Counted from the first letter of the stretch, positions 1 to 52,126 are shown. The stretch is DNA of 52,126 nt from a virus (IMGVR_UViG_3300048599_000179:1-52126); one strand, 5' to 3'. A program made the numbers and translations. Notes: generated by a model from the sequence alone, not told the origin.

Positions 1-394
1 CTGCCTGCCGAGCGTCTGCTTCTGCTTTTTCGGCACGTGCGCGTTCTGCGTCACGAGCCTCGCGGATCTCCCTCATTCGCCACGACGGGATCTTGCCGTC
101 ATCATCCTCCCTTGCGGGGGGCTGCTGCGCGGGTGCCGGGTCCTGGGCTGCGGCTTCGACAGGGGTTTCCTGCTTCGGCGGCTCGGCCTCTACCGGCTGA
201 TCCTGCGTGTCCGAGCCTTTGGCCTTGAACCGGCCAAACTCGTCACGCTCCCGTGTGGCTTTATCCGGCTCTGACGCTGCCGGATCGCTTGCCTCGTCAT
301 CCGGTTCCGCGTCGAACTTCGGCGCATCCCCAGACAACATCTCCGAGAACAACTCGTCCTCGTCGCCAATACCGTCTTGTTCGTGGTTGGCCAT
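1..394 (-). CDS. Capsid scaffolding protein, 5' part (runs off the window)
   Basis: Not in the ORF track. ATG at 394 follows AAGGACGGGAAGG and reads MANHEQDGIGDEDELFSEMLSGD...RERDEFGRFKAK...KIPSWRMREIREARDAERARAEK. An acidic N-terminus, an RD.xGRF motif and an IP.wR..E coiled coil directly downstream of the portal gene are typical of scaffold genes. Confidence 0.75.
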   Translation of the reverse strand, partial: MANHEQDGIGDEDELFSEMLSGDAPKFDAEPDDEASDPAASEPDKATRERDEFGRFKAKGSDTQDQPVEAEPPKQETPVEAAAQDPAPAQQPPAREDDDGKIPSWRMREIREARDAERARAEKAEADARQA

Positions 395-488
395 AGCCTT
401 CCCGTCCTTTCGCTATCTCGTTGCGAATTTCACGAATGCACCCCTATCGCCGGGCGCTGGCGGGCCGTGTTTCGTCCGTGCCTCAACG

Positions 489-516
489 CAAAAAGCCGAG
501 CGCTAAGGCCCGGCTT
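489..516 (-). terminator. Intrinsic terminator-like hairpin between portal and scaffold
   Basis: Minus strand reads AAGCCGGGC-CTTAGC-GCTCGGCTT-TTT. Confidence 0.45.
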
Positions 517-792
517 CGAAGTGTGTGCGCCCTCTATCGCGGGGAGCGGTGCGGAGCGGGTTCAAGGCACCCGCAGAGCCTTGTCGTCATATCGCAGACG
601 ACGGGCGATCTACTTTGCGTTCAGAGCACGCAGCGCTTCGCTTAAGCGGCGTCTGGTCTCTGCGTGCTGAGTGCGCTCAAGTCGGATCAACTCCTGCGCC
701 GCCTCCGACACCTGCAAGTCGTAATCGTCTCGACGGTCTTTGTTTTCATGTTAATCCCCTTGCGCTTCTATCGCGAGCGCGGGCGGAACCTG

Positions 793-2760
793 TTAAAACC
801 CAAACGACCCCTGCATAGGCGGCTGCGCCTGCGGAGGCGGCATCGCGGCCTGCATCTCGATCATGCGACTGAAGTCTAGCGGCGCTCCGCTGCCACCCAT
901 CGGCATGGGATTGCCACTCATGGCAGGCGATGGCACCGCTCCGCCACCCGATGGCAGTCGCGGCGCTTGGGGCGCTGGCTGTTCCATTCCAGGAAGACCC
1001 GTCATACCGCCCATGCCAAGCGGAGATTCCGAGATCGTCTTGACCGCGTCGGCCGTGCTCTTGAACGTGTCGGCCTTGACCTTGCCGGTCTTCGCCTGCT
1101 CCTGTTCGAGCGCAACCTGCTTCGCCTGCTGCTCCATAGGATCGGGCTGCTGGGCCTGCTCCATGCGCTCCTTGAGCCGCTTCTTGATGTCCTGGCGGAT
1201 CGGAAGCAGGTCAACGAGAATATCGGGCGGGATCGGCATGCCAGCCGCGAGCGCGCTCTGAAGCGTCTCAAGGGCCTCTGCCAAGGTGGTGACGACGTCC
1301 CCGCTCTCATCCAGCGTGATATCCACATCGAGAGAGCCGAGCGCGTTGACCAGTGCCGGGCGGCCGTACTGATCTACGGTGAGCCCGTTCAATTGGATGA
1401 ACTGGATAAGCCCCTCAGAATCCGTGACGCGAATCCACCGCTCGGACTGCCAATGACGCTGGATGCCGTTCCACATCTTCCGGTAAACGCGGAACTTCCA
1501 ATCCCGGTAGGCGAGAATGAATGGCCCCAGCTCGGCCAGTCCTGCTTGTTGCAGGAGAGCAATCGCACGACCGGATTTGCCCGCATCACCCTGGCCGAGC
1601 TGAGTTGCATTGGGTCCGAACCGGTCAAGCTCCGTTTTGGCTTCCTGATAGAGGGCGAGTTGACCCTGGAAATCCTGGGACTGGTCATCGACCTTGATGT
1701 CTCGGCCGATCTCCGCGTTTTCGTTGACCACCACGACGCCATCGGCACGCGCCCATTCCTTGCGTGCACGCTCCACGTCCTTGACGGCGCTCTTCTTCAG
1801 GATCAAGCGGCGCGAGTTTGAGATGTGGAGCATTCGGCTCTTGCGCTGGTTGACCTCGTCCTGTGCGGACTTGAGATTTCGCAGGAACCCGTATCGGTCG
1901 CCCTCATGGTCAACCGCCGCCGAGTACATCTCGAACTTGTGTGTGGTCTTGCCCTTCTCGTCGATCCAGGGCGAGACGCCTTCAGCGAGTTTCAGGTTGC
2001 CGATGTGAAAGCACCACTTCCACTTTCCCTTGCAGTAGTACCAGTGATCGACGGCGCGGACCATCTGTTCGGAAGAGTTGGTCCAGACGATCTCACGGTC
2101 AGAGCCGGTCTCAAAATCAGCACCAGAGTCAGAAACAGAATCGATCTCGTCCGCCTTGTCGGGGAACATATCCTTGATGACTTCCCGATCCACCCATTTG
2201 GTGGTGCCGAGGAACAGTGCGTCGGAGAAGTCAGCCTCGTAAGAGCGCGGATCGTAAAAGAACGTATCTGGCTGCACCGTAGCAAGGCCAACCTCTGGAT
2301 CCCCCATGTCGCCCTGCTCGAGGTCGAATTCTACTCCGCCGATGCCGTCAACCGCGCCACAGCGGGAGGCGAAAGGCTGGATAGAATCCCAATGCTGGGA
2401 GTTCATGGCGTAGCGGAGCGTTTCGGTTCCAAGGTCCGCCCCGTCCGCGTGCTGGGGCGTGTTCGGCATGGCCTTCGGGTCTTGCTTCAGTCGCTCGAGA
2501 ACGCCGACGATGGCGTTGACCTTGCGGGCGTATTCGTTGGTGGTCGTGACGGGTTGACCGCGGTCACGAATGGCCTTCATCTGTTCACGCGTCCACTGCA
2601 CGCAGTGGAAGTACCGTCGAGATTCCTTCTGCTCCTCGATCTCGTTGGCCTTCTGGAACAGGTAGTCCTGGAACTGCTTACGCAGCCGGGCGAGGGAGTA
2701 ATAGACCTCCTGCCCGTCGTCTCCTGTCCGGCCGTAGCCTTCAGTGGTTTGCGTCTGCAT
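793..2760 (-). CDS. Portal protein (P22-like podovirus type)
   Basis: 655 aa directly after TerL. Contains QWT..Q...RGQP..T.N, F.YDP.S...DFSDA and Q.E.N.R.S motifs and a Q/P/M-rich tail. Confidence 0.9.
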   Translation of the reverse strand: MQTQTTEGYGRTGDDGQEVYYSLARLRKQFQDYLFQKANEIEEQKESRRYFHCVQWTREQMKAIRDRGQPVTTTNEYARKVNAIVGVLERLKQDPKAMPNTPQHADGADLGTETLRYAMNSQHWDSIQPFASRCGAVDGIGGVEFDLEQGDMGDPEVGLATVQPDTFFYDPRSYEADFSDALFLGTTKWVDREVIKDMFPDKADEIDSVSDSGADFETGSDREIVWTNSSEQMVRAVDHWYYCKGKWKWCFHIGNLKLAEGVSPWIDEKGKTTHKFEMYSAAVDHEGDRYGFLRNLKSAQDEVNQRKSRMLHISNSRRLILKKSAVKDVERARKEWARADGVVVVNENAEIGRDIKVDDQSQDFQGQLALYQEAKTELDRFGPNATQLGQGDAGKSGRAIALLQQAGLAELGPFILAYRDWKFRVYRKMWNGIQRHWQSERWIRVTDSEGLIQFIQLNGLTVDQYGRPALVNALGSLDVDITLDESGDVVTTLAEALETLQSALAAGMPIPPDILVDLLPIRQDIKKRLKERMEQAQQPDPMEQQAKQVALEQEQAKTGKVKADTFKSTADAVKTISESPLGMGGMTGLPGMEQPAPQAPRLPSGGGAVPSPAMSGNPMPMGGSGAPLDFSRMIEMQAAMPPPQAQPPMQGSFGF

Positions 2761-2766
2761 GGGTTC

Positions 2767-4314
2767 CTAGATGGTCAAAACGCCGTCGTCGCTGTCGCGA
2801 GAGTAGGCGGGTTTGTAATCATCGCGCTTTGTCTTCTCCGATGCCGGGTCTGGTCTGTCACCCGCCATGATCTTGTCTAGTAACTGTCCGATCAGTCCCA
2901 GAGCGTCGGCCTGGTCATCGTGCTTGCCGGACCAGCACGACATAAGCTCCGACCGGAAGGCGGAGAACCAGGGCGCGTGGATAGGGACATAGAGCCCATT
3001 GAGCGCCATGCGGCCTCGAATGGATTGAGCGCGGATCGCCTTGTCGCCCTTGGTCGGGAACGTGGTGCGCTTGACCCAGGCTTGGCGGTCACGCTGTCTG
3101 CGATCGAGAAACGGCCCGACGCCGCCCTTGATCTGTCCCTGTTCCTCCGCCCACTCTATGGGCTTCCACTGGTTCACGAGATCGCAAAAGGCTTCAACCC
3201 ATTCGTCCGAGGATGCCTGCTTGCGCCAGAGGTCCAGCACGTACATTCGTTCTTCCGGGTCAACACCGACGACGATGTGAACCGTATAGTCTCCGCCGTC
3301 CGCCGTGACCGCGTAGTCTGATCCGCCGTAGACTCTGAGCGTTTCGAGCGCCGGCAGCCTATCGTAAGGCTTCAGCCATTCGGCTTTGAAATAATCGCCT
3401 TCCTCAGCCGTGGGGCGCTGCTGATAGAGGGCTGACCAATCTCTAGCACCGATTGCTCTCTTGATCTTTTCCAGACGGGCAAGAGGATACTTGCTAGGCC
3501 AGAGCGCCTTGCCGTCTTCGCTGACAGCTGGAAGCTCAAGCACGTCCCAATGGTCGCCACCGGCCTGCATCTCCTCAAGAAGCCAGCCTGCAAGGTCCGC
3601 TTCGTGCCATCTTGTCTGAATGACGACAAGCGAGCCCTCGAACGGCTTTGCATCGCCGGTCTCGATCTGCCGATAGAAGTCGGCCCAAATTGCGTCGTCT
3701 TCGGTTAGCTGCCCTTCCTCTATCAGATCATTTTCGAGGCGGGTGTAGGCCGTTGACGTGTACCAGCGCCGGACCTTCTCCCGGTTAACTTCGCTGTCAG
3801 CCTCGACGCGATCCTTGAATGGGTCATCGATTAGAAAGACGTGTGCACCACGGCCTGTGACCGCCGTTCCAACACCAGCCGCAACATAGACCCCACCCTT
3901 GTCAGTGTGCCACCGGTTGGCGGCATGGCTGTCTTCCCTGAGATCAACACCGAAAAGCGTGCGATACTCTGGACTTCCGACAAGGTTGCGAACATCCCGG
4001 CCAAAGTCCGAAGCAAGGTCGCTATTGTAGCTCGCCGCGATGACCGAGCGCTCCGGGTTGCGGCCGAGGAACCACGCCGGGAACCGCCTTGACGCCAGCT
4101 CGGACTTTCCATGCCGAGGCGGCATGAAGATCATAAGCCGTTGGCATTCACCGCGCTCGACTGCCTCCAGCTTCTCGGCAATCAGTCTGTGGTGTGGTGC
4201 TGGCCTGTAGCCGTGAAACGTGTAGCGCGTGAAATCAATGAGCGACTTTCGAGCCGCCCGCCGCCGCAATAGCTCGCGGGCTGCCTGAGAGGGCGATATT
4301 TGCGAGTTCGTCAT
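2767..4314 (-). CDS. terL: Terminase large subunit
   Basis: Walker A MPPRHGKS, TGRGA..FLIDDP Walker B, IQTRWH, WSALYQQRP, nuclease motifs SDYA and KHDDQADA. Confidence 0.95.
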   Translation of the reverse strand: MTNSQISPSQAARELLRRRAARKSLIDFTRYTFHGYRPAPHHRLIAEKLEAVERGECQRLMIFMPPRHGKSELASRRFPAWFLGRNPERSVIAASYNSDLASDFGRDVRNLVGSPEYRTLFGVDLREDSHAANRWHTDKGGVYVAAGVGTAVTGRGAHVFLIDDPFKDRVEADSEVNREKVRRWYTSTAYTRLENDLIEEGQLTEDDAIWADFYRQIETGDAKPFEGSLVVIQTRWHEADLAGWLLEEMQAGGDHWDVLELPAVSEDGKALWPSKYPLARLEKIKRAIGARDWSALYQQRPTAEEGDYFKAEWLKPYDRLPALETLRVYGGSDYAVTADGGDYTVHIVVGVDPEERMYVLDLWRKQASSDEWVEAFCDLVNQWKPIEWAEEQGQIKGGVGPFLDRRQRDRQAWVKRTTFPTKGDKAIRAQSIRGRMALNGLYVPIHAPWFSAFRSELMSCWSGKHDDQADALGLIGQLLDKIMAGDRPDPASEKTKRDDYKPAYSRDSDDGVLTI

Positions 4315-4759
4315 CCGTCAATGAGCCCACATCGCGGGTTTCGATAGGGCCTCCGTTCTTTCCGGTATGCTCCATCGCGGTCACATCGCGATATTCGTCG
4401 CGGAACCTGTTTTTCATCTGGAAGATGTATGCAGTCGCGTTGAAGCCTTGCCGTGCCATGTTGACCTGCCCCGCGTCTTCCCACCATGCAAGCGCCAGTT
4501 CTTGCGCGTTTTTTACGGCGACGGAAAACTCGGGGTGGATCTTGGTCCACTCGTTGAGCGTATCGCGATTGATGCCGAGACGAGCGGCGATATGCGCCTT
4601 GCTCTTTCCCTCAGCGCCGAGATTCAACACGATCTCGCAGAACTCAGGATCGTATATCGACGGGCGGCCACGCTTGGTCAGCGACACGAGCGACGGTGGG
4701 AGTTCAGCAAAAGGTTGCTGCTCCTTCCGTTTCTTCTTGCCACCCTCTTCTTCTGACAT
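4235..4759 (-). CDS. terS: Terminase small subunit
   Basis: GRPS.Y, an HTH (IAARLGINRDTLNEW...HPEF), IF.MKN and EHTG.NGGPI; lies upstream of and overlaps terL. Confidence 0.9.
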   Translation of the reverse strand: MSEEEGGKKKRKEQQPFAELPPSLVSLTKRGRPSIYDPEFCEIVLNLGAEGKSKAHIAARLGINRDTLNEWTKIHPEFSVAVKNAQELALAWWEDAGQVNMARQGFNATAYIFQMKNRFRDEYRDVTAMEHTGKNGGPIETRDVGSLTDDELANIALSGSPRAIAAAGGSKVAH

Positions 4760-4784
4760 GATCGAATGGTGTTCCTATGTAGAC

Positions 4785-5356
4785 GACTTGTGGCGCCGGA
4801 CTGCGATCCAGCCGAATCCGATCTCGACCCACAATGAGGCCCATGTGATTTCCTAAGAAAGACGGGACGGCCCCGTGCGAGTAAGGCCGCCCCGCCTCTG
4901 TGGGCGCGTAGAGCTGACGCTGCGGTTCAGCTCTTAGTCCTCGATATGACAAACCGCCTAGGGCGGGCCTCGGTGTTGGTGGCGATAGGTGTTGGGCACC
5001 AACACACGGGGATCGAGGACAGGGAGGTAAGCCATGCAGGGCCTCCATTGTAATCAACGCGCGCACTGGCGAAGCCTGCTGCAGTCAGGCTATCTGGAGC
5101 GGGGGCACTTAGCATTCCACGCGACCGAGGTGCGGCATACGATCCGCAGCGACCGTGAGGACATCACACCCCCGCATTAACAAGTTCCGGCCGGAGCCTC
5201 GCCAATAAGCTCCGTTGCATTCGTGTCAAAGCTGTCGAGCTAGGCGATTGGACGGCCAGAAATGGATAGGGCGCCGGGAAGGTTTGCGGCTTATCTGTCC
5301 GCTCCTTTCGGCGCCCAGAGACGCGGATCGCTCGGAAAGCGAGAGCCGCAAACCCC
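4785..5356 (-). ncRNA. Putative large structured RNA / late-operon leader
   Basis: No convincing CDS. Many nested stems: AGAGCTGA/TCAGCTCT, GTCCTCGAT/ATCGAGGAC, GTGTTGGTG/CACCAACAC, AGCCTG/CAGGCT, GCGGGGG/CCCCCGC, CGGAGC/GCTCCG, GGGCGCCG/CGGCGCCC, GGTTTGCGGCT/AGCCGCAAACC. Strand is inferred from the upstream promoter. Confidence 0.55.
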
Positions 5357-5358
5357 GT

Positions 5359-5399
5359 AGAAAAGGAAACGCCCGCAGCCTTTCTTTTGGCGCGGGCGG
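5359..5399 (-). terminator. Terminator-like hairpin just after the late promoter (tR'-like)
   Basis: Minus strand reads CGCCCGC-GCC-AAAAGAAA-GGC-T-GCGGGCG-TTTCCTTTT. Confidence 0.55.
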
Positions 5400-5416
5400 A
5401 AAAACTCAACGATAGG

Positions 5417-5445
5417 AAACTACGACGTATTCTCTCGAAACGCAA
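5417..5445 (-). promoter_or_regulatory. Putative late promoter (pR'-like)
   Basis: Minus strand TTGCGT-N17-TAGTTT, pointing into the structured leader and terS. Confidence 0.5.
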
Positions 5446-5484
5446 GAGCCTTTTAGAAAGTCAAGCAAAAATATTTGGCCGCGA

Positions 5485-5673
5485 TCATTTCAGGCTCCTC
5501 TTGCGGCCAACCTCTAGCCATTCTCGATACACCTCGGAAATAGTGACGCCGCGCTTTTTGGCTTCCGCCTCTGCGTCCGATCTTTGGCTACGGAATACTA
5601 GCATTTGCACGCGGTCCAAGGGCTCGTCGTACTTTTGCGGGCGACCGGGGCGCTTTGGTTCTGTGTCTTTCAT
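5485..5673 (-). CDS. Small DNA-binding protein (AT-hook-like KRPGRP plus ribbon-helix-helix-like region)
   Basis: MKDTEPKRPGRPQKY...VQMLVF...AEAKKRGVTISEVYREWL; divergent from 5769. Confidence 0.55.
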   Translation of the reverse strand: MKDTEPKRPGRPQKYDEPLDRVQMLVFRSQRSDAEAEAKKRGVTISEVYREWLEVGRKRSLK

Positions 5674-5680
5674 GTCACGA

Positions 5681-5743
5681 TAATTACACATCTAAAAAAT
5701 AATCGTCAAGACCCTTGCGTGGTAATTAGGTGTGTAATATATT
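5681..5743. promoter_or_regulatory. Divergent promoter region with an ATTACACA/TGTGTAAT inverted pair
   Basis: Plus strand TTGCGT(5715)-N17-TATATT(5738); a minus-strand TTGACG; AT-rich. Confidence 0.5.
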
Positions 5744-5768
5744 CAGATCATCAGCAACGGAGGATACC

Positions 5769-5963
5769 ATGACCACTCAAACCGACACCAACCAGCCCGT
5801 TTCGTTCGTAGTCATTTTCAAGCCGACTGGCGCTGTCGTCGCCACAGCAAAGAACCGGAAGCGTGCTCGCAACACGGTCGACCGGAAAGACAACGAATAC
5901 GGCTCCTACGCTCACCGCCTCATGGGCGTCACGGCAGACGGGCGTCTCGTGAACACCTTCTGA
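5769..5963 (+). CDS. Hypothetical protein (64 aa)
   Basis: GGAGGA RBS then MTTQTDTNQ...; followed by a GGGCTTCC-TTCG-GGGAGCCC hairpin. Confidence 0.65.
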   Translation: MTTQTDTNQPVSFVVIFKPTGAVVATAKNRKRARNTVDRKDNEYGSYAHRLMGVTADGRLVNTF

Positions 5964-6016
5964 CCCAGCGGTGCGGGCTTCCTTCGGGGAGCCCTGCCAA
6001 AATCTAGGAGGACCTT

Positions 6017-6112
6017 ATGCTCGATAATATTATTCGGATCCTATTTTTGACCGTCTTTTTATTCAGCGCCGTAGGATTTATTGGCACCGCGATCACCGCA
6101 ATTATTGGATGA
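6017..6112 (+). CDS. 31-aa hydrophobic single-TM peptide
   Basis: Not in the ORF track. Strong AGGAGG RBS; MLDNIIRILFLTVFLFSAVGFIGTAITAIIG*. Confidence 0.55.
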   Translation: MLDNIIRILFLTVFLFSAVGFIGTAITAIIG

Positions 6113-6265
6113 CGCAGCGTTCGGGGAATTGTGTGCAGCACACACAGTTCCTCTCGCCCTGCGCCAGCAGGCCGTACCGCGTAAACGCAAAAACCCCGGC
6201 GCGCCTTTTCTGAGGGGGAGCACCGGGGTCCATGTGGAAACCAACAGCGAGAAGGAAACCACTCT

Positions 6266-7336
6266 ATGAATTGTAAGGCACTCATGTGGGGCTGCATAGC
6301 CCTTGCAGTGGCGTGCTGGGCTGTTGTCACCGGTTTGTCGATCGAGAAGGTTCTGATCGACGGTGTCCAGTCCTGGACGCTGCTTCTTGCGATGCCCGTG
6401 TTCGTCGCGGCCGTCGCGTTTCTGTTGCACCAGAGCGTGGAGGACTTCCGGGAGCTTCGCGTCATTCGCGGCGCTGTCGGTCTCATGCTCGGGCTTCTCA
6501 CCTTCGGCGTGACGCTTCCCAACTCTGTCGGCTCTGCCGGCGGCGCAAAGGACGCGGCTGTCGCCCAGGCTCAGGCTTCTAACCGGGGGCTTGCCCTCGC
6601 AGAAGGAGCGCTGGTCAAAGCCGAGAACGACCTGAAGGATGCCAACGCTGGCGTCCTGAAGGAATGCGAAGGGGCTCCGGCTGTCATCCCGGAAGGGACG
6701 TGGCCGAAGTGCCAGTGGTGGCGCCGTCAGGTTGCCGCTCACACGCTGGCCGTCGCAGAGCACAGCAAGAGCGTTGTGTCGGCACCCGTCGAGAAGACGG
6801 CTCTGTCAGGCGACACCCGTATTGCATGGGCACTGTCTGCTGTCGGCAGCCGCCTTCCCGAGGCCTACCGCTTCACGGTGACCGACGCGGATGTCCAGAT
6901 GGCTCAGCCTATGTTCCCGCCTGTCGTAGGCGAGTTGCTGTGCGCATTCTTCGGGTTCATGGGACTGGAGTTCCGCAAGAAGTGGAAGGCTGCCGAGAGT
7001 GGCAACGAGACTGCCAACGCTGACAACTCCAGAAAAATCAATGATGGCAGCGCATGTCAGTCATCTGCCACTCATGCCACTCAACTGGCAGGCGTGTCAG
7101 ACACCGAACTTCAGCGCCTCCGGAGGTACTTCGAGACGAAGGCAGAGGAAGCCAGCGAACCGGACCCGACGAAGCCGAAGAAGAAGTCCAAGCGCCAGTC
7201 GCGCAAGGATCGCGTCGTCGCCAAGATCAGGGCACAGACCCTCGCAGGACACCGCCCGTCGTTTCGGCTTGTACAGTCCAGATATCGCCTGCCGGAGCGG
7301 ACCGCTTATCGGTATCTGCAACAGGCGATGAGCTAA
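6266..7336 (+). CDS. Multi-pass membrane protein with coiled coil and C-terminal HTH-like segment
   Basis: Three N-terminal TM stretches, a Cys-containing coiled region, a fourth TM, then basic KPKKKSKR and an HTH-like PSFRLVQSRYRLPERTAYRYL. Confidence 0.7.
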   Translation: MNCKALMWGCIALAVACWAVVTGLSIEKVLIDGVQSWTLLLAMPVFVAAVAFLLHQSVEDFRELRVIRGAVGLMLGLLTFGVTLPNSVGSAGGAKDAAVAQAQASNRGLALAEGALVKAENDLKDANAGVLKECEGAPAVIPEGTWPKCQWWRRQVAAHTLAVAEHSKSVVSAPVEKTALSGDTRIAWALSAVGSRLPEAYRFTVTDADVQMAQPMFPPVVGELLCAFFGFMGLEFRKKWKAAESGNETANADNSRKINDGSACQSSATHATQLAGVSDTELQRLRRYFETKAEEASEPDPTKPKKKSKRQSRKDRVVAKIRAQTLAGHRPSFRLVQSRYRLPERTAYRYLQQAMS

Positions 7337-7355
7337 AGCTAAGTTGCAACGAGCA

Positions 7356-7411
7356 ACTATCCGGGATTTCCGGATAGTTGGACCCCGGAGCCTCACCGCT
7401 CCGGGGTTCTT
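7356..7411. terminator. Tandem hairpins between convergent genes (bidirectional terminator-like)
   Basis: CAACTATCCGG-GATTT-CCGGATAGTTG and ACCCCGGAGC-CTCACC-GCTCCGGGGT. Confidence 0.55.
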
Positions 7412-7572
7412 GTGGGTCGACCGACTCACCCGGTTCGCACGCCTGGATTGACGAGCCGACGGCGTGAACGATTTGCCTTTGACGCACAAATCGCCCGAAA
7501 ACTTAAAGCGTGCCCAGCGCGGGCGCAGAGCAGGCGCCCCAAGCCAAATGAGTTCCTGCTTGAGCTATCCAT

Positions 7573-7594
7573 CGAAACGGGAATTCCCGTTTCG
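7573..7594. repeat. Perfect 22-bp palindrome
   Basis: CGAAACGGGAATTCCCGTTTCG equals its own reverse complement. Confidence 0.85.
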
Positions 7595-7742
7595 GAACAA
7601 ATTCAAGTGTTTAGATGTGGGTCCTTGTCGACGTGGTCTGGGAACGGGCTCGTATAGCTGCCCTGGAGCGCAACAAGGGCTCTCAGCTCGCCCTTCGCGC
7701 GCTCCCATTGCTGAATCAGAAACTCCGCCTTAGCCATTTCGG

Positions 7743-7919
7743 TCAGGTCCTCTCGGGTTTCTCCTCGCTCCCAGTCTTTGGGTTGAGCCAAACTTCCTCC
7801 CCGTCCTCTACGATCCTATGTAGCCTAGTAGGCCCCTGAAACACGATTGCGGGTTCTGGCCTTGGATCGAGAGCCCCGAGGATGCTTGCTGCTTCACGGG
7901 CGAGGAGGGCGTGGTTCAT
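7743..7919 (-). CDS. Hypothetical protein (58 aa)
   Basis: Not in the ORF track. ATGA overlap with the upstream gene; MNHALLAREAASILGALDPRPEP... Confidence 0.45.
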   Translation of the reverse strand: MNHALLAREAASILGALDPRPEPAIVFQGPTRLHRIVEDGEEVWLNPKTGSEEKPERT

Positions 7920-8185
7920 TCGCCCCCCCTCAGCATGGTTGCCGCCAAGATTAGAGCCGCGCGCACTGATCGCCTCTCTTGGGCGGTCATCTCACCCATG
8001 CGTAACAGTAACTCCGGCATGTTTTGAGCCAACCCTTCTATTCGGGTGGCGCACTTCTCACGCTCATCTATGCGCGTGAGTTCGTACATCGATAAGCACT
8101 CACCACCCTTCGGCCTCTCCACATCGACCAGAGCGCCGTCTTCACGAATGTCGCTGCTCATTCTGACGTGTTCTCCGTTGCTCAT
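7916..8185 (-). CDS. Hypothetical protein
   Basis: Coupled by an ATGA overlap to 8182..8859. Contains EREKCA and LLLRMGEMTAQE.R.V motifs common in small phage proteins. Start uncertain. Confidence 0.55.
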   Translation of the reverse strand: MSNGEHVRMSSDIREDGALVDVERPKGGECLSMYELTRIDEREKCATRIEGLAQNMPELLLRMGEMTAQERRSVRAALILAATMLRGGE

Positions 8186-8859
8186 CGGTTCACCGTCCTC
8201 ATCTTCTGCCTCGGCTCAAACGAAAGCACGCGGTACATACGATAGAACTTTGCGAGCTCGTCGCCTGCACCCAACAACCGACCGATAGCGATGCCGCGTC
8301 TCATGGCCTTATCGCGTATACTTGGAAAAAGCTTCTGCCCAGCATCCTCAAGGCCAAACACCCGATTCGTGGCCTCGTTGCGGAGTTCGAGAACAAGCCA
8401 GTCAAGAATCTCTACAGCGCCACGCGTCATCTTCTCTCGGACCCAGTGGTAGCGCTCATAGGCATCTCGCGTGCTATCGTGGACATTGCCGAGACCGCCA
8501 AGCCTGCCATTGCTGCCGCCTCCTCCGTTGCCATTGTAGGAGATCGTCACGGCCACTTTGTCTTTAGCGTGAGCGTCGAGAACATACGCGAGGAACGCTT
8601 GCTCAACATCGCTGGGCCATTGCCCGGAGTAGTGCTCGACTGGGCTCTTTGTGCGGAACTTCCGTCCCTCGCCCGCGATGATGTGCTGGCCAACGTCTCC
8701 TTTGGCCAAGCGCTCTGGAGTTGGCTGGATGCGCTCCATCTCTTGGCGTCTGCGGTCGGCCTCGATCTCGCGGGCTACTCGTGCGATGTCGGCCTGGCGC
8801 TTCTCGTAGAGCTTTCGAGCAAGAGTCTTCTGTTGGGGTGAGGCTTGTAGCGTGGTCAA
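8182..8859 (-). CDS. Putative late transcription regulator (Q-analogue, DUF6456-like)
   Basis: PTPERLAKG motif and a helical C-terminus; sits at the end of the early operon upstream of the late region, as in alphaproteobacterial temperate phages. Confidence 0.55.
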   Translation of the reverse strand: MTTLQASPQQKTLARKLYEKRQADIARVAREIEADRRRQEMERIQPTPERLAKGDVGQHIIAGEGRKFRTKSPVEHYSGQWPSDVEQAFLAYVLDAHAKDKVAVTISYNGNGGGGSNGRLGGLGNVHDSTRDAYERYHWVREKMTRGAVEILDWLVLELRNEATNRVFGLEDAGQKLFPSIRDKAMRRGIAIGRLLGAGDELAKFYRMYRVLSFEPRQKMRTVNR

Positions 8860-8869
8860 GCGCCGCTCC

Positions 8870-9082
8870 TTATCTGAATCTGGGGTGCGTGATCGCGGCC
8901 AGGATCATATCCATTGCAATGATGCGGTTGTCGAATTGCGAACGGCTAATCTCGACGCACGCCTCGATGCCGGTCGGCAGATGCGTGACCTTGACGCCGC
9001 TTGGACCCGTGCCGACGTGCTGACCGCCAATTGACTTGCGCGGCGGCCAGATTTCAACCTTCACGTCTTCTGGCTGTATCAC
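8870..9082 (-). CDS. Standalone RF-1-type (GGQ) peptidyl-tRNA hydrolase domain protein
   Basis: DVKVE...GGQHV...SGVKVTHLPTGIEAC...SRSQFDNR..AMDMI aligns by eye with release-factor domain 3 (GGQHVN..DSAVRITH.PTGI.V.CQ.ERSQ..N...AM). Confidence 0.85.
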   Translation of the reverse strand: MIQPEDVKVEIWPPRKSIGGQHVGTGPSGVKVTHLPTGIEACVEISRSQFDNRIIAMDMILAAITHPRFR

Positions 9083-9093
9083 GGCGCTGCTCC

Positions 9094-9297
9094 TTATCTT
9101 TGATCCTGCGGTGCCAGTATCCTATCCACGACTGACGCCCCAACTTCGTCACGCATGGCACTGATGGCAGCCGATGCCAGCATTCGCCACGCGTCCTTTC
9201 TTGAGTCTTCCGATCTCTCCCAAGAGATTTGAGAGAGGCCGATGCAGTGGGCTTCGTCAGCGATTTCTTTCGCGATGTGATCAAGGGTGGAGGTCAT
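9094..9297 (-). CDS. Hypothetical protein
   Basis: AGGAG RBS; translationally coupled small gene. Confidence 0.55.
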   Translation of the reverse strand: MTSTLDHIAKEIADEAHCIGLSQISWERSEDSRKDAWRMLASAAISAMRDEVGASVVDRILAPQDQR

Positions 9298-9545
9298 GCG
9301 CGCTCCTTCGGGCGAATAACGAGCCCGTTATCAGCAAGATAATCCCTTGTCGCCTCTGCTCGTGGAATGAACCAGTGCCAGCGCGGCTTGCCCTGATAGT
9401 CGTTTCCAGGCCCCATACCAAACGCTTCGTCTGGAGCTTCAGGGTCTCTGCACATCCGGTTCGGGTCACAAACAAGCCACGCCTTTGCGAGGACTTCGAT
9501 GATGCGATCGTGGGTCCCAGTTTCAATGTCTTCTCTGCTCATCAT
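9294..9545 (-). CDS. Hypothetical protein
   Basis: Coupled by an ATGA overlap. Confidence 0.55.
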   Translation of the reverse strand: MMSREDIETGTHDRIIEVLAKAWLVCDPNRMCRDPEAPDEAFGMGPGNDYQGKPRWHWFIPRAEATRDYLADNGLVIRPKERA

Positions 9546-9859
9546 CTCATCCCCCTCACGACATTCGGCATGTCAAACGCTTCCTCATAGTCATCGGCAT
9601 AGTGGCCGTTGAACTGTGGCGCTGGATCGCTCTGGAGAGCCACTGGCTGGCTTTCAACTGGTTCCGGGAGGAATGGGGTCAACACCTGAGAGAACCGCCA
9701 GCGGGCTTCCTCCAGGTCGGCAATGGCCAAACGAACGGCATCAGCCTTCATCTTCTGCTGATAGGCTTGAACGCCTACGCCCCACATGGGATCGTTTTCC
9801 ATCCGCATCTTGGCCGTGTAGGCTTCGAGCTGGTCGGTGAAGTCTAGATCGCTGCTCAC
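9542..9859 (-). CDS. Hypothetical protein
   Basis: GGAGG RBS; coupled gene. Confidence 0.6.
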   Translation of the reverse strand: MSSDLDFTDQLEAYTAKMRMENDPMWGVGVQAYQQKMKADAVRLAIADLEEARWRFSQVLTPFLPEPVESQPVALQSDPAPQFNGHYADDYEEAFDMPNVVRGMR

Positions 9860-10017
9860 CCTGGCACCCTCCGTGTTGGCTTCACTGCCTTTGAATTCTT
9901 CTGCACAATCCTTGCTGACGCTGATAGTCCATATCCAGGAATAGGCTCCAGGATGGTCTTCCCTGATTTTGTCTTAGAGACCTTGAAGCCTTTGATGGCA
10001 GAGCGGCGGCCGGTCAT
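9856..10017 (-). CDS. Small basic hypothetical protein (53 aa)
   Basis: Not in the ORF track. MTGRRSAIKGFKVSKTKSGK...; fills the gap with 4-bp overlaps at both ends. Confidence 0.55.
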   Translation of the reverse strand: MTGRRSAIKGFKVSKTKSGKTILEPIPGYGLSASARIVQKNSKAVKPTRRVPG

Positions 10018-10286
10018 ACTTGCCTCACGATATGACCAAGGACTTCACCTGCCCGCCTGTGGTCCGCACAGCGCTCAACAAGGTAGGCGTTCGCACCGTG
10101 GCAGAGTTCATCCAAGGCTTTCGGATTTCCACCAGCTACAAGGCTCATCGTGAAAGCTAGCGTAGACAACAGCGCTTCGATCATCTCCGCGCCGTCTTCA
10201 GGCGAGCGATTGTCTGCGAGAGTTGATGCGCAAAGGCCCTGCAGCTTCGGGGCAAAGTCTTCGATCCTAGCTTTCTGCGTTTTCAT
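10014..10286 (-). CDS. Hypothetical protein
   Basis: MKTQKARIEDF...; coupled gene. Confidence 0.55.
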   Translation of the reverse strand: MKTQKARIEDFAPKLQGLCASTLADNRSPEDGAEMIEALLSTLAFTMSLVAGGNPKALDELCHGANAYLVERCADHRRAGEVLGHIVRQV

Positions 10287-10409
10287 GCTTCCACCCACTC
10301 GATCCCTATTTCATCTGCACTCACATTCTCTGGCAGCCAGAACGCCATCAGCTCACCGTCTACTTCGATGTAGCCGGTGGGTTCTCCTAGTTCGTCGTCT
10401 GGGTTCATG

Positions 10410-11534
10410 TCAGCGTCCTTGTTCTGTCTCGAAAAGTCGCTTCAACTTGTCGATAGGCGCCACTCGCTGCGCTGCGATGCTCGCAATAAACTTTTGCATT
10501 ACGCTCTCGATGTCAGGCGTGACTCTCGCGTTACACGGCCCATTCAACTGCTTGAGCACCGGCCGATCGCCGCTTGAGAGTTCCAGCGTGGCAACGCGCT
10601 TTCCGTCTTTCTGGAGCGAGTAGATACAGGATCTTGCGGCAAGGATATCGCGCATATAGGTCGACACGCAGTGCCGCATGAGCGCGCCTTCGGTGATCAG
10701 AGCCTCGCCGCTGCGGAGCGGAATGACATCCATTCCGTCGATCGTGTTCACGTCATTCGGCTGCGGTGTGAAGTCGACTTCGTAATCGAGATCGACGCCA
10801 TAAGTCGCAAAGAAAGATTTCAGTGAATCTCGCTTCGCCACTTCGGCCGCCCATAGCCTATGAGCTGTCACCGCTTCCTCAAATGTCCAACCATAGTTAA
10901 ACCGGCCACTCACGAACAGGTCGACAAGGTCGTGCGCATTTGAGGCAATCCCCTCGCCATCGCGAGATTCACGCACAGCAACACCGAGGGCGGAAACAAA
11001 CCAATACAGCGCCTCGTCCGGCAGCTCTGCGCTGCGCAGCGCTGCCCACCCGCGCAGCGACCTCAGGGTATTCAGCCACATCTGCTGTTGATGGACTTTG
11101 TCAGGAATCGCCTGAGACAACGCCGAAGGCGGAACATTTCGTAGGCCCCATATTGCTTCGGCATACGCAGGCGCCACAGCCGTCGATCTCAGCTTCCGAA
11201 GCGGATACGGCAGATGAAATTCCTTCATCGCCTCCTTTAGCTTCATTCCTTCAATGCGACGAAATCGATTGGCAACATAAGCCAATTGCTCTTTGCTTAA
11301 GGAACCGTTCTTCAACGGCTTCCCAAACGTTGCCCCGAGAACGAGAACTGGTGCTTGTTCGATGTACTCTATGGCGTAGCGATGCTGCTTTGCAGCCAAG
11401 GCCGCCAGCCAAGTCAGTCGCCGGTTTGGGACCGCCTTTTTTGCGCGCTTCAGCACTTGCGCTTCATCCCGAAAGTCGAAGCTCACCCCACCCTCCCCAT
11501 CACACGAGCACGCAATTCGTTCCTGCGTTTCCAT
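10410..11534 (-). CDS. PcfJ-like domain protein
   Basis: C-terminal L..EG..MRHCV.TY......IYSL......ATLEL......Q..G..N motif is characteristic of PcfJ. Confidence 0.8.
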   Translation of the reverse strand: METQERIACSCDGEGGVSFDFRDEAQVLKRAKKAVPNRRLTWLAALAAKQHRYAIEYIEQAPVLVLGATFGKPLKNGSLSKEQLAYVANRFRRIEGMKLKEAMKEFHLPYPLRKLRSTAVAPAYAEAIWGLRNVPPSALSQAIPDKVHQQQMWLNTLRSLRGWAALRSAELPDEALYWFVSALGVAVRESRDGEGIASNAHDLVDLFVSGRFNYGWTFEEAVTAHRLWAAEVAKRDSLKSFFATYGVDLDYEVDFTPQPNDVNTIDGMDVIPLRSGEALITEGALMRHCVSTYMRDILAARSCIYSLQKDGKRVATLELSSGDRPVLKQLNGPCNARVTPDIESVMQKFIASIAAQRVAPIDKLKRLFETEQGR

Positions 11535-11621
11535 TCTTCGATAGAAACGACGTTGGTCTTGGCTTCTCTCTCTGCCGCCATCTGCTCAGCGATTTTCTTT
11601 CTTAACTGCGGCGACGGTTTC

Positions 11622-13070
11622 TTATGATCTGCCACGTCCGACCTCCGCGTTACGAACTGCGTTAGCTCCGATATCCACGAACGCGTCCACCGTGCACATG
11701 CGCCCGTTTCGGTTCTTGGCAACGATGAATTCAAGGCTGTTTCGGCAGGCTTCCAACGTTGCGACGCGAGAAGCCTCGGCCTCTGGATTGTCCTGGCGCT
11801 GATGCTCCAAGTAGTAGGCCGGGCGATAGAGGAACATCACGAGAGAGGCGTCCTCCTCAATCGCGCCGCTGTCCCTGAGATCGGCTAAACTCGGGCGCTT
11901 GTTCTCGCGCCCCTCAACACCGCGATTGAGCTGGCAAAGCGCGAGGACCGATGTCCCCATGTCTTTGGCCAGAGTGGCGATGCCGTCGCTGATCTCGGCA
12001 ACCTCTCGCACTCGGTTTCCAGAGTAGCGATGAGACGGCCGCACCAACAGCATGTGGTCAATGATCACGAGGTCAAGCTTGCGGCCGTGGCGATCCAAAG
12101 CGCTAGCGTGCTTCCGTGCTCTCGCTGCGATCTCACCGAAGGTCAGTCCGCGCTGCTCCTCGATGGTGAGCGGTAAATCTCTGAGTCTGTCCCGAGCTTC
12201 AGCCAGCCTCCGGCGTTTGCGATCATCAAACGTCTCGCGGCGTCGCTGCAGAATATCCTCGTATTGAATCGGATCGTCATAGCTCCAGGCTAGATCCGTC
12301 AACATGCGCGCACCAAGCTGCTCGCCGGTCATCTCCAGGGAAAAGAAGATCGTGGCGTGCCCAGCCTTCGCAGCACGTAGCGCGATGCTGGTGGCGGCGG
12401 CTGACTTGCCCATGCCTGGGCGCGCGGCGAGGATTGAGGATTGCCCAGTCGGAATACCGCCTGTCACTTTGTCGAGGTCTACAAGGCCCGTGGTAGGGTA
12501 CGGCGCGTCCTGGCTATCCAGGTGCTTCAAAGCTAAGGAAGCCGCTCCCTGAGCGTCGTAGGCGCGGCGTTGGCCCGTTCTGAGAGAGGCGAGCACGTCA
12601 TCGATACGCTCGATTGTCGTCCCGGCCACATCCAGCAGGTTGCTGCCGCCATTCGCAGCCTGCAGCGAGAGCGAGTTGCCAACGTCCGAGAGCGTCCGGC
12701 GCACCGAGTTGTCTCGGATCACTTCCACCAGATCCGGGAGCGGCTGATAGAAGGCTTTCAGCGCATTGTCGAACAACGCGTTGAAATACCGGCGCGGCGT
12801 CAGGCCTGGCTCGATCTCATCATCGCCAAACCGCGCGACAAGAGCTTCCACAGACGGGTTCCGGTTCCGCTCTGAGAGATCGACCAGTGCTGCGAAGACA
12901 GCCTTGTGGAAGTCGTTTTGCAAGTCACCGGGCGTGATCTTGGCCGCAGCTTCCTGGATCTTGTCTGGATGCGCAAGAAGAACCGAAAGAAGGTTCTGCT
13001 CGACGCTGACTAGGTCGGTTGCTGCAGGGGCCGGATTGGAGAAAGCGTCGCCGTGGGGCATGATGTTCAT
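11622..13070 (-). CDS. dnaB: Replicative DNA helicase, DnaB-like
   Basis: AARPGMGKS, FSLEM, IIDHM, LCQLNR, RPSLADLRDSGAIEEDA, IVAKNRNG. Confidence 0.95.
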   Translation of the reverse strand: MNIMPHGDAFSNPAPAATDLVSVEQNLLSVLLAHPDKIQEAAAKITPGDLQNDFHKAVFAALVDLSERNRNPSVEALVARFGDDEIEPGLTPRRYFNALFDNALKAFYQPLPDLVEVIRDNSVRRTLSDVGNSLSLQAANGGSNLLDVAGTTIERIDDVLASLRTGQRRAYDAQGAASLALKHLDSQDAPYPTTGLVDLDKVTGGIPTGQSSILAARPGMGKSAAATSIALRAAKAGHATIFFSLEMTGEQLGARMLTDLAWSYDDPIQYEDILQRRRETFDDRKRRRLAEARDRLRDLPLTIEEQRGLTFGEIAARARKHASALDRHGRKLDLVIIDHMLLVRPSHRYSGNRVREVAEISDGIATLAKDMGTSVLALCQLNRGVEGRENKRPSLADLRDSGAIEEDASLVMFLYRPAYYLEHQRQDNPEAEASRVATLEACRNSLEFIVAKNRNGRMCTVDAFVDIGANAVRNAEVGRGRS

Positions 13071-14032
13071 TGGCGCCCCCTCATGATCTCCGCGAATTTT
13101 TCCTTGCCCACAATGGCCTCAATCGAGCGCATCTCGTCGGATGCAGACTTTTGCGTCGTCGCGTGTCGGCCATTGCCGTACCCGCCGTCATGGAGCTTTC
13201 CGAAGCTTTCAGCCTGGCAGATGAAAGTCAGATCAGCTCGGAACCCGTGATGGGTGCCACCTGTCAGGAACGCCGACTTTTCGATGTTGGCGAGCGCCCG
13301 CTTCCATCCGTCGAGCCCGTAGTCCTTCAGCCGAGCAACAATTCTGCGCTCGCGGTCAGGCGTAAATTTCACGGCCTGCGGAAGCGAGCATCTGAGAGCC
13401 GTTTCGTTGTAGGCGTTGAATGCCTCCAGTGCGTCGGCCTTGGTCGGACCTTTGGGGGGTAGGGGGGTATTAGTATTATCTAGGAAAAGTAACCTCGAAG
13501 GGGTTTCTATACGCGCGCGAGACCCATCCCCGTTTTCGGGATGGGTGGACGTCCCGTTTTGGGGGATGGGTGTTGTCACCTTTTCGGGATGGGTAGACGT
13601 CTCCTTTTTCGGGATGGGTGTCATCCCGTTTTTGTGGATTGGTGGCGTCCCGTTTTGGGGGACGGGTATGTCCTCGCTGTCACGGCGTGCGTTGTATGCG
13701 GTTATAATGCTCTGCACCACCTCTGGTGGCATGATCCGATAGCGGTTCGCCTTGCCTGCCGCTGCGACTGTTTCAACTATGCCGAGACCATTTTCTGCAA
13801 TCGCCTTCTTTGCTGCAAAGACGGTATCCCCCTTACTCACTGAGCAAATGAGCTTCATGTCCTTCGCGCCGAGCGCGGCTTCTCCATTGCCGTCGGCAGC
13901 GGAAACCGCGCCAATCGCCAAGAGTTTTTGATTTCCAGGAAGGCGCGAAAATACGATCAGGGTGACAAGAGAACGAAACTCCTTGTCAGTAATCCTCCGA
14001 TCAATAGGTCCACCGTTGTGTCCCGCCGTCAT
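13067..14032 (-). CDS. Phage replication initiator protein
   Basis: N-terminal wHTH-like region ending GKANRYRI, a repetitive linker, TPLPP, and a C-terminal domain (FL.G....F.ADL.FI.....F.KL..G.Y); directly upstream of dnaB. Start may be 14044. Confidence 0.8.
   Translation of the reverse strand: MTAGHNGGPIDRRITDKEFRSLVTLIVFSRLPGNQKLLAIGAVSAADGNGEAALGAKDMKLICSVSKGDTVFAAKKAIAENGLGIVETVAAAGKANRYRIMPPEVVQSIITAYNARRDSEDIPVPQNGTPPIHKNGMTPIPKKETSTHPEKVTTPIPQNGTSTHPENGDGSRARIETPSRLLFLDNTNTPLPPKGPTKADALEAFNAYNETALRCSLPQAVKFTPDRERRIVARLKDYGLDGWKRALANIEKSAFLTGGTHHGFRADLTFICQAESFGKLHDGGYGNGRHATTQKSASDEMRSIEAIVGKEKFAEIMRGRQ
13525..13668. repeat. Iteron array (putative replication origin) inside rep
   Basis: Six imperfect copies of CCCGTTTTNGGGATGGGT at ~24-bp spacing; encode PQNGT/PKKET/PEKVT/PENGD repeats. 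Confidence 0.75.
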
Positions 14033-14184
14033 CAGAACCCACAACCAGTTGTGGGTATCCTGTTGACTGAGACCCTATGTTGTCGTAGAAACATCCTGCA
14101 CCTTGCTTCGTTATTTGCTCTCTCGAACGCCAATTCCCGAGAGCGAATTCAAAATTTAAAACCCCCACACCCGGATCCCAATAG

Positions 14185-14217
14185 GACCCTCAGCGCCAAC
14201 TGAGGGTCTTTTCATTT
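14185..14217 (+). terminator. Terminator-like hairpin antisense to the early operon
   Basis: GACCCTCAG-CGCCAA-CTGAGGGTC-TTTT. Confidence 0.55.
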
Positions 14218-14297
14218 AGGGCGCTCTGATCGCACTTGACCGTTCGTCATTTCGGGCCTACCAATTGTTTCACGAGAAACAGTTAGATTCATCCAAG

Positions 14298-14328
14298 AGG
14301 CGCCTTCGCGGGGCGCCTTTTCCTTTTT
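14298..14328 (+). terminator. Second terminator-like hairpin antisense to the early operon
   Basis: AGGCGCC-TTCGCGG-GGCGCCT-TTTCCTTTTT. Confidence 0.55.
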
Positions 14329-14395
14329 CAAACCCCCTTTGAACTCGCATCGCAGTGGGTTTGTCCATTCACATTTCAAACTCAGACAAAACTTT

Positions 14396-14857
14396 TTACG
14401 CTGCCAATGCTTTTGGGACGCGTTTGGCAGTCGATGTCACTCGATTGGCAGCCTTGGCAGTGGATCGAATTCGACTGACATTGCTGGCAATCGCTGCCAT
14501 CACCGGTTTTACGCCTGACAAATTGACTGCCATCGGCCGCCAGCGTTCGCCATCACGCTCCCTGTCAACTTGATAGGGCGTGTAGCCAGCATTGCTGAGT
14601 GCCCTGCCGAACTTGCGCAGCGACATCGGACGCTCGCCCATCAGCTCCAGCAGCTCTGAGAACTCGACGTAGAGGTCTGCCTGCAGGTGCTCTCCTCCGT
14701 GCCCGAGCGAGCGCATCCAGCGGATGTACGCTGCCACGGTTGGAGAGTCTGGGAGCAGGCTCGGTCTACGCTGGCACGCACGTTCGAATGCCGTGGCGGC
14801 AGTTGTCGGCCGCTCACTGCTGTCGTCGTCTTGCGGCTCGCGCCGCTCTGGCTTCAT
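14396..14857 (-). CDS. Putative winged-helix DNA-binding protein
   Basis: LY.EF......GE.PMS..KFGR.L...GY pattern resembles the C-terminal wHTH of D5/P4-type primases. Confidence 0.55.
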   Translation of the reverse strand: MKPERREPQDDDSSERPTTAATAFERACQRRPSLLPDSPTVAAYIRWMRSLGHGGEHLQADLYVEFSELLELMGERPMSLRKFGRALSNAGYTPYQVDRERDGERWRPMAVNLSGVKPVMAAIASNVSRIRSTAKAANRVTSTAKRVPKALAA

Positions 14858-15336
14858 GCCGGGACCTCCTCTTTCTTCCTGGCCTTCACGTACCTGTGCT
14901 GAACCTCAGCCCAGTTCGAATACATGCGCCTCGCATGGCGGTGACACTCGGAAAGCCCTGGCAGCGTTTCACGTCCGCAGAACCCATACGGCGCACCGCG
15001 AAACGGCACGTCGATACGCCACCGGCAGCGGCCGTCATTCCACTCCAGCTCATGAAACGTCACCGTTGGAACGTCTGCCTCTTCAATAGGAGGATCGACG
15101 TAGGCGGTTTCTGTTGGAGCTTTGGGCTTCTTCTCGATGCCGAACGCGTTCTTGGCTCGCTGGGTCTTGCGCGGCTTGGCATTCGTTTTCCGCCCGGCGA
15201 GCCCAAGACGATGCACCTTCGCGATCACGGCCGAGCGCGTTATGTCTCCACCAAGCTTCTCTGCGATCTGGCTTCCGGAGAGGCCTTTCGCCCAGAGCTT
15301 CATCAAGAGCCCAACGCGCTCGCTATTCCAGGACAC
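14854..15336 (-). CDS. gcrA: GcrA-family cell-cycle regulator
   Basis: MSWNSERV..L.KLW.KGLS.SQIA..LGG..TRSAVI.KVHRLGL and a C-terminal CRW...FCG......C..H. Confidence 0.92.
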   Translation of the reverse strand: MSWNSERVGLLMKLWAKGLSGSQIAEKLGGDITRSAVIAKVHRLGLAGRKTNAKPRKTQRAKNAFGIEKKPKAPTETAYVDPPIEEADVPTVTFHELEWNDGRCRWRIDVPFRGAPYGFCGRETLPGLSECHRHARRMYSNWAEVQHRYVKARKKEEVPA

Positions 15337-15499
15337 GGCCACCCTCCAGCTTAGAGGGAACAGCCGCGTCTGAGATAGGTGCTGCGTTGTTCTGGAGCCC
15401 GAGGATCAGCACCTCGATCACGCTCGGCTTGCGGGCGTTGCGGATGCGAATGCGCTCCTTGAGGAAGTCCTTGGCGCCGAAGTTAAGGTCACGAGGCAT
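15323..15499 (-). CDS. Hypothetical protein (58 aa)
   Basis: GGAGG RBS; MPRDLNFGAKDF... Confidence 0.5.
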   Translation of the reverse strand: MPRDLNFGAKDFLKERIRIRNARKPSVIEVLILGLQNNAAPISDAAVPSKLEGGRVLE

Positions 15500-15911
15500 T
15501 ACTGGACCTCCCGGCCGATGATTTTCTTTGCTTATAGATGGCATTGAGCAGCCTATTGCGCGCTGCTCCTCCAGCTTTAGTGGCTGAATAGCAATCGCGT
15601 CCCGCATCTCGCGCTTTTCGATACGCTTCTCGCGCTACTTTTCGCGCCGCTACAAGCGTGGAGTCGTCACAAACTTCTTTCACTCGATGATAGTGGCGCC
15701 GCGATCTCGCGCGGTTCCACTCTTGCCACTTCGTTGAGGCCTGCCGATATCTGGCTTCACTAACTGACATGCCAGTTCCTTTGCGCTGCCTCGCCACGAC
15801 GCGCACATACGACGGCAAGCACCCGACCTTCTCCGCGATCTCCTTCACCGTGAATATCCCGTGGCTATAGAGGCGCATGATTTCCGCAGACTTGGTGCCA
15901 TCCTTGGCCAT
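15489..15911 (-). CDS. HTH-containing protein
   Basis: TVKEIAEKVGCLPSYVRVV HTH. Confidence 0.6.
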   Translation of the reverse strand: MAKDGTKSAEIMRLYSHGIFTVKEIAEKVGCLPSYVRVVARQRKGTGMSVSEARYRQASTKWQEWNRARSRRHYHRVKEVCDDSTLVAARKVAREAYRKARDAGRDCYSATKAGGAARNRLLNAIYKQRKSSAGRSSNAS

Positions 15912-15912
15912 C

Positions 15913-16308
15913 TCACTCACCCCCGAGATAAGCGAGCAGTTCATTGCCTGACCAAATCCCGACGCAACGGAAGCACTCAGGTTTCACGTCGGCGCACGTT
16001 CGATCCATGCGAGCCCAGAACCGCTTTTCGAGATAGGTGAGAGAGCCGTTCGCCCAGTTCTTCTTCTGAAGCCACCCCGTCATGATCGGGCCGTTGCCGG
16101 GTCCTTCGATGATGATCTGATCGACGCCCTGGAGCGCCTTGGACGCCGTGACGGCCTTCCACAGAGCTGCGCGCTGAGCGTCGGCAAACCCTGAGGGCTC
16201 CAGTCCATCCGACTTGGCTACAGGAGACAGAACGATCATCATCAAAAGCCCAACGCAGAGCGCGACGACCGTGAGCGACAACGCGTGGATGAGTGTTCGT
16301 GCCTTCAT
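15913..16308 (-). CDS. Secreted or membrane-anchored hypothetical protein
   Basis: GAGGGGGA RBS; N-terminal hydrophobic signal. Confidence 0.6.
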   Translation of the reverse strand: MKARTLIHALSLTVVALCVGLLMMIVLSPVAKSDGLEPSGFADAQRAALWKAVTASKALQGVDQIIIEGPGNGPIMTGWLQKKNWANGSLTYLEKRFWARMDRTCADVKPECFRCVGIWSGNELLAYLGGE

Positions 16309-16521
16309 CTTGTCCCCCTCAAAAATTCTTCCCCAGGTCGAGCCAATTTGACCGTCTCAAATGTACCCCTGCTCGGGTCCCCCGCTGTGTCGGCATTGGC
16401 TCTTTCTTGCTCAGTCAGACGCCTGGGGTCGCCTGGTGAAGGATGCACAGCGGTGGTATTCAATTTTCGCCCTATGGGGCGGCGCAGCCCTCTCTTGCGC
16501 CACCCCCGTCACGCGCGAGAA

Positions 16522-17748
16522 CTAGAAGCGGATGCGAACGCCAGAGGTCACGGTATCGATGTCTCCACCGGCTCCGAGGTCAATCTCGTAACGGCGCAGA
16601 AGCAGGTACGCGTCAACCGCGTCACCGAGCTGCTGATTGAGCCCGACGCCGTAGAACTTGAGCGAGAGATCATCCCACTCGCTGTACTCACCGAAGATCG
16701 TGGATTGACCCACGGCGAACAGACGGCCTTCCCAGCCCGCTTGCACGTGATAGGACTCCGTTTCCAGGTTGCCCCCGCCGAGAACGGCCGGCACATCGGA
16801 CTTAAGACGTGCCCACGTGCCTTGCGCGAAGATGCCTGAGGCCACATGCTTGACGCCGCCATTGAGCGTGAGCGTCGTGGACTCGATCTCCGGAATAATG
16901 GGGCCGAGAACGCTCAGAGCTTCGATGATGTCGTTTCTCTTGTCGTCGTAGTATCCGAGAGCCGCAATCGCCTGGAAGCCAAGCCCCTCGCCCGACCAAC
17001 GAAGAACAGCGTCCCAGCTATCATCGTCCGACGACCACGCGGCAGAGGCCGAGAAACCAGCGATCACGGGGCTTGAATACTTAACCGCGTTCGCTTTGCG
17101 GCCGTTGAACGGCTCAAGCGGAATGTCGAGAAGATCGATCCCGAGCACGCTGACGGTGAGGCCACCAATCGGCTGCCATGTGAGCCTCTTCGAGGCGGCA
17201 TCCGTGCGGGCAACGCCCTGCTTCACGAGGTCATCCGTTGCCATCGACTGCAAGCCGATAGACAGCGTGCCGAGATCATCGCTCTTGAGGAAGGCGTAGG
17301 ACTGGCGGGTGTAGAGATCGTTGTTGGTCGCAACGCCGCCGTCGATTCCTCCGATACCAAGATTGAGACCGATGCCGGTCTGTCCCTGCCCGATTTCGAG
17401 CGTGTAGCCTGCCCAGAAACCAGGACGCACCAGCGCCGCGCCAGAGATCGACAGGAACGATTCCGACGTTCCGTTCTCGATCACATGCGTATCGGAGCCG
17501 AGCCCGAAATCGTCGGCGTCATAGTAGAACAGCGCCTTGTTGATCTGGCCCGCGACGACGACGGACACCTTGCGATTGCCCTTGCGTGCCGTGGTGGCCT
17601 CAAGCTCGGCAATCCGCTCCTCAAGGTCAGAGCAGCATCCGCCGCTCAAGTCAGCAGCATCCGCACGGCCGCTGAAAAAGGCGTAAGCGCACACGGCAGC
17701 ACCGCCAGCAAGGGCGAGCTTGACCCAGTGTTTTCTGATCAGTTCCAA
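16522..17748 (-). CDS. Outer-membrane porin (alphaproteobacterial beta-barrel)
   Basis: AGGAGG RBS plus TTG start; signal peptide ending ADA-A; DLSGGCCSDLEERIAELEATTARKGNRKVS N-terminus; amphipathic strands; C-terminal ...GVRIRF. Confidence 0.85.
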   Translation of the reverse strand: MELIRKHWVKLALAGGAAVCAYAFFSGRADAADLSGGCCSDLEERIAELEATTARKGNRKVSVVVAGQINKALFYYDADDFGLGSDTHVIENGTSESFLSISGAALVRPGFWAGYTLEIGQGQTGIGLNLGIGGIDGGVATNNDLYTRQSYAFLKSDDLGTLSIGLQSMATDDLVKQGVARTDAASKRLTWQPIGGLTVSVLGIDLLDIPLEPFNGRKANAVKYSSPVIAGFSASAAWSSDDDSWDAVLRWSGEGLGFQAIAALGYYDDKRNDIIEALSVLGPIIPEIESTTLTLNGGVKHVASGIFAQGTWARLKSDVPAVLGGGNLETESYHVQAGWEGRLFAVGQSTIFGEYSEWDDLSLKFYGVGLNQQLGDAVDAYLLLRRYEIDLGAGGDIDTVTSGVRIRF

Positions 17749-17845
17749 GGCTAGAAGCCTCCTGTTTTTTGACGCGATCACACGGTTGAAAATTCGCGCC
17801 AGGCTCTCAGGGGGCGAGCTGGCAGTTACGCACTTCGGAACCAAC

Positions 17846-18006
17846 GGCCACGGCAGCAACCACCACGGGGATGGTCTTTCAAAGTTGCTGCCGTGGCCTC
17901 GCACACGCTTTGCAGCGTGAACTGAAACGTTCGGCATCAGAGCCGGGGAGGCACGGCACACCGTCTTTCATCGGCTCACCCCGCTTTCGCAGGCATGCCT
18001 CCCCGG
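17846..18006. ncRNA. Long-stem hairpins upstream of the porin gene
   Basis: Perfect 15-bp stem GGCCACGGCAGCAAC/GTTGCTGCCGTGGCC (17846-17898), CACGCT/AGCGTG, and 11-bp CCGGGGAGGCA/TGCCTCCCCGG (17943-18006). Confidence 0.5.
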
Positions 18007-18022
18007 TGCTAAGGCCGGGTAC

Positions 18023-18172
18023 TCATCCACTCGACGCGATCCAGTCACGGAACGTCTTGTGGCCACCCTTCTCGAAGCACCGAAACGGGTTCTTGAAGGG
18101 AACCTCCGGCGCTCTCGGTTCACACGACGGACAGACGATTTCTCGCCATCCGTTCTCCGTCATGATCCACAT
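18023..18172 (-). CDS. 49-aa CxxC peptide
   Basis: Not in the ORF track. GGAGA RBS; MWIMTENGWREIVCPSCEPRAPEVPFKNPFRCFEKGGHKTFRDWIASSG*. Confidence 0.5.
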   Translation of the reverse strand: MWIMTENGWREIVCPSCEPRAPEVPFKNPFRCFEKGGHKTFRDWIASSG

Positions 18173-18187
18173 GTCAGTCTCCGGTTC

Positions 18188-18403
18188 AGATCACTCAGCA
18201 GGACGGGCCGGGCGCTACTCCGGCTGTACGTCTCTCCGTTTGTCGCGGGTCCAGTAACCCGCCGATTTCCGCCTCTGAGCACACGGGCGGCTCGCTCCGC
18301 ACGGACTTCTCTTTGCTCCCACCCGGCACCGTGCGTCGGTTGCGGCCAGTGGGAATGACCCCAGCGGGTCTGCTTTCCCCGCCGCCGTCCTGCTGAATGA
18401 TCT
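18188..18403 (-). ncRNA. Multibranch structured RNA
   Basis: 19-bp closing helix AGATCACTCAGCAGGACGG/CCGTCCTGCTGAATGATCT, whose one mismatch becomes G-U on the minus strand; internal stems GCCGG/CCGGC, GCGGGT/ACCCGC, CCGCC/GGCGG, TCCCAC/GTGGGA. Confidence 0.55.
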
Positions 18404-18635
18404 CGATACGCACTAAGGAAAATCGCGGCACTCAGAACGAAGCCGCGCAAGGTTAGGGAGGTAACGCGCCCAAGGCGGGCTCCTGCTACGAGGTCTATGT
18501 CGTGGCAGGGTTCAGATCGCCGATAGCTGCTGATCAAGCAGCGGACCGCCTTTTCACATCACGCCGAAGCGTGAGGTTGGCTGCCGCCCTGTCCGGCTCT
18601 CGTCGCTCTCCACGCCGTTGTGGATGTTGACAAGA

Positions 18636-18755
18636 TCGACGACCTGAACGCTGACGCGACAAACGCACGTGTTAGAGTGAACGCCCAACAGATGAGAAGA
18701 CATGAGGTCGATGACCTGAACGCTGACGCGGGGTACGCCCGTGTGTATTCTGAAC
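18636..18755. repeat. Imperfect direct repeat, 72-bp period
   Basis: TCGA(C/T)GACCTGAACGCTGACGCG at 18636 and 18708; similarity continues as ACGC.CGTGT...TGAAC. Confidence 0.85.
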
Positions 18756-18780
18756 AACTAACTCTCCGGGGGACGCTCAC

Positions 18781-18951
18781 ATGCTCGAAGCACTCGCAAC
18801 CGTTGTTCTCTTGCTCCTCATGTTCGTGCCGCTCGTGAACATCATCGTGGGTCTTGTCGCGGGCGGCATGGTTTTCGGTCCGGTCGGCGCCATCGCTGGC
18901 TTCATCATCGGGTTCGTGATCACCGGTATGTTCGCCAATTACCGGCCCTGA
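18781..18951 (+). CDS. 56-aa hydrophobic membrane protein
   Basis: Not in the ORF track. GGGGGA RBS; MLEALATVVLLLLMFVPLVNIIVGLVAGGMVFGPVGAIAGFIIGFVITGMFANYRP* with glycine-zipper TMs. Confidence 0.65.
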   Translation: MLEALATVVLLLLMFVPLVNIIVGLVAGGMVFGPVGAIAGFIIGFVITGMFANYRP

Positions 18952-19032
18952 CGCGGGATACGGAGCTGTGAACAGAACTGCACGCCCGGATTATTTTTAC
19001 AGACGACTTCCCTTATGAGCGCGCCGTGTTAA

Positions 19033-19296
19033 TTATGCTGCGGTGCACCTTTGCGGAGAGTCAGCTTTGCGCAAACTTTTGCGCTTCTTTTGACCCTTAA
19101 CGTCTTGATTTGCGCGGTAGATATCGTCTACCGAAACACCCGCACGCGAAATAATCAGCGGCCAATGGTCATCAGGGATTCCGTTGTGAAACCACTTGTA
19201 GACAGCGTCCACACCAACAGGGTGGTCAGTCTCGGCACTTGCCAAAGACACCGCCTCTGCCCCGCCAGCAAGCTTGATCAAAGCTCTCGTGCTCAT
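19033..19296 (-). CDS. cro: Cro-like repressor
   Basis: MSTRALIKLAGG...AV..W..NGIP..HW..I; divergent from cI. Confidence 0.75.
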   Translation of the reverse strand: MSTRALIKLAGGAEAVSLASAETDHPVGVDAVYKWFHNGIPDDHWPLIISRAGVSVDDIYRANQDVKGQKKRKSLRKADSPQRCTAA

Positions 19297-19305
19297 ACGA
19301 ATTAG

Positions 19306-19366
19306 TGTATGGAAAGAAATTACAGCTTGCAAGACAAAATTTACAGTCTATGTAATTTTTATACAG
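19306..19366. promoter_or_regulatory. OR-like operator region
   Basis: TGTA-N7-TACA at 19351-19365 and TGGA-N7-TACA at 19310-19324, matching the sites downstream of cI. Confidence 0.65.
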
Positions 19367-19379
19367 GACGCTTCTGGTC

Positions 19380-20003
19380 ATGAAGTGGCACGAGCGCCTG
19401 AAAGAGTGGATGAGTGAGGCGCGCTGGAACGTGCCAGAGCTGGCGCGGCGTACCGGCATCGACAAAGAAGTGATTTATCAGTGGCTGAAGGGATCTGTGG
19501 ATAACCCACGCGGCAACGCTTTAGCAGTTGTAGCGGCTGCATTTGACAAGACTGAAATAGAACTTCGCCTCGGGTCGGGAGCATTGACTGACCCCCGCCT
19601 AACAAAGGTTCCCTTGCTTTCCATGAACAAATTGGGAACACTGGAGAGAGGGAAAGACCCGCGTAGCATTTGGGACGGGACCTCAACCGTGACAGCACCT
19701 CATGACGTTAGTCCAAAAGCTTTTGCTATAGTGATAAAAGACGACAGCTGCTCCCCTTTTGTTGAGGTCAATGACGTAATAATAGTTGAGCCGCAGGCCG
19801 AGATAGAGCCAGGCCGCTTTGTTGTCGCCGTTGTTGAAGACCTTCAGAGGGCGGTGTTTCGTCGCTATAGCCCGCGTGGGTTGCACCCAGACGCTCCGTA
19901 TCAGCTCTTGGCTGAAAACAAGCATTTCCCGCCAATTGATATCGACTCAGATCATCCCGGCTCTATCCTCGGCCGAGGCGTGAAGCGCATCGTCGACATT
20001 TAA
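19380..20003 (+). CDS. cI: CI-like repressor (XRE HTH plus S24 peptidase domain)
   Basis: ELARRTGIDKEVIYQW HTH; FAI.I..DSC.P...ND.IIV.P and VFRRY...L..EN..FPPI. Confidence 0.9.
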   Translation: MKWHERLKEWMSEARWNVPELARRTGIDKEVIYQWLKGSVDNPRGNALAVVAAAFDKTEIELRLGSGALTDPRLTKVPLLSMNKLGTLERGKDPRSIWDGTSTVTAPHDVSPKAFAIVIKDDSCSPFVEVNDVIIVEPQAEIEPGRFVVAVVEDLQRAVFRRYSPRGLHPDAPYQLLAENKHFPPIDIDSDHPGSILGRGVKRIVDI

Positions 20004-20030
20004 AACACTGAATTAGGCGCAGTTTGGTCA

Positions 20031-20091
20031 ATCTGTATTTTTTTTACAGATTTCTGTTGACACGCCCTGCGTCTGTAAATAAATTACAGAT
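20031..20091 (+). promoter_or_regulatory. pL-like promoter with two operators
   Basis: TTGACA(20057)-N17-TAAATT(20080), with palindromes TCTGTA-N7-TACAGA at 20032-20050 and 20072-20090. Confidence 0.8.
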
Positions 20092-20110
20092 CGTCACCGC
20101 TTCGAAGCGC

Positions 20111-20304
20111 GCCGTCATCTAACGGCAACCTCCGGGACCGGCGATGAGGCCAGCAAGCCCCTTTCTCTCCCGTGAGCCACACCACCCTGCGGGCCTCCCT
20201 TCTCTCACTCGCGTGAACACGAGTTGGTCGTGAGGGCTTGCAGCCGCTTAGGCGGGGACTGGCCACGCGGTCGGGCGCTAGGGAGCGGCGCGGCCCTCAC
20301 GACC
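20111..20304 (+). ncRNA. Structured leader of the early + operon
   Basis: GCCGT/ACGGC, GGCCAG/CTGGCC, GCAAGCCC/GGGCTTGC, ACTCG/CGAGT, and 12-bp GGTCGTGAGGGC/GCCCTCACGACC. Confidence 0.45.
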
Positions 20305-20367
20305 TAATCAACAAGCAAGCAGGGCGCGGCGTCTCCACCGTCACTCGTAACCAGGAGACAAACCAAC

Positions 20368-20580
20368 ATGGTTTCCAAATGGACCACGGATCAAATCTTG
20401 GATCAGCATCGCGGATGGTGCGCAGCCCGCAGCGGCGAGCCTCCAAACCCGCACGAGAGCCGAGCGTGGCGCTACGGCTATGCCGTCTGGACGAAGACGC
20501 GGAAGCCTCTGTCGCCGCAGAACCGGAAACCCACCCTCTCGCAGATGTTCGCTCAATCTGGGCCTTCATGGACCTCGTGA
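20368..20580 (+). CDS. Small protein, possible Rmf/CrpP-like fold
   Basis: AGGAG RBS; RGWCAARSGEPPNPHESRAWRYGY resembles the G..A...G....P....W..G pattern of RMF. Confidence 0.5.
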   Translation: MVSKWTTDQILDQHRGWCAARSGEPPNPHESRAWRYGYAVWTKTRKPLSPQNRKPTLSQMFAQSGPSWTS

Positions 20581-20702
20581 ACGAGATCGAGCGGCGCCAG
20601 CAGGATTACGACGCGGCTCCAGGGTGCACGCACTGCATCGGCGGCGTCACGGCGGACGATGACATCTGCCAGTTCTGCTGTGGCGAAGGGAGGCTGCTGT
20701 GA
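20568..20702 (+). CDS. Small zinc-finger protein
   Basis: CTHCIGG...CQFCCGEG (DnaJ-like CxxCxGxG). Confidence 0.5.
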   Translation: MDLVNEIERRQQDYDAAPGCTHCIGGVTADDDICQFCCGEGRLL

Positions 20703-20890
20703 TGCGCGATCCTCAGCCTGACGATTGGATCTGCGCGCCGTGCGGCAAGCGGCTCGGGCGCGCTTCGACGGCCCCGCACATTTCCACGTGGCACATCGGG
20801 CACTGCACCTACTGCGGATCGTTCGATCTCCCCGTCACGTCACCGAGAGATTTTGGGTATCCGCGCGTTCCGGAGAGGGCAGAGAAATGA
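20699..20890 (+). CDS. Small zinc-finger protein
   Basis: WICAPCG...STWH.G.CTYCG...VT.PRDFGYP. Confidence 0.6.
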   Translation: MMRDPQPDDWICAPCGKRLGRASTAPHISTWHIGHCTYCGSFDLPVTSPRDFGYPRVPERAEK

Positions 20891-21081
20891 AGATCGACAC
20901 CGACGACAAGCAGACGCTGATGAAGGTGGCGCACGCTCTCTGTGGCGATGTTACCCCCGCCGAAGCCTTCGACTTCGTGAAGGAGGTATACCGCCTCGGC
21001 TACCTCGCGCGGAAGAAGGAATCTCTCCGCAACTCTCTCACCATCGAGCTTCTGAAGGAGTCCGCCAATGGACGACACTAG
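20887..21081 (+). CDS. Hypothetical protein
   Basis: ATGA overlap; MKIDTDDKQ... Confidence 0.55.
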   Translation: MKIDTDDKQTLMKVAHALCGDVTPAEAFDFVKEVYRLGYLARKKESLRNSLTIELLKESANGRH

Positions 21082-21274
21082 CGACACGTTCGTTCCCGTG
21101 TCCTCGCCGGTCGGATCGATCATGGCGAGGCTCAAGGCGGCAACCGCTCTCAAGAACTCTGACGTTCTTCGCGAGACGGCGCGCGCAACCGGCAACGGCC
21201 CTCTCATGGCCCAATCAGCACGGTGCCTTCTCGACTACGAGCGCCATGCTGAAGAAAGCCAGTGGTTCGCATGA
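21068..21274 (+). CDS. Hypothetical protein
   Basis: AAGGAG RBS. Confidence 0.55.
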   Translation: MDDTSDTFVPVSSPVGSIMARLKAATALKNSDVLRETARATGNGPLMAQSARCLLDYERHAEESQWFA

Positions 21275-21435
21275 CCATGTCCAACGTCATCGATCTCTCC
21301 AAACACGCATCACGGAAAAAGGACCTTGAGGTGGTGTCGGCCTTCTCGCGACAGTTCTCGCTCGTCATTCGAGAGTTGATTGCGCTCGTGAGAGATGTCC
21401 GGGCCGGGAAGAGAAGGAGCCTAGTCGATGGATGA
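21271..21435 (+). CDS. Hypothetical protein (54 aa)
   Basis: Not in the ORF track. ATGA overlap; SNVIDL motif. Confidence 0.45.
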   Translation: MTMSNVIDLSKHASRKKDLEVVSAFSRQFSLVIRELIALVRDVRAGKRRSLVDG

Positions 21436-22411
21436 GTTTCAGTTCTGGCGCGATGCGCTGGCAGGAAAGAAGGTCGAGATCAGCGCTGACGCTCCGCAGC
21501 CCGGCTATTACAAGACGCGGACGCGCAAGGATGGCCCGTATGTGCCCGTCGCGATCTGGACCGCAAACGGAGAGCTGGTCTGCCGCGTCGGCAACGAGAA
21601 GCGTGATCCTGTCAGCGTGTGGACGTTCTGCGCTGACAAGCCCGTTTCGAAGGATGATGCGAAGCACGCCTTTGAGCATGGGACGTGGCCTGACATGCCG
21701 ACCGACATTCCGGCATCCAACATGCCCAGCGATCCGCTCGAAGCGCTCAAGATGGAAATCGCTGACAAGGAAGCGCAGGCAGAATCTCTCCTGGCCTCTG
21801 GATCGGCCGAGAGGAACGCAGCCGATGCAAACAAGGCCCGCAATATCCAGGCCAAGCTTCTAGACCTCAAGAAGCGGGCCGATGATCTGTTCGAGGCGGA
21901 GAAGGCGCCCATTCGCGTCAAGGCAAACGCTATCGATGAGAAGTACAGGTTCCGCGATGCAGTTAAGTCTGTCGCTGATCGGCTCCGCAAAGCCTACGAA
22001 CGCTTCGCCAAGGCTGAAGAAGACCGCTTGCGCGCAGAGGCTCAGAAGAAGTTCGAGGCTGAGCGCGCAGCATTGGAAGCGGCGCGCAAGGCCGCGGAAG
22101 AGGCGCAAGCTAAGCTGCTACGCGAAGACCCTATAGCGGCCCTCACCAGCGATCCTGAGCCGTTGCCTGAACTACCGCTGGCACCCGAGCCGGTCAAAGT
22201 GCAGATCGGCGGCGGATTTGGTCGCAAGGCTGGCCTAAAAACCGATTGGCTTGCGCAGGTCGAAGACTATGCGGCGGCCACCTCACACTTTGCCGATCAC
22301 CCCGATGTAAAGGCTCTCATTGAGAAGCTGGCTACCAAGGCGGTGAAGGCAGCCAAGGGCGCAATCTCTATTCCAGGCGTGAAGGTGGTCGAGGAAAGGC
22401 GCGCGGCATGA
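21428..22411 (+). CDS. Coiled-coil recombination-module protein
   Basis: PQPGYY...VPVAIW N-terminus, a long coiled coil and an IPGV C-terminus; sits upstream of RecT. Confidence 0.75.
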   Translation: MDEFQFWRDALAGKKVEISADAPQPGYYKTRTRKDGPYVPVAIWTANGELVCRVGNEKRDPVSVWTFCADKPVSKDDAKHAFEHGTWPDMPTDIPASNMPSDPLEALKMEIADKEAQAESLLASGSAERNAADANKARNIQAKLLDLKKRADDLFEAEKAPIRVKANAIDEKYRFRDAVKSVADRLRKAYERFAKAEEDRLRAEAQKKFEAERAALEAARKAAEEAQAKLLREDPIAALTSDPEPLPELPLAPEPVKVQIGGGFGRKAGLKTDWLAQVEDYAAATSHFADHPDVKALIEKLATKAVKAAKGAISIPGVKVVEERRAA

Positions 22412-23259
22412 ACGAGACAGTCGCCACATCAGACGGTCTGGTCTCACTCCCTGCCATTCAGGAAATGGCACAGACCTACAAGCTCAGCGCCAAGGCGTTC
22501 GCCTTCACGTTTCGCGCCGTCGCGATGCCTCAGCCTCATACGGAAGCTGAGTTCGTGTCCTGCTGCCTCGTAGCCCGTGAGCACGGCCTGAACCCGCTCA
22601 CGAAAGAAATCTACTTCATGCGGGATAAGCACGGAAACATTCAGGCCATCGTCGGCATCGACGGCTGGATCAAGAAGTGCAACGAGCATCCGCAGTTCGA
22701 CGGTCTGGAGTTTGAGCATACGCACAAGGCTGACGCGCTGGTTTCAATCAAGGCGCGCATCTTCCGCAAGGACAGAACGCGCGCAATTGAGATCACCGAG
22801 TTCATGAGCGAGTGCGTTCAGGTCCGAAAGACGGAAGGGCCTTGGCAATCACACCCGAGCCGGATGCTTCGGCATCGCGCCTTGGCTCAATGCGCCCGTG
22901 TTGCCTTCGGGTTTGCCGGCGTGATGGATCGCGAAGAGTTCGATCAGTGGCAGGCGATGAAGGATGTCACGCCTGCCAAGGATGCCATCGCTGACACGGG
23001 CTGCCAATCACTGCCAGATCTGCCGGAAATACCAGACATTCCCGATCTGCCGGATATTTCCGGCGAAAGCCAGGATGCTCATCACGACGATCTCATTGCA
23101 GACGTAGACGGGTTTCTCGCTGACCTCGAAGAGCAGCGTTCCTATTGCCAAAGCGAGGACGATCTTCGCGAACTCATGGAGTCTAGGTCGGACTTGATCG
23201 AGCGCCTTCCCGCGCCCGCCAAGGCGAAGGCTCTCAAGATTTTGGAGATCGAGGAATGA
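22408..23259 (+). CDS. RecT/Red-beta family single-strand annealing protein
   Basis: GLNPLTKEIY, IVGIDGW, PW.SHP.RMLRH.AL.QCAR.AFGFAG..D.EE. Confidence 0.9.
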   Translation: MNETVATSDGLVSLPAIQEMAQTYKLSAKAFAFTFRAVAMPQPHTEAEFVSCCLVAREHGLNPLTKEIYFMRDKHGNIQAIVGIDGWIKKCNEHPQFDGLEFEHTHKADALVSIKARIFRKDRTRAIEITEFMSECVQVRKTEGPWQSHPSRMLRHRALAQCARVAFGFAGVMDREEFDQWQAMKDVTPAKDAIADTGCQSLPDLPEIPDIPDLPDISGESQDAHHDDLIADVDGFLADLEEQRSYCQSEDDLRELMESRSDLIERLPAPAKAKALKILEIEE

Positions 23260-23624
23260 CAGCCGTCCAGCGCCTTCAGCAAGAGATGCCGGAGCGAGAG
23301 CAGTCAACGGTCGAGAAGTTCCGGCTTGTCGCTCTTCAATTCTGCGACGCCGATGCTGCCGCGTCTCTGATGGAAGAACTCAAGACCACCACACTCGCCA
23401 AGATGAAGGCCGACCTCATTTTGCGCGAAGGCCCGATGGCCGACAACAAGGCGGAAATGACGGTGAAGGCATCTCGGGATTGGGAGGACTACATCCGCGA
23501 CATGTGCGGGCACCGAGCTAAAGCGACAAAGTTCAAGCTCCAGCTAGAATATCTTCGAATGCTGGACAGGAAGGAAGATCGAGAGGCCTGGGCGGCACGC
23601 ACCGAGCATCGGATGAGCCGGTGA
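23256..23624 (+). CDS. Hypothetical helical protein
   Basis: Coupled to RecT; coiled-coil character. Confidence 0.65.
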   Translation: MTAVQRLQQEMPEREQSTVEKFRLVALQFCDADAAASLMEELKTTTLAKMKADLILREGPMADNKAEMTVKASRDWEDYIRDMCGHRAKATKFKLQLEYLRMLDRKEDREAWAARTEHRMSR

Positions 23625-23813
23625 ATGCCAGTCGTCTCGCCAATTCGCAGTTCATCCGACAGGCAGAGAGAAATCCTCTCACTGCCATACGGGACAAGGA
23701 TCGCGATAGCGAGGAAATCGGCAAGAGAAGGCTACGGGTTCGAGGATCTGATGATTTCGTTCAACATCTCTGAGAGCGACGCGAGACGCATTGTGTTCGG
23801 GAGGGACGAGTGA
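23625..23813 (+). CDS. Small HTH-like protein
   Basis: GYGFEDL...FNISESDARRIV. Confidence 0.5.
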   Translation: MPVVSPIRSSSDRQREILSLPYGTRIAIARKSAREGYGFEDLMISFNISESDARRIVFGRDE

Positions 23814-24241
23814 CCCGCAAGCGCCGCACAGCAGAGCATCGCGAGGAAGACGTGATCCCTATTCGACAGCGCCTAGCACGCAAGAACAAGAAGAGCGCCG
23901 CAGAGAAGCGCGAGGGCAACTCCGAGGCCCATCTCCTTCTCATTCGTCTGTTGCCCTGCTGCGTGACCGGAAAGAAAGCGCCCAACGACCCTCACCATTT
24001 GAAGGAAGGTCTTGCGCACGAACGCGGGCTCGGGCGCCGGTCAACAGATCGCTGGGCCGTTCCGCTATCCCGCGAGAAGCACGATGAAGTTGAGCGCATA
24101 GGGTCTCGGAATGAATGGGCTTGGTTTCGTCAGCACGGAATCGAAGACCCGTTGGAACTGGCAGCGGCACTGTGGCGGAACACCGGAGACCTGGAGCGGA
24201 TGCGCAAGGTTCTCGCCGCACACGTAGGAAGGACACGGTGA
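23810..24241 (+). CDS. DUF968-like (HNH-fold) protein
   Basis: HL..IR.LPCCV.G....PHH...G.G.R..D.WAVPL.R..H. Confidence 0.75.
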   Translation: MTRKRRTAEHREEDVIPIRQRLARKNKKSAAEKREGNSEAHLLLIRLLPCCVTGKKAPNDPHHLKEGLAHERGLGRRSTDRWAVPLSREKHDEVERIGSRNEWAWFRQHGIEDPLELAAALWRNTGDLERMRKVLAAHVGRTR

Positions 24242-24486
24242 TGATTCCAGACACGATCACTCTGAACGGGGACGCGTATGTGCGCGCAACACCGGATCAG
24301 ATAGCCGCAGAAGTGGCGAGCTGGGACAGCGATGCACAAGCACAGCTTTTCAACTGTCTGGGAGCGTTATGCAAAACGTGGGGTTCGTGGAATTACGCGG
24401 AGCCGCACTGGTGCGACATGGCAGGACACCTCAACGAGGATGGACGCGGTGTGCTCCAGTCCATCTCACAATTCTTAGACGACTGA
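24241..24486 (+). CDS. Hypothetical protein
   Basis: MIPDTITL...; coupled gene. Confidence 0.5.
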   Translation: MIPDTITLNGDAYVRATPDQIAAEVASWDSDAQAQLFNCLGALCKTWGSWNYAEPHWCDMAGHLNEDGRGVLQSISQFLDD

Positions 24487-24532
24487 ACAGTTGTCCCGCG
24501 TTGAGGACAGAACAGAGGAGAGCGCCACCTAA

Positions 24533-24775
24533 ATGGACCCCGACACTCACCAGGACGCCGAGCGGCGGATGATCATCATCCTGAGCATCATCGCTGTCGT
24601 CACGGCTATCGGCGTCGGCGTGCTGCTCCGCGAGCTGTACTACGGGGCCTACCCCCATCTTCGCCCGCAGTCGGCTGTGTCAGCGGGCATCGTCGAGACC
24701 TGCAACATCGAGTGCGTACTGCGTCGCGTGACGATCCTTGAAACCCGTATGGATGCCGTGGAGGGAAAGCGGTGA
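24533..24775 (+). CDS. Single-TM hypothetical protein
   Basis: GAGGAG RBS; TM IIILSIIAVVTAIGVGVLL. Confidence 0.55.
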   Translation: MDPDTHQDAERRMIIILSIIAVVTAIGVGVLLRELYYGAYPHLRPQSAVSAGIVETCNIECVLRRVTILETRMDAVEGKR

Positions 24776-25107
24776 CACACAAAGATGATGGCATCAAATT
24801 TACGCGGGGGCCTTGGTGTTACGCGGGGCGTCTCGGATTCGGACATCTGATCTACCCCAACATCGCCGTCGCATATGGCGGGGAAGCCAGCGGGCGAGCT
24901 GAGCATGGCGAAGCCAATGCCCGCCTGATCGCAGCCGCTCCCGATATGTTCGAGGCGCTGAGCCGCTGGGTCGATCTGGCCGAGACCGCGATCCGCGAGC
25001 TTGGCATAGAGCCCCACCCCGATGAGCGAAAATGTCTCGACCTCGCGCGTAACGCGCTCACTAAGGCCCGCGCCACCCCTGTCTCTGATACCGGGGGTGA
25101 AGAATGA
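24772..25107 (+). CDS. Phage protein with T.GPW / ANARLIAAAP motif
   Basis: FTRGPW...EANARLIAAAPDMFEAL, a common phage family. Confidence 0.7.
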   Translation: MTHKDDGIKFTRGPWCYAGRLGFGHLIYPNIAVAYGGEASGRAEHGEANARLIAAAPDMFEALSRWVDLAETAIRELGIEPHPDERKCLDLARNALTKARATPVSDTGGEE

Positions 25108-25409
25108 CGGCTCCCGCACCTACGCCTACAAAGTACGTTGCTGCACGCATGCTCGGTCGCTGCGCCAACGGCAACGAGGCAGACGGTGGGCACCTGTATC
25201 ACGCGATACGCGAGGATCGGCTGTCCTGGGCAGCCGTTTGCGGCGCGACGCCTGGCCGCCGCTCAGCAGGCTGGTCGGATTACCCTGACAGCCTGCGGCC
25301 CATCGAAAACGTGACATGCGCCCGTTGCAAGCGGGCGATGGAAATGTTCGGTGTGCTCAGGCGCCGCGCCCCGCGCACTGAGGGATCTGACACCGGGGGT
25401 GCGCCATGA
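25104..25409 (+). CDS. Hypothetical Zn-binding protein
   Basis: H.....CG.....VTCARC. Confidence 0.65.
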   Translation: MTAPAPTPTKYVAARMLGRCANGNEADGGHLYHAIREDRLSWAAVCGATPGRRSAGWSDYPDSLRPIENVTCARCKRAMEMFGVLRRRAPRTEGSDTGGAP

Positions 25410-25651
25410 GGCTCGAAGTCTCGGACGTCCGCCTTTCCAGCGAGTTCGCCAAGATGGCGAAGGCGTGTAAGGCGCCCCTTCCGTGGGACGTTGACGCTCT
25501 CGGTCGCGTGCACGACGCGCGCGGGTTGGTCATCTGTGAACTCGACATCGCTGGCGAGCGCGACAGGATCGCCGCTGCGCATCTCATCGTCCTCGCGGTC
25601 AACACCTGCGGCGGGTTCAAGGCGGTTTCTGATACCGGGGGTGCGAAGTGA
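25406..25651 (+). CDS. Hypothetical protein
   Basis: PLPW...A.LIV.AVN; ATGA-coupled. Confidence 0.65.
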   Translation: MRLEVSDVRLSSEFAKMAKACKAPLPWDVDALGRVHDARGLVICELDIAGERDRIAAAHLIVLAVNTCGGFKAVSDTGGAK

Positions 25652-25893
25652 CACAGCACGAACTATTGGGCCGAGACGTTTTGGACCTCATCGCCGCCGT
25701 CGAGGCCAAGACCGGCGAGCCGAACGCGCAGCTTACGTTGCTTTCGTCCGCTATCGCGCTCGTGGCGATCCGCCACGGCATTCGCGAGCAGGACCTGCTG
25801 CGCGGCATGGGACAGGCGTTCCGGCAGGCCGTGCGCAAAGCTCCGAATTTCGCGAACAAATACGGCACCCCGCGCACTGAGGGAGAGAGCTGA
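25648..25893 (+). CDS. Hypothetical protein
   Basis: GTGA-coupled. Confidence 0.6.
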   Translation: MTQHELLGRDVLDLIAAVEAKTGEPNAQLTLLSSAIALVAIRHGIREQDLLRGMGQAFRQAVRKAPNFANKYGTPRTEGES

Positions 25894-26147
25894 TGTGGTC
25901 ACCGGACATGGTGAGCTTTGATTTGGCCGTCCACTTTGTCGAGCGCACGCTCGTCGCGTCAGGCTCAATATCAAACGGTCCTCTGATGCTCCGCAAGGCG
26001 CACGAGGCCGCCGTTGCAGCAGCCGTCCTGGCCGAGCGCGAGGCGTGCGCAAAGGTGATCGAGGATTGGCCGACCTGGGACGTATGGAGATCCGAAGGCG
26101 CCGCCGCCATCCGCGCCCGCTATAAGGACGGAGGCGGTCATGGCTAA
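25893..26147 (+). CDS. Hypothetical protein (EREACA...AAAIRAR family)
   Basis: AEREACAKV...AAAIRAR motif. Confidence 0.65.
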   Translation: MWSPDMVSFDLAVHFVERTLVASGSISNGPLMLRKAHEAAVAAAVLAEREACAKVIEDWPTWDVWRSEGAAAIRARYKDGGGHG

Positions 26148-26394
26148 GGCAGCCCGCAGTAAATACCGCCCAAAGCAGGATGATCCCCGCATGACAGAGC
26201 CGCGACCTTACAACCTCGCCGATCCGGCCGAAGTCGATCGGTTGCACCATGAACTGCAGGGCTACATGCGCGTCAGCCTCCAGGACGGCACCGACACCGA
26301 GGGTCGCGCGCACGCCTACGCCGCGCTCTGCGAACTCAATCGTCGCAAGGCCCGCCCCACCGCTCCGAAGGCAGATGTGGGAGGTGAGGCGTGA
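26140..26394 (+). CDS. Hypothetical protein
   Basis: GGAGG RBS; coupled gene. Confidence 0.6.
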   Translation: MAKAARSKYRPKQDDPRMTEPRPYNLADPAEVDRLHHELQGYMRVSLQDGTDTEGRAHAYAALCELNRRKARPTAPKADVGGEA

Positions 26395-26675
26395 GCAAAG
26401 CATTCATCGCGATTGTTGAGACCCCACTGGGCGTCTGGGAGAGCACGGCGGCTGTATGCACCGGGCGCGAAGCCGAGTATCGGGCTAAGCAGTGGGCAAA
26501 GTCCAAATTCGCGCGGGAGATCCTGCCGCCCTTCATCGAGAAGGGCATCGACACCGTCGTGGAATCCGTGTGGCGCGCCGCGACCAACAACGGCTGTCGC
26601 CTCATCGTGCGCGAAATCGAAATTGAGCCGTACCGCCCCAGTCCCGCTCCTAAGGACGGAGGGGCCGATGTTTGA
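26391..26675 (+). CDS. Hypothetical protein
   Basis: GGAGG RBS; GTGA overlap. Confidence 0.6.
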   Translation: MSKAFIAIVETPLGVWESTAAVCTGREAEYRAKQWAKSKFAREILPPFIEKGIDTVVESVWRAATNNGCRLIVREIEIEPYRPSPAPKDGGADV

Positions 26676-26829
26676 GGGACCGCCCCTGAGCCAAAACAAG
26701 AAGGCACTCCTTAAGATCATCGCTGAGCGCACGGAGAGCGCGCGGGGCGATCACAACCGCGAAACGCACGCGACGCTCCTAGCCCTCCTCCGCGCTTTGT
26801 CCAACGGATCTCAGGAGGGGGTTGCCTAA
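26668..26829 (+). CDS. Hypothetical protein (53 aa)
   Basis: GGAGGGG RBS; MFEGPPLSQNKK... Confidence 0.55.
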   Translation: MFEGPPLSQNKKALLKIIAERTESARGDHNRETHATLLALLRALSNGSQEGVA

Positions 26830-27071
26830 TGCGAGTTTCCCTCGATGGGTTTGTCTCAAGCACGTGCTCTGCGCTGAAGTGCAGCCGTGACAGCCATGGC
26901 GCGAGCTTCGCCTACATCCTTGAGGGATTGCGCGACGACATCAGCGCAGTCGTCAGGGGCGAGAAGACAATCGAACAGTTTGCGGAATTTTGGTGCGTAA
27001 AGCCCGCCCGCACAGAAGCCGCAACGAACGCCTTGTCCGCCCGTGACCAGCAAGACGGAGGCGGGGGATGA
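26829..27071 (+). CDS. Hypothetical protein
   Basis: TAATG coupling. Confidence 0.6.
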   Translation: MRVSLDGFVSSTCSALKCSRDSHGASFAYILEGLRDDISAVVRGEKTIEQFAEFWCVKPARTEAATNALSARDQQDGGGG

Positions 27072-27508
27072 CGACAATCAGCGCAACCGATATCGCGGGC
27101 AACATCATCAAGCGCGTTGCGGAGTTGCCTGACAGAAGCAGCCCCGACTATTGGCCCGACGCCATGCTCGTGACCGCCGACGAGTTGAAGTTCATTCTCC
27201 TCTCTGAGTTTTCCGAGCATAGCATGATGTCCAACCCGGGAGTCATTGCCGACGCGCAAGCGGCTATCGCGATTTCAGACGGCGTGGCCAAGCTGAAGGC
27301 CGATCTTCAGACGGCGTTTTCAAGCGGGATTGAACACGCAGCCAAGCTGATCGACCGCAAGCTAGCCGACTACACCTCCGAACACGGGTCATTCGATCCA
27401 GAGACCGGCGCAACCGAGTTCTCTCGCTCCGGCGAGGAGTATGTCTCCACGCTCGAAGAATTGGCTGAAGAGATCCGCCTCGCCCGCACTGAAGGAGGAC
27501 AGGGGTGA
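27068..27508 (+). CDS. Hypothetical mosaic protein
   Basis: VAELPDRSSP..WP.AMLVT..EL N-terminal module. Confidence 0.65.
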   Translation: MTTISATDIAGNIIKRVAELPDRSSPDYWPDAMLVTADELKFILLSEFSEHSMMSNPGVIADAQAAIAISDGVAKLKADLQTAFSSGIEHAAKLIDRKLADYTSEHGSFDPETGATEFSRSGEEYVSTLEELAEEIRLARTEGGQG

Positions 27509-27810
27509 TGGAACACGAACTGAAAACGCTTCCCGCCTACTACGAACCCGTGTCTCGGGGCGAGAAGACATTCGAAGTGCGGCGCGACGACCGAGGGTTT
27601 CAGAAAGGCGACACGCTGGTCCTTCGCGAATTCCTGCGGTTCCCGCCAGGACTCACGCAATACGAACGCGAGCGCAATCAGTACACCGGCCGCTCCGTGC
27701 GCTGCAAAGTTCTGTGGGTGCTCACGGGCGGTCAATTCGGCATCGAGCCCGGCTACGTTGTCATGGCCATTGAAGCCGACCGTCTCTCTACTCAGGAAGG
27801 GGGACTGTGA
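27505..27810 (+). CDS. DUF3850 / ASCH-like domain protein
   Basis: HELK..P.YY..V..G.K.FE.R.DDR.FQ.GD.L.LRE...YTGR...GYVVM. Confidence 0.85.
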   Translation: MMEHELKTLPAYYEPVSRGEKTFEVRRDDRGFQKGDTLVLREFLRFPPGLTQYERERNQYTGRSVRCKVLWVLTGGQFGIEPGYVVMAIEADRLSTQEGGL

Positions 27811-28217
27811 TGGCATTCGCTGAACGAACAAAAGTCCCCGCGAACCAATCCCGGGGAGAAATCGAAGCTCTCCTTGTCAAATACAAGGCCACCTCGGTCG
27901 CCGTTTTCAACTCGGCGGACCAAGCCGCCATCGCTTTCGAGATGGAGGGGCGCCGGATCATATTTCGGCTCGCTCTCCCCAAAGGAACCGACCAGAAAGC
28001 AGAGCAAGAGAAGCGCCGCAAGTGGCGCGCCCTACTGCTTTCCATAAAGGCGAAGCTCGCATCTATCGAAGACGGCATTGAGAGTTTCGAAGACGCCTTC
28101 CTCTCGCACATTGTGATGCCTGACGGCATGACCGTTGGCGAGCACACGCGCCCAAGAATTCAGTCTGCGTACCAGGACAACAAAATGACGCCGCTCCTGC
28201 CGGGACCGAAAAAATGA
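27807..28217 (+). CDS. Conserved phage hypothetical protein
   Basis: A..T.V...SR.EIE..L..Y...WRAL.L.IKAKL.....GI..FE.AFL..I..PDG. Confidence 0.75.
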   Translation: MMAFAERTKVPANQSRGEIEALLVKYKATSVAVFNSADQAAIAFEMEGRRIIFRLALPKGTDQKAEQEKRRKWRALLLSIKAKLASIEDGIESFEDAFLSHIVMPDGMTVGEHTRPRIQSAYQDNKMTPLLPGPKK

Positions 28218-28474
28218 AACAGATCAGCTACGACACATACCTCAAGGCGCTCGCACTTTTCGTAATGGCTGCGGAGAAATACCAAGAAGCACAAGCGTTT
28301 CAAATCGCGCTTGGAAATACACTTGGGTACCCCAAGGACGAGACCTATTTTGGCTTCTTGAGCGACGTCACTTACGACACCCCATCCATTCGCGCCTTTG
28401 AGGAGGCGCTACGGAAAGAAGGCTTCGAGGTTGCGTCGAGTCCCCTCTCACCGGAGGGCACCAATCGTGGCTAG
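28214..28474 (+). CDS. Hypothetical protein
   Basis: ATGA-coupled. Confidence 0.55.
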   Translation: MKQISYDTYLKALALFVMAAEKYQEAQAFQIALGNTLGYPKDETYFGFLSDVTYDTPSIRAFEEALRKEGFEVASSPLSPEGTNRG

Positions 28475-28769
28475 GACCTGCCCGACCTGCGACGGCGAGA
28501 AAATCGTGTTCGTCTTTGCAGACGGTCACCGCGCCGATGGATCGCCGTTTCACGATAACGGCCCGCGCAATTGTTGCACCTGCGCCGGCACGGGCGAGAT
28601 CACCGACGAGCACGCCGAGCGCATCACTGAAGGACAGCGGATGCGTCTAGAGAGGATCGGCAACGGTCTCACATTACGCGAAGCCGCCCACCTGGCCGGG
28701 ACAACACCAGCCAAGTTGTCGGCCCTTGAACAAGGTCGGATTCCGGAGGGCACCGCAGATGCAGAGTGA
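28467..28769 (+). CDS. Zn-finger plus XRE HTH protein
   Basis: CPTCDG...CCTCAGTG then GLTLREAA...LS.LEQG. Confidence 0.7.
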   Translation: MARTCPTCDGEKIVFVFADGHRADGSPFHDNGPRNCCTCAGTGEITDEHAERITEGQRMRLERIGNGLTLREAAHLAGTTPAKLSALEQGRIPEGTADAE

Positions 28770-29748
28770 GACGCCATCGATCCGAATTTTCAACTGCGAC
28801 GTGATGGACGGCCTCGCTCAGCTTTCCGACCAGAGCGTTGATTGCGTCGTCACCAGCCCGCCCTATTGGGGGCTGCGCGACTACGGCGTGGCGGGCCAGA
28901 TTGGGATTGAACCCTCGCCTGAAGCATTCATCGCCCGAATGGTCGAGGTCTTCAATGAGGTGCGCCGCGTGCTCAGGGACGATGGCACGCTGTGGCTCAA
29001 CATCGGGGACACATACAGAGATAAGCAGCTTGTCGGCGTTCCATGGCGAACCGCTCTCGCGTTGCAAGCTGACGGTTGGCTCCTGCGCTCAGAAATCATA
29101 TGGGACAAAGCTGCCCACAAGCCAGAACGTGTTCGAGACCGCCCAACGAATTCGCACGAGCGCTTCTTTCTCTTCAGCAAGAAGCCGCGCTACTTCTACG
29201 ATGCTGATGCTGTCGCAATGCCATCTGCTAGTTCACAGGGGCGTCCTCAGCGTGCCCGCGCGGAGGAGATCGCGAAGCAGTCTGGCCTTACTGAGGAACA
29301 CCTAGCGGCAATTCGATCTGTTGGGATCACCGATGTTGGAAAGGCGCGGGAAACACAATCTGGCGTTGGGCGCAATCGTCCGGAAGTCCAGGCGTTGGCA
29401 GACGAAGCGAAGGCCGTTCTCAAAGGTTACTTCCGTGAATTCCTAATTGGCGACACGGTCAATATGCGGAGCGTTTGGAAGGTAAAATCTACGACGTATC
29501 CCGGCGTGCATACAGCAGTGTTTCCACCTGCGCTCATCGAACCGTGCATTAAGGCTGGGTGCCCTGTAGGCGGAACCGTCCTTGATCCCTTCGGCGGCGC
29601 CGGGACAACCGCACTCGTTGCGAAGCATCTGAAACGCAACGCAGTTCTGATCGAGCTAAATCCAGAATACGCAGCGATGGCGGAGCGTCGAATTGACGAT
29701 GCGCAGCCGCAGGAACTTTTCGACCTGACGGAGACAGTCGATGCTTAA
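28759..29748 (+). CDS. DNA methyltransferase, N4/N6 beta class
   Basis: Motif IV VTSPPY near the N-terminus, H.A.FP, motif I VLDPFGGAGT near the C-terminus; no adjacent restriction nuclease. Confidence 0.93.
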   Translation: MQSETPSIRIFNCDVMDGLAQLSDQSVDCVVTSPPYWGLRDYGVAGQIGIEPSPEAFIARMVEVFNEVRRVLRDDGTLWLNIGDTYRDKQLVGVPWRTALALQADGWLLRSEIIWDKAAHKPERVRDRPTNSHERFFLFSKKPRYFYDADAVAMPSASSQGRPQRARAEEIAKQSGLTEEHLAAIRSVGITDVGKARETQSGVGRNRPEVQALADEAKAVLKGYFREFLIGDTVNMRSVWKVKSTTYPGVHTAVFPPALIEPCIKAGCPVGGTVLDPFGGAGTTALVAKHLKRNAVLIELNPEYAAMAERRIDDAQPQELFDLTETVDA

Positions 29749-29783
29749 GAGCGAACCCCGTGCGAACGCGGGAGGCACCGCAG

Positions 29784-30014
29784 ATGGCTGATACCCGCCG
29801 CCGCGGCCTCTCCGATCCATGGAAGGCAACCTTGCGAGCCGTGATGCCGAAGGGGCCGTTCTCGCTCGATGACATCGCCTTCGCGTACCCATCGGCAACG
29901 CGCCATCAGATCCGCTCTCGTGTTCATCAGTTCTGCAACAGCGGGCATTTACAGCACGTCGGAGAGGGCAGGTACGACCTGACCCCGCGCGGCATCGAAG
30001 CAATCATGGATTGA
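29784..30014 (+). CDS. Small wHTH-like protein
   Basis: GGAGG RBS; ...GHL.HV.EGRY.LTPRG. Confidence 0.55.
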   Translation: MADTRRRGLSDPWKATLRAVMPKGPFSLDDIAFAYPSATRHQIRSRVHQFCNSGHLQHVGEGRYDLTPRGIEAIMD

Positions 30015-30024
30015 GGCAACGCAG

Positions 30025-30336
30025 ATGGCTGAGACACCCGCCCCGACTGCTGAGCAGCTTATTGAGCAAATTGCGTCTGTGGCCAAAGCCGTGGGCTGGC
30101 AAGCGAACGTTGGCGCAAGCGAGATCGCCGGACAAATCGTGTCACGGCTGGCAAGGGAACCGAGCCTTATCGCACGCTTCATGCTGGAAGGGTCCGGCAT
30201 GATGATCGATGGCGAGTTCGCCCAGGAGCGAGGCTCCCTCACTTACATGGCCGCCAACGGCAATGTCTACAGCCCTGAGTTCCTCGCGGCTCACATCCAG
30301 GTTCAGAAAATCAAGCGCAACGAGGGCATCAGATGA
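30025..30336 (+). CDS. Hypothetical protein
   Basis: GAGG RBS; clean ORF. Confidence 0.6.
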   Translation: MAETPAPTAEQLIEQIASVAKAVGWQANVGASEIAGQIVSRLAREPSLIARFMLEGSGMMIDGEFAQERGSLTYMAANGNVYSPEFLAAHIQVQKIKRNEGIR

Positions 30337-31430
30337 CCATGCCTAACCCTGCAGCAGAGGTAGTGGCCTATCTTCGCGAAGAGGCCGACTTCAATCGTTC
30401 TTGGACCGATGGCAGGCGCGGTCCTCCTTTTGGTGCTGACGCTGGCTATATAGCTCGACGAAAGGAGCTGGCAAATCAGCGTGACAACTGGGCAAACGAG
30501 ATCGAACGCCTCTCCCGAGAGCGTGACACCGCACTTGCAATTGAGCGCGACCCGACTTCGAGCGAACGTGTCTGCGCTCTGATGGACGCGCAATATATGG
30601 CCGGGGCAAAGGCTGGCTGGAACGCGTCCCAATCGGAAGACCCGGAAGCTGCCTACGCAGCCCTTGGGAAATCCCGCGACGGCTATGTGAAGGTTCTCAT
30701 CGAGACGCGCTCCCCTGCCGTCTCCCGAGAGCGTGACACAGGAGTGCCGGAGGGGTGGCGTTCTCCTGGCGATCTTCCGGAACTAAAAGATGGCGAGAGG
30801 TTCGCGGCTTATCTTGCCTTCGATACAGGGGAAGTAAAACTCGCTGACTGGACCGCGTGGACAGATTACGGCTCTGAGTACCACGGCAGCACTGGCGTTT
30901 ATCTCGGACAATATGCCCAAGATGGCGACGCCCTGTACATGACCGACGACGGCTTCGAGGTGCGAAAAGACAGCGACGAACGCTGGTTTGCCGAGAAGCA
31001 TTTCGATGATGGCACCAAGACGCCGTTTTACGTCACCGGATGGATCGAGGCGCTGAAACCTATTCCCGCTCCGCCCGGCTCCGCCGCTCCGCAACCTCCC
31101 TCAGTCTCCGATCAAGCGGGAGAGATCGAACGCTGGCAGCACATCGCGAAGCAGGGCCTCGCGAAATGCACTCCCGAGCACACCTGGGCTGAATGGGTTG
31201 CGGATCGAAACGCAGAGAATGACCGCCTCTCAGCAGAGCTTGTAGAGGCGAGGAAGGAGCTGGAGCCGTTCGCGACTTTCGCCGCCAACGTCGACGAGAA
31301 CGGCTGGACATCGAACATTCACCGCGAGCAGATTTCAACGTGGTTCGGCCCAAGTGATTTCCGCCGAGCCCGCGCCGCCCTCTCCCCAAAGAAGGATACA
31401 GACACACCAGAGACGGGAGACAGCACATGA
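30333..31430 (+). CDS. Mosaic protein (Ea22-like position) upstream of xis
   Basis: EIERL/SRERDT repeats, VPEGW and PAPP linkers. Confidence 0.7.
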   Translation: MTMPNPAAEVVAYLREEADFNRSWTDGRRGPPFGADAGYIARRKELANQRDNWANEIERLSRERDTALAIERDPTSSERVCALMDAQYMAGAKAGWNASQSEDPEAAYAALGKSRDGYVKVLIETRSPAVSRERDTGVPEGWRSPGDLPELKDGERFAAYLAFDTGEVKLADWTAWTDYGSEYHGSTGVYLGQYAQDGDALYMTDDGFEVRKDSDERWFAEKHFDDGTKTPFYVTGWIEALKPIPAPPGSAAPQPPSVSDQAGEIERWQHIAKQGLAKCTPEHTWAEWVADRNAENDRLSAELVEARKELEPFATFAANVDENGWTSNIHREQISTWFGPSDFRRARAALSPKKDTDTPETGDST

Positions 31431-31458
31431 CCCCTGTGTGGATGAGGGAGACTGACGT

Positions 31459-31794
31459 ATGAGCGACCTTCGCATTTCAGACATTGCTGATCTCACCGGC
31501 TTTTCCATGCGCTACTGGCAGCGCCGGGCGTCCGCTGGCGACATTCCAGGAACGCGCGTGGTAAAGCTGGGCGAGCGCCGCACCTACCTCGTTGACGCGG
31601 ACAAGTTCTCGAAGTGGTGGCGCGCCCAGCAGGAGGAGGTGAAGCCATGTCAAAAAATCCCCGGAATCTCCGGAGGCGGGGCGGTGTCTGGTGGTATCGG
31701 ATCACCAAGGGCGGGACGACATTCGAGGGGTCGCTTCAAACCCCAGACGTTGGAGTCGCTAAAGAACGACTTAAAGGTGTCCGTCGAGAACTAA
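31459..31794 (+). CDS. xis: Excisionase-like HTH protein
   Basis: ISDIADLTGFSMRYW.R....G.IPG...LG; precedes and overlaps int. Confidence 0.65.
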   Translation: MSDLRISDIADLTGFSMRYWQRRASAGDIPGTRVVKLGERRTYLVDADKFSKWWRAQQEEVKPCQKIPGISGGGAVSGGIGSPRAGRHSRGRFKPQTLESLKNDLKVSVEN

Positions 31795-32726
31795 CCGCCA
31801 CACGGTACGGCGAGAAGCCCAGGCGAACCTTCGATGAAGCCGCCCGGCGTTTTGCGAAAGAGCACTTCCCTACCCTGCGTCAGAAAAGTCGCCTGCGTTA
31901 TTCCGTGAGCCTGCGTGCCCTGGCCGATCATTTCCACGGGGTCTATCTCGATGATGTTGGTTCCGCAAAGCTTGGGGATTTTGAGCGTGCCCGTCTGGGG
32001 GCTGGCGTGACGACGACGACCGTGCGCCGCGACTTAGCTTGCCTCTCGTCGCTCTACTCGCGCGCCGAGGAATGGGAGTGGGTCACAAGCAACCCCGTTA
32101 AGCCCTACAAGCGCGGGCGGGCCAAGGCCGGACTCAAGGAGGGACCGGCGCGCACCAGGTACCTGTCCATTCAGGAGGAGGAGGCCATCCTCCCTCTACT
32201 TCCGCCCAAGGCAAAAGATGCCGTGGCCTTCGCCATCGATACCGGACTCCGGAAGGAGGAGCAGTTTTCGCTAGAACTCACAGACATCAACCTGGATGAG
32301 AGAGAGATAACTGTTCGCGCTGAGGTTGCTAAAACAGGTGTCGAGAGGCGGGTTCCTCTGCTCGACCGGGCCTTAGCCATCGCTATCAAATTGTCAGCGA
32401 ATCGCGTGGGGCGAGTGCCGCTGTTCGTAACCGCCAAAGGAAAGCGCTACAGCGCGAATAGCCCGACGATGTACGAGGCGCTTCAGAAGGGCTGTCGCAG
32501 GGCTGGCGTGGCTAGGTGCTCATGGCATGACTTGCGTAGAACCGCGGGTTGTAGGCTCCTGCAGGAGCATGGATTTTCAATGCAGGAAGTTTCCCTATGG
32601 CTCGGCCATTCCGATATACGCGTTACACAGCAGCGCTATGCGTTTTTGCGAATAACCGACCTGCATAGGGCCCTTGGCCGGCCATCTAACGTGGTTGCTC
32701 TCAGACGGAGGACAGATGACAAGTGA
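31647..32726 (+). CDS. int: Tyrosine integrase
   Basis: AGGAGGAGG RBS; catalytic TGLRKEE, AKT, HDLRR, LGHS and RYA. Confidence 0.95.
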   Translation: MSKNPRNLRRRGGVWWYRITKGGTTFEGSLQTPDVGVAKERLKGVRRELTATRYGEKPRRTFDEAARRFAKEHFPTLRQKSRLRYSVSLRALADHFHGVYLDDVGSAKLGDFERARLGAGVTTTTVRRDLACLSSLYSRAEEWEWVTSNPVKPYKRGRAKAGLKEGPARTRYLSIQEEEAILPLLPPKAKDAVAFAIDTGLRKEEQFSLELTDINLDEREITVRAEVAKTGVERRVPLLDRALAIAIKLSANRVGRVPLFVTAKGKRYSANSPTMYEALQKGCRRAGVARCSWHDLRRTAGCRLLQEHGFSMQEVSLWLGHSDIRVTQQRYAFLRITDLHRALGRPSNVVALRRRTDDK

Positions 32727-33330
32727 CCTAATTGGCGCACGCTTCGCGTGGCTGACCGTCATTTCATATGAGATCGATCCGCATCGGAAACGTGGCATGC
32801 TTACTTGTCGTTGCGACTGCGGTCGGATGACCGTCGTCAGAAAGGGCAGCATTACGAGCGGCGGCACGATCTCCTGCGGTTGCCGCCGGGGCAAAAACTC
32901 GAGACACGGTATGAAGGGCACGCCGGAGTACATGGCGTACGATGCTGCGCGGCAACGGTGCCGGCGGCGGTCCCACAGCCAGTACCGGAACTATGGCGGC
33001 CGCGGCATCGAGTTTAGGTTCGACAACTTCGAGCAATTCTTCTCGGAGATAGGAGCGCGCCCGGACCCGTCGTTTTCTCTCGATCGCATTGACGTCAACG
33101 GACACTACGAGACCGGAAACGTCCGATGGGCTGCACTCGAAATGCAGATGAACAACCGCCGAGACAACGTTCGCCTGGTTCTGGACGGCCGCGAGATGAC
33201 CATGGCGCAGTGGAGTCGGTCTCTAGACATACCCTATCAGACGATCAAGGCGCGCCATGCCAAAGGGTGGCCGGTTGCGGAAGTTTTGGACTGCAGGAAG
33301 GTACAAAACAAGGGACAATCTGGCGATTGA
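32716..33330 (+). CDS. HNH-type homing endonuclease
   Basis: G.RF..LTV, CRCDCG, SCGC, YGGRGI, SLDRIDVNG.YE..NVRWA...Q.NN. Confidence 0.85.
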   Translation: MTSDLIGARFAWLTVISYEIDPHRKRGMLTCRCDCGRMTVVRKGSITSGGTISCGCRRGKNSRHGMKGTPEYMAYDAARQRCRRRSHSQYRNYGGRGIEFRFDNFEQFFSEIGARPDPSFSLDRIDVNGHYETGNVRWAALEMQMNNRRDNVRLVLDGREMTMAQWSRSLDIPYQTIKARHAKGWPVAEVLDCRKVQNKGQSGD

Positions 33331-33512
33331 CTGGAATAACCGCAGCAAATCATATAGATTCCACCATGGTCTGCGATCTGCAAATCCGCGTACCCCGGTT
33401 CAATTCCGGGCGTGGCCTCCATCACTTTCTAAGCAGATCAACGACTTGACCAGAAGCGAGACGCGCCATTCGCGTCCTGCGCGCGGTTCGCGTTGGGACA
33501 ATTCTTGGGACA
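33300..33512 (+). mobile_element. attP region: core identical in form to the 3' half of tRNA-Cys(GCA), with arm-type repeats
   Basis: 33378-33421 reads CTGCAAATCCGCGTACCCCGGTTCAATTCCGGGCGTGGCCTCCA (anticodon loop, T-arm, acceptor, CCA) with no 5' half. GG(G/T)ACA pairs spaced 12 bp at 33300/33312 and 33495/33507; IHF-like GATCAACGACTTG at 33436. Confidence 0.85.
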
Positions 33513-33550
33513 CCCGTAAGTGCTCTGTTCTCTAGGAGAGGTGGGAAGAG

Positions 33551-33778
33551 ATGACGACCGAAAGAATTTATCGCACCGAGAAGGGCAGCGTGGTGCGTGG
33601 CGACGGGTACGGATTCACGATCACTTTCTATTGGCTTGAAGAGGGCGGCTGCATCGACTGCACGCCGCGATTTGATCCCGACCCGAGTGAATTGGCTTTG
33701 GCGTGGGACTGCCCGTATTGCGGCGGCGGTCGAGCGCCCGTAACTGACACCCCCACCTCCCGGAAGGAGGCTCGCTAA
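33551..33778 (+). CDS. Small zinc-ribbon protein
   Basis: CIDC...CPYCGGG; AGGAGAGG RBS. Confidence 0.55.
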   Translation: MTTERIYRTEKGSVVRGDGYGFTITFYWLEEGGCIDCTPRFDPDPSELALAWDCPYCGGGRAPVTDTPTSRKEAR

Positions 33779-34062
33779 TGAACGATAGCCAGGAAATGCT
33801 CGGCACCCTGTTTAGCGTCGAGTTCGTTGACGGCAACGATGACGAAGACCGGTGCCCCGGGACCTTGCACGATAGAAGACGGGAAGGAAATAGGATGAGC
33901 TACACGCAGAGTGAAGCCGACGCCGACCTACAGTCCGACATCATCGAACGGTTACGCAGCATGCTTGATGTCGGACTGGACAAAGGCGATGAGCGAAAAC
34001 TGGTCGATATCATCAAACAACTTGCGGTCATAGCCGTGCGTGAGAGCCAGTCCGAAAGTTGA
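33778..34062 (+). CDS. Hypothetical protein (start uncertain)
   Basis: AGGAGG RBS; an internal ATG at ~33895 is also possible. Confidence 0.45.
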   Translation: MNDSQEMLGTLFSVEFVDGNDDEDRCPGTLHDRRREGNRMSYTQSEADADLQSDIIERLRSMLDVGLDKGDERKLVDIIKQLAVIAVRESQSES

Positions 34063-34103
34063 AACTGTCGGAGTCAGGGGAAGGTAGATGAGGAGGGACG
34101 GAC

Positions 34104-34307
34104 ATGTCTCGCTACACGATCAAGGCAACCGTTTCTGTTGACGTGGAGGTCTCTGTTGAGGCCTCCAGCAAAAGCGACGCGTCCCTACTGTTCCACACCC
34201 GCCTGGAGCTCCACGCTAGCCTCGCCAACACCCCACAAAATGAATTTGACGTGTGGGATGAATGCATTTCCGAGGTGAACAACATGCGCATCGAAGCTGT
34301 GTGGTGA
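34104..34307 (+). CDS. Hypothetical protein
   Basis: GAGGAGG RBS; V.VEA.S...A motif. Confidence 0.6.
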   Translation: MSRYTIKATVSVDVEVSVEASSKSDASLLFHTRLELHASLANTPQNEFDVWDECISEVNNMRIEAVW

Positions 34308-34368
34308 AGCCAAAGAACTCACACGAGGCTAGACCATGATCGCCCCTCACACAGGAGGGAACATCACG

Positions 34369-34497
34369 TCACCGAACGATCTGATTGAACGACAGAGTGA
34401 ACACCACGGCTATAGCCGTATAGATCACCCAATGTGTTCCAAGGTGTGAAAATCCGTCTTTGATCAGTGACCAAGGAGATTCGGGATATCCGTCCAT
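34369..34497 (-). CDS. Small TM peptide
   Basis: MDGYPESPW...VIYTAIAVVFTLSF. Confidence 0.4.
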   Translation of the reverse strand: MDGYPESPWSLIKDGFSHLGTHWVIYTAIAVVFTLSFNQIVR

Positions 34498-34748
34498 GCG
34501 ATTTTCCCTGTCATCAAACCGATGATCGAAAGGATGGGGACGAGTGCCTTGAGGATAGGCGGAATGGCTTTCAGAATGGAGACTGTACCCAGGGGCTTTT
34601 CCATAACGGTCACGGTAGACAGCTGAGAGGGTAGGTTGTTGATTGAGTCTTTGATCTCCAGGAGGATGTCGGTCTGGTGCTCGATGTGCGTTTCGATCCT
34701 GCCCCACATACGACCCAGGTCGAAACTGTTGCCGTTGTACTCGCCCAT
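34464..34748 (-). CDS. Putative holin / lysis-associated membrane protein
   Basis: Coiled N-terminus plus a C-terminal TM; follows the spanin genes. Confidence 0.5.
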   Translation of the reverse strand: MGEYNGNSFDLGRMWGRIETHIEHQTDILLEIKDSINNLPSQLSTVTVMEKPLGTVSILKAIPPILKALVPILSIIGLMTGKIAWTDIPNLLGH

Positions 34749-34782
34749 TGCCGATGTCCGCCATTGAAGGTTGCTCCGTTGC

Positions 34783-34974
34783 TCAGCCGCAGATGCGGTC
34801 GCGCTTAGCGCCGAGGCGGCGCAGGTTATGGATGGTTCTCTTCGTGTCGCCAACACTCCACGTAATGTCGTTCTTCTTGACGATGCGGCAGAGGGAGTCA
34901 CCTTGGATAGTGACCGGGGCCGTTGCGCACCCACCCAGGAAGGCCACAGCGAGTCCAAGAGCGGCAAATCTCAT
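34783..34974 (-). CDS. o-spanin (Rz1-like lipoprotein)
   Basis: Lipobox LGGC; C-terminal RICG. Confidence 0.75.
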   Translation of the reverse strand: MRFAALGLAVAFLGGCATAPVTIQGDSLCRIVKKNDITWSVGDTKRTIHNLRRLGAKRDRICG

Positions 34975-35234
34975 TTGAGGCTGTCCTTATCCCGGCAGTA
35001 TGGATCGGCCTTGCAGAGCGCTGCCAGGGCCTTGGGATCGTCTGGTGTTGGAGAGACGGATTCCTCGGCTTCGATGGCCTTGCGCTCTTTCTCGGCGGCG
35101 TCGGCCTGAAGCTGGCGCGCGATCTCAACCCGAGCTTTGGCGTAGATCGCGGCGTCGTGCTTCTTGAGCCAGCCGAGGAAGGATACGTAGGCGACAGCGA
35201 CCACGCCGAGCCCGATGCCGATCCGGAGCAGCAT
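34971..35234 (-). CDS. i-spanin (Rz-like)
   Basis: N-terminal TM, coiled coil, C-terminal C..DP.CRD. Confidence 0.7.
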   Translation of the reverse strand: MLLRIGIGLGVVAVAYVSFLGWLKKHDAAIYAKARVEIARQLQADAAEKERKAIEAEESVSPTPDDPKALAALCKADPYCRDKDSLK

Positions 35235-35719
35235 CAGAACCCCCAATACGTCTGGTAAGGCTGATGCGTGCGAACTCTCCGGGATTTCCGGTGAGTTGCC
35301 TTCGGCTTCGCGACAGGCGGCGGGATGTCTGACACTTCCACTTTCTCGGGCTCGGCAACCTTCACCGGCTCGCAGTGCGGCGTATCGCTCATGTCATGAC
35401 AAACCACGGCAGCCGATGGCACTTCAATGGCAGGCAATGCCACTGTTGGCAGCGGTTCCTCGTGCTCGGGAAGAACAACGTCCCCGTCGTCTCCAAGCCA
35501 CGTGTGAGAGAATTCCGCAAAGTACTGAGCGGTAGGGCGGTAGTACCAGGAGTTCACGAAGGCGAACGTAATCCAGCACACCGCAGCGACTGCGGCGAAG
35601 GACCAGAACCAAAACCGGATCGTGCGCGGAGGAGGGTCGTAGACCGTATCGAACAGAGCTCGCAGCATCTCTCTGGCCCAGCGGAAAGCCGCCAGAGCCG
35701 CTTCTTTCAACGATGTCAT
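35234..35719 (-). CDS. Membrane protein in the lysis cluster
   Basis: One TM and a Pro/basic tail. Confidence 0.55.
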   Translation of the reverse strand: MTSLKEAALAAFRWAREMLRALFDTVYDPPPRTIRFWFWSFAAVAAVCWITFAFVNSWYYRPTAQYFAEFSHTWLGDDGDVVLPEHEEPLPTVALPAIEVPSAAVVCHDMSDTPHCEPVKVAEPEKVEVSDIPPPVAKPKATHRKSRRVRTHQPYQTYWGF

Positions 35720-35809
35720 GCTTATTGCTCCAGATTAGAGCTATGTTCCTGTACGCACACTTTTGGGCGGCGAAGCGCCGAACTTCAATCGCATGTTCCC
35801 GCACGGGAA

Positions 35810-35992
35810 CTAGCGTGTAGGGCGCCATACTTTTCGGATTATTCTGTCAGTCGCGTTGATCGCGTAGAGCCATTCATCCCGCGACACTGCTCCACCAACT
35901 GAATGATAATGAGCCCAAGCGTTGCGGATGTCGTCAATCGCGGCTTCGAGATCTGCGTTGCGCTTGGCAAGCTTCGTGATGTCACGCGGCAT
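35810..35992 (-). CDS. Hypothetical protein
   Basis: MPRDITKLAKRN...; overlaps the end of the endolysin gene. Confidence 0.45.
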   Translation of the reverse strand: MPRDITKLAKRNADLEAAIDDIRNAWAHYHSVGGAVSRDEWLYAINATDRIIRKVWRPTR

Positions 35993-37073
35993 TGGCACCA
36001 CCAGCTTCTCCGGAGGGCGTCGCCCGGCCTTCCTCGACGTCTTCACGCATGAGACTGAGCACATAGGCGATTGCCATCGAACCCAGGATCGCAGCGGAGA
36101 TGGCGATCACGTGTCCGTTCTCGGTCACGATACCCTTCACCTTTCCGATCACGTCCTGGGCGATATCCAGCGCACTCAACACCGTGTCGAGCGTGAAGAG
36201 AGTGGCGATGCCCTTCAGAATGCGATTGACCCACACAAGCCAGCGGGCTTTGCGGGAGACCTTCACGAGTTCTTTGATGGTCGGCTTCGCTTGAGACTCC
36301 GGAACCGACGCGGGCACCGAAGCGACAACTATGTCTTCGCCGAAGTCGATCTCTCGCTTCCATATCGACTTGGCCAACGCCGTCTGCCGGCGGCGCTCTG
36401 GCAGTCCATGCGGCTTTACATTATCTCTGATATTGCCGGTGTTGAGCGCGTCGGAGAGCGTGTCGCAGTCGTCCTTCTGCGCCCACCGCGAAAGCCCTTT
36501 GATGTGCCAATCTGCAAAGGCCGAACGGATGCCTAGCTCCGGGTCGTCGGCAAGCTTCTCAGGGGTTGCTACGAGATCGATGCTTGCGCCGCCCGGCTGC
36601 CTGGCTATCTCTTCTCCAATGGCCTTGTAGTTGTTGAGGTGCGTAATCTGCGTCGGTCCCCGGCCGACGTACTTTGATCCCTGAAGCCAGCCGGTTCCCT
36701 CTCGGCCACCATATACGATGTCAGCAAGCTCCTTCGGCTTTCTGACGAGAGAGGCGGCGACCTGATCAACCGTCTTGCCTCTCACCCATGCGGGCTCTTT
36801 CTGGCGCCCCGTGGTCACATAGTTGATCGCGAGCTTGAGACGATACGAATAGACTTCCTTGATCCGCTTCGCCGTCGTGAAGTTCATGTTCTCCTGCATA
36901 CGGGCAAGAGACAGGCCGTTGGTCTCGGCGCCGATCTGCCCCAGGAAGTGGACCCAGTCCAGACGGTTGAACCCATAATGATTGGCAAGCAGAGGAGCAA
37001 GCTCCGCCATGGCGTCAAGCCATTCCGGCAGCGCACGCGGATACATCCGTGCGAGGTCTTCGCGTGTGATCAT
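35982..37073 (-). CDS. Endolysin, glycoside hydrolase family 19, with C-terminal TM segments
   Basis: HFLGQ..AET.GL...EN, YVGRGPTQIT..NNY, GL.ERR; hydrophobic C-terminus. Confidence 0.85.
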   Translation of the reverse strand: MITREDLARMYPRALPEWLDAMAELAPLLANHYGFNRLDWVHFLGQIGAETNGLSLARMQENMNFTTAKRIKEVYSYRLKLAINYVTTGRQKEPAWVRGKTVDQVAASLVRKPKELADIVYGGREGTGWLQGSKYVGRGPTQITHLNNYKAIGEEIARQPGGASIDLVATPEKLADDPELGIRSAFADWHIKGLSRWAQKDDCDTLSDALNTGNIRDNVKPHGLPERRRQTALAKSIWKREIDFGEDIVVASVPASVPESQAKPTIKELVKVSRKARWLVWVNRILKGIATLFTLDTVLSALDIAQDVIGKVKGIVTENGHVIAISAAILGSMAIAYVLSLMREDVEEGRATPSGEAGGANAA

Positions 37074-37087
37074 GATTGCCTTCCCCA

Positions 37088-37118
37088 GAAAAGAAAAAGG
37101 CCAGCGGTGAGGCTGACC
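37088..37118 (-). terminator. Terminator-like hairpin upstream of the endolysin gene
   Basis: Minus strand GGTCAGC-CTCACC-GCTGGCC-TTTTTCTTTT. Confidence 0.55.
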
Positions 37119-37176
37119 CGTGTTTACTTGGTCCGCCCACGATGTAATATTGTCGGTCGCAAAATGGGAGGCTGAT

Positions 37177-37410
37177 GTGTTTCAGAAAGCGTCGAGACTC
37201 TGGCACCGCTTCGTTGAGTTCACCTACAAATTGCAGGGTGCTCACCGTTGGGGCTGGACGGCCGCTGAGCGGGACATAACCTTGCCAGATGGCAGGACTT
37301 TCCCAAAAGGCGCGTACATCATGACACGCCGCGCCAATGGCAAGTGGGAGTACCGCGCGTGTACACCAGATGAACTTAAGAATGCTATTTGGATGAACGC
37401 CATCCGCTAG
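37177..37410 (+). CDS. Hypothetical protein (antisense moron)
   Basis: GGGAGG RBS plus GTG; converges on the esterase gene. Confidence 0.55.
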   Translation: MFQKASRLWHRFVEFTYKLQGAHRWGWTAAERDITLPDGRTFPKGAYIMTRRANGKWEYRACTPDELKNAIWMNAIR

Positions 37411-38165
37411 CCCAACAGCCCGTGCATCGCGCTCGCGGCTGCCTCTCCTAGAGTCACAAGACCAGCCGTGGCAACATGCACTTCGTCTCCCGAGATCACG
37501 GGAACGCCGGTTGCAGAGACGAACGCTATGCTGCCGCTCAGTCCTCCATCCATGCCAGAGAGTTGCGAGTTGATCGTATCGCGATAGGTCGCCGTCTCCC
37601 CGTCTTGCAACCCAATGATGACGAACTTGAGATCCGGCTCACTCACATCCGTGCGGAGTGACGTGAACATGGACAGAAGATTTGTCGCCATGTTCGAGGC
37701 TGCAGTGCTGTTCTCCGCGTCGTTCCAGCCCAACCACCACACCACACCCTTAAGCTGACCAGCTGCCTTGGCCTCGTTTGCTCGAGCAACCATTGAGCCG
37801 TAGAGCGTCGAGCGCGATAAACCGGACTTCGTCCAGTTCGCCATTGTGGTCGCGCCCTTGGCGCACGGGACCAGCCCTATTTCGTTGTACGGGCGTATCG
37901 ATGCTAGCTTGTTCCCGAAAGCCAGGGCTGGGCTAGCTGCGGCGGTGGCGTCAGATGAAACACTATCAACTTGACCGCTGGCACTGTCGATAGGCTCAAC
38001 GGCTGCTTTCCAGACACCGTCGTTCGCGTAGTTCTTGACCTTGTAATCGTATGCGAACGACGGGAGCTGACCGAGGTTTCCGCGTCCACTCGGATTGCTC
38101 TCGCCGGCGATTATGAAGATCTCTCGAACTGGCGTAACCGGGTTTAGCCGAACCATAAAAGCCAT
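37407..38165 (-). CDS. SASA-family (SGNH) acetylesterase
   Basis: IAGESN (G-Q/E-S-N), VPCAKGAT, WWLGWND and DEVH catalytic motifs. Confidence 0.8.
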   Translation of the reverse strand: MAFMVRLNPVTPVREIFIIAGESNPSGRGNLGQLPSFAYDYKVKNYANDGVWKAAVEPIDSASGQVDSVSSDATAAASPALAFGNKLASIRPYNEIGLVPCAKGATTMANWTKSGLSRSTLYGSMVARANEAKAAGQLKGVVWWLGWNDAENSTAASNMATNLLSMFTSLRTDVSEPDLKFVIIGLQDGETATYRDTINSQLSGMDGGLSGSIAFVSATGVPVISGDEVHVATAGLVTLGEAAASAMHGLLG

Positions 38166-38166
38166 G

Positions 38167-39507
38167 CTAAGCGGTGCCCCACATAGCAGTGCCAAGGTTT
38201 TTCGCCGCGACACCGTTGGCTGTTCGCCAGCGCCAGCGCAGGGATGATCCGGAAGGCTGGGATCTAACATCCACGTTCCCCGTGTCGAGCACACGAATGT
38301 TACCTGGCTGCGTGAAAGCCTCAATGATCGTGGCCGTCGTCCAAGTCGTCCCGCCATCCCGCGATAGGTCGACCAGTGTATCCGTATTGAGCGTTATGCC
38401 AACTGCATCATGGAGCAGCACGAGAGCGCGCATCGTGTCAGGCTGCTCAGTCGCGCTCACGGCCTGTGAGCAAACCGAGACGTTTGAAAGTCCTGACTTC
38501 ACTTCAATTAGCGAGACGAGCCCAAAATCGTACGTGCCCGCTTGTGAGTAGCCCGACGGGTTTGCAACGGAAACTTCCGTCGCTCCCGTCTTCGTCCACC
38601 AGTCGTAGTTAGTGGTGTCTGTGTTTAATCTGCATCGGATGTCGCCGCTCGTCGTGTGGAAGGCAACAAGGAAGTCTTTCGTTTCATCAAAAGCATAGGT
38701 GATCCAGTCGGTCACTACCGTGGCACCCGCTGCCACGCTGAACGACGCGTTTCCGCCGACCGTGACCTGGACCTGCGTCCCGTCAAAGTCGTATGCATCG
38801 CCCGCCGCGGCCTTGTGGCCAGCATACATCCCGGAAATCGCCGCCGCCGTGCCGGACGACACACCTGCCAATGTAAGCCGGAAAGCACTACCGTTTGCAG
38901 AAAGCTGCGAACCTGCCACCCGCATTCGGTGATTATAGTTCGTGAAGCCAGTCTGGTTTGCTGCAAGGGATGTGTTCGCTAGCGTGGTCGTTTCAGCAGC
39001 CGATGGCTTTAGACAACCTGCTTCACTTGTATCAAGGTTCGTCGCCCCGCCGACATCGACATACGTCAGGCTGTCGAAGTGATCGTGTATTGCTGATCCA
39101 TCCGGGCCGGAGAAGATTGCCGTGTTCAGAGCATCCGAGACGATAAGGGTCGTCATGCGCTGGTCGAGGAATAACGCATCCATGTCAGGCCGAAAATTTA
39201 GCTCTTCGCGCCCAGCCGTCACTATAACAACCGGATTAGCGCCAAAATTGACTGCGGAGCCGCCGTTCGATGAATCCTGTATGCTTGTCCTTTCTAAAAC
39301 CCAACCTCCTGACGTTTCGAGAGCCAACCCACGGCCGATCTCCCATTCTGATCCGGTCGAGTTTTGCGCTTTGTAGGCGTACTCCGTGCCGTCCACAGCG
39401 CCAGCATCCTCTAAATTCCGGAAGCTCGGCGTGGCTGTGCCATCACTGAAGTCAGCTGTTCCCGAGCTACCCGCAGTGAAGCGGCAGTTATCAAGCAATT
39501 CAGCCAT
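38167..39507 (-). CDS. Tail fibre / receptor-binding-associated protein
   Basis: N-terminal T.S.GT....WEIG.G...L.R...SSN...VNF module, a beta-rich body, and SRDGGTTW. Confidence 0.65.
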   Translation of the reverse strand: MAELLDNCRFTAGSSGTADFSDGTATPSFRNLEDAGAVDGTEYAYKAQNSTGSEWEIGRGLALETSGGWVLERTSIQDSSNGGSAVNFGANPVVIVTAGREELNFRPDMDALFLDQRMTTLIVSDALNTAIFSGPDGSAIHDHFDSLTYVDVGGATNLDTSEAGCLKPSAAETTTLANTSLAANQTGFTNYNHRMRVAGSQLSANGSAFRLTLAGVSSGTAAAISGMYAGHKAAAGDAYDFDGTQVQVTVGGNASFSVAAGATVVTDWITYAFDETKDFLVAFHTTSGDIRCRLNTDTTNYDWWTKTGATEVSVANPSGYSQAGTYDFGLVSLIEVKSGLSNVSVCSQAVSATEQPDTMRALVLLHDAVGITLNTDTLVDLSRDGGTTWTTATIIEAFTQPGNIRVLDTGNVDVRSQPSGSSLRWRWRTANGVAAKNLGTAMWGTA

Positions 39508-39518
39508 GAGTTGTGTCT

Positions 39519-39821
39519 CTATTCGCCTTGCGGGTTGGCGGGATTGGCTTTCAAACGGAACTGTCCGTCCTGTCCTTCACCAGGCGGTGTGACAGATCGG
39601 ACATGCCAATAGATCGTGCCAGGGTCTGCGCTGGAGCTGTCCCATTCTGCGGAAAACAGCCCGTCCGCTTCCGTCATGTCGATGTCGTCAAATTTCTCGC
39701 ATCCGCATTTCAGATAGCGAACGCGGAGCGAGACGGTCTCAGGGATCGTCGGGTCCTTGTTGATGTCCCGGAACTGGAAGTCATAGAAGCGGATGATATT
39801 GCCGCGTGTTTCTTCGATCAT
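39519..39821 (-). CDS. Virion-associated hypothetical protein
   Basis: Position in the tail cluster; beta-rich. Confidence 0.6.
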   Translation of the reverse strand: MIEETRGNIIRFYDFQFRDINKDPTIPETVSLRVRYLKCGCEKFDDIDMTEADGLFSAEWDSSSADPGTIYWHVRSVTPPGEGQDGQFRLKANPANPQGE

Positions 39822-39825
39822 GTCG

Positions 39826-40449
39826 CTATCCTACATAGCCACGTGTTCGGCCTGATCCGACAGACCCACCGGGACGAATGCCTTTGAGTTTTCCAGAGAC
39901 GCCACCGGAAGCGACGCGCCCAATCGCAGATCTCGGAGGCAGTCGCCTTTCGAAATTTGGAGCAAGATCGTTCAGCCATACACTCAGCGTGTCAGACGCA
40001 GACACATCACCGAAGATCCCGATTGCGTCGTCCAGCAAGACCGAGAGGCTGTCTGACGCTTCGACGACCGCCGAGACATCTCCAGGAGCCTCGTCGATTT
40101 CGACCAAGGCCGTGTCAGACACCCCGAGCGACACCAGGAGGGCCGCAAGGCTGTCAGCAATGGCAACGAGTGCTGTATCACTGGCATTGACGATGACAGC
40201 CGGGGCAGCGATGTCAGAGATCAGGACATCGATGTCATCTGTGGCAGAGACCGTTCCGAACATCTCCGACACGAGGTCGGAAACATTGAGGACGATACTG
40301 TCTGAGACATCGATCTGCGGAACGATGGGCGCCAGGACATCCGAGAGCGCCAGCAAGATCGTATCGCTGGCGTCGATCTCGACAACGTTGCTGTTGTCCT
40401 GCTTGATCTCGAAAAGAGCAAGCTCGAACAGCGCACCGTGGAATAGCAT
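39826..40449 (-). CDS. Repetitive putative tail-fibre shaft protein
   Basis: About seven repeats of ~22 aa, (A/V)SD.....D. Confidence 0.6.
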   Translation of the reverse strand: MLFHGALFELALFEIKQDNSNVVEIDASDTILLALSDVLAPIVPQIDVSDSIVLNVSDLVSEMFGTVSATDDIDVLISDIAAPAVIVNASDTALVAIADSLAALLVSLGVSDTALVEIDEAPGDVSAVVEASDSLSVLLDDAIGIFGDVSASDTLSVWLNDLAPNFERRLPPRSAIGRVASGGVSGKLKGIRPGGSVGSGRTRGYVG

Positions 40450-40457
40450 GAGCTAGA

Positions 40458-40844
40458 TCAAGACCCGATCGCCAGCGTCAATTCTGCGGTCAAAAGCCAG
40501 CTCTGCGCGCTGGTCTTGGTGCCAAGGCTCTCCACCTTGCGGCTGAGCATTACACCCGAGGACGAATCATTGAACACGCCCCATTCGTTCCAAGACCAAT
40601 TGGCATCGCTGGTGCCGAACAGAGACCGAAAGGTCAGAACGTTGTCAGTTCGCTGCGGGTAGCTCGACTCCATGGCCTTGCGAAGCTTGTTCGATGAGGC
40701 TTGTAGATCAGTCTGAGACGATGCGAAGGCGGTGTTTGAATCACCGCTCCCGAGCCGTGCATTCGCGTTGCTGAATGCGGTAGGCGGACCATCATTGATG
40801 ATAGCAGCGGCGATGAAATTTCTTCCCGTTTCCGTGAGAGGCAT
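40458..40844 (-). CDS. Virion structural protein (fibre-attachment-like)
   Basis: G.G..A....T.L...F...AN..W.E.GVFN...G.ML.R pattern. Confidence 0.7.
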   Translation of the reverse strand: MPLTETGRNFIAAAIINDGPPTAFSNANARLGSGDSNTAFASSQTDLQASSNKLRKAMESSYPQRTDNVLTFRSLFGTSDANWSWNEWGVFNDSSSGVMLSRKVESLGTKTSAQSWLLTAELTLAIGS

Positions 40845-40854
40845 TGCTTTCTCC

Positions 40855-41079
40855 TTAGCCCTCGCCCTCGATGATCTCGATAGGGGTCATTCCAGGTTCG
40901 TACTCTCCCTCGAACTTTTCGAGGCGGTACTTGATCGACACATCAATCTTGAGGCTTTCGCGGTGCCCGCTCTCAGCGTCTGCAATGGCGCGGTCGATCT
41001 CCGCTGCTTTCTCGGGCCAGACGTTCCGGATCTCATGTGCGATCTGTTTCGCTTTCTTGATCTGCTCTTCTTTGGTCAT
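40855..41079 (-). CDS. Hypothetical protein
   Basis: LEKFEG...P.EIIE; precedes the structural gene. Confidence 0.5.
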   Translation of the reverse strand: MTKEEQIKKAKQIAHEIRNVWPEKAAEIDRAIADAESGHRESLKIDVSIKYRLEKFEGEYEPGMTPIEIIEGEG

Positions 41080-41118
41080 AGATTCCCTTTTGCGACCGAT
41101 TGTGCTATTGTTTCGGCC

Positions 41119-41625
41119 ATGCCAAAACAACCACGACCTCTTCCTGACCTTGCGGAATTGCAGCGTCTTTTCACGTACGATTCAGAAACAGGCGCGATTT
41201 ACGCGAAAGTGTCTGCAACGAACCGAAAGGCTGGAAGCCTTTGCAACAGTTCAGACGCAAAAGGATACAAAGTAGTGTTCTGCAAGGGTCGACACATAAA
41301 GGCCCACAGGCTCGCATGGGTATTTTTCTACGGCGTGCAACCTGATGGATATGTGGATCATATCAATGGTGATAGATCCGACAATCGCATTGCTAACCTT
41401 CGATGTGCCACACACACCCAGAACATGTGCAATCGGCCAGCGCCGCCGCACAACACATCAGGCGTGAAAGGCGTCCACTACAGAAAGGACAACGGGAAGT
41501 GGCGCGCCTACATCACGGTTGACAGAGAACGCGTCAATCTTGGTCAATTTGAAACGAAAGAAGAGGCGGAGGACGCCGTAAAGATAGCTCGAAAACAATG
41601 GCACGGCGAGTTCGCTCACGACTAG
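41119..41625 (+). CDS. HNH endonuclease with AP2-like C-terminal domain
   Basis: YD.ETG, AHRLAW, DHINGDRSDNRIANLR, NTSGVKGV, KW.A.I, LG.F, HGEFA. Confidence 0.9.
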   Translation: MPKQPRPLPDLAELQRLFTYDSETGAIYAKVSATNRKAGSLCNSSDAKGYKVVFCKGRHIKAHRLAWVFFYGVQPDGYVDHINGDRSDNRIANLRCATHTQNMCNRPAPPHNTSGVKGVHYRKDNGKWRAYITVDRERVNLGQFETKEEAEDAVKIARKQWHGEFAHD

Positions 41626-42582
41626 TCACAATTTCATAAACCACGTGCCGAGCCTGTACGGGCTCATGGTGTTTTTCTCGATGGCCTGCCCGCCACCGCC
41701 GAGGGTTACAGACCCGCCGATGGCGAGATTCGTCGTCGTCCAGGTCTTGTCGCGATTGGCCGGAGGAGAGCCATAGGGCGAACCGCTGCCTGAATTGCCA
41801 AGACTTCGGGTCAGTTCTGTCGGCGTACCGGTGAGCGTCAGCGTGGACGGCAACACGTAATTCGGCAGTGACTCTTTGGTGATGGTGATGCTGATTTTTT
41901 CAGCACCGCCGCCTGTTCCTGCCGTTGTCGGGGTTCCTGCCGTGATCCGCCCCGCCGCCGTGTTCCCCATGTCGTCCAGACCGAGCGGCCCGTAACCTCG
42001 CATGTCAGGGATGGCAATCGGCTTGTTGGCGGCATAGTCAGAGGCTGCCGATCCTCCACGCCCTCCCGTCACCGGACACAGGGCGTTGGAGAAGTTGTTC
42101 CAGAGGTATTCGTAGAGCGGTTGCGTATCTGCGTTAGCGCGCTCCGTGGCTCCAGAGGATGCGGAGCCGATGGTTCGGCCGTTCTGGCGCACCCACCCGG
42201 CGCGCGTTCCTGCCCGCTTCACCCACAGCTCGTCACCGGTCTGGAACACGGCGTTGGGATCGACTGACCCGCCTCCGCCGCCACCTTCTCCCGTAGACGG
42301 CCCCAGAGCTTGCACAGAGGCCATGTCGAAGTAGACCACGGCGCCAGCTTCATCCGTCAGGCGGGCGCGATACTGCCCGTCAGGGAGCCAGAAGGCAGGG
42401 ATCATTCCGGCCGTGTCCGTGCGCATCGGCCACTGATGCAGCACAGAGAGGCCGAAGTCCTGATAGACATCCACAGGCGTGGTTGTATTTGCTTCGTAGA
42501 CGTAGAGCGGAGCGTTGATAAGGAGTTCTCCCTCCCTGTCAAAGCGTTGGCTCAAGGCGAGCGAGAACAGAGTGCCTGCCAC
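41626..42582 (-). CDS. Tail fibre / tail-collar domain protein
   Basis: VY.A.TTTP..Y N-terminal head-binding-like region; GW...NG.TIG and PD.RG...G.D.MG collar motifs. Confidence 0.75.
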   Translation of the reverse strand: MAGTLFSLALSQRFDREGELLINAPLYVYEANTTTPVDVYQDFGLSVLHQWPMRTDTAGMIPAFWLPDGQYRARLTDEAGAVVYFDMASVQALGPSTGEGGGGGGSVDPNAVFQTGDELWVKRAGTRAGWVRQNGRTIGSASSGATERANADTQPLYEYLWNNFSNALCPVTGGRGGSAASDYAANKPIAIPDMRGYGPLGLDDMGNTAAGRITAGTPTTAGTGGGAEKISITITKESLPNYVLPSTLTLTGTPTELTRSLGNSGSGSPYGSPPANRDKTWTTTNLAIGGSVTLGGGGQAIEKNTMSPYRLGTWFMKL

Positions 42583-42607
42583 GGATGGGGCTCCCTAAGA
42601 TGGATCG

Positions 42608-42636
42608 TTGATGTACGGATTGATGAGAGGTAGTCT
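42608..42636 (+). promoter_or_regulatory. Putative promoter of the antisense two-gene moron
   Basis: TTGATG-N17-TAGTCT. Confidence 0.4.
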
Positions 42637-42675
42637 CTTCCCCCAACGGCGCGGGGGCGAATTGGATGACGTTAC

Positions 42676-42942
42676 ATGGCCGATGAGCAGTCTGTTCGAG
42701 TAACTGTGCTCGATATTGAGAAAGGTGATGTCGAAGGAGAGCCGTTCTCAACTCTGGTCAATATGATTCGCGCTGCTTGGGACGAGATCCCTCTAGAGCA
42801 TCAGCAGTGGGCTAGTTTCGAGTTAGGACTTTACACGCTGAAGGTTTGGTATGATCGACCAGACACAGAGCAAGACAAGCGTGAACGACGCGAATACGAA
42901 CGGCTGAAGGCTAAATTCGAGCGAGAAGGAAACATGTCGTGA
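42676..42942 (+). CDS. Hypothetical protein
   Basis: Opposite strand to the structural operon; ends ERREYERLKAKFE. Confidence 0.6.
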   Translation: MADEQSVRVTVLDIEKGDVEGEPFSTLVNMIRAAWDEIPLEHQQWASFELGLYTLKVWYDRPDTEQDKRERREYERLKAKFEREGNMS

Positions 42943-43202
42943 CCGTTGGAACTCTCAAGAGCGTGTTACTACAGTGGGCGGCTGGTATTGGTGGCGCCTA
43001 CATGATCGCCGCGATCGCAGCGCCTATCTGGCCTGACGTGATGTTTAGTTCTCCTCCGGATTTATCGGCTTGGGTAATCGCTTCTGTGGTTGCGGCGGGG
43101 GCACTTGTGCCTTTGGCTGCTTGGGTCCGCGAACGCGTTGCCTCAACCCCTTCTGGAGTGCATCCGTCTCAGGGCCATAGCCAGAAGGCGCAGGTCGGCT
43201 AA
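42939..43202 (+). CDS. Two-TM membrane protein
   Basis: Two hydrophobic helices; its 3' part overlaps the end of the ejection gene antisense. Confidence 0.5.
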   Translation: MTVGTLKSVLLQWAAGIGGAYMIAAIAAPIWPDVMFSSPPDLSAWVIASVVAAGALVPLAAWVRERVASTPSGVHPSQGHSQKAQVG

Positions 43203-46200
43203 GAAGCGGCTTGACGCCGAGCGAGCCGAGATGACCAAGCCCCATGCCAAGACCAATGGCGATGCCTGCGCGCTTAAGGGTGTCGTCCCAATTTGTGATC
43301 ACAGTTTCGCGGAGTGATTCCCAAAGTGGGCTTCCGGCCGCAGCGCGAGCGAAGTCCACCTCTTCCGGAGCAAACGCCCCGACCAACGATACGCCAGCGC
43401 CCGCCTCTAGAGCCTCCTTGGTACCGCCTGGACCAGCCGCAATCTTTGCGTCAAACTTCTTGCGGATGCCCTCCGCAGCGGTAGCGAAGCGCTCTCCAGC
43501 CTGCCTATTGCCCTTCGCAAGCGCCTTGTTACCGTTCTCAACGGTAACAAGCCACCTCTGCGTGAGTTCGCCAATCTCCTTGTTGAAGTTCGATATCGCA
43601 CGGGCCTTAAGAAGCCCACCAAGACCTATCGCGATGCTGCCGGTAATGACAGGCACATAGGGCATGATCTCCGCGTATCGCTCACGAGTAGGTGTCGCTG
43701 CGTCCTTCGCCCGCTGCTCCTCCTCGGCCGCCTTCCGCTTCTTTTCAACTTCGATCTGGTATTCTGGGGAGCCGCGCTTCTGCTCCTCTGCAATCAGGCG
43801 ATCAACGCCAGCGAGTTCATTGCTGATCTGACGCACCTTCTCCATTGCAGCCTTGTAATTGGGTCCGCGTCCGGTGCGTTCTTGTGCCTTAGCCTCCGCC
43901 TCGGCTTCGGCGCGACGCTGATCAAGGGACTGCCGCTGAGAATAGAGCTGCGCCAGTGCCCTCGCACTAGCCGCCTTGGGATCAGAAGCTACATCGTCGC
44001 CGGCCTGAGATGTCGCGGACGTAAGCCCGAGCATTCCAGCAGCAGCAGCCGTCGCGCGTGGAGCGTAGGTCAACGCCGATGAAACGCCGCGCACCACCGG
44101 CCCCGCCAGCGTAGCGGCGATCTCCGGCGCATAGTCTTTGGCGGCCTGCCATGCTCCGCCAGCAAAGCCCTGGCGCCCAAATGATGGCGCCTCTGAGAGG
44201 TCTGGGATCGGTGTCCCATCCGGAAACCGCATGACGTTTCCAGCAGAGTCCACGCGGTACCGCTGCTCTGGCTGCGCACTGTCCGCTTCGGGCGCTGGCT
44301 CTGTCTCTTCCGGTCCGCCAAGGCGCATGGGTGGCTGGAACCGAGGATCACGGGGCTGATCAGGCGGAGTCATTGGTCCGCTGTCCTCATCTCCCACGAC
44401 GCCGGGAAGCGATGGTATCGCGCGATCGAGTGCCCTCGTGAATTCCTGGAACCGGCCAGGCCCGATTCCGCGCTGAAGATTTGTGAGGATGCGCGTCTGT
44501 GCGGCAGGGTCAGCTTCGACAAGCCTACGGGCCAGCGCGAGAGCCACGTCTTGGCGGTAAGCAGTTGCACGCGTCAACGCTGCGCCGACCACTTCAAGCA
44601 CTGCGTTTGTTCCACCTCTAAGACCCATCATGACACGAGACAAGGCGTCAGCCGCGAACTCTGCATCATCCTGCTGTCGCTGTGCCGTTGCCGAGTTCCC
44701 AAGAACTCGGTTGCGGGTCTGGCCCATTCGTTCTTGACGTGACAGGTATTCTCCGAAGCGCCCGGAGCGGTCTGAAAACACGCCGTTAGTGCCACGCGCG
44801 TTGGGAATAATCTCACGCAGCAATTCCTGCACACGAGCGGATTGAAACGGCAGCGTTGCGTCGTTGCCAGAACGTCTATCACCAAGAGCGTTTCGAGCAC
44901 TCTCAAGAAATCCCTGCCTAAAATACGTCTGCTGCCCAGGAGTCAAGTTCCGGAACTGCTCTACGGAGATCTCACTATTCTCTCGCAAGGCGGCTCGACC
45001 AAGCTCGATAGCCTCGCGATTTTCTGCGGCAGATCCCCATGCATTGCGCGCCTGCTGATAAAGCACGTTCCGCGTCGGTTCCCCGGCCGCGTTCGGAGCA
45101 TGAACGGCACTGAGCATGTCGTTCTTGAAACCCGTCAGCAGTCTGGCGAGATTGTTCTCCCCGCCTCTGCGAGCGGCTTCGATCATGTCGTCAAGCTCTT
45201 GCTTGGCGGCGTCAAATCTCGCGATGTTGTCAACAGGCTTTCGCTGCGCCGTATAGATGTTGTTCTGCGCGCGAAGGGTAGCCAGGTCTTCCTGACCACG
45301 ACGCATAAGAACGGCGTAACGCTGCGTCAGCCGCTCGCGTGCGCGATCATTTATCGCGAACGCGATCTTCTCTTGCATGTCCTCAGAAAGTCTCTGAAGA
45401 CGCGTCATGAGGGCGAGTTCCGCATCCGCCGCACCGGCCTTCTGCGGCTGCGTGAAGAGATCTACAGCCTTCTGCAAGCGGCCAGCAATTCCAGGCGGAT
45501 ATTCCTGGATTCGCATAGTCATACCGTCGATGACGCCCTGCAAGTCGAACGGCTCTGATGCTGCTCTGGCTTGCTCGTAAAGTTGTTGCCCTTCCCTAGC
45601 CTGATCGGCCGCTATTTGCCGTTCTGTTTGACGCGCGCTGCCACTTGTCCTGAGCTGAAGCGCCCGAGAAAGCGCGTCGTCAATTTGACTGCGCTGCCCG
45701 GTATCTCCGGTCGCGAACCTACTGATCTGGTTCGGCTCGCCGCGCTGGCGTGTTTCGAGCGCCCTGCGAACAGTTTCTCCAGCTTCGGCACCCTGCCGGT
45801 AGACACTCCCCGTCAATCTCTGCAAGGAGTCGGACGTATCCGCGATCATTTCCGGGAGTTGCGCCTGGCTATTTCCCCCGAAGCGCGCGGCGTCCTGCCC
45901 TGCCTGCAACTCAGCCTGCACGGCCTGAGGTGTTGTTCCGCTTCTCTCAATACGCTGCCGAATGATGTCATCCGCGATAGCATCCGCATTGCGGCCTGGG
46001 AGGCGCGCCGCGATCTGCGGTCCAGCAGTGCGAACAGCATTGTAGGCGCCGCTGGAAGCCGTGGCAGCCAATGGCAATCCAACACCCATCACCCCACCAA
46101 CCTTGGCATAATCTCCAGCAGTGCCCAGGCGTTCACCAAATCCGCCTTCACCTTCAGCAAAACCGTGACCGAATCCATAAGCGGCGCCAGTAGTACCTCC

Positions 46201-46680
46201 CGCAGCCACACGTCCGAGCGTCGTTGTCGCATTGATGACTGGCGTCAGCGGGGCCATCGCCACACCACCCGCAAGCTTCGTCACCGTGTTTGCAACGGGA
46301 TTTTCCGCATCAGAACGGCGGTGCTTTGCGCGTTCGTACGCGAGAGCGTCCTCATAAGGCTCTCCGACCATTCCGCCTGTAAGCCAGTTTGCTCCAGCAG
46401 AGACGCCGGCTTTCGCTTCGTCTACAAACCCTCCGAGAAGGGGCACGCCACGGATAGCAGTCTCCGCAGCGCCGGGAGAATTCAGAGCGTCGAATGCCGG
46501 GTTCTCTGCTCGTTCTCGGGCAAGTCGTTGCTCTGCCCGTTTACGTCTCTCTGCGTCCTGCGCTTGCTCACCGCTCATCGCTGGAGCGCTTGGATCGACA
46601 AGCTCAAACCCAGGAGGCAACGGTGGCGGAGAAAAAGCGCTTGGAACGATCTCAAACCCAGGCGGTGGCTTAGGCGTCAT
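43045..46680 (-). CDS. Large internal virion / DNA ejection protein
   Basis: About 1211 aa with PPPGFE repeats, G/A-rich hydrophobic segments and helical content; third gene of the ejection trio. Confidence 0.75.
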   Translation of the reverse strand: MTPKPPPGFEIVPSAFSPPPLPPGFELVDPSAPAMSGEQAQDAERRKRAEQRLARERAENPAFDALNSPGAAETAIRGVPLLGGFVDEAKAGVSAGANWLTGGMVGEPYEDALAYERAKHRRSDAENPVANTVTKLAGGVAMAPLTPVINATTTLGRVAAGGTTGAAYGFGHGFAEGEGGFGERLGTAGDYAKVGGVMGVGLPLAATASSGAYNAVRTAGPQIAARLPGRNADAIADDIIRQRIERSGTTPQAVQAELQAGQDAARFGGNSQAQLPEMIADTSDSLQRLTGSVYRQGAEAGETVRRALETRQRGEPNQISRFATGDTGQRSQIDDALSRALQLRTSGSARQTERQIAADQAREGQQLYEQARAASEPFDLQGVIDGMTMRIQEYPPGIAGRLQKAVDLFTQPQKAGAADAELALMTRLQRLSEDMQEKIAFAINDRARERLTQRYAVLMRRGQEDLATLRAQNNIYTAQRKPVDNIARFDAAKQELDDMIEAARRGGENNLARLLTGFKNDMLSAVHAPNAAGEPTRNVLYQQARNAWGSAAENREAIELGRAALRENSEISVEQFRNLTPGQQTYFRQGFLESARNALGDRRSGNDATLPFQSARVQELLREIIPNARGTNGVFSDRSGRFGEYLSRQERMGQTRNRVLGNSATAQRQQDDAEFAADALSRVMMGLRGGTNAVLEVVGAALTRATAYRQDVALALARRLVEADPAAQTRILTNLQRGIGPGRFQEFTRALDRAIPSLPGVVGDEDSGPMTPPDQPRDPRFQPPMRLGGPEETEPAPEADSAQPEQRYRVDSAGNVMRFPDGTPIPDLSEAPSFGRQGFAGGAWQAAKDYAPEIAATLAGPVVRGVSSALTYAPRATAAAAGMLGLTSATSQAGDDVASDPKAASARALAQLYSQRQSLDQRRAEAEAEAKAQERTGRGPNYKAAMEKVRQISNELAGVDRLIAEEQKRGSPEYQIEVEKKRKAAEEEQRAKDAATPTRERYAEIMPYVPVITGSIAIGLGGLLKARAISNFNKEIGELTQRWLVTVENGNKALAKGNRQAGERFATAAEGIRKKFDAKIAAGPGGTKEALEAGAGVSLVGAFAPEEVDFARAAAGSPLWESLRETVITNWDDTLKRAGIAIGLGMGLGHLGSLGVKPLLSRPAPSGYGPETDALQKGLRQRVRGPKQPKAQVPPPQPQKRLPKPINPEEN

Positions 46681-47780
46681 TGTACGGGAACCCACTGCTG
46701 TCCGTTCCACTCAATCTGCTCACCCGTTTGCGGATTCTTGGCGCGGATCGGAGCCCCCCCAAGACCAGACGGGGCCGGTTGCGGTCCAGTGGCGGACTGC
46801 GGCTTGTAGAACGTTCCTCCGCGAAGCTGCGCCGCGCGATCCTCATTGAACTGAAGCCGCTTTACAGCTGCCGCCCGCGCTCGCGCGTAGATCTGCTCTC
46901 GCACTTTTGCTGGCTGGTTGGCGGAGCCCTGCAATTCGAGCAGAATCTTGCGCTCACCTTCCGTTGGCGCGGCACCGAAGATCGCCTTAAGCTGAGAAAG
47001 AGCGTTTCCGACAACGGCATTGTCGAGGTTCGATGTCGCTTCAGCCTGCGGCGTATTACCGGGCCAGAGATTGTTCGCCAGCCATGCCCTCTGGCTGGCA
47101 AGCATACCGTCATAGGCTTGCGGGCTAAGTCGATTCGCTTCATCGAGCGCGTTGATGGCGCCCTGATTTACGGACACCATCTCATCGGCCTCTAGAATAG
47201 CCTTCTTGTCCGTTGCGGTTAGGGCCTGCTGATCCTCACGCGGCATCTTTCCGGTGAGAATGAACGCTCTTCCGGCGTCGCTGTTTGGATCGAGGCCATA
47301 CGCTCTTGCAGCAGCTTCCCTTTGCGAAAAATCAACGCCATTGCCAGTCTTGGAGAGCTTTTCTCGTTCCAGGGCACGCTGCTGCTGCCTGTACGTCTGC
47401 TCAGCATCGAACTTCTTCTGGTCAAACTCTCGGGTATGCCGCCTGTCGGCTTCCTGGCTTCCGAGCTTCAGGAAATCGACTCCCGAGTTTGGATCGAGCG
47501 CCAACAGCCTCTCAGACATTGCGTTGTAATCGAGGTTACCCTGTGCGTCTCTCGGGACGCCCTGAGCAAAAGCCTGTCTCACCTGGCCCTGCCTGTCTCG
47601 CTCGGCTTTCGCTGCTGCCTGCTGCTCTTGGAACGCATCGCGCTTCATGCGGTCGTTCTGGGCGCCAGAATAGGAATCGTATAGCTGACCGATCTTGCTG
47701 AAATCGATCTGTGCGGGCGCAAACGCGTTGTTCGCGTGCGTTTGAGACGATGGAAACGAAAAGTTCGGAAAGGCGGGCAT
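46677..47780 (-). CDS. Internal virion / ejection protein
   Basis: Q/A-rich helical protein with LK..FG..PTEGER and a C-terminal NPQTGE...WNG.QW. Confidence 0.7.
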   Translation of the reverse strand: MPAFPNFSFPSSQTHANNAFAPAQIDFSKIGQLYDSYSGAQNDRMKRDAFQEQQAAAKAERDRQGQVRQAFAQGVPRDAQGNLDYNAMSERLLALDPNSGVDFLKLGSQEADRRHTREFDQKKFDAEQTYRQQQRALEREKLSKTGNGVDFSQREAAARAYGLDPNSDAGRAFILTGKMPREDQQALTATDKKAILEADEMVSVNQGAINALDEANRLSPQAYDGMLASQRAWLANNLWPGNTPQAEATSNLDNAVVGNALSQLKAIFGAAPTEGERKILLELQGSANQPAKVREQIYARARAAAVKRLQFNEDRAAQLRGGTFYKPQSATGPQPAPSGLGGAPIRAKNPQTGEQIEWNGQQWVPVQ

Positions 47781-47798
47781 GTGCTTGGTGTCCCCTGC

Positions 47799-48503
47799 TT
47801 ATGCCGCTTTTGTGGGCGTCTTGTAGGAGCCGTAAAATTTCGCGGCCAGATCACCGACGCCCATGATCGCGTTCCACACGTTTCCGCTCGCTGCCTGCTT
47901 AGCAGCGTTGATGTCGGCGTAAAGCTGAGAGTTCGAGTTGCCGACTGCCTGTTCCGTGCCATGAGCAAGACCGGCCTTGGCAGCGTTGTGGCCGTATTCC
48001 AAATCTCCGAGGCCTGCGGTATACCCCGCCTGCGATGTCGAAGCCTGGAGGCCTTGTCCTGACGCTCTATACAGGTTGTCGAGATATTGCTGGAACTGCT
48101 GATCCGCCATTCCCTGAGCGCGGTCGGCAATGCCGATCATTGTGTTTCCGGAGCCGAGCATCCCGAGCGAGGACGCATTCCGCTTCGCGGCCTCCGTCGC
48201 TTGGTTGACAGCGAAGTCATAGCCAGGATTGGTGCGGAAGTTCGTGACCGCACGGTCATAGCCTTCCTGACCATTGAGCCCGATGGCATCACCGTAGGCG
48301 CCCGTCGCCTGTCCGCCCGTCTGCGTGTACTGGTCGAACAGATTGATCGCCTTCTCATACTGTGGCTTGGCCGCAGAGAGACCCTGGTCCATGTAGCCGA
48401 AGGCGCGATCCTCTCCGGTCCTGAGACCAGAGACGCGCGACTTGTTGGCAGCGATTGCCGCATCCTTGCCGCTGCTGGACGAAAACGCGTCGAAGAGCCC
48501 CAT
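47799..48503 (-). CDS. DNA transfer (pilot) protein
   Basis: F..NPGY.F...Q.....A...G.L.SG motif typical of P22 gp7-like ejection proteins. Confidence 0.75.
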   Translation of the reverse strand: MGLFDAFSSSSGKDAAIAANKSRVSGLRTGEDRAFGYMDQGLSAAKPQYEKAINLFDQYTQTGGQATGAYGDAIGLNGQEGYDRAVTNFRTNPGYDFAVNQATEAAKRNASSLGMLGSGNTMIGIADRAQGMADQQFQQYLDNLYRASGQGLQASTSQAGYTAGLGDLEYGHNAAKAGLAHGTEQAVGNSNSQLYADINAAKQAASGNVWNAIMGVGDLAAKFYGSYKTPTKAA

Positions 48504-48517
48504 TTCCTCTATCTCCG

Positions 48518-49444
48518 TCAGGAAATCACATAGGCGCGAGACCGGCCGCGCCGCACCGTGTACGTGATGATGATCAATCCTTGAGCGCCGTTGCCGCCGA
48601 GTAGAGGAATGCCCTCCTTACCGCCGCCGCCGCCGCCACCACCGTATTGTCCGCCGTTACCGCCATAGGAGCCGAGAATGCCAGCGCCTCCGCCGCCACC
48701 TCCTCCCGAGCCAGCGGTGCCATATTCCGCACCAGCGCCGCCGTGACCGCCACGACTGGACGAACCACTACCGCCACCACCGCCGCCGTCAGATCCGTCT
48801 CCACTTTCTCCGCCGCCGCCGACTGCATTCGGGCCATGACCACCAGGAGCACCGATACCGGCTGTTGCCGATCCACCCGTGCCGCCACCGTTGGCGCCAC
48901 CGCCTCCAGAGCCCGCACCTGTCTGACCCGTAGAGCCGCCGCTTGCGCCTGCCCCGTCCGGTCCCGCTGCGCCACCACCGCCACCACCGCCACGCTGCGA
49001 GATGTTCGAAGACCCGCCAGGACCGCCGTTACCACCCGACCGCCGAACATCACCAATGCCAGATGACGCCTGCCCACCGGCACCGCCTGCTGTGAGCCGC
49101 CCGCCACCCTGGCCGCCTTTTGCAAGGCATCCTTCGCTGGCATCGGTAGGCTGAGAGCCCGTGATGCTAGCCCACGTATCGCCGCCGTTCGAACCCGTAG
49201 ATGTCGATCCAGCACCGCCCGATCCAACATTGAGCGTGAGCGCTCCATTCCCGAGCGTAAGAGCGTTGGTGACTGAGTAAGCGCCCGCGCCGCCGCCGCG
49301 CCCTGCGTCCCCGTCCGCTCCGGAGGCGCTACCACCTCCCCCACCGCCTCCGATGCACTCGACCGTGATCGGTACACCAGGATGGTAGTCGTCAGGCTTG
49401 ACCCACGTTCCCGAGGACGTGATGAGAACGCGCTGCGTGGCCAT
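48518..49444 (-). CDS. Glycine-rich virion protein
   Basis: SGTW..P...VECIGGGGGG...GNGAQG.IIITY. Confidence 0.75.
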   Translation of the reverse strand: MATQRVLITSSGTWVKPDDYHPGVPITVECIGGGGGGGSASGADGDAGRGGGAGAYSVTNALTLGNGALTLNVGSGGAGSTSTGSNGGDTWASITGSQPTDASEGCLAKGGQGGGRLTAGGAGGQASSGIGDVRRSGGNGGPGGSSNISQRGGGGGGGAAGPDGAGASGGSTGQTGAGSGGGGANGGGTGGSATAGIGAPGGHGPNAVGGGGESGDGSDGGGGGGSGSSSRGGHGGAGAEYGTAGSGGGGGGGAGILGSYGGNGGQYGGGGGGGGKEGIPLLGGNGAQGLIIITYTVRRGRSRAYVIS

Positions 49445-49938
49445 CAGGTTTTGTTGATCGCCAGACTGATGACGACGTGTTCTATGTCCGTCACGCTATC
49501 GACGTTGAAGTAGAGAACGTCGCCAGCCGTGACAGTCTTGGTCCAGCCCGATAGGGTCGTGTCTTCGCTCTTGTTGCTCGACGCAATCGTGACGGGCGCC
49601 GACGCCGTGATGCTGTCGGCATTGGTCGGCGGGTAATTTGCGTAGCTGTCTTTCCAGATGTCAACGACGACGCTGCCAGTCTGATCTGCAAGCGCGGTGA
49701 CCGATGCGATCTCTCCGTTGAACGGAACCTGAACCCACGTCTTGATGCCGGTTTCAATTTCGGCTCCGCCACCGTCGATGTCCGCTACAATCGCGAACGA
49801 ACCGGCCGGGGCTTTGAGAAGAGCGGCTACAGCCTTGTCCAGGCTATCCCAGTAGTCTCGCCACGGTGGTGTGCCTTGTCTCCGCTCCAGGTCCACAACC
49901 TGGATGTGAGGCTGCGGGAAAGGGCGGAGGTTGGCCAT
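49444..49938 (-). CDS. Virion protein (tail-associated)
   Basis: DGGG..I.TG...VPF...AD..GS.VVDIW...W......GD.L.FNV. Confidence 0.7.
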   Translation of the reverse strand: MANLRPFPQPHIQVVDLERRQGTPPWRDYWDSLDKAVAALLKAPAGSFAIVADIDGGGAEIETGIKTWVQVPFNGEIASVTALADQTGSVVVDIWKDSYANYPPTNADSITASAPVTIASSNKSEDTTLSGWTKTVTAGDVLYFNVDSVTDIEHVVISLAINKT

Positions 49939-49941
49939 GGA

Positions 49942-50328
49942 TCAGTAATTGCCAGACCGAAGGCGCCGTGCCGTATCGGCCTCTGACTGCGGCGGGGCCT
50001 CCGGCATCTGACTGAAACGGTTCGAAGCAAGAGCGTGGAGGGTCGCATCACCGACGCCACTCAGAGCCCGCCCGAGGTTGAGACCGGCGATGCCATACCC
50101 AGGGATATACGAAAGACCGCCAGTGGCCGGCGCGAGTGCCGCCCCGGCAGCACCAGCGCCGATGCCGTACAATGCGTCAATTCCAGCTTGGTTGAACTTC
50201 CGTTCAGCACGGCGGTCGAGATAGCCCGGTATCCCTCCTGGGCCAGTGCCATCCTCAAGCTGACCGCCCTGCGCGGATTCCAGCGCCATCAATCGTGCAG
50301 CCGCTTCCGCAGCATTGAAATCAGCCAT
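49942..50328 (-). CDS. Hypothetical protein with a glycine-zipper segment
   Basis: MADFNAAEAA...GAGAAGAALAPATGGLS. Confidence 0.55.
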   Translation of the reverse strand: MADFNAAEAAARLMALESAQGGQLEDGTGPGGIPGYLDRRAERKFNQAGIDALYGIGAGAAGAALAPATGGLSYIPGYGIAGLNLGRALSGVGDATLHALASNRFSQMPEAPPQSEADTARRLRSGNY

Positions 50329-50332
50329 TCTT

Positions 50333-51772
50333 CTATCCCCTAACTTCTTCCGACTGCACCGCTCCGAAGAACACCACGTCAACAGGATCGGCTACCTCGA
50401 TCCGCCAGCGACGGCCTGCGGCTTTCGTCATGCCGGTGTTGCGGACTATGACCTGCTTGGCGGCTTTCTGCTGTCGCCCGAGGCCTCTGAGAAGAGGCTT
50501 CGACCACATCACCCCGCCGTCATTCGACCATGAGATGTTGACGGTCGGCTCCGTCTGGACCGGATCGCTGCCGGTCGCGATACCGACACCCGTCGCGAAG
50601 TCGAAGTCAGCCCGAGACACCTGCGTGTAGGCTGGGAACTTCTTGACCTCGCCGCTTTCCATGACAAACGGGAACGGCTCCCCGTCCTCCGTGTGAACTC
50701 CGAACGCGATCTCTAGGAGATTTCCGGAAAGAACATCCCCGCAAAGCCACTTCGACACGCCGGGGAACGAACCGCCGATAGGGAAGGCCTGGGTGATCCG
50801 AGACCGCTTCTGAAGATAGCTCGCGCGCTCTGTCCATTTCTCGGTGTTGAAGTCGAACACCCATGTCCAGTCTGGACACGAGAGCTGCCAGAACTTGTGC
50901 CCACCCGATGTGTAGACGCAGGCTTCGAGGACAGTCTTGTCGCCAAGAGCCTCTATGAGCCGGTCAAGAACAGGAGGAGAGACCTTGGTCGGCGTGTAGC
51001 CATCGAGGCGACGAACCGTGCTGTCATCGGCCACCCACATCAGCGCTTCCGAGAACTCGTCAGTTCCTCCTGCAATGGCGTGCTGAGATACGAGACCGGC
51101 CGGGATGGTGTGAGACCACGAGAACGGGAATCCTTCGGCGTTTCCGCTGTTCTGCCAGACCTCGATGGACCGAGCTCCGCACAGGAGCATGTAGCCGCGA
51201 AACGGGACTGGACGCAGGAGCCCGTCCGGATGCTGCTCAGCCGTCGCAACGTCTACAGGATTGATGTCCGTCGTGTTGATGCCAGAGGTCCGGCACTTCC
51301 CATCGCCATAGGTGAAAAAGAAGTACCCAGCGAGAAATGCGACTGCGTTCGGAGAACCTACGTCAACATCAGGATACCCGCTCACACCAACGCTCGTGAT
51401 CACGAACGGACCGGCCGATCCGACAGCGACAATATCAGGGTTAGAGTTGTTGTTACGCGCAAAGAACAGCTTGTCCGACCCCGACAGCGTGTCGTGCGTA
51501 GCCACCATCCAAGCCAGGCCGTCGCTCGTCGCACCTTGCTCAATCGAGACAATTACATCCTCGAACCCAGCGTACACGACGCCTGGCATTGAGATGGCGC
51601 CACGGAACACGGATTCATTCGTCTCGACAAACCGGCGAAGGCCGGGTGCCCGTTTCCAGCAGGGACCTGCATTCTCCCCACGGGGCTCGACAAACCCGTT
51701 GATGATGCGTCCGGACGATTCTTGCGGGCGTTCTGCCGGGGAGGTCGAGAGAGGCCAGGGGATCGTCGCCAT
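50333..51772 (-). CDS. Packaged-DNA stabilization protein (P22 gp10-like)
   Basis: PGL, G.F, A.AE..PD, S.EVW, TWVFD.....W.ER, SWSNDGG..W and R.LG motifs. Confidence 0.85.
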   Translation of the reverse strand: MATIPWPLSTSPAERPQESSGRIINGFVEPRGENAGPCWKRAPGLRRFVETNESVFRGAISMPGVVYAGFEDVIVSIEQGATSDGLAWMVATHDTLSGSDKLFFARNNNSNPDIVAVGSAGPFVITSVGVSGYPDVDVGSPNAVAFLAGYFFFTYGDGKCRTSGINTTDINPVDVATAEQHPDGLLRPVPFRGYMLLCGARSIEVWQNSGNAEGFPFSWSHTIPAGLVSQHAIAGGTDEFSEALMWVADDSTVRRLDGYTPTKVSPPVLDRLIEALGDKTVLEACVYTSGGHKFWQLSCPDWTWVFDFNTEKWTERASYLQKRSRITQAFPIGGSFPGVSKWLCGDVLSGNLLEIAFGVHTEDGEPFPFVMESGEVKKFPAYTQVSRADFDFATGVGIATGSDPVQTEPTVNISWSNDGGVMWSKPLLRGLGRQQKAAKQVIVRNTGMTKAAGRRWRIEVADPVDVVFFGAVQSEEVRG

Positions 51773-52122
51773 CAGATATATGCCGTCTTGAGAGTGGCGT
51801 ATGTCGGCCCCTGAGCACTCTTGATCAGAAGGCTGTTCTCTGCTGCCGCGCCGGTTGCCGCCAGACGCGGATCGTTGGCCATCCCGAACGCTTCCCGGCT
51901 GTTGTTAGCCAGCACCTTCGCAAGGTCGTCGAAGATCTGCGTGTCGAACTCGTCGTAGTCCGGGATGTAGATCACATCCCGAGCGCGGAGGTCGTCAATC
52001 GTCGTCTCTACAAAGCCGTTTACGCGGGCCAAGTCTTCGGTTTCAGCCGTCTGTCCAGCCGCAAGAACCGTGAGCACTTCGAGCGCGCGATCACAGAGGT
52101 CACGCCGCGATTTCAGACCCAT
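51772..52122 (-). CDS. Head-to-tail adaptor (P22 gp4-like)
   Basis: DL..RAL..L.VL..GQ...ED; upstream of the gp10-like gene. Confidence 0.7.
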   Translation of the reverse strand: MGLKSRRDLCDRALEVLTVLAAGQTAETEDLARVNGFVETTIDDLRARDVIYIPDYDEFDTQIFDDLAKVLANNSREAFGMANDPRLAATGAAAENSLLIKSAQGPTYATLKTAYI

Positions 52123-52126
52123 CCTC

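What the first reader, a model, noticed from the sequence alone, without database searches (positions are those of the whole stretch)
24772..30336. Cassette-like array of small genes joined by shared stop/RBS/start boundary repeats, just downstream of RecT
Seen in the sequence: about 17 unrelated small genes are translationally coupled, and their junctions reuse a few short sequence families. TCTGA(T/C)ACCGGGGGTG occurs at 25084, 25386 and 25628 (proteins end SDTGG). CCCCGCGCACTGAGGGA is identical at 25369 and 25868, with a variant CCCGCACTGAAGGA at 27483. CCCGCT(A/CC)TAAGGACGGAGG occurs at 26116 and 26643, with a variant AAGACGGAGGCGG near 27052. CTCAGGA(A)GGGGG occurs near 26810 and 27791, CCGGAGGGCACC at 28451 and 28743, and GGCA(C/A)CGCAGATG at 28749, 29774 and 30015. 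The matches extend well beyond the Shine-Dalgarno core, and the junction at 25369-25403 stacks two families. Established: RecT/Red-beta proteins anneal short, imperfect homologies. Inference: the repeats act as standardised connectors, so whole genes can be gained, lost or swapped with RBS and coupling intact. That would be an integron-like accessory array driven by the phage's own annealase rather than a site-specific recombinase.
Basis: partly seen in the sequence, partly recalled or inferred. Interest (0 to 1): 0.8.

Follow-up and report, generated by a model that had tools for sequence, protein, structure and literature searches.

The report
Shared gene-junction linkers for phage cassette swapping
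In this temperate phage a row of 17 small genes is joined by short stop/ribosome-site/start sequences, and related phages keep those same sequences while carrying unrelated genes between them, a very clean example of the long-proposed "linker" route to mosaic phage genomes and not a new kind of system.

Summary
Observation confirmed. All six repeat families sit at the stated coordinates. Array junctions share long words far more often than gene interiors. They also do so more than 23 other coupled junctions of the same genome: 8 of 153 pairs against 0 of 253 share 10 nt or more.

The window is a whole temperate phage. The array is the accessory part of its early operon, between RecT/exonuclease and excisionase/integrase.

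Five mosaic relatives (L005, L016, L017, L054, L055) and contigs of four public runs keep junction islands at 93-100% identity, mostly 25-46 nt long and in the same order. The genes between them are unrelated, for example ASCH-like against Mom-like, or methyltransferase against Lar-like. Homology blocks end near start codons. One gene's presence or absence ends exactly in the repeat CCGGAGGGCACC.

The connector idea is therefore supported. The RecT-specific and integron-like parts are not. Relatives with the same linkers encode Erf-like or Sak4-like proteins, and there are no attC-like sites or promoter/terminator cassettes.

This is the known boundary or linker kind (modular theory, PeSL analogue). 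This scan has already found it on other DNA.

The parts
22408..23259 (+). RecT-family single-strand annealing protein (context; exonuclease-like gene 21428-22411 lies upstream)
   Evidence: Pfam RecT 4e-24. PHROG Bet/RecT-like 1.6e-55 and exonuclease phrog_10477. The gene is itself mosaic: nucleotide homology to L005 starts inside it at about 22956.
24772..30336 (+). Array of 17 coupled small genes. It includes phrog_1273 (24772-25107), DUF3850/ASCH-like (27505-27810), phrog_17260 (27807-28217), HTH (28467-28769) and an N6/N4 DNA methyltransferase (28759-29748).
   Evidence: ORFs and junctions. Family hits. No promoter-like or convincing + strand terminator sites at the junctions.
25066..25103 (+). 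Junction island F1 copy 1 (core TCTGATACCGGGGGTG, 25084-25099): tail ..SDTGG, SD, then start 25104
   Evidence: The L017 homology block ends at 25099. Run contigs join 25093->26352, 25093->26380 and 25099->25868, and carry other sequence before 25066/25070.
25366..25405 (+). Stacked junction: F2 copy 1 (25369-25385) directly followed by F1 copy 2 (25386-25401), then start 25406
25625..25652 (+). F1 copy 3 (core 25628-25643), start 25648
25865..25895 (+). F2 copy 2 island (core 25868-25884), start 25893. Together with copy 1 it brackets a 499-nt, two-gene segment.
   Evidence: An X3 contig joins 25099->25868 and diverges right after 25895.
26123..26149 (+). F3 copy 1 (TAAGGACGGAGG..), start 26140
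   Evidence: L054 carries the same downstream gene behind a different (J_C-like) junction, with homology starting at 26127. X1 has a loose end behind 26118.
26352..26397 (+). Junction island (tail ..RPTAPKADVGGEA, SD, GTG 26391)
   Evidence: 46 nt at 97.8% identity in L017, between unrelated genes and directly behind an F1 copy. X3 joint 25093->26352.
26632..26662 (+). Junction island / F3 copy 2 (start 26668)
   Evidence: 28 nt at 100% identity in L017, flanked by unrelated genes. X3 and X4 contigs diverge behind 26659.
26803..27036 (+). 234-nt insertion relative to L054, L016 and L055: its own junction (CTCAGGAGGGGG..) plus the body of gene 26829-27071. It splits a tail that is contiguous in the relatives and is flanked by a TTGTCC repeat.
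   Evidence: Homology to relatives stops at 26802 and resumes at 27029. Sequence.
27029..27071 (+). Junction island J_C (tail ..LSARDQQDGGGG, SD, ATG 27068)
   Evidence: 38-43 nt at 95-97% identity in L054/L055 with other downstream genes. It is also the left edge of the 99.8-99.9% blocks in L005/L016.
27472..27514 (+). Junction island J_D (tail ..ARTEGGQG, SD, GTG/ATG 27505/27508).
   Evidence: 35 of 36 columns invariant in 5 genomes with unalignable flanks. It joins 3 upstream and 4 downstream gene families.
27769..27814 (+). Junction island J_E (tail ADRLSTQEGGL, SD, GTG/ATG 27807/27810).
   Evidence: 30 invariant columns (27775-27804) in 5 genomes. It joins 4 upstream and 5 downstream families. 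X8 holds the island as a 31-nt contig of its own.
28433..28465 (+). Junction island J_F (core CCGGAGGGCACC, 28451-28462), GTG 28467
28463..28754 (+). 292-nt HTH-gene cassette, present in W and L016 and absent from L054 and L005. Its endpoints lie in the two CCGGAGGGCACC copies.
   Evidence: left and right contexts around GGAGGGCACC.
28743..28775 (+). Junction island J_G (CCGGAGGGCACCGCAGATGCAGAGTGAGACGCC), including the first 5-6 codons (MQSET) of the next gene
   Evidence: The same start is used by a methyltransferase (W), phrog_464 (L016) and a Lar-like gene (L054).
29753..29799 (+). Junction island J_H (..GGGAGGCACCGCAGATGGCTGA..), ATG 29784
   Evidence: 25-43 nt at 87.5-96% identity in L016, L054 and L055. 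An X1 contig replaces 29792-30024 by 512 other letters.
30013..30043 (+). Junction island (GAGGCAACGCAGATGGCTGAGACACCC), ATG 30025
   Evidence: 28-31 nt at 90-96% identity in L005, L016, L054 and L055. Repeat D5.
31614..32726 (+). Tyrosine integrase at the end of the operon (context). An HTH_17 excisionase-like gene lies at 31459-31794.
   Evidence: Pfam Phage_integrase 1.2e-20 and PHROG integrase 5.5e-53.

Best explanation
The 17 genes are the accessory part of the early operon of a temperate phage. They are read from one message and are translationally coupled. Each junction is a unit of about 25-46 nt. It comprises the last ~10 codons of the upstream gene, which contain the Shine-Dalgarno sequence, then the stop/start overlap, and up to 6 codons of the next gene. 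Between otherwise diverged phages of this group these units are almost the only conserved DNA in the array. They keep their order, while the gene bodies between them are replaced by unrelated genes. They therefore serve as short homology patches (linker or boundary sequences). General or relaxed homologous recombination between co-infecting phages and prophages can swap, add or delete gene bodies at these patches without losing reading frame, ribosome-binding site or coupling. The repeats seen inside this genome are paralogous copies of such units. They are both products of and substrates for out-of-register exchange. Shown here: the conservation pattern, the position of the breakpoints, and the gene presence/absence ending inside the repeats. 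Inferred: that homology-guided recombination, and not selection alone, places the breakpoints; and which enzyme acts (a phage annealing protein such as RecT here, or host RecA).
For: 1. Breakpoints. 64 of 77 blastn block ends (39 of 51 distinct positions) between the array and five relatives lie within 45 nt of a start codon, against 25% expected. 24 of 25 blocks of 60 nt or less sit on a junction.
2. Islands. L054 and L055 share almost only 25-46-nt junction blocks with the window over 27029-30043, at 93-100% identity (one is weaker, 86.8%). They lie in the same order but at different spacing. Alignments show 30 and 35 invariant columns between unalignable flanks.
3. The same junction family joins different genes. 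J_D joins 3 upstream and 4 downstream families in 5 genomes. J_E joins 4 and 5. The GGAGGGCACC family (8 junctions) joins 7 and 6.
4. Slot occupants belong to different PHROG families: ASCH-like, Mom-like, methyltransferases, Lar-like and phrog_464.
5. Around the invariant GGAGGGCACC, 3 left contexts and 4 right contexts occur in 6 combinations. The HTH gene and one gene of L055 are present or absent exactly between two copies.
6. One sample (X3) holds three different arrangements behind the F1 island.
7. Exact runs shared between genomes at one slot are 17-37 nt with unrelated flanks. This is near the minimal pairing lengths quoted in PMC3945230: 23-27 bp for Redbeta and 31-34 bp for RecA (passage read).
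8. The excess of shared words is specific to the array.
Against: No recombination was observed directly; everything is comparative and based on assembled contigs.
The five relatives and the run contigs are not independent lineages.
Gene calls and gene families come from my own simple caller and from BLASTP of protein cores.
Some events do not look homology-guided. The 26803-27036 insertion has only a 6-nt repeat. The one-gene indel 23625-23813 sits between a stop and a start with no linker. The stacked junctions look like in-frame fusions.
In the run contigs only 15 of 26 joint ends and 11 of 21 listed loose ends lie within 45 nt of a start (hand count; 12 further loose ends were not shown). 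Breakpoints inside genes are therefore common too.
The within-genome repeats are 17 nt or less exact, below the quoted pairing lengths.
How unrelated genes first acquired identical tails at the same nucleotide is not explained.
Confidence: 0.75

Rival explanations
1. The islands are conserved mainly because each is a functional translational-coupling unit. In this view an upstream pyrimidine stretch pairs with the Shine-Dalgarno sequence and hides it until the ribosome that finishes the upstream gene melts the hairpin. Recombination at the islands is incidental, and recombinants that break the unit are lost.
For: In the window the predicted probability that the SD pairs with upstream sequence is 0.72 for 18 array junctions. 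It is 0.57 when each upstream part is shuffled (Wilcoxon P=0.0025), and 0.28 for 23 other coupled junctions of the genome (Mann-Whitney P=4e-5). In the minimum-energy folds of several islands (F1, J_C, J_E, J_F, J_H, 26352) the partner of the SD lies near the 5' edge of the island.
Against: The result was not replicated. For 44 non-duplicate junctions of the relatives the values are 0.53 against 0.51 for shuffles (P=0.12). Folding energies of the 14 junction windows are ordinary, with z from -1.2 to +1.7. Four window junctions show no excess. No covariation could be tested because the islands hardly vary. Function alone does not explain why each slot has its own sequence, or why left and right contexts recombine around a common core.
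Confidence: 0.25
2. The mosaic arises by illegitimate (non-homologous or microhomology) recombination at random places, followed by selection for intact genes and intact ribosome-binding sites (the Hendrix-type model). The islands are just the retained initiation regions.
For: A 6-nt TTGTCC repeat flanks the 26803-27036 insertion. There is a linker-free one-gene indel at 23625-23813. Stacked junctions look like in-frame fusions. About half of the breakpoints in run contigs lie inside genes. PMC3029335 (passages read) states that boundary sequences cannot be found at most mosaic joints.
Against: Four different upstream genes join the J_E island at the same nucleotide, and three join J_D within a few bases. 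Islands persist with both flanks replaced. Left and right contexts combine freely around one core. Islands are more conserved (93-100%) than shared gene bodies in the same genome pairs, for example 72% and 92% in L054.
Confidence: 0.15
3. The repeats are what any set of strong Shine-Dalgarno sites embedded in GC-rich coupled genes would give by chance.
For: With the SD-to-start part masked, the within-genome excess is weak. Every shared word of 10 nt or more overlaps SD-like purine runs.
Against: 0 of 253 pairs of 23 other coupled junctions in the same genome share 10 nt or more, against 8 of 153 in the array. 0 of 500 interior resamplings reach the observed count. The same sequences recur in five other contigs and four runs.
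Confidence: 0.01
4. The apparent cassette swapping is an assembly artefact: metagenome assemblers cross between strains at shared short repeats.
For: The window's record is of unknown assembly origin, the relatives are metagenome-derived or MAG contigs, and the laid runs are k-mer-based contigs. Some run contigs end at the islands.
Against: An assembler cannot create the islands or the unrelated genes that flank them; at most it could mis-pair left and right contexts. The same islands appear in contigs from different collections and in 4 runs of 4 studies. The within-genome repeats (17 nt or less) are short compared with the word sizes assemblers commonly use (recalled, not checked for these records).
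Confidence: 0.03
5. A site-specific recombinase (integron-like) moves the cassettes, using the junction repeats as sites.
For: A tyrosine integrase closes the operon. The cassette-like layout fits.
Against: Each slot has a different junction sequence. Only 1 inverted repeat of 12 nt or more within 120 nt exists in 24400-30400, and it is not at a junction. The integrase sits next to an excisionase-like gene, like an ordinary prophage integrase. Islands differ in length and include coding tails.
Confidence: 0.02

Closest known systems
Boundary or 'linker' sequences of the modular theory of phage evolution. The sources are Susskind & Botstein 1978, Botstein 1980 and Clark et al. 2001 on HK620. 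These are known to me only through citations in PMC2839356 (Discussion) and PMC3029335 (passages) and from recall; I did not read them.
   Same: Short conserved sequences lie at module joints and are flanked by non-homologous DNA in different phages. Exchange places a module correctly and keeps its expression signals.
   Different: Here the linkers form an uninterrupted series of at least 10 distinct, slot-specific units along one operon. They lie inside coding sequence (tail, SD, start), so unrelated proteins share linker-encoded ends such as ..DRLSTQEGG and MQSET... The phage group is a GC-rich environmental one, not the enteric lambdoids.
PeSL (promoter-early stem-loop) cassettes of T4-type phages (Arbiol et al. 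2010, PMC2839356, abstract and Discussion read; Comeau et al. 2014, PMC4122927, listing and start of abstract only).
   Same: Repeated short expression signals lie between small non-essential ORFan genes and act as homology for insertion, deletion and replacement. Those authors already made the integron comparison.
   Different: PeSLs are promoter-plus-terminator units that isolate each cassette transcriptionally. Here there are no promoter-like or terminator-like sites at the junctions, and the cassettes are translationally coupled in one message. Mini-circles were shown for PeSLs. Here there is only an unexplained 418-nt contig with the J_E island at both ends.
Island3 gene 68 insertion in Cluster I mycobacteriophages (Pope et al. 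2011, PMC3029335, passages read).
   Same: An inserted small gene whose C-terminal 18 residues (~50 bp) repeat the end of the upstream gene. It was interpreted as recombination between short repeats, and it resembles the F1, F2 and CCGGAGGGCACC pairs here.
   Different: That was a single case, described as the first in mycobacteriophages. Here the pattern covers a whole array and recurs in several genomes.
Start-associated sequences (SAS/ESAS) of Cluster K mycobacteriophages (Pope et al. 2011, PMC3203893, passages read).
   Same: Conserved repeats lie immediately upstream of start codons of non-structural genes. They contain the SD core and are associated with genes of different families.
   Different: SAS is one 13-bp consensus used many times and is proposed to act in translation initiation. 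Here there are many different families with 2-3 copies each, they extend 25-40 nt into the upstream gene, and they coincide with mosaic breakpoints.
Relaxed homologous recombination by phage Rad52-like recombinases (De Paepe et al. 2014, PMC3945230, passages read; Martinsohn et al. 2008, PMC2327257, listing and start of abstract only).
   Same: This is the proposed enzymatic basis. Redbeta and RecT of phi80 recombine short and diverged sequences, with minimal pairing of 23-27 bp quoted for Redbeta.
   Different: Those studies measured exchange over hundreds of bases of diverged homology. Nothing was measured here, and relatives with the same linkers carry other annealing-protein families.
Integrons
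   Same: Promoterless cassettes sit in a row and are expressed from one end, with gain and loss of single genes.
   Different: There is no intI/attI, no attC-like folded sites and no single recombination-site family. The resemblance is an analogy only.

Membership tests
Phage boundary/linker sequences (modular theory) | Short sequence conserved between phages at a gene or module joint, with non-homologous DNA on both sides | tested here: met
   Invariant blocks of 30 and 35 nt with unalignable flanks in 5 genomes. For 76 junction pairs with both flanking gene cores different, island identity is 0.68 against 0.28/0.29 in the flanks.
Phage boundary/linker sequences (modular theory) | Exchange points of mosaic segments fall in or at these sequences | tested here: met
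   64 of 77 block ends lie within 45 nt of a start, against 25% expected. Contexts recombine around GGAGGGCACC. Run joints fall at F1, F2, 26397/26632 and 29791/30025. Breakpoints inside genes also exist.
Phage boundary/linker sequences (modular theory) | The linker supplies correct placement and expression of the incoming module | tested here: inconclusive
   Each island carries tail, SD and start in frame, so expression signals are retained by construction. Expression itself was not measured.
Phage boundary/linker sequences (modular theory) | Exchange depends on homologous recombination functions | not testable with these tools
   Only comparative data are available. RecT/exonuclease here, and Erf-like, Sak4-like or NinB/Orf in relatives, are annotated by family hits.
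PeSL-type mobile regulatory cassettes | Repeated unit consisting of an early promoter plus a stem-loop terminator between ORFans | tested here: not met
   2 promoter-like sites in 19000-33500 (shuffles give a mean of 3.8), none at an array junction, and no convincing + strand terminator at the junctions.
PeSL-type mobile regulatory cassettes | Circular cassette intermediates (mini-circles) | not testable with these tools
   Only a 418-nt contig in run X8 that begins and ends with the J_E island. It could be a tandem arrangement, a loop in the assembly graph, or a circle.
Integron | IntI-type integrase with attI next to the first cassette | tested here: not met
   The only integrase is at the far end, beside an excisionase-like HTH_17 gene, as in prophages.
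Integron | attC sites (imperfect inverted repeats) bounding each cassette | tested here: not met
   1 inverted repeat of 12 nt or more within 120 nt in 24400-30400, and it is not at a junction.
Start-associated sequences (Cluster K mycobacteriophages) | One asymmetric 13-bp consensus 3-7 bp upstream of many start codons | tested here: not met
   At least six different families with 2-3 copies each, and no single consensus beyond the SD.

The most novel reading that the evidence does not exclude
The array is an evolved cassette-exchange scaffold that does not depend on any one recombinase. It is an ordered series of at least 10 different slot-specific 'address' linkers. Between genomes, each linker is long enough (exact runs of 17-37 nt) for annealing-protein or RecA exchange with the same slot of another phage. 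The copies of a linker family inside one genome stay below that length (17 nt or less), so the array is stable in cis but freely exchangeable in trans. Every cassette protein has to tolerate linker-encoded N- and C-terminal peptides. Part of each linker may also gate translation by hiding the SD. The slots are enriched for anti-restriction functions (methyltransferases, Mom-like, Lar-like), so the scaffold would be a counter-defence gene exchange system.
Probability: 0.2. Interest if true: 0.7.

Novelty: new member of a known kind. Interest (0 to 1): 0.45.

Why it matters
How phage genomes become mosaics is an old dispute: homologous exchange at short conserved linkers, or random illegitimate joining followed by selection. 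Published surveys say linkers cannot be found at most joints (PMC3029335, passages read). This locus is an unusually complete natural example of the linker route. It is a whole operon in which almost only the junctions are conserved, and the same junctions occur in five relatives and in water, sludge and biofilter samples. It gives concrete, testable sites for measuring how short a homology a phage annealing protein or RecA can use in nature. It also shows that small phage proteins can carry junction-encoded ends that have nothing to do with their function, which matters for annotation and for family clustering. Finally, the swapped genes include DNA-modification and restriction-alleviation types, so such arrays may be where counter-defence genes circulate. 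The concept itself is not new, and this scan has met it before on other DNA.

Tried and rejected
- Megablast of 21400-31500 against the phage collection: no match.
I used the search for related loci instead.
- RecT as query: 3 viral and 2 genome loci. Only L005 shares array DNA. L001-L004 share only the recombination genes, plus one short non-array block in L003.
- F1 16-mer scan of viral contigs: 12 stretches, 1 related (same contig as L017).
- GGAGGCACCGCAGATG scan: 22 stretches, 3 related.
- F2 17-mer in viral contigs: 0.
- J_E 21-mer in metagenome contigs: 0.
- Profile of the phrog_1273-like gene (A1) in metagenome contigs: 45 distant loci. Matches to the window fall only on the conserved motif inside that gene, and I saw no array junction island.
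- J_D 25-mer with up to 2 mismatches in 58 genomes of the order of G001: only G001 itself.
- SD-occlusion hairpin idea: significant in the window, not in the relatives. Kept only as a rival.
- Paralogy of the three ..SDTGG proteins: no core similarity.
- Promoter/terminator cassettes and attC-like repeats: none.
- Public runs: all laid runs are contigs, so ongoing deletion between repeat copies in raw reads could not be examined. Parts of the stretch without cover in a run are not evidence of absence.
- Literature searches for serial translational-coupling linkers (open-access library only) found no paper on this form. I do not claim that none exists.
- The earlier-findings look-up by place returned nothing.

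Full report
WHAT THE WINDOW IS. The 52,126-base window is a single virus record. It has the gene set of a temperate tailed phage. On the - strand lie portal, terminase, head-closure, tail, DNA-ejection and endolysin genes, plus a DnaB-like helicase and an O-like initiator. On the + strand, an S24/HTH repressor at 19380-20003 is followed by a long operon. That operon runs through an exonuclease-like gene (21428-22411), RecT (22408-23259) and a DUF968/HNH gene (23810-24241). Then come the small-gene array, a 365-aa gene, an excisionase-like HTH_17 gene and a tyrosine integrase (31614-32726). The finding therefore lies in the accessory stretch between the recombination genes and int, the position where lambda carries its small non-essential early-left genes (recalled comparison). 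The scan found 2 promoter-like sites in 19000-33500, none at an array junction, and no convincing + strand terminator at a junction. The array is thus most simply one polycistronic message.

CHECK OF THE OBSERVATION. From 24772 to 30336 I count 17 + strand genes. They are joined by overlaps of 1, 4, 8 or 11 nt, or by gaps of 10 and 35 nt, and each has a strong purine-rich SD inside the end of the upstream gene. My own codon-usage caller reproduces the map. The proteins are unrelated to each other by BLASTP of their cores.

Two unbiased controls show that the sharing is not a by-product of SD sites at this GC content. Among 19 junction windows, 8 of 171 pairs share an exact run of 10 nt or more, against a mean of 0.29 for interior windows of the same genes; 0 of 500 resamplings reached 8. 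Among 23 other coupled junctions of the same genome, 0 of 253 pairs do so, against 8 of 153 for 18 array junctions. When the SD-to-start segment is masked the excess becomes weak: 1 pair at 12 nt or more (P=0.03), and P=0.38 at 9 nt or more. Within this one genome, then, the repeats are mostly SD plus spacer plus some flank.

RELATIVES. There was no close match among deposited phages. A RecT search gave one mosaic relative, L005, from a genome bin. A search with gene 27068-27508 gave L016 and L017. Scans with junction sequences gave L047/L054 and L049/L055. These are five distinct contigs.

The relation to the window is patchy in a very particular way. L005 and L016 share gene-sized blocks at 95-99.9% identity whose ends lie at junctions. 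The 99.9% block 27029-27804 starts 39 nt before ATG 27068, inside the tail of an unrelated upstream gene, and ends between the SD and the GTG at 27807. L054 and L055 share almost nothing with 27029-30043 except short blocks, mostly 25-46 nt at 93-100% identity. These blocks lie on 27029-27071, 27472-27514, 27769-27814, 28437-28465, 28743-28774, 29753-29794 and 30013-30040. They keep the same order but have quite different spacing. Alignments of five genomes around two of them show 30 invariant columns (27775-27804) and 35 of 36 (27475-27510), with flanks that do not align.

QUANTIFICATION. Of 77 block ends between the array (23256-31430) and the five relatives, 64 lie within 45 nt of a start codon (39 of 51 distinct positions). 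The expected share is 25% (binomial P about 1e-26 and 2e-14). Of 25 blocks of 60 nt or less, 24 sit on a junction.

I grouped junctions by similarity and flanking proteins by their cores (termini removed). The same junction family then joins different genes. J_D (27508) joins 3 upstream and 4 downstream families in 5 genomes. J_E (27810) joins 4 and 5. The GGAGGGCACC family joins 7 and 6 in 8 junctions. J_C joins 5 and 4 in 7 junctions. For 76 between-genome junction pairs with both flanks different, in-register identity is 0.68 in the island against 0.28 and 0.29 in the flanks.

The occupants of a slot are demonstrably different proteins. Between J_D and J_E sit a DUF3850/ASCH-like protein (window, L005), a Mom-like protein (L054) and two small unknowns. 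Behind the identical start ..GCAGATGCAGAGTGAGACGC sit an N6/N4 methyltransferase (window), phrog_464 (L016) and a Lar-like protein (L054), all beginning MQSET. Caveats apply: the gene calls and families are my own simple constructions, and the relatives share ancestry.

Yes, for all six families.
- F1. The L017 block ends at 25099, the last base of copy 1, and is followed 4 nt later by the island of 26352-26397, so five window genes are missing.
- CCGGAGGGCACC. Around the invariant GGAGGGCACC, three left contexts and four right contexts occur in six combinations over eight junctions. The HTH gene (292 nt, 28463-28754) is present in the window and L016 and absent from L054 and L005, with endpoints inside the two copies. 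A 104-aa gene of L055 is bracketed in the same way.
- The variants at 27483, 27052 and 27791 are the J_D, J_C and J_E islands.
- The 26810 copy opens a 234-nt insertion (26803-27036) relative to three relatives.
- GGCAMCGCAGATG covers J_G, J_H and the 30013 island.

PUBLIC RUNS. Twenty rows from 15 studies hold part of the stretch; the best holds 0.64 of the sampled words and none holds all. That fits a population of mosaics. I laid the contigs of four runs from four studies. They give joints 25093->26352 and 25099->25868 (X3; the latter runs from the end of F1 to F2 copy 2), 25093->26380 (X1), 26397->26632 (X3), and 29791->30025 with 512 other letters between (X1). They also give loose ends before 25066/25070, where the F1 island follows another upstream gene, and behind 25895, 26659, 27803 and 29789. 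In X3, three different continuations behind the F1 island co-occur. By hand count from that output, 15 of 26 joint ends and 11 of 21 listed loose ends lie within 45 nt of a start. I left out one loose end that reads like a sequencing adapter, and 12 more were not shown. Junctions are therefore enriched, but breakpoints inside genes are common as well. All of this is contig-level evidence.

MECHANISM. The pattern is the signature expected of the linker or boundary sequences of the modular theory: islands that persist while both flanks change, constant island edges in different contexts, and free combination of left and right contexts. That theory is described in the Discussion of PMC2839356 and in passages of PMC3029335. 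I have not read the primary papers of Susskind and Botstein, Botstein, or Clark et al.

Exact runs shared between genomes at one slot are 17-37 nt where the flanks are unrelated, whereas the longest run between two junctions inside the window is 17 nt. PMC3945230 (passage read) quotes minimal efficient pairing of 23-27 bp for Redbeta and 31-34 bp for RecA, and shows that Redbeta and the RecT of phi80 dominate exchange on short, diverged homology. That makes a phage annealing protein a reasonable catalyst, but it remains an inference.

The link to RecT in particular is weakened by the relatives. L016 has an Erf-like protein, L017 a Sak4-like one, and L054 a NinB/Orf mediator and a helicase, yet they carry the same linkers. 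Not every event looks homology-guided. The 26803-27036 insertion has only a 6-nt TTGTCC repeat, the one-gene indel 23625-23813 has no linker, and the stacked junctions (F2+F1 in the window, F1 plus the 26352 island in L017) look like in-frame fusions. I therefore hold that homologous exchange at linkers is the main route (0.75), with occasional illegitimate joins creating new linker contexts.

A FUNCTIONAL RIVAL, TESTED. In several islands the minimum-energy fold pairs the SD with a pyrimidine stretch near the island's 5' edge. This suggests units that hide the SD until the upstream ribosome arrives. In the window the SD's probability of pairing upstream is 0.72, against 0.57 for shuffled upstream parts (P=0.0025) and 0.28 for control junctions. 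For 44 non-duplicate junctions of the relatives, however, it is 0.53 against 0.51 (P=0.12), and folding energies are ordinary. I keep it as a possible contributing reason for conservation, not as the explanation.

COMPARISON WITH WHAT IS KNOWN. The closest kind is the lambdoid boundary/linker sequence. The closest worked-out analogue is the PeSL cassette of T4-type phages, where repeated promoter-terminator units mediate insertion, deletion and replacement of ORFans. Those authors already compared them with integrons (PMC2839356, abstract and Discussion read). The defining PeSL and integron features were tested here and not met. A single comparable event, a ~50-bp repeat of a C-terminal tail flanking an inserted gene, was described for mycobacteriophage Island3 (PMC3029335, passages). 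SAS repeats of Cluster K phages share the position at starts but are one consensus with a proposed translational role (PMC3203893, passages). Earlier reports of this scan describe the same kind of junction linker in lambdoid, P1-like and mycobacteriophage-like DNA. I did not re-test those.

What is particular here is the completeness. There are at least ten different slot-specific linkers in series, embedded in coding sequence so that unrelated proteins share linker-encoded termini, in a GC-rich environmental phage group.

VERDICT. It is a new member of a known kind: a clean and extensive example, useful as a test bed, but not a new principle. Interest 0.45.

Noticed in passing
window 18186-18413: A 228-nt non-coding-looking stretch next to the immunity region is 95.6% identical in L055, a phage that otherwise shares almost only junction islands. 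Two sub-blocks (18188-18225, 18364-18412) are 98-100% identical in L005 and L016. It may be a conserved operator/promoter or a small RNA region.
   Followed up: no
run X8, contig record 23, matching window 27775-27805: A 418-nt contig begins and ends with the J_E island, and the island also exists as a 31-nt contig of its own. This could be two linker copies flanking a ~360-nt gene, a loop in the assembly graph, or a small circle like the PeSL mini-circles.
   Followed up: no
run X1, 58-kb contig, window 24500-25674 and 27029-29791: A contig is nearly identical to the window in these two parts (2 and 3 differences) but replaces 25675-27028. The replacement is about 1.6 kb of other DNA followed by a second, diverged copy of the 24533/24772-type gene pair. 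This relative is much closer than any fetched locus, and its exchange starts 26 nt into gene 25648.
   Followed up: partly
window 22956 (inside RecT 22408-23259); L005 7182: RecT itself is mosaic. Nucleotide homology to L005 (95%) begins in the middle of the gene, and the N-terminal halves differ.
   Followed up: partly
window 23811-23846; L005 7853-7888: The first 12 codons (MTRKRRTAEHRE) are shared at 97% by two different HNH-type genes: DUF968 in the window and phrog_333 in L005. After those codons the genes diverge. Here the linker lies on the downstream side of a start codon.
   Followed up: partly
L016 10710-11228, L017 8930-9667, L054 5555-6025 and 6230-6433; window 28759-29748: Many slot occupants are DNA-modification or anti-restriction types: three methyltransferases, a Mom-like protein and a Lar-like protein. 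The array looks like a counter-defence gene pool.
   Followed up: partly
window 30511-30529 and 30721-30739: A perfect 19-nt direct repeat (TCTCCCGAGAGCGTGACAC), 210 nt apart, lies inside the 365-aa gene 30333-31430 of unknown function (D9).
   Followed up: no
window 26140-26394 vs L054 5304-5555: The same gene body (92% identity over 26127-26340) carries different linkers at both ends in the two phages (F3 / 26352-island against J_C-like / J_D). The protein therefore has a different C-terminal tail in each.
   Followed up: partly
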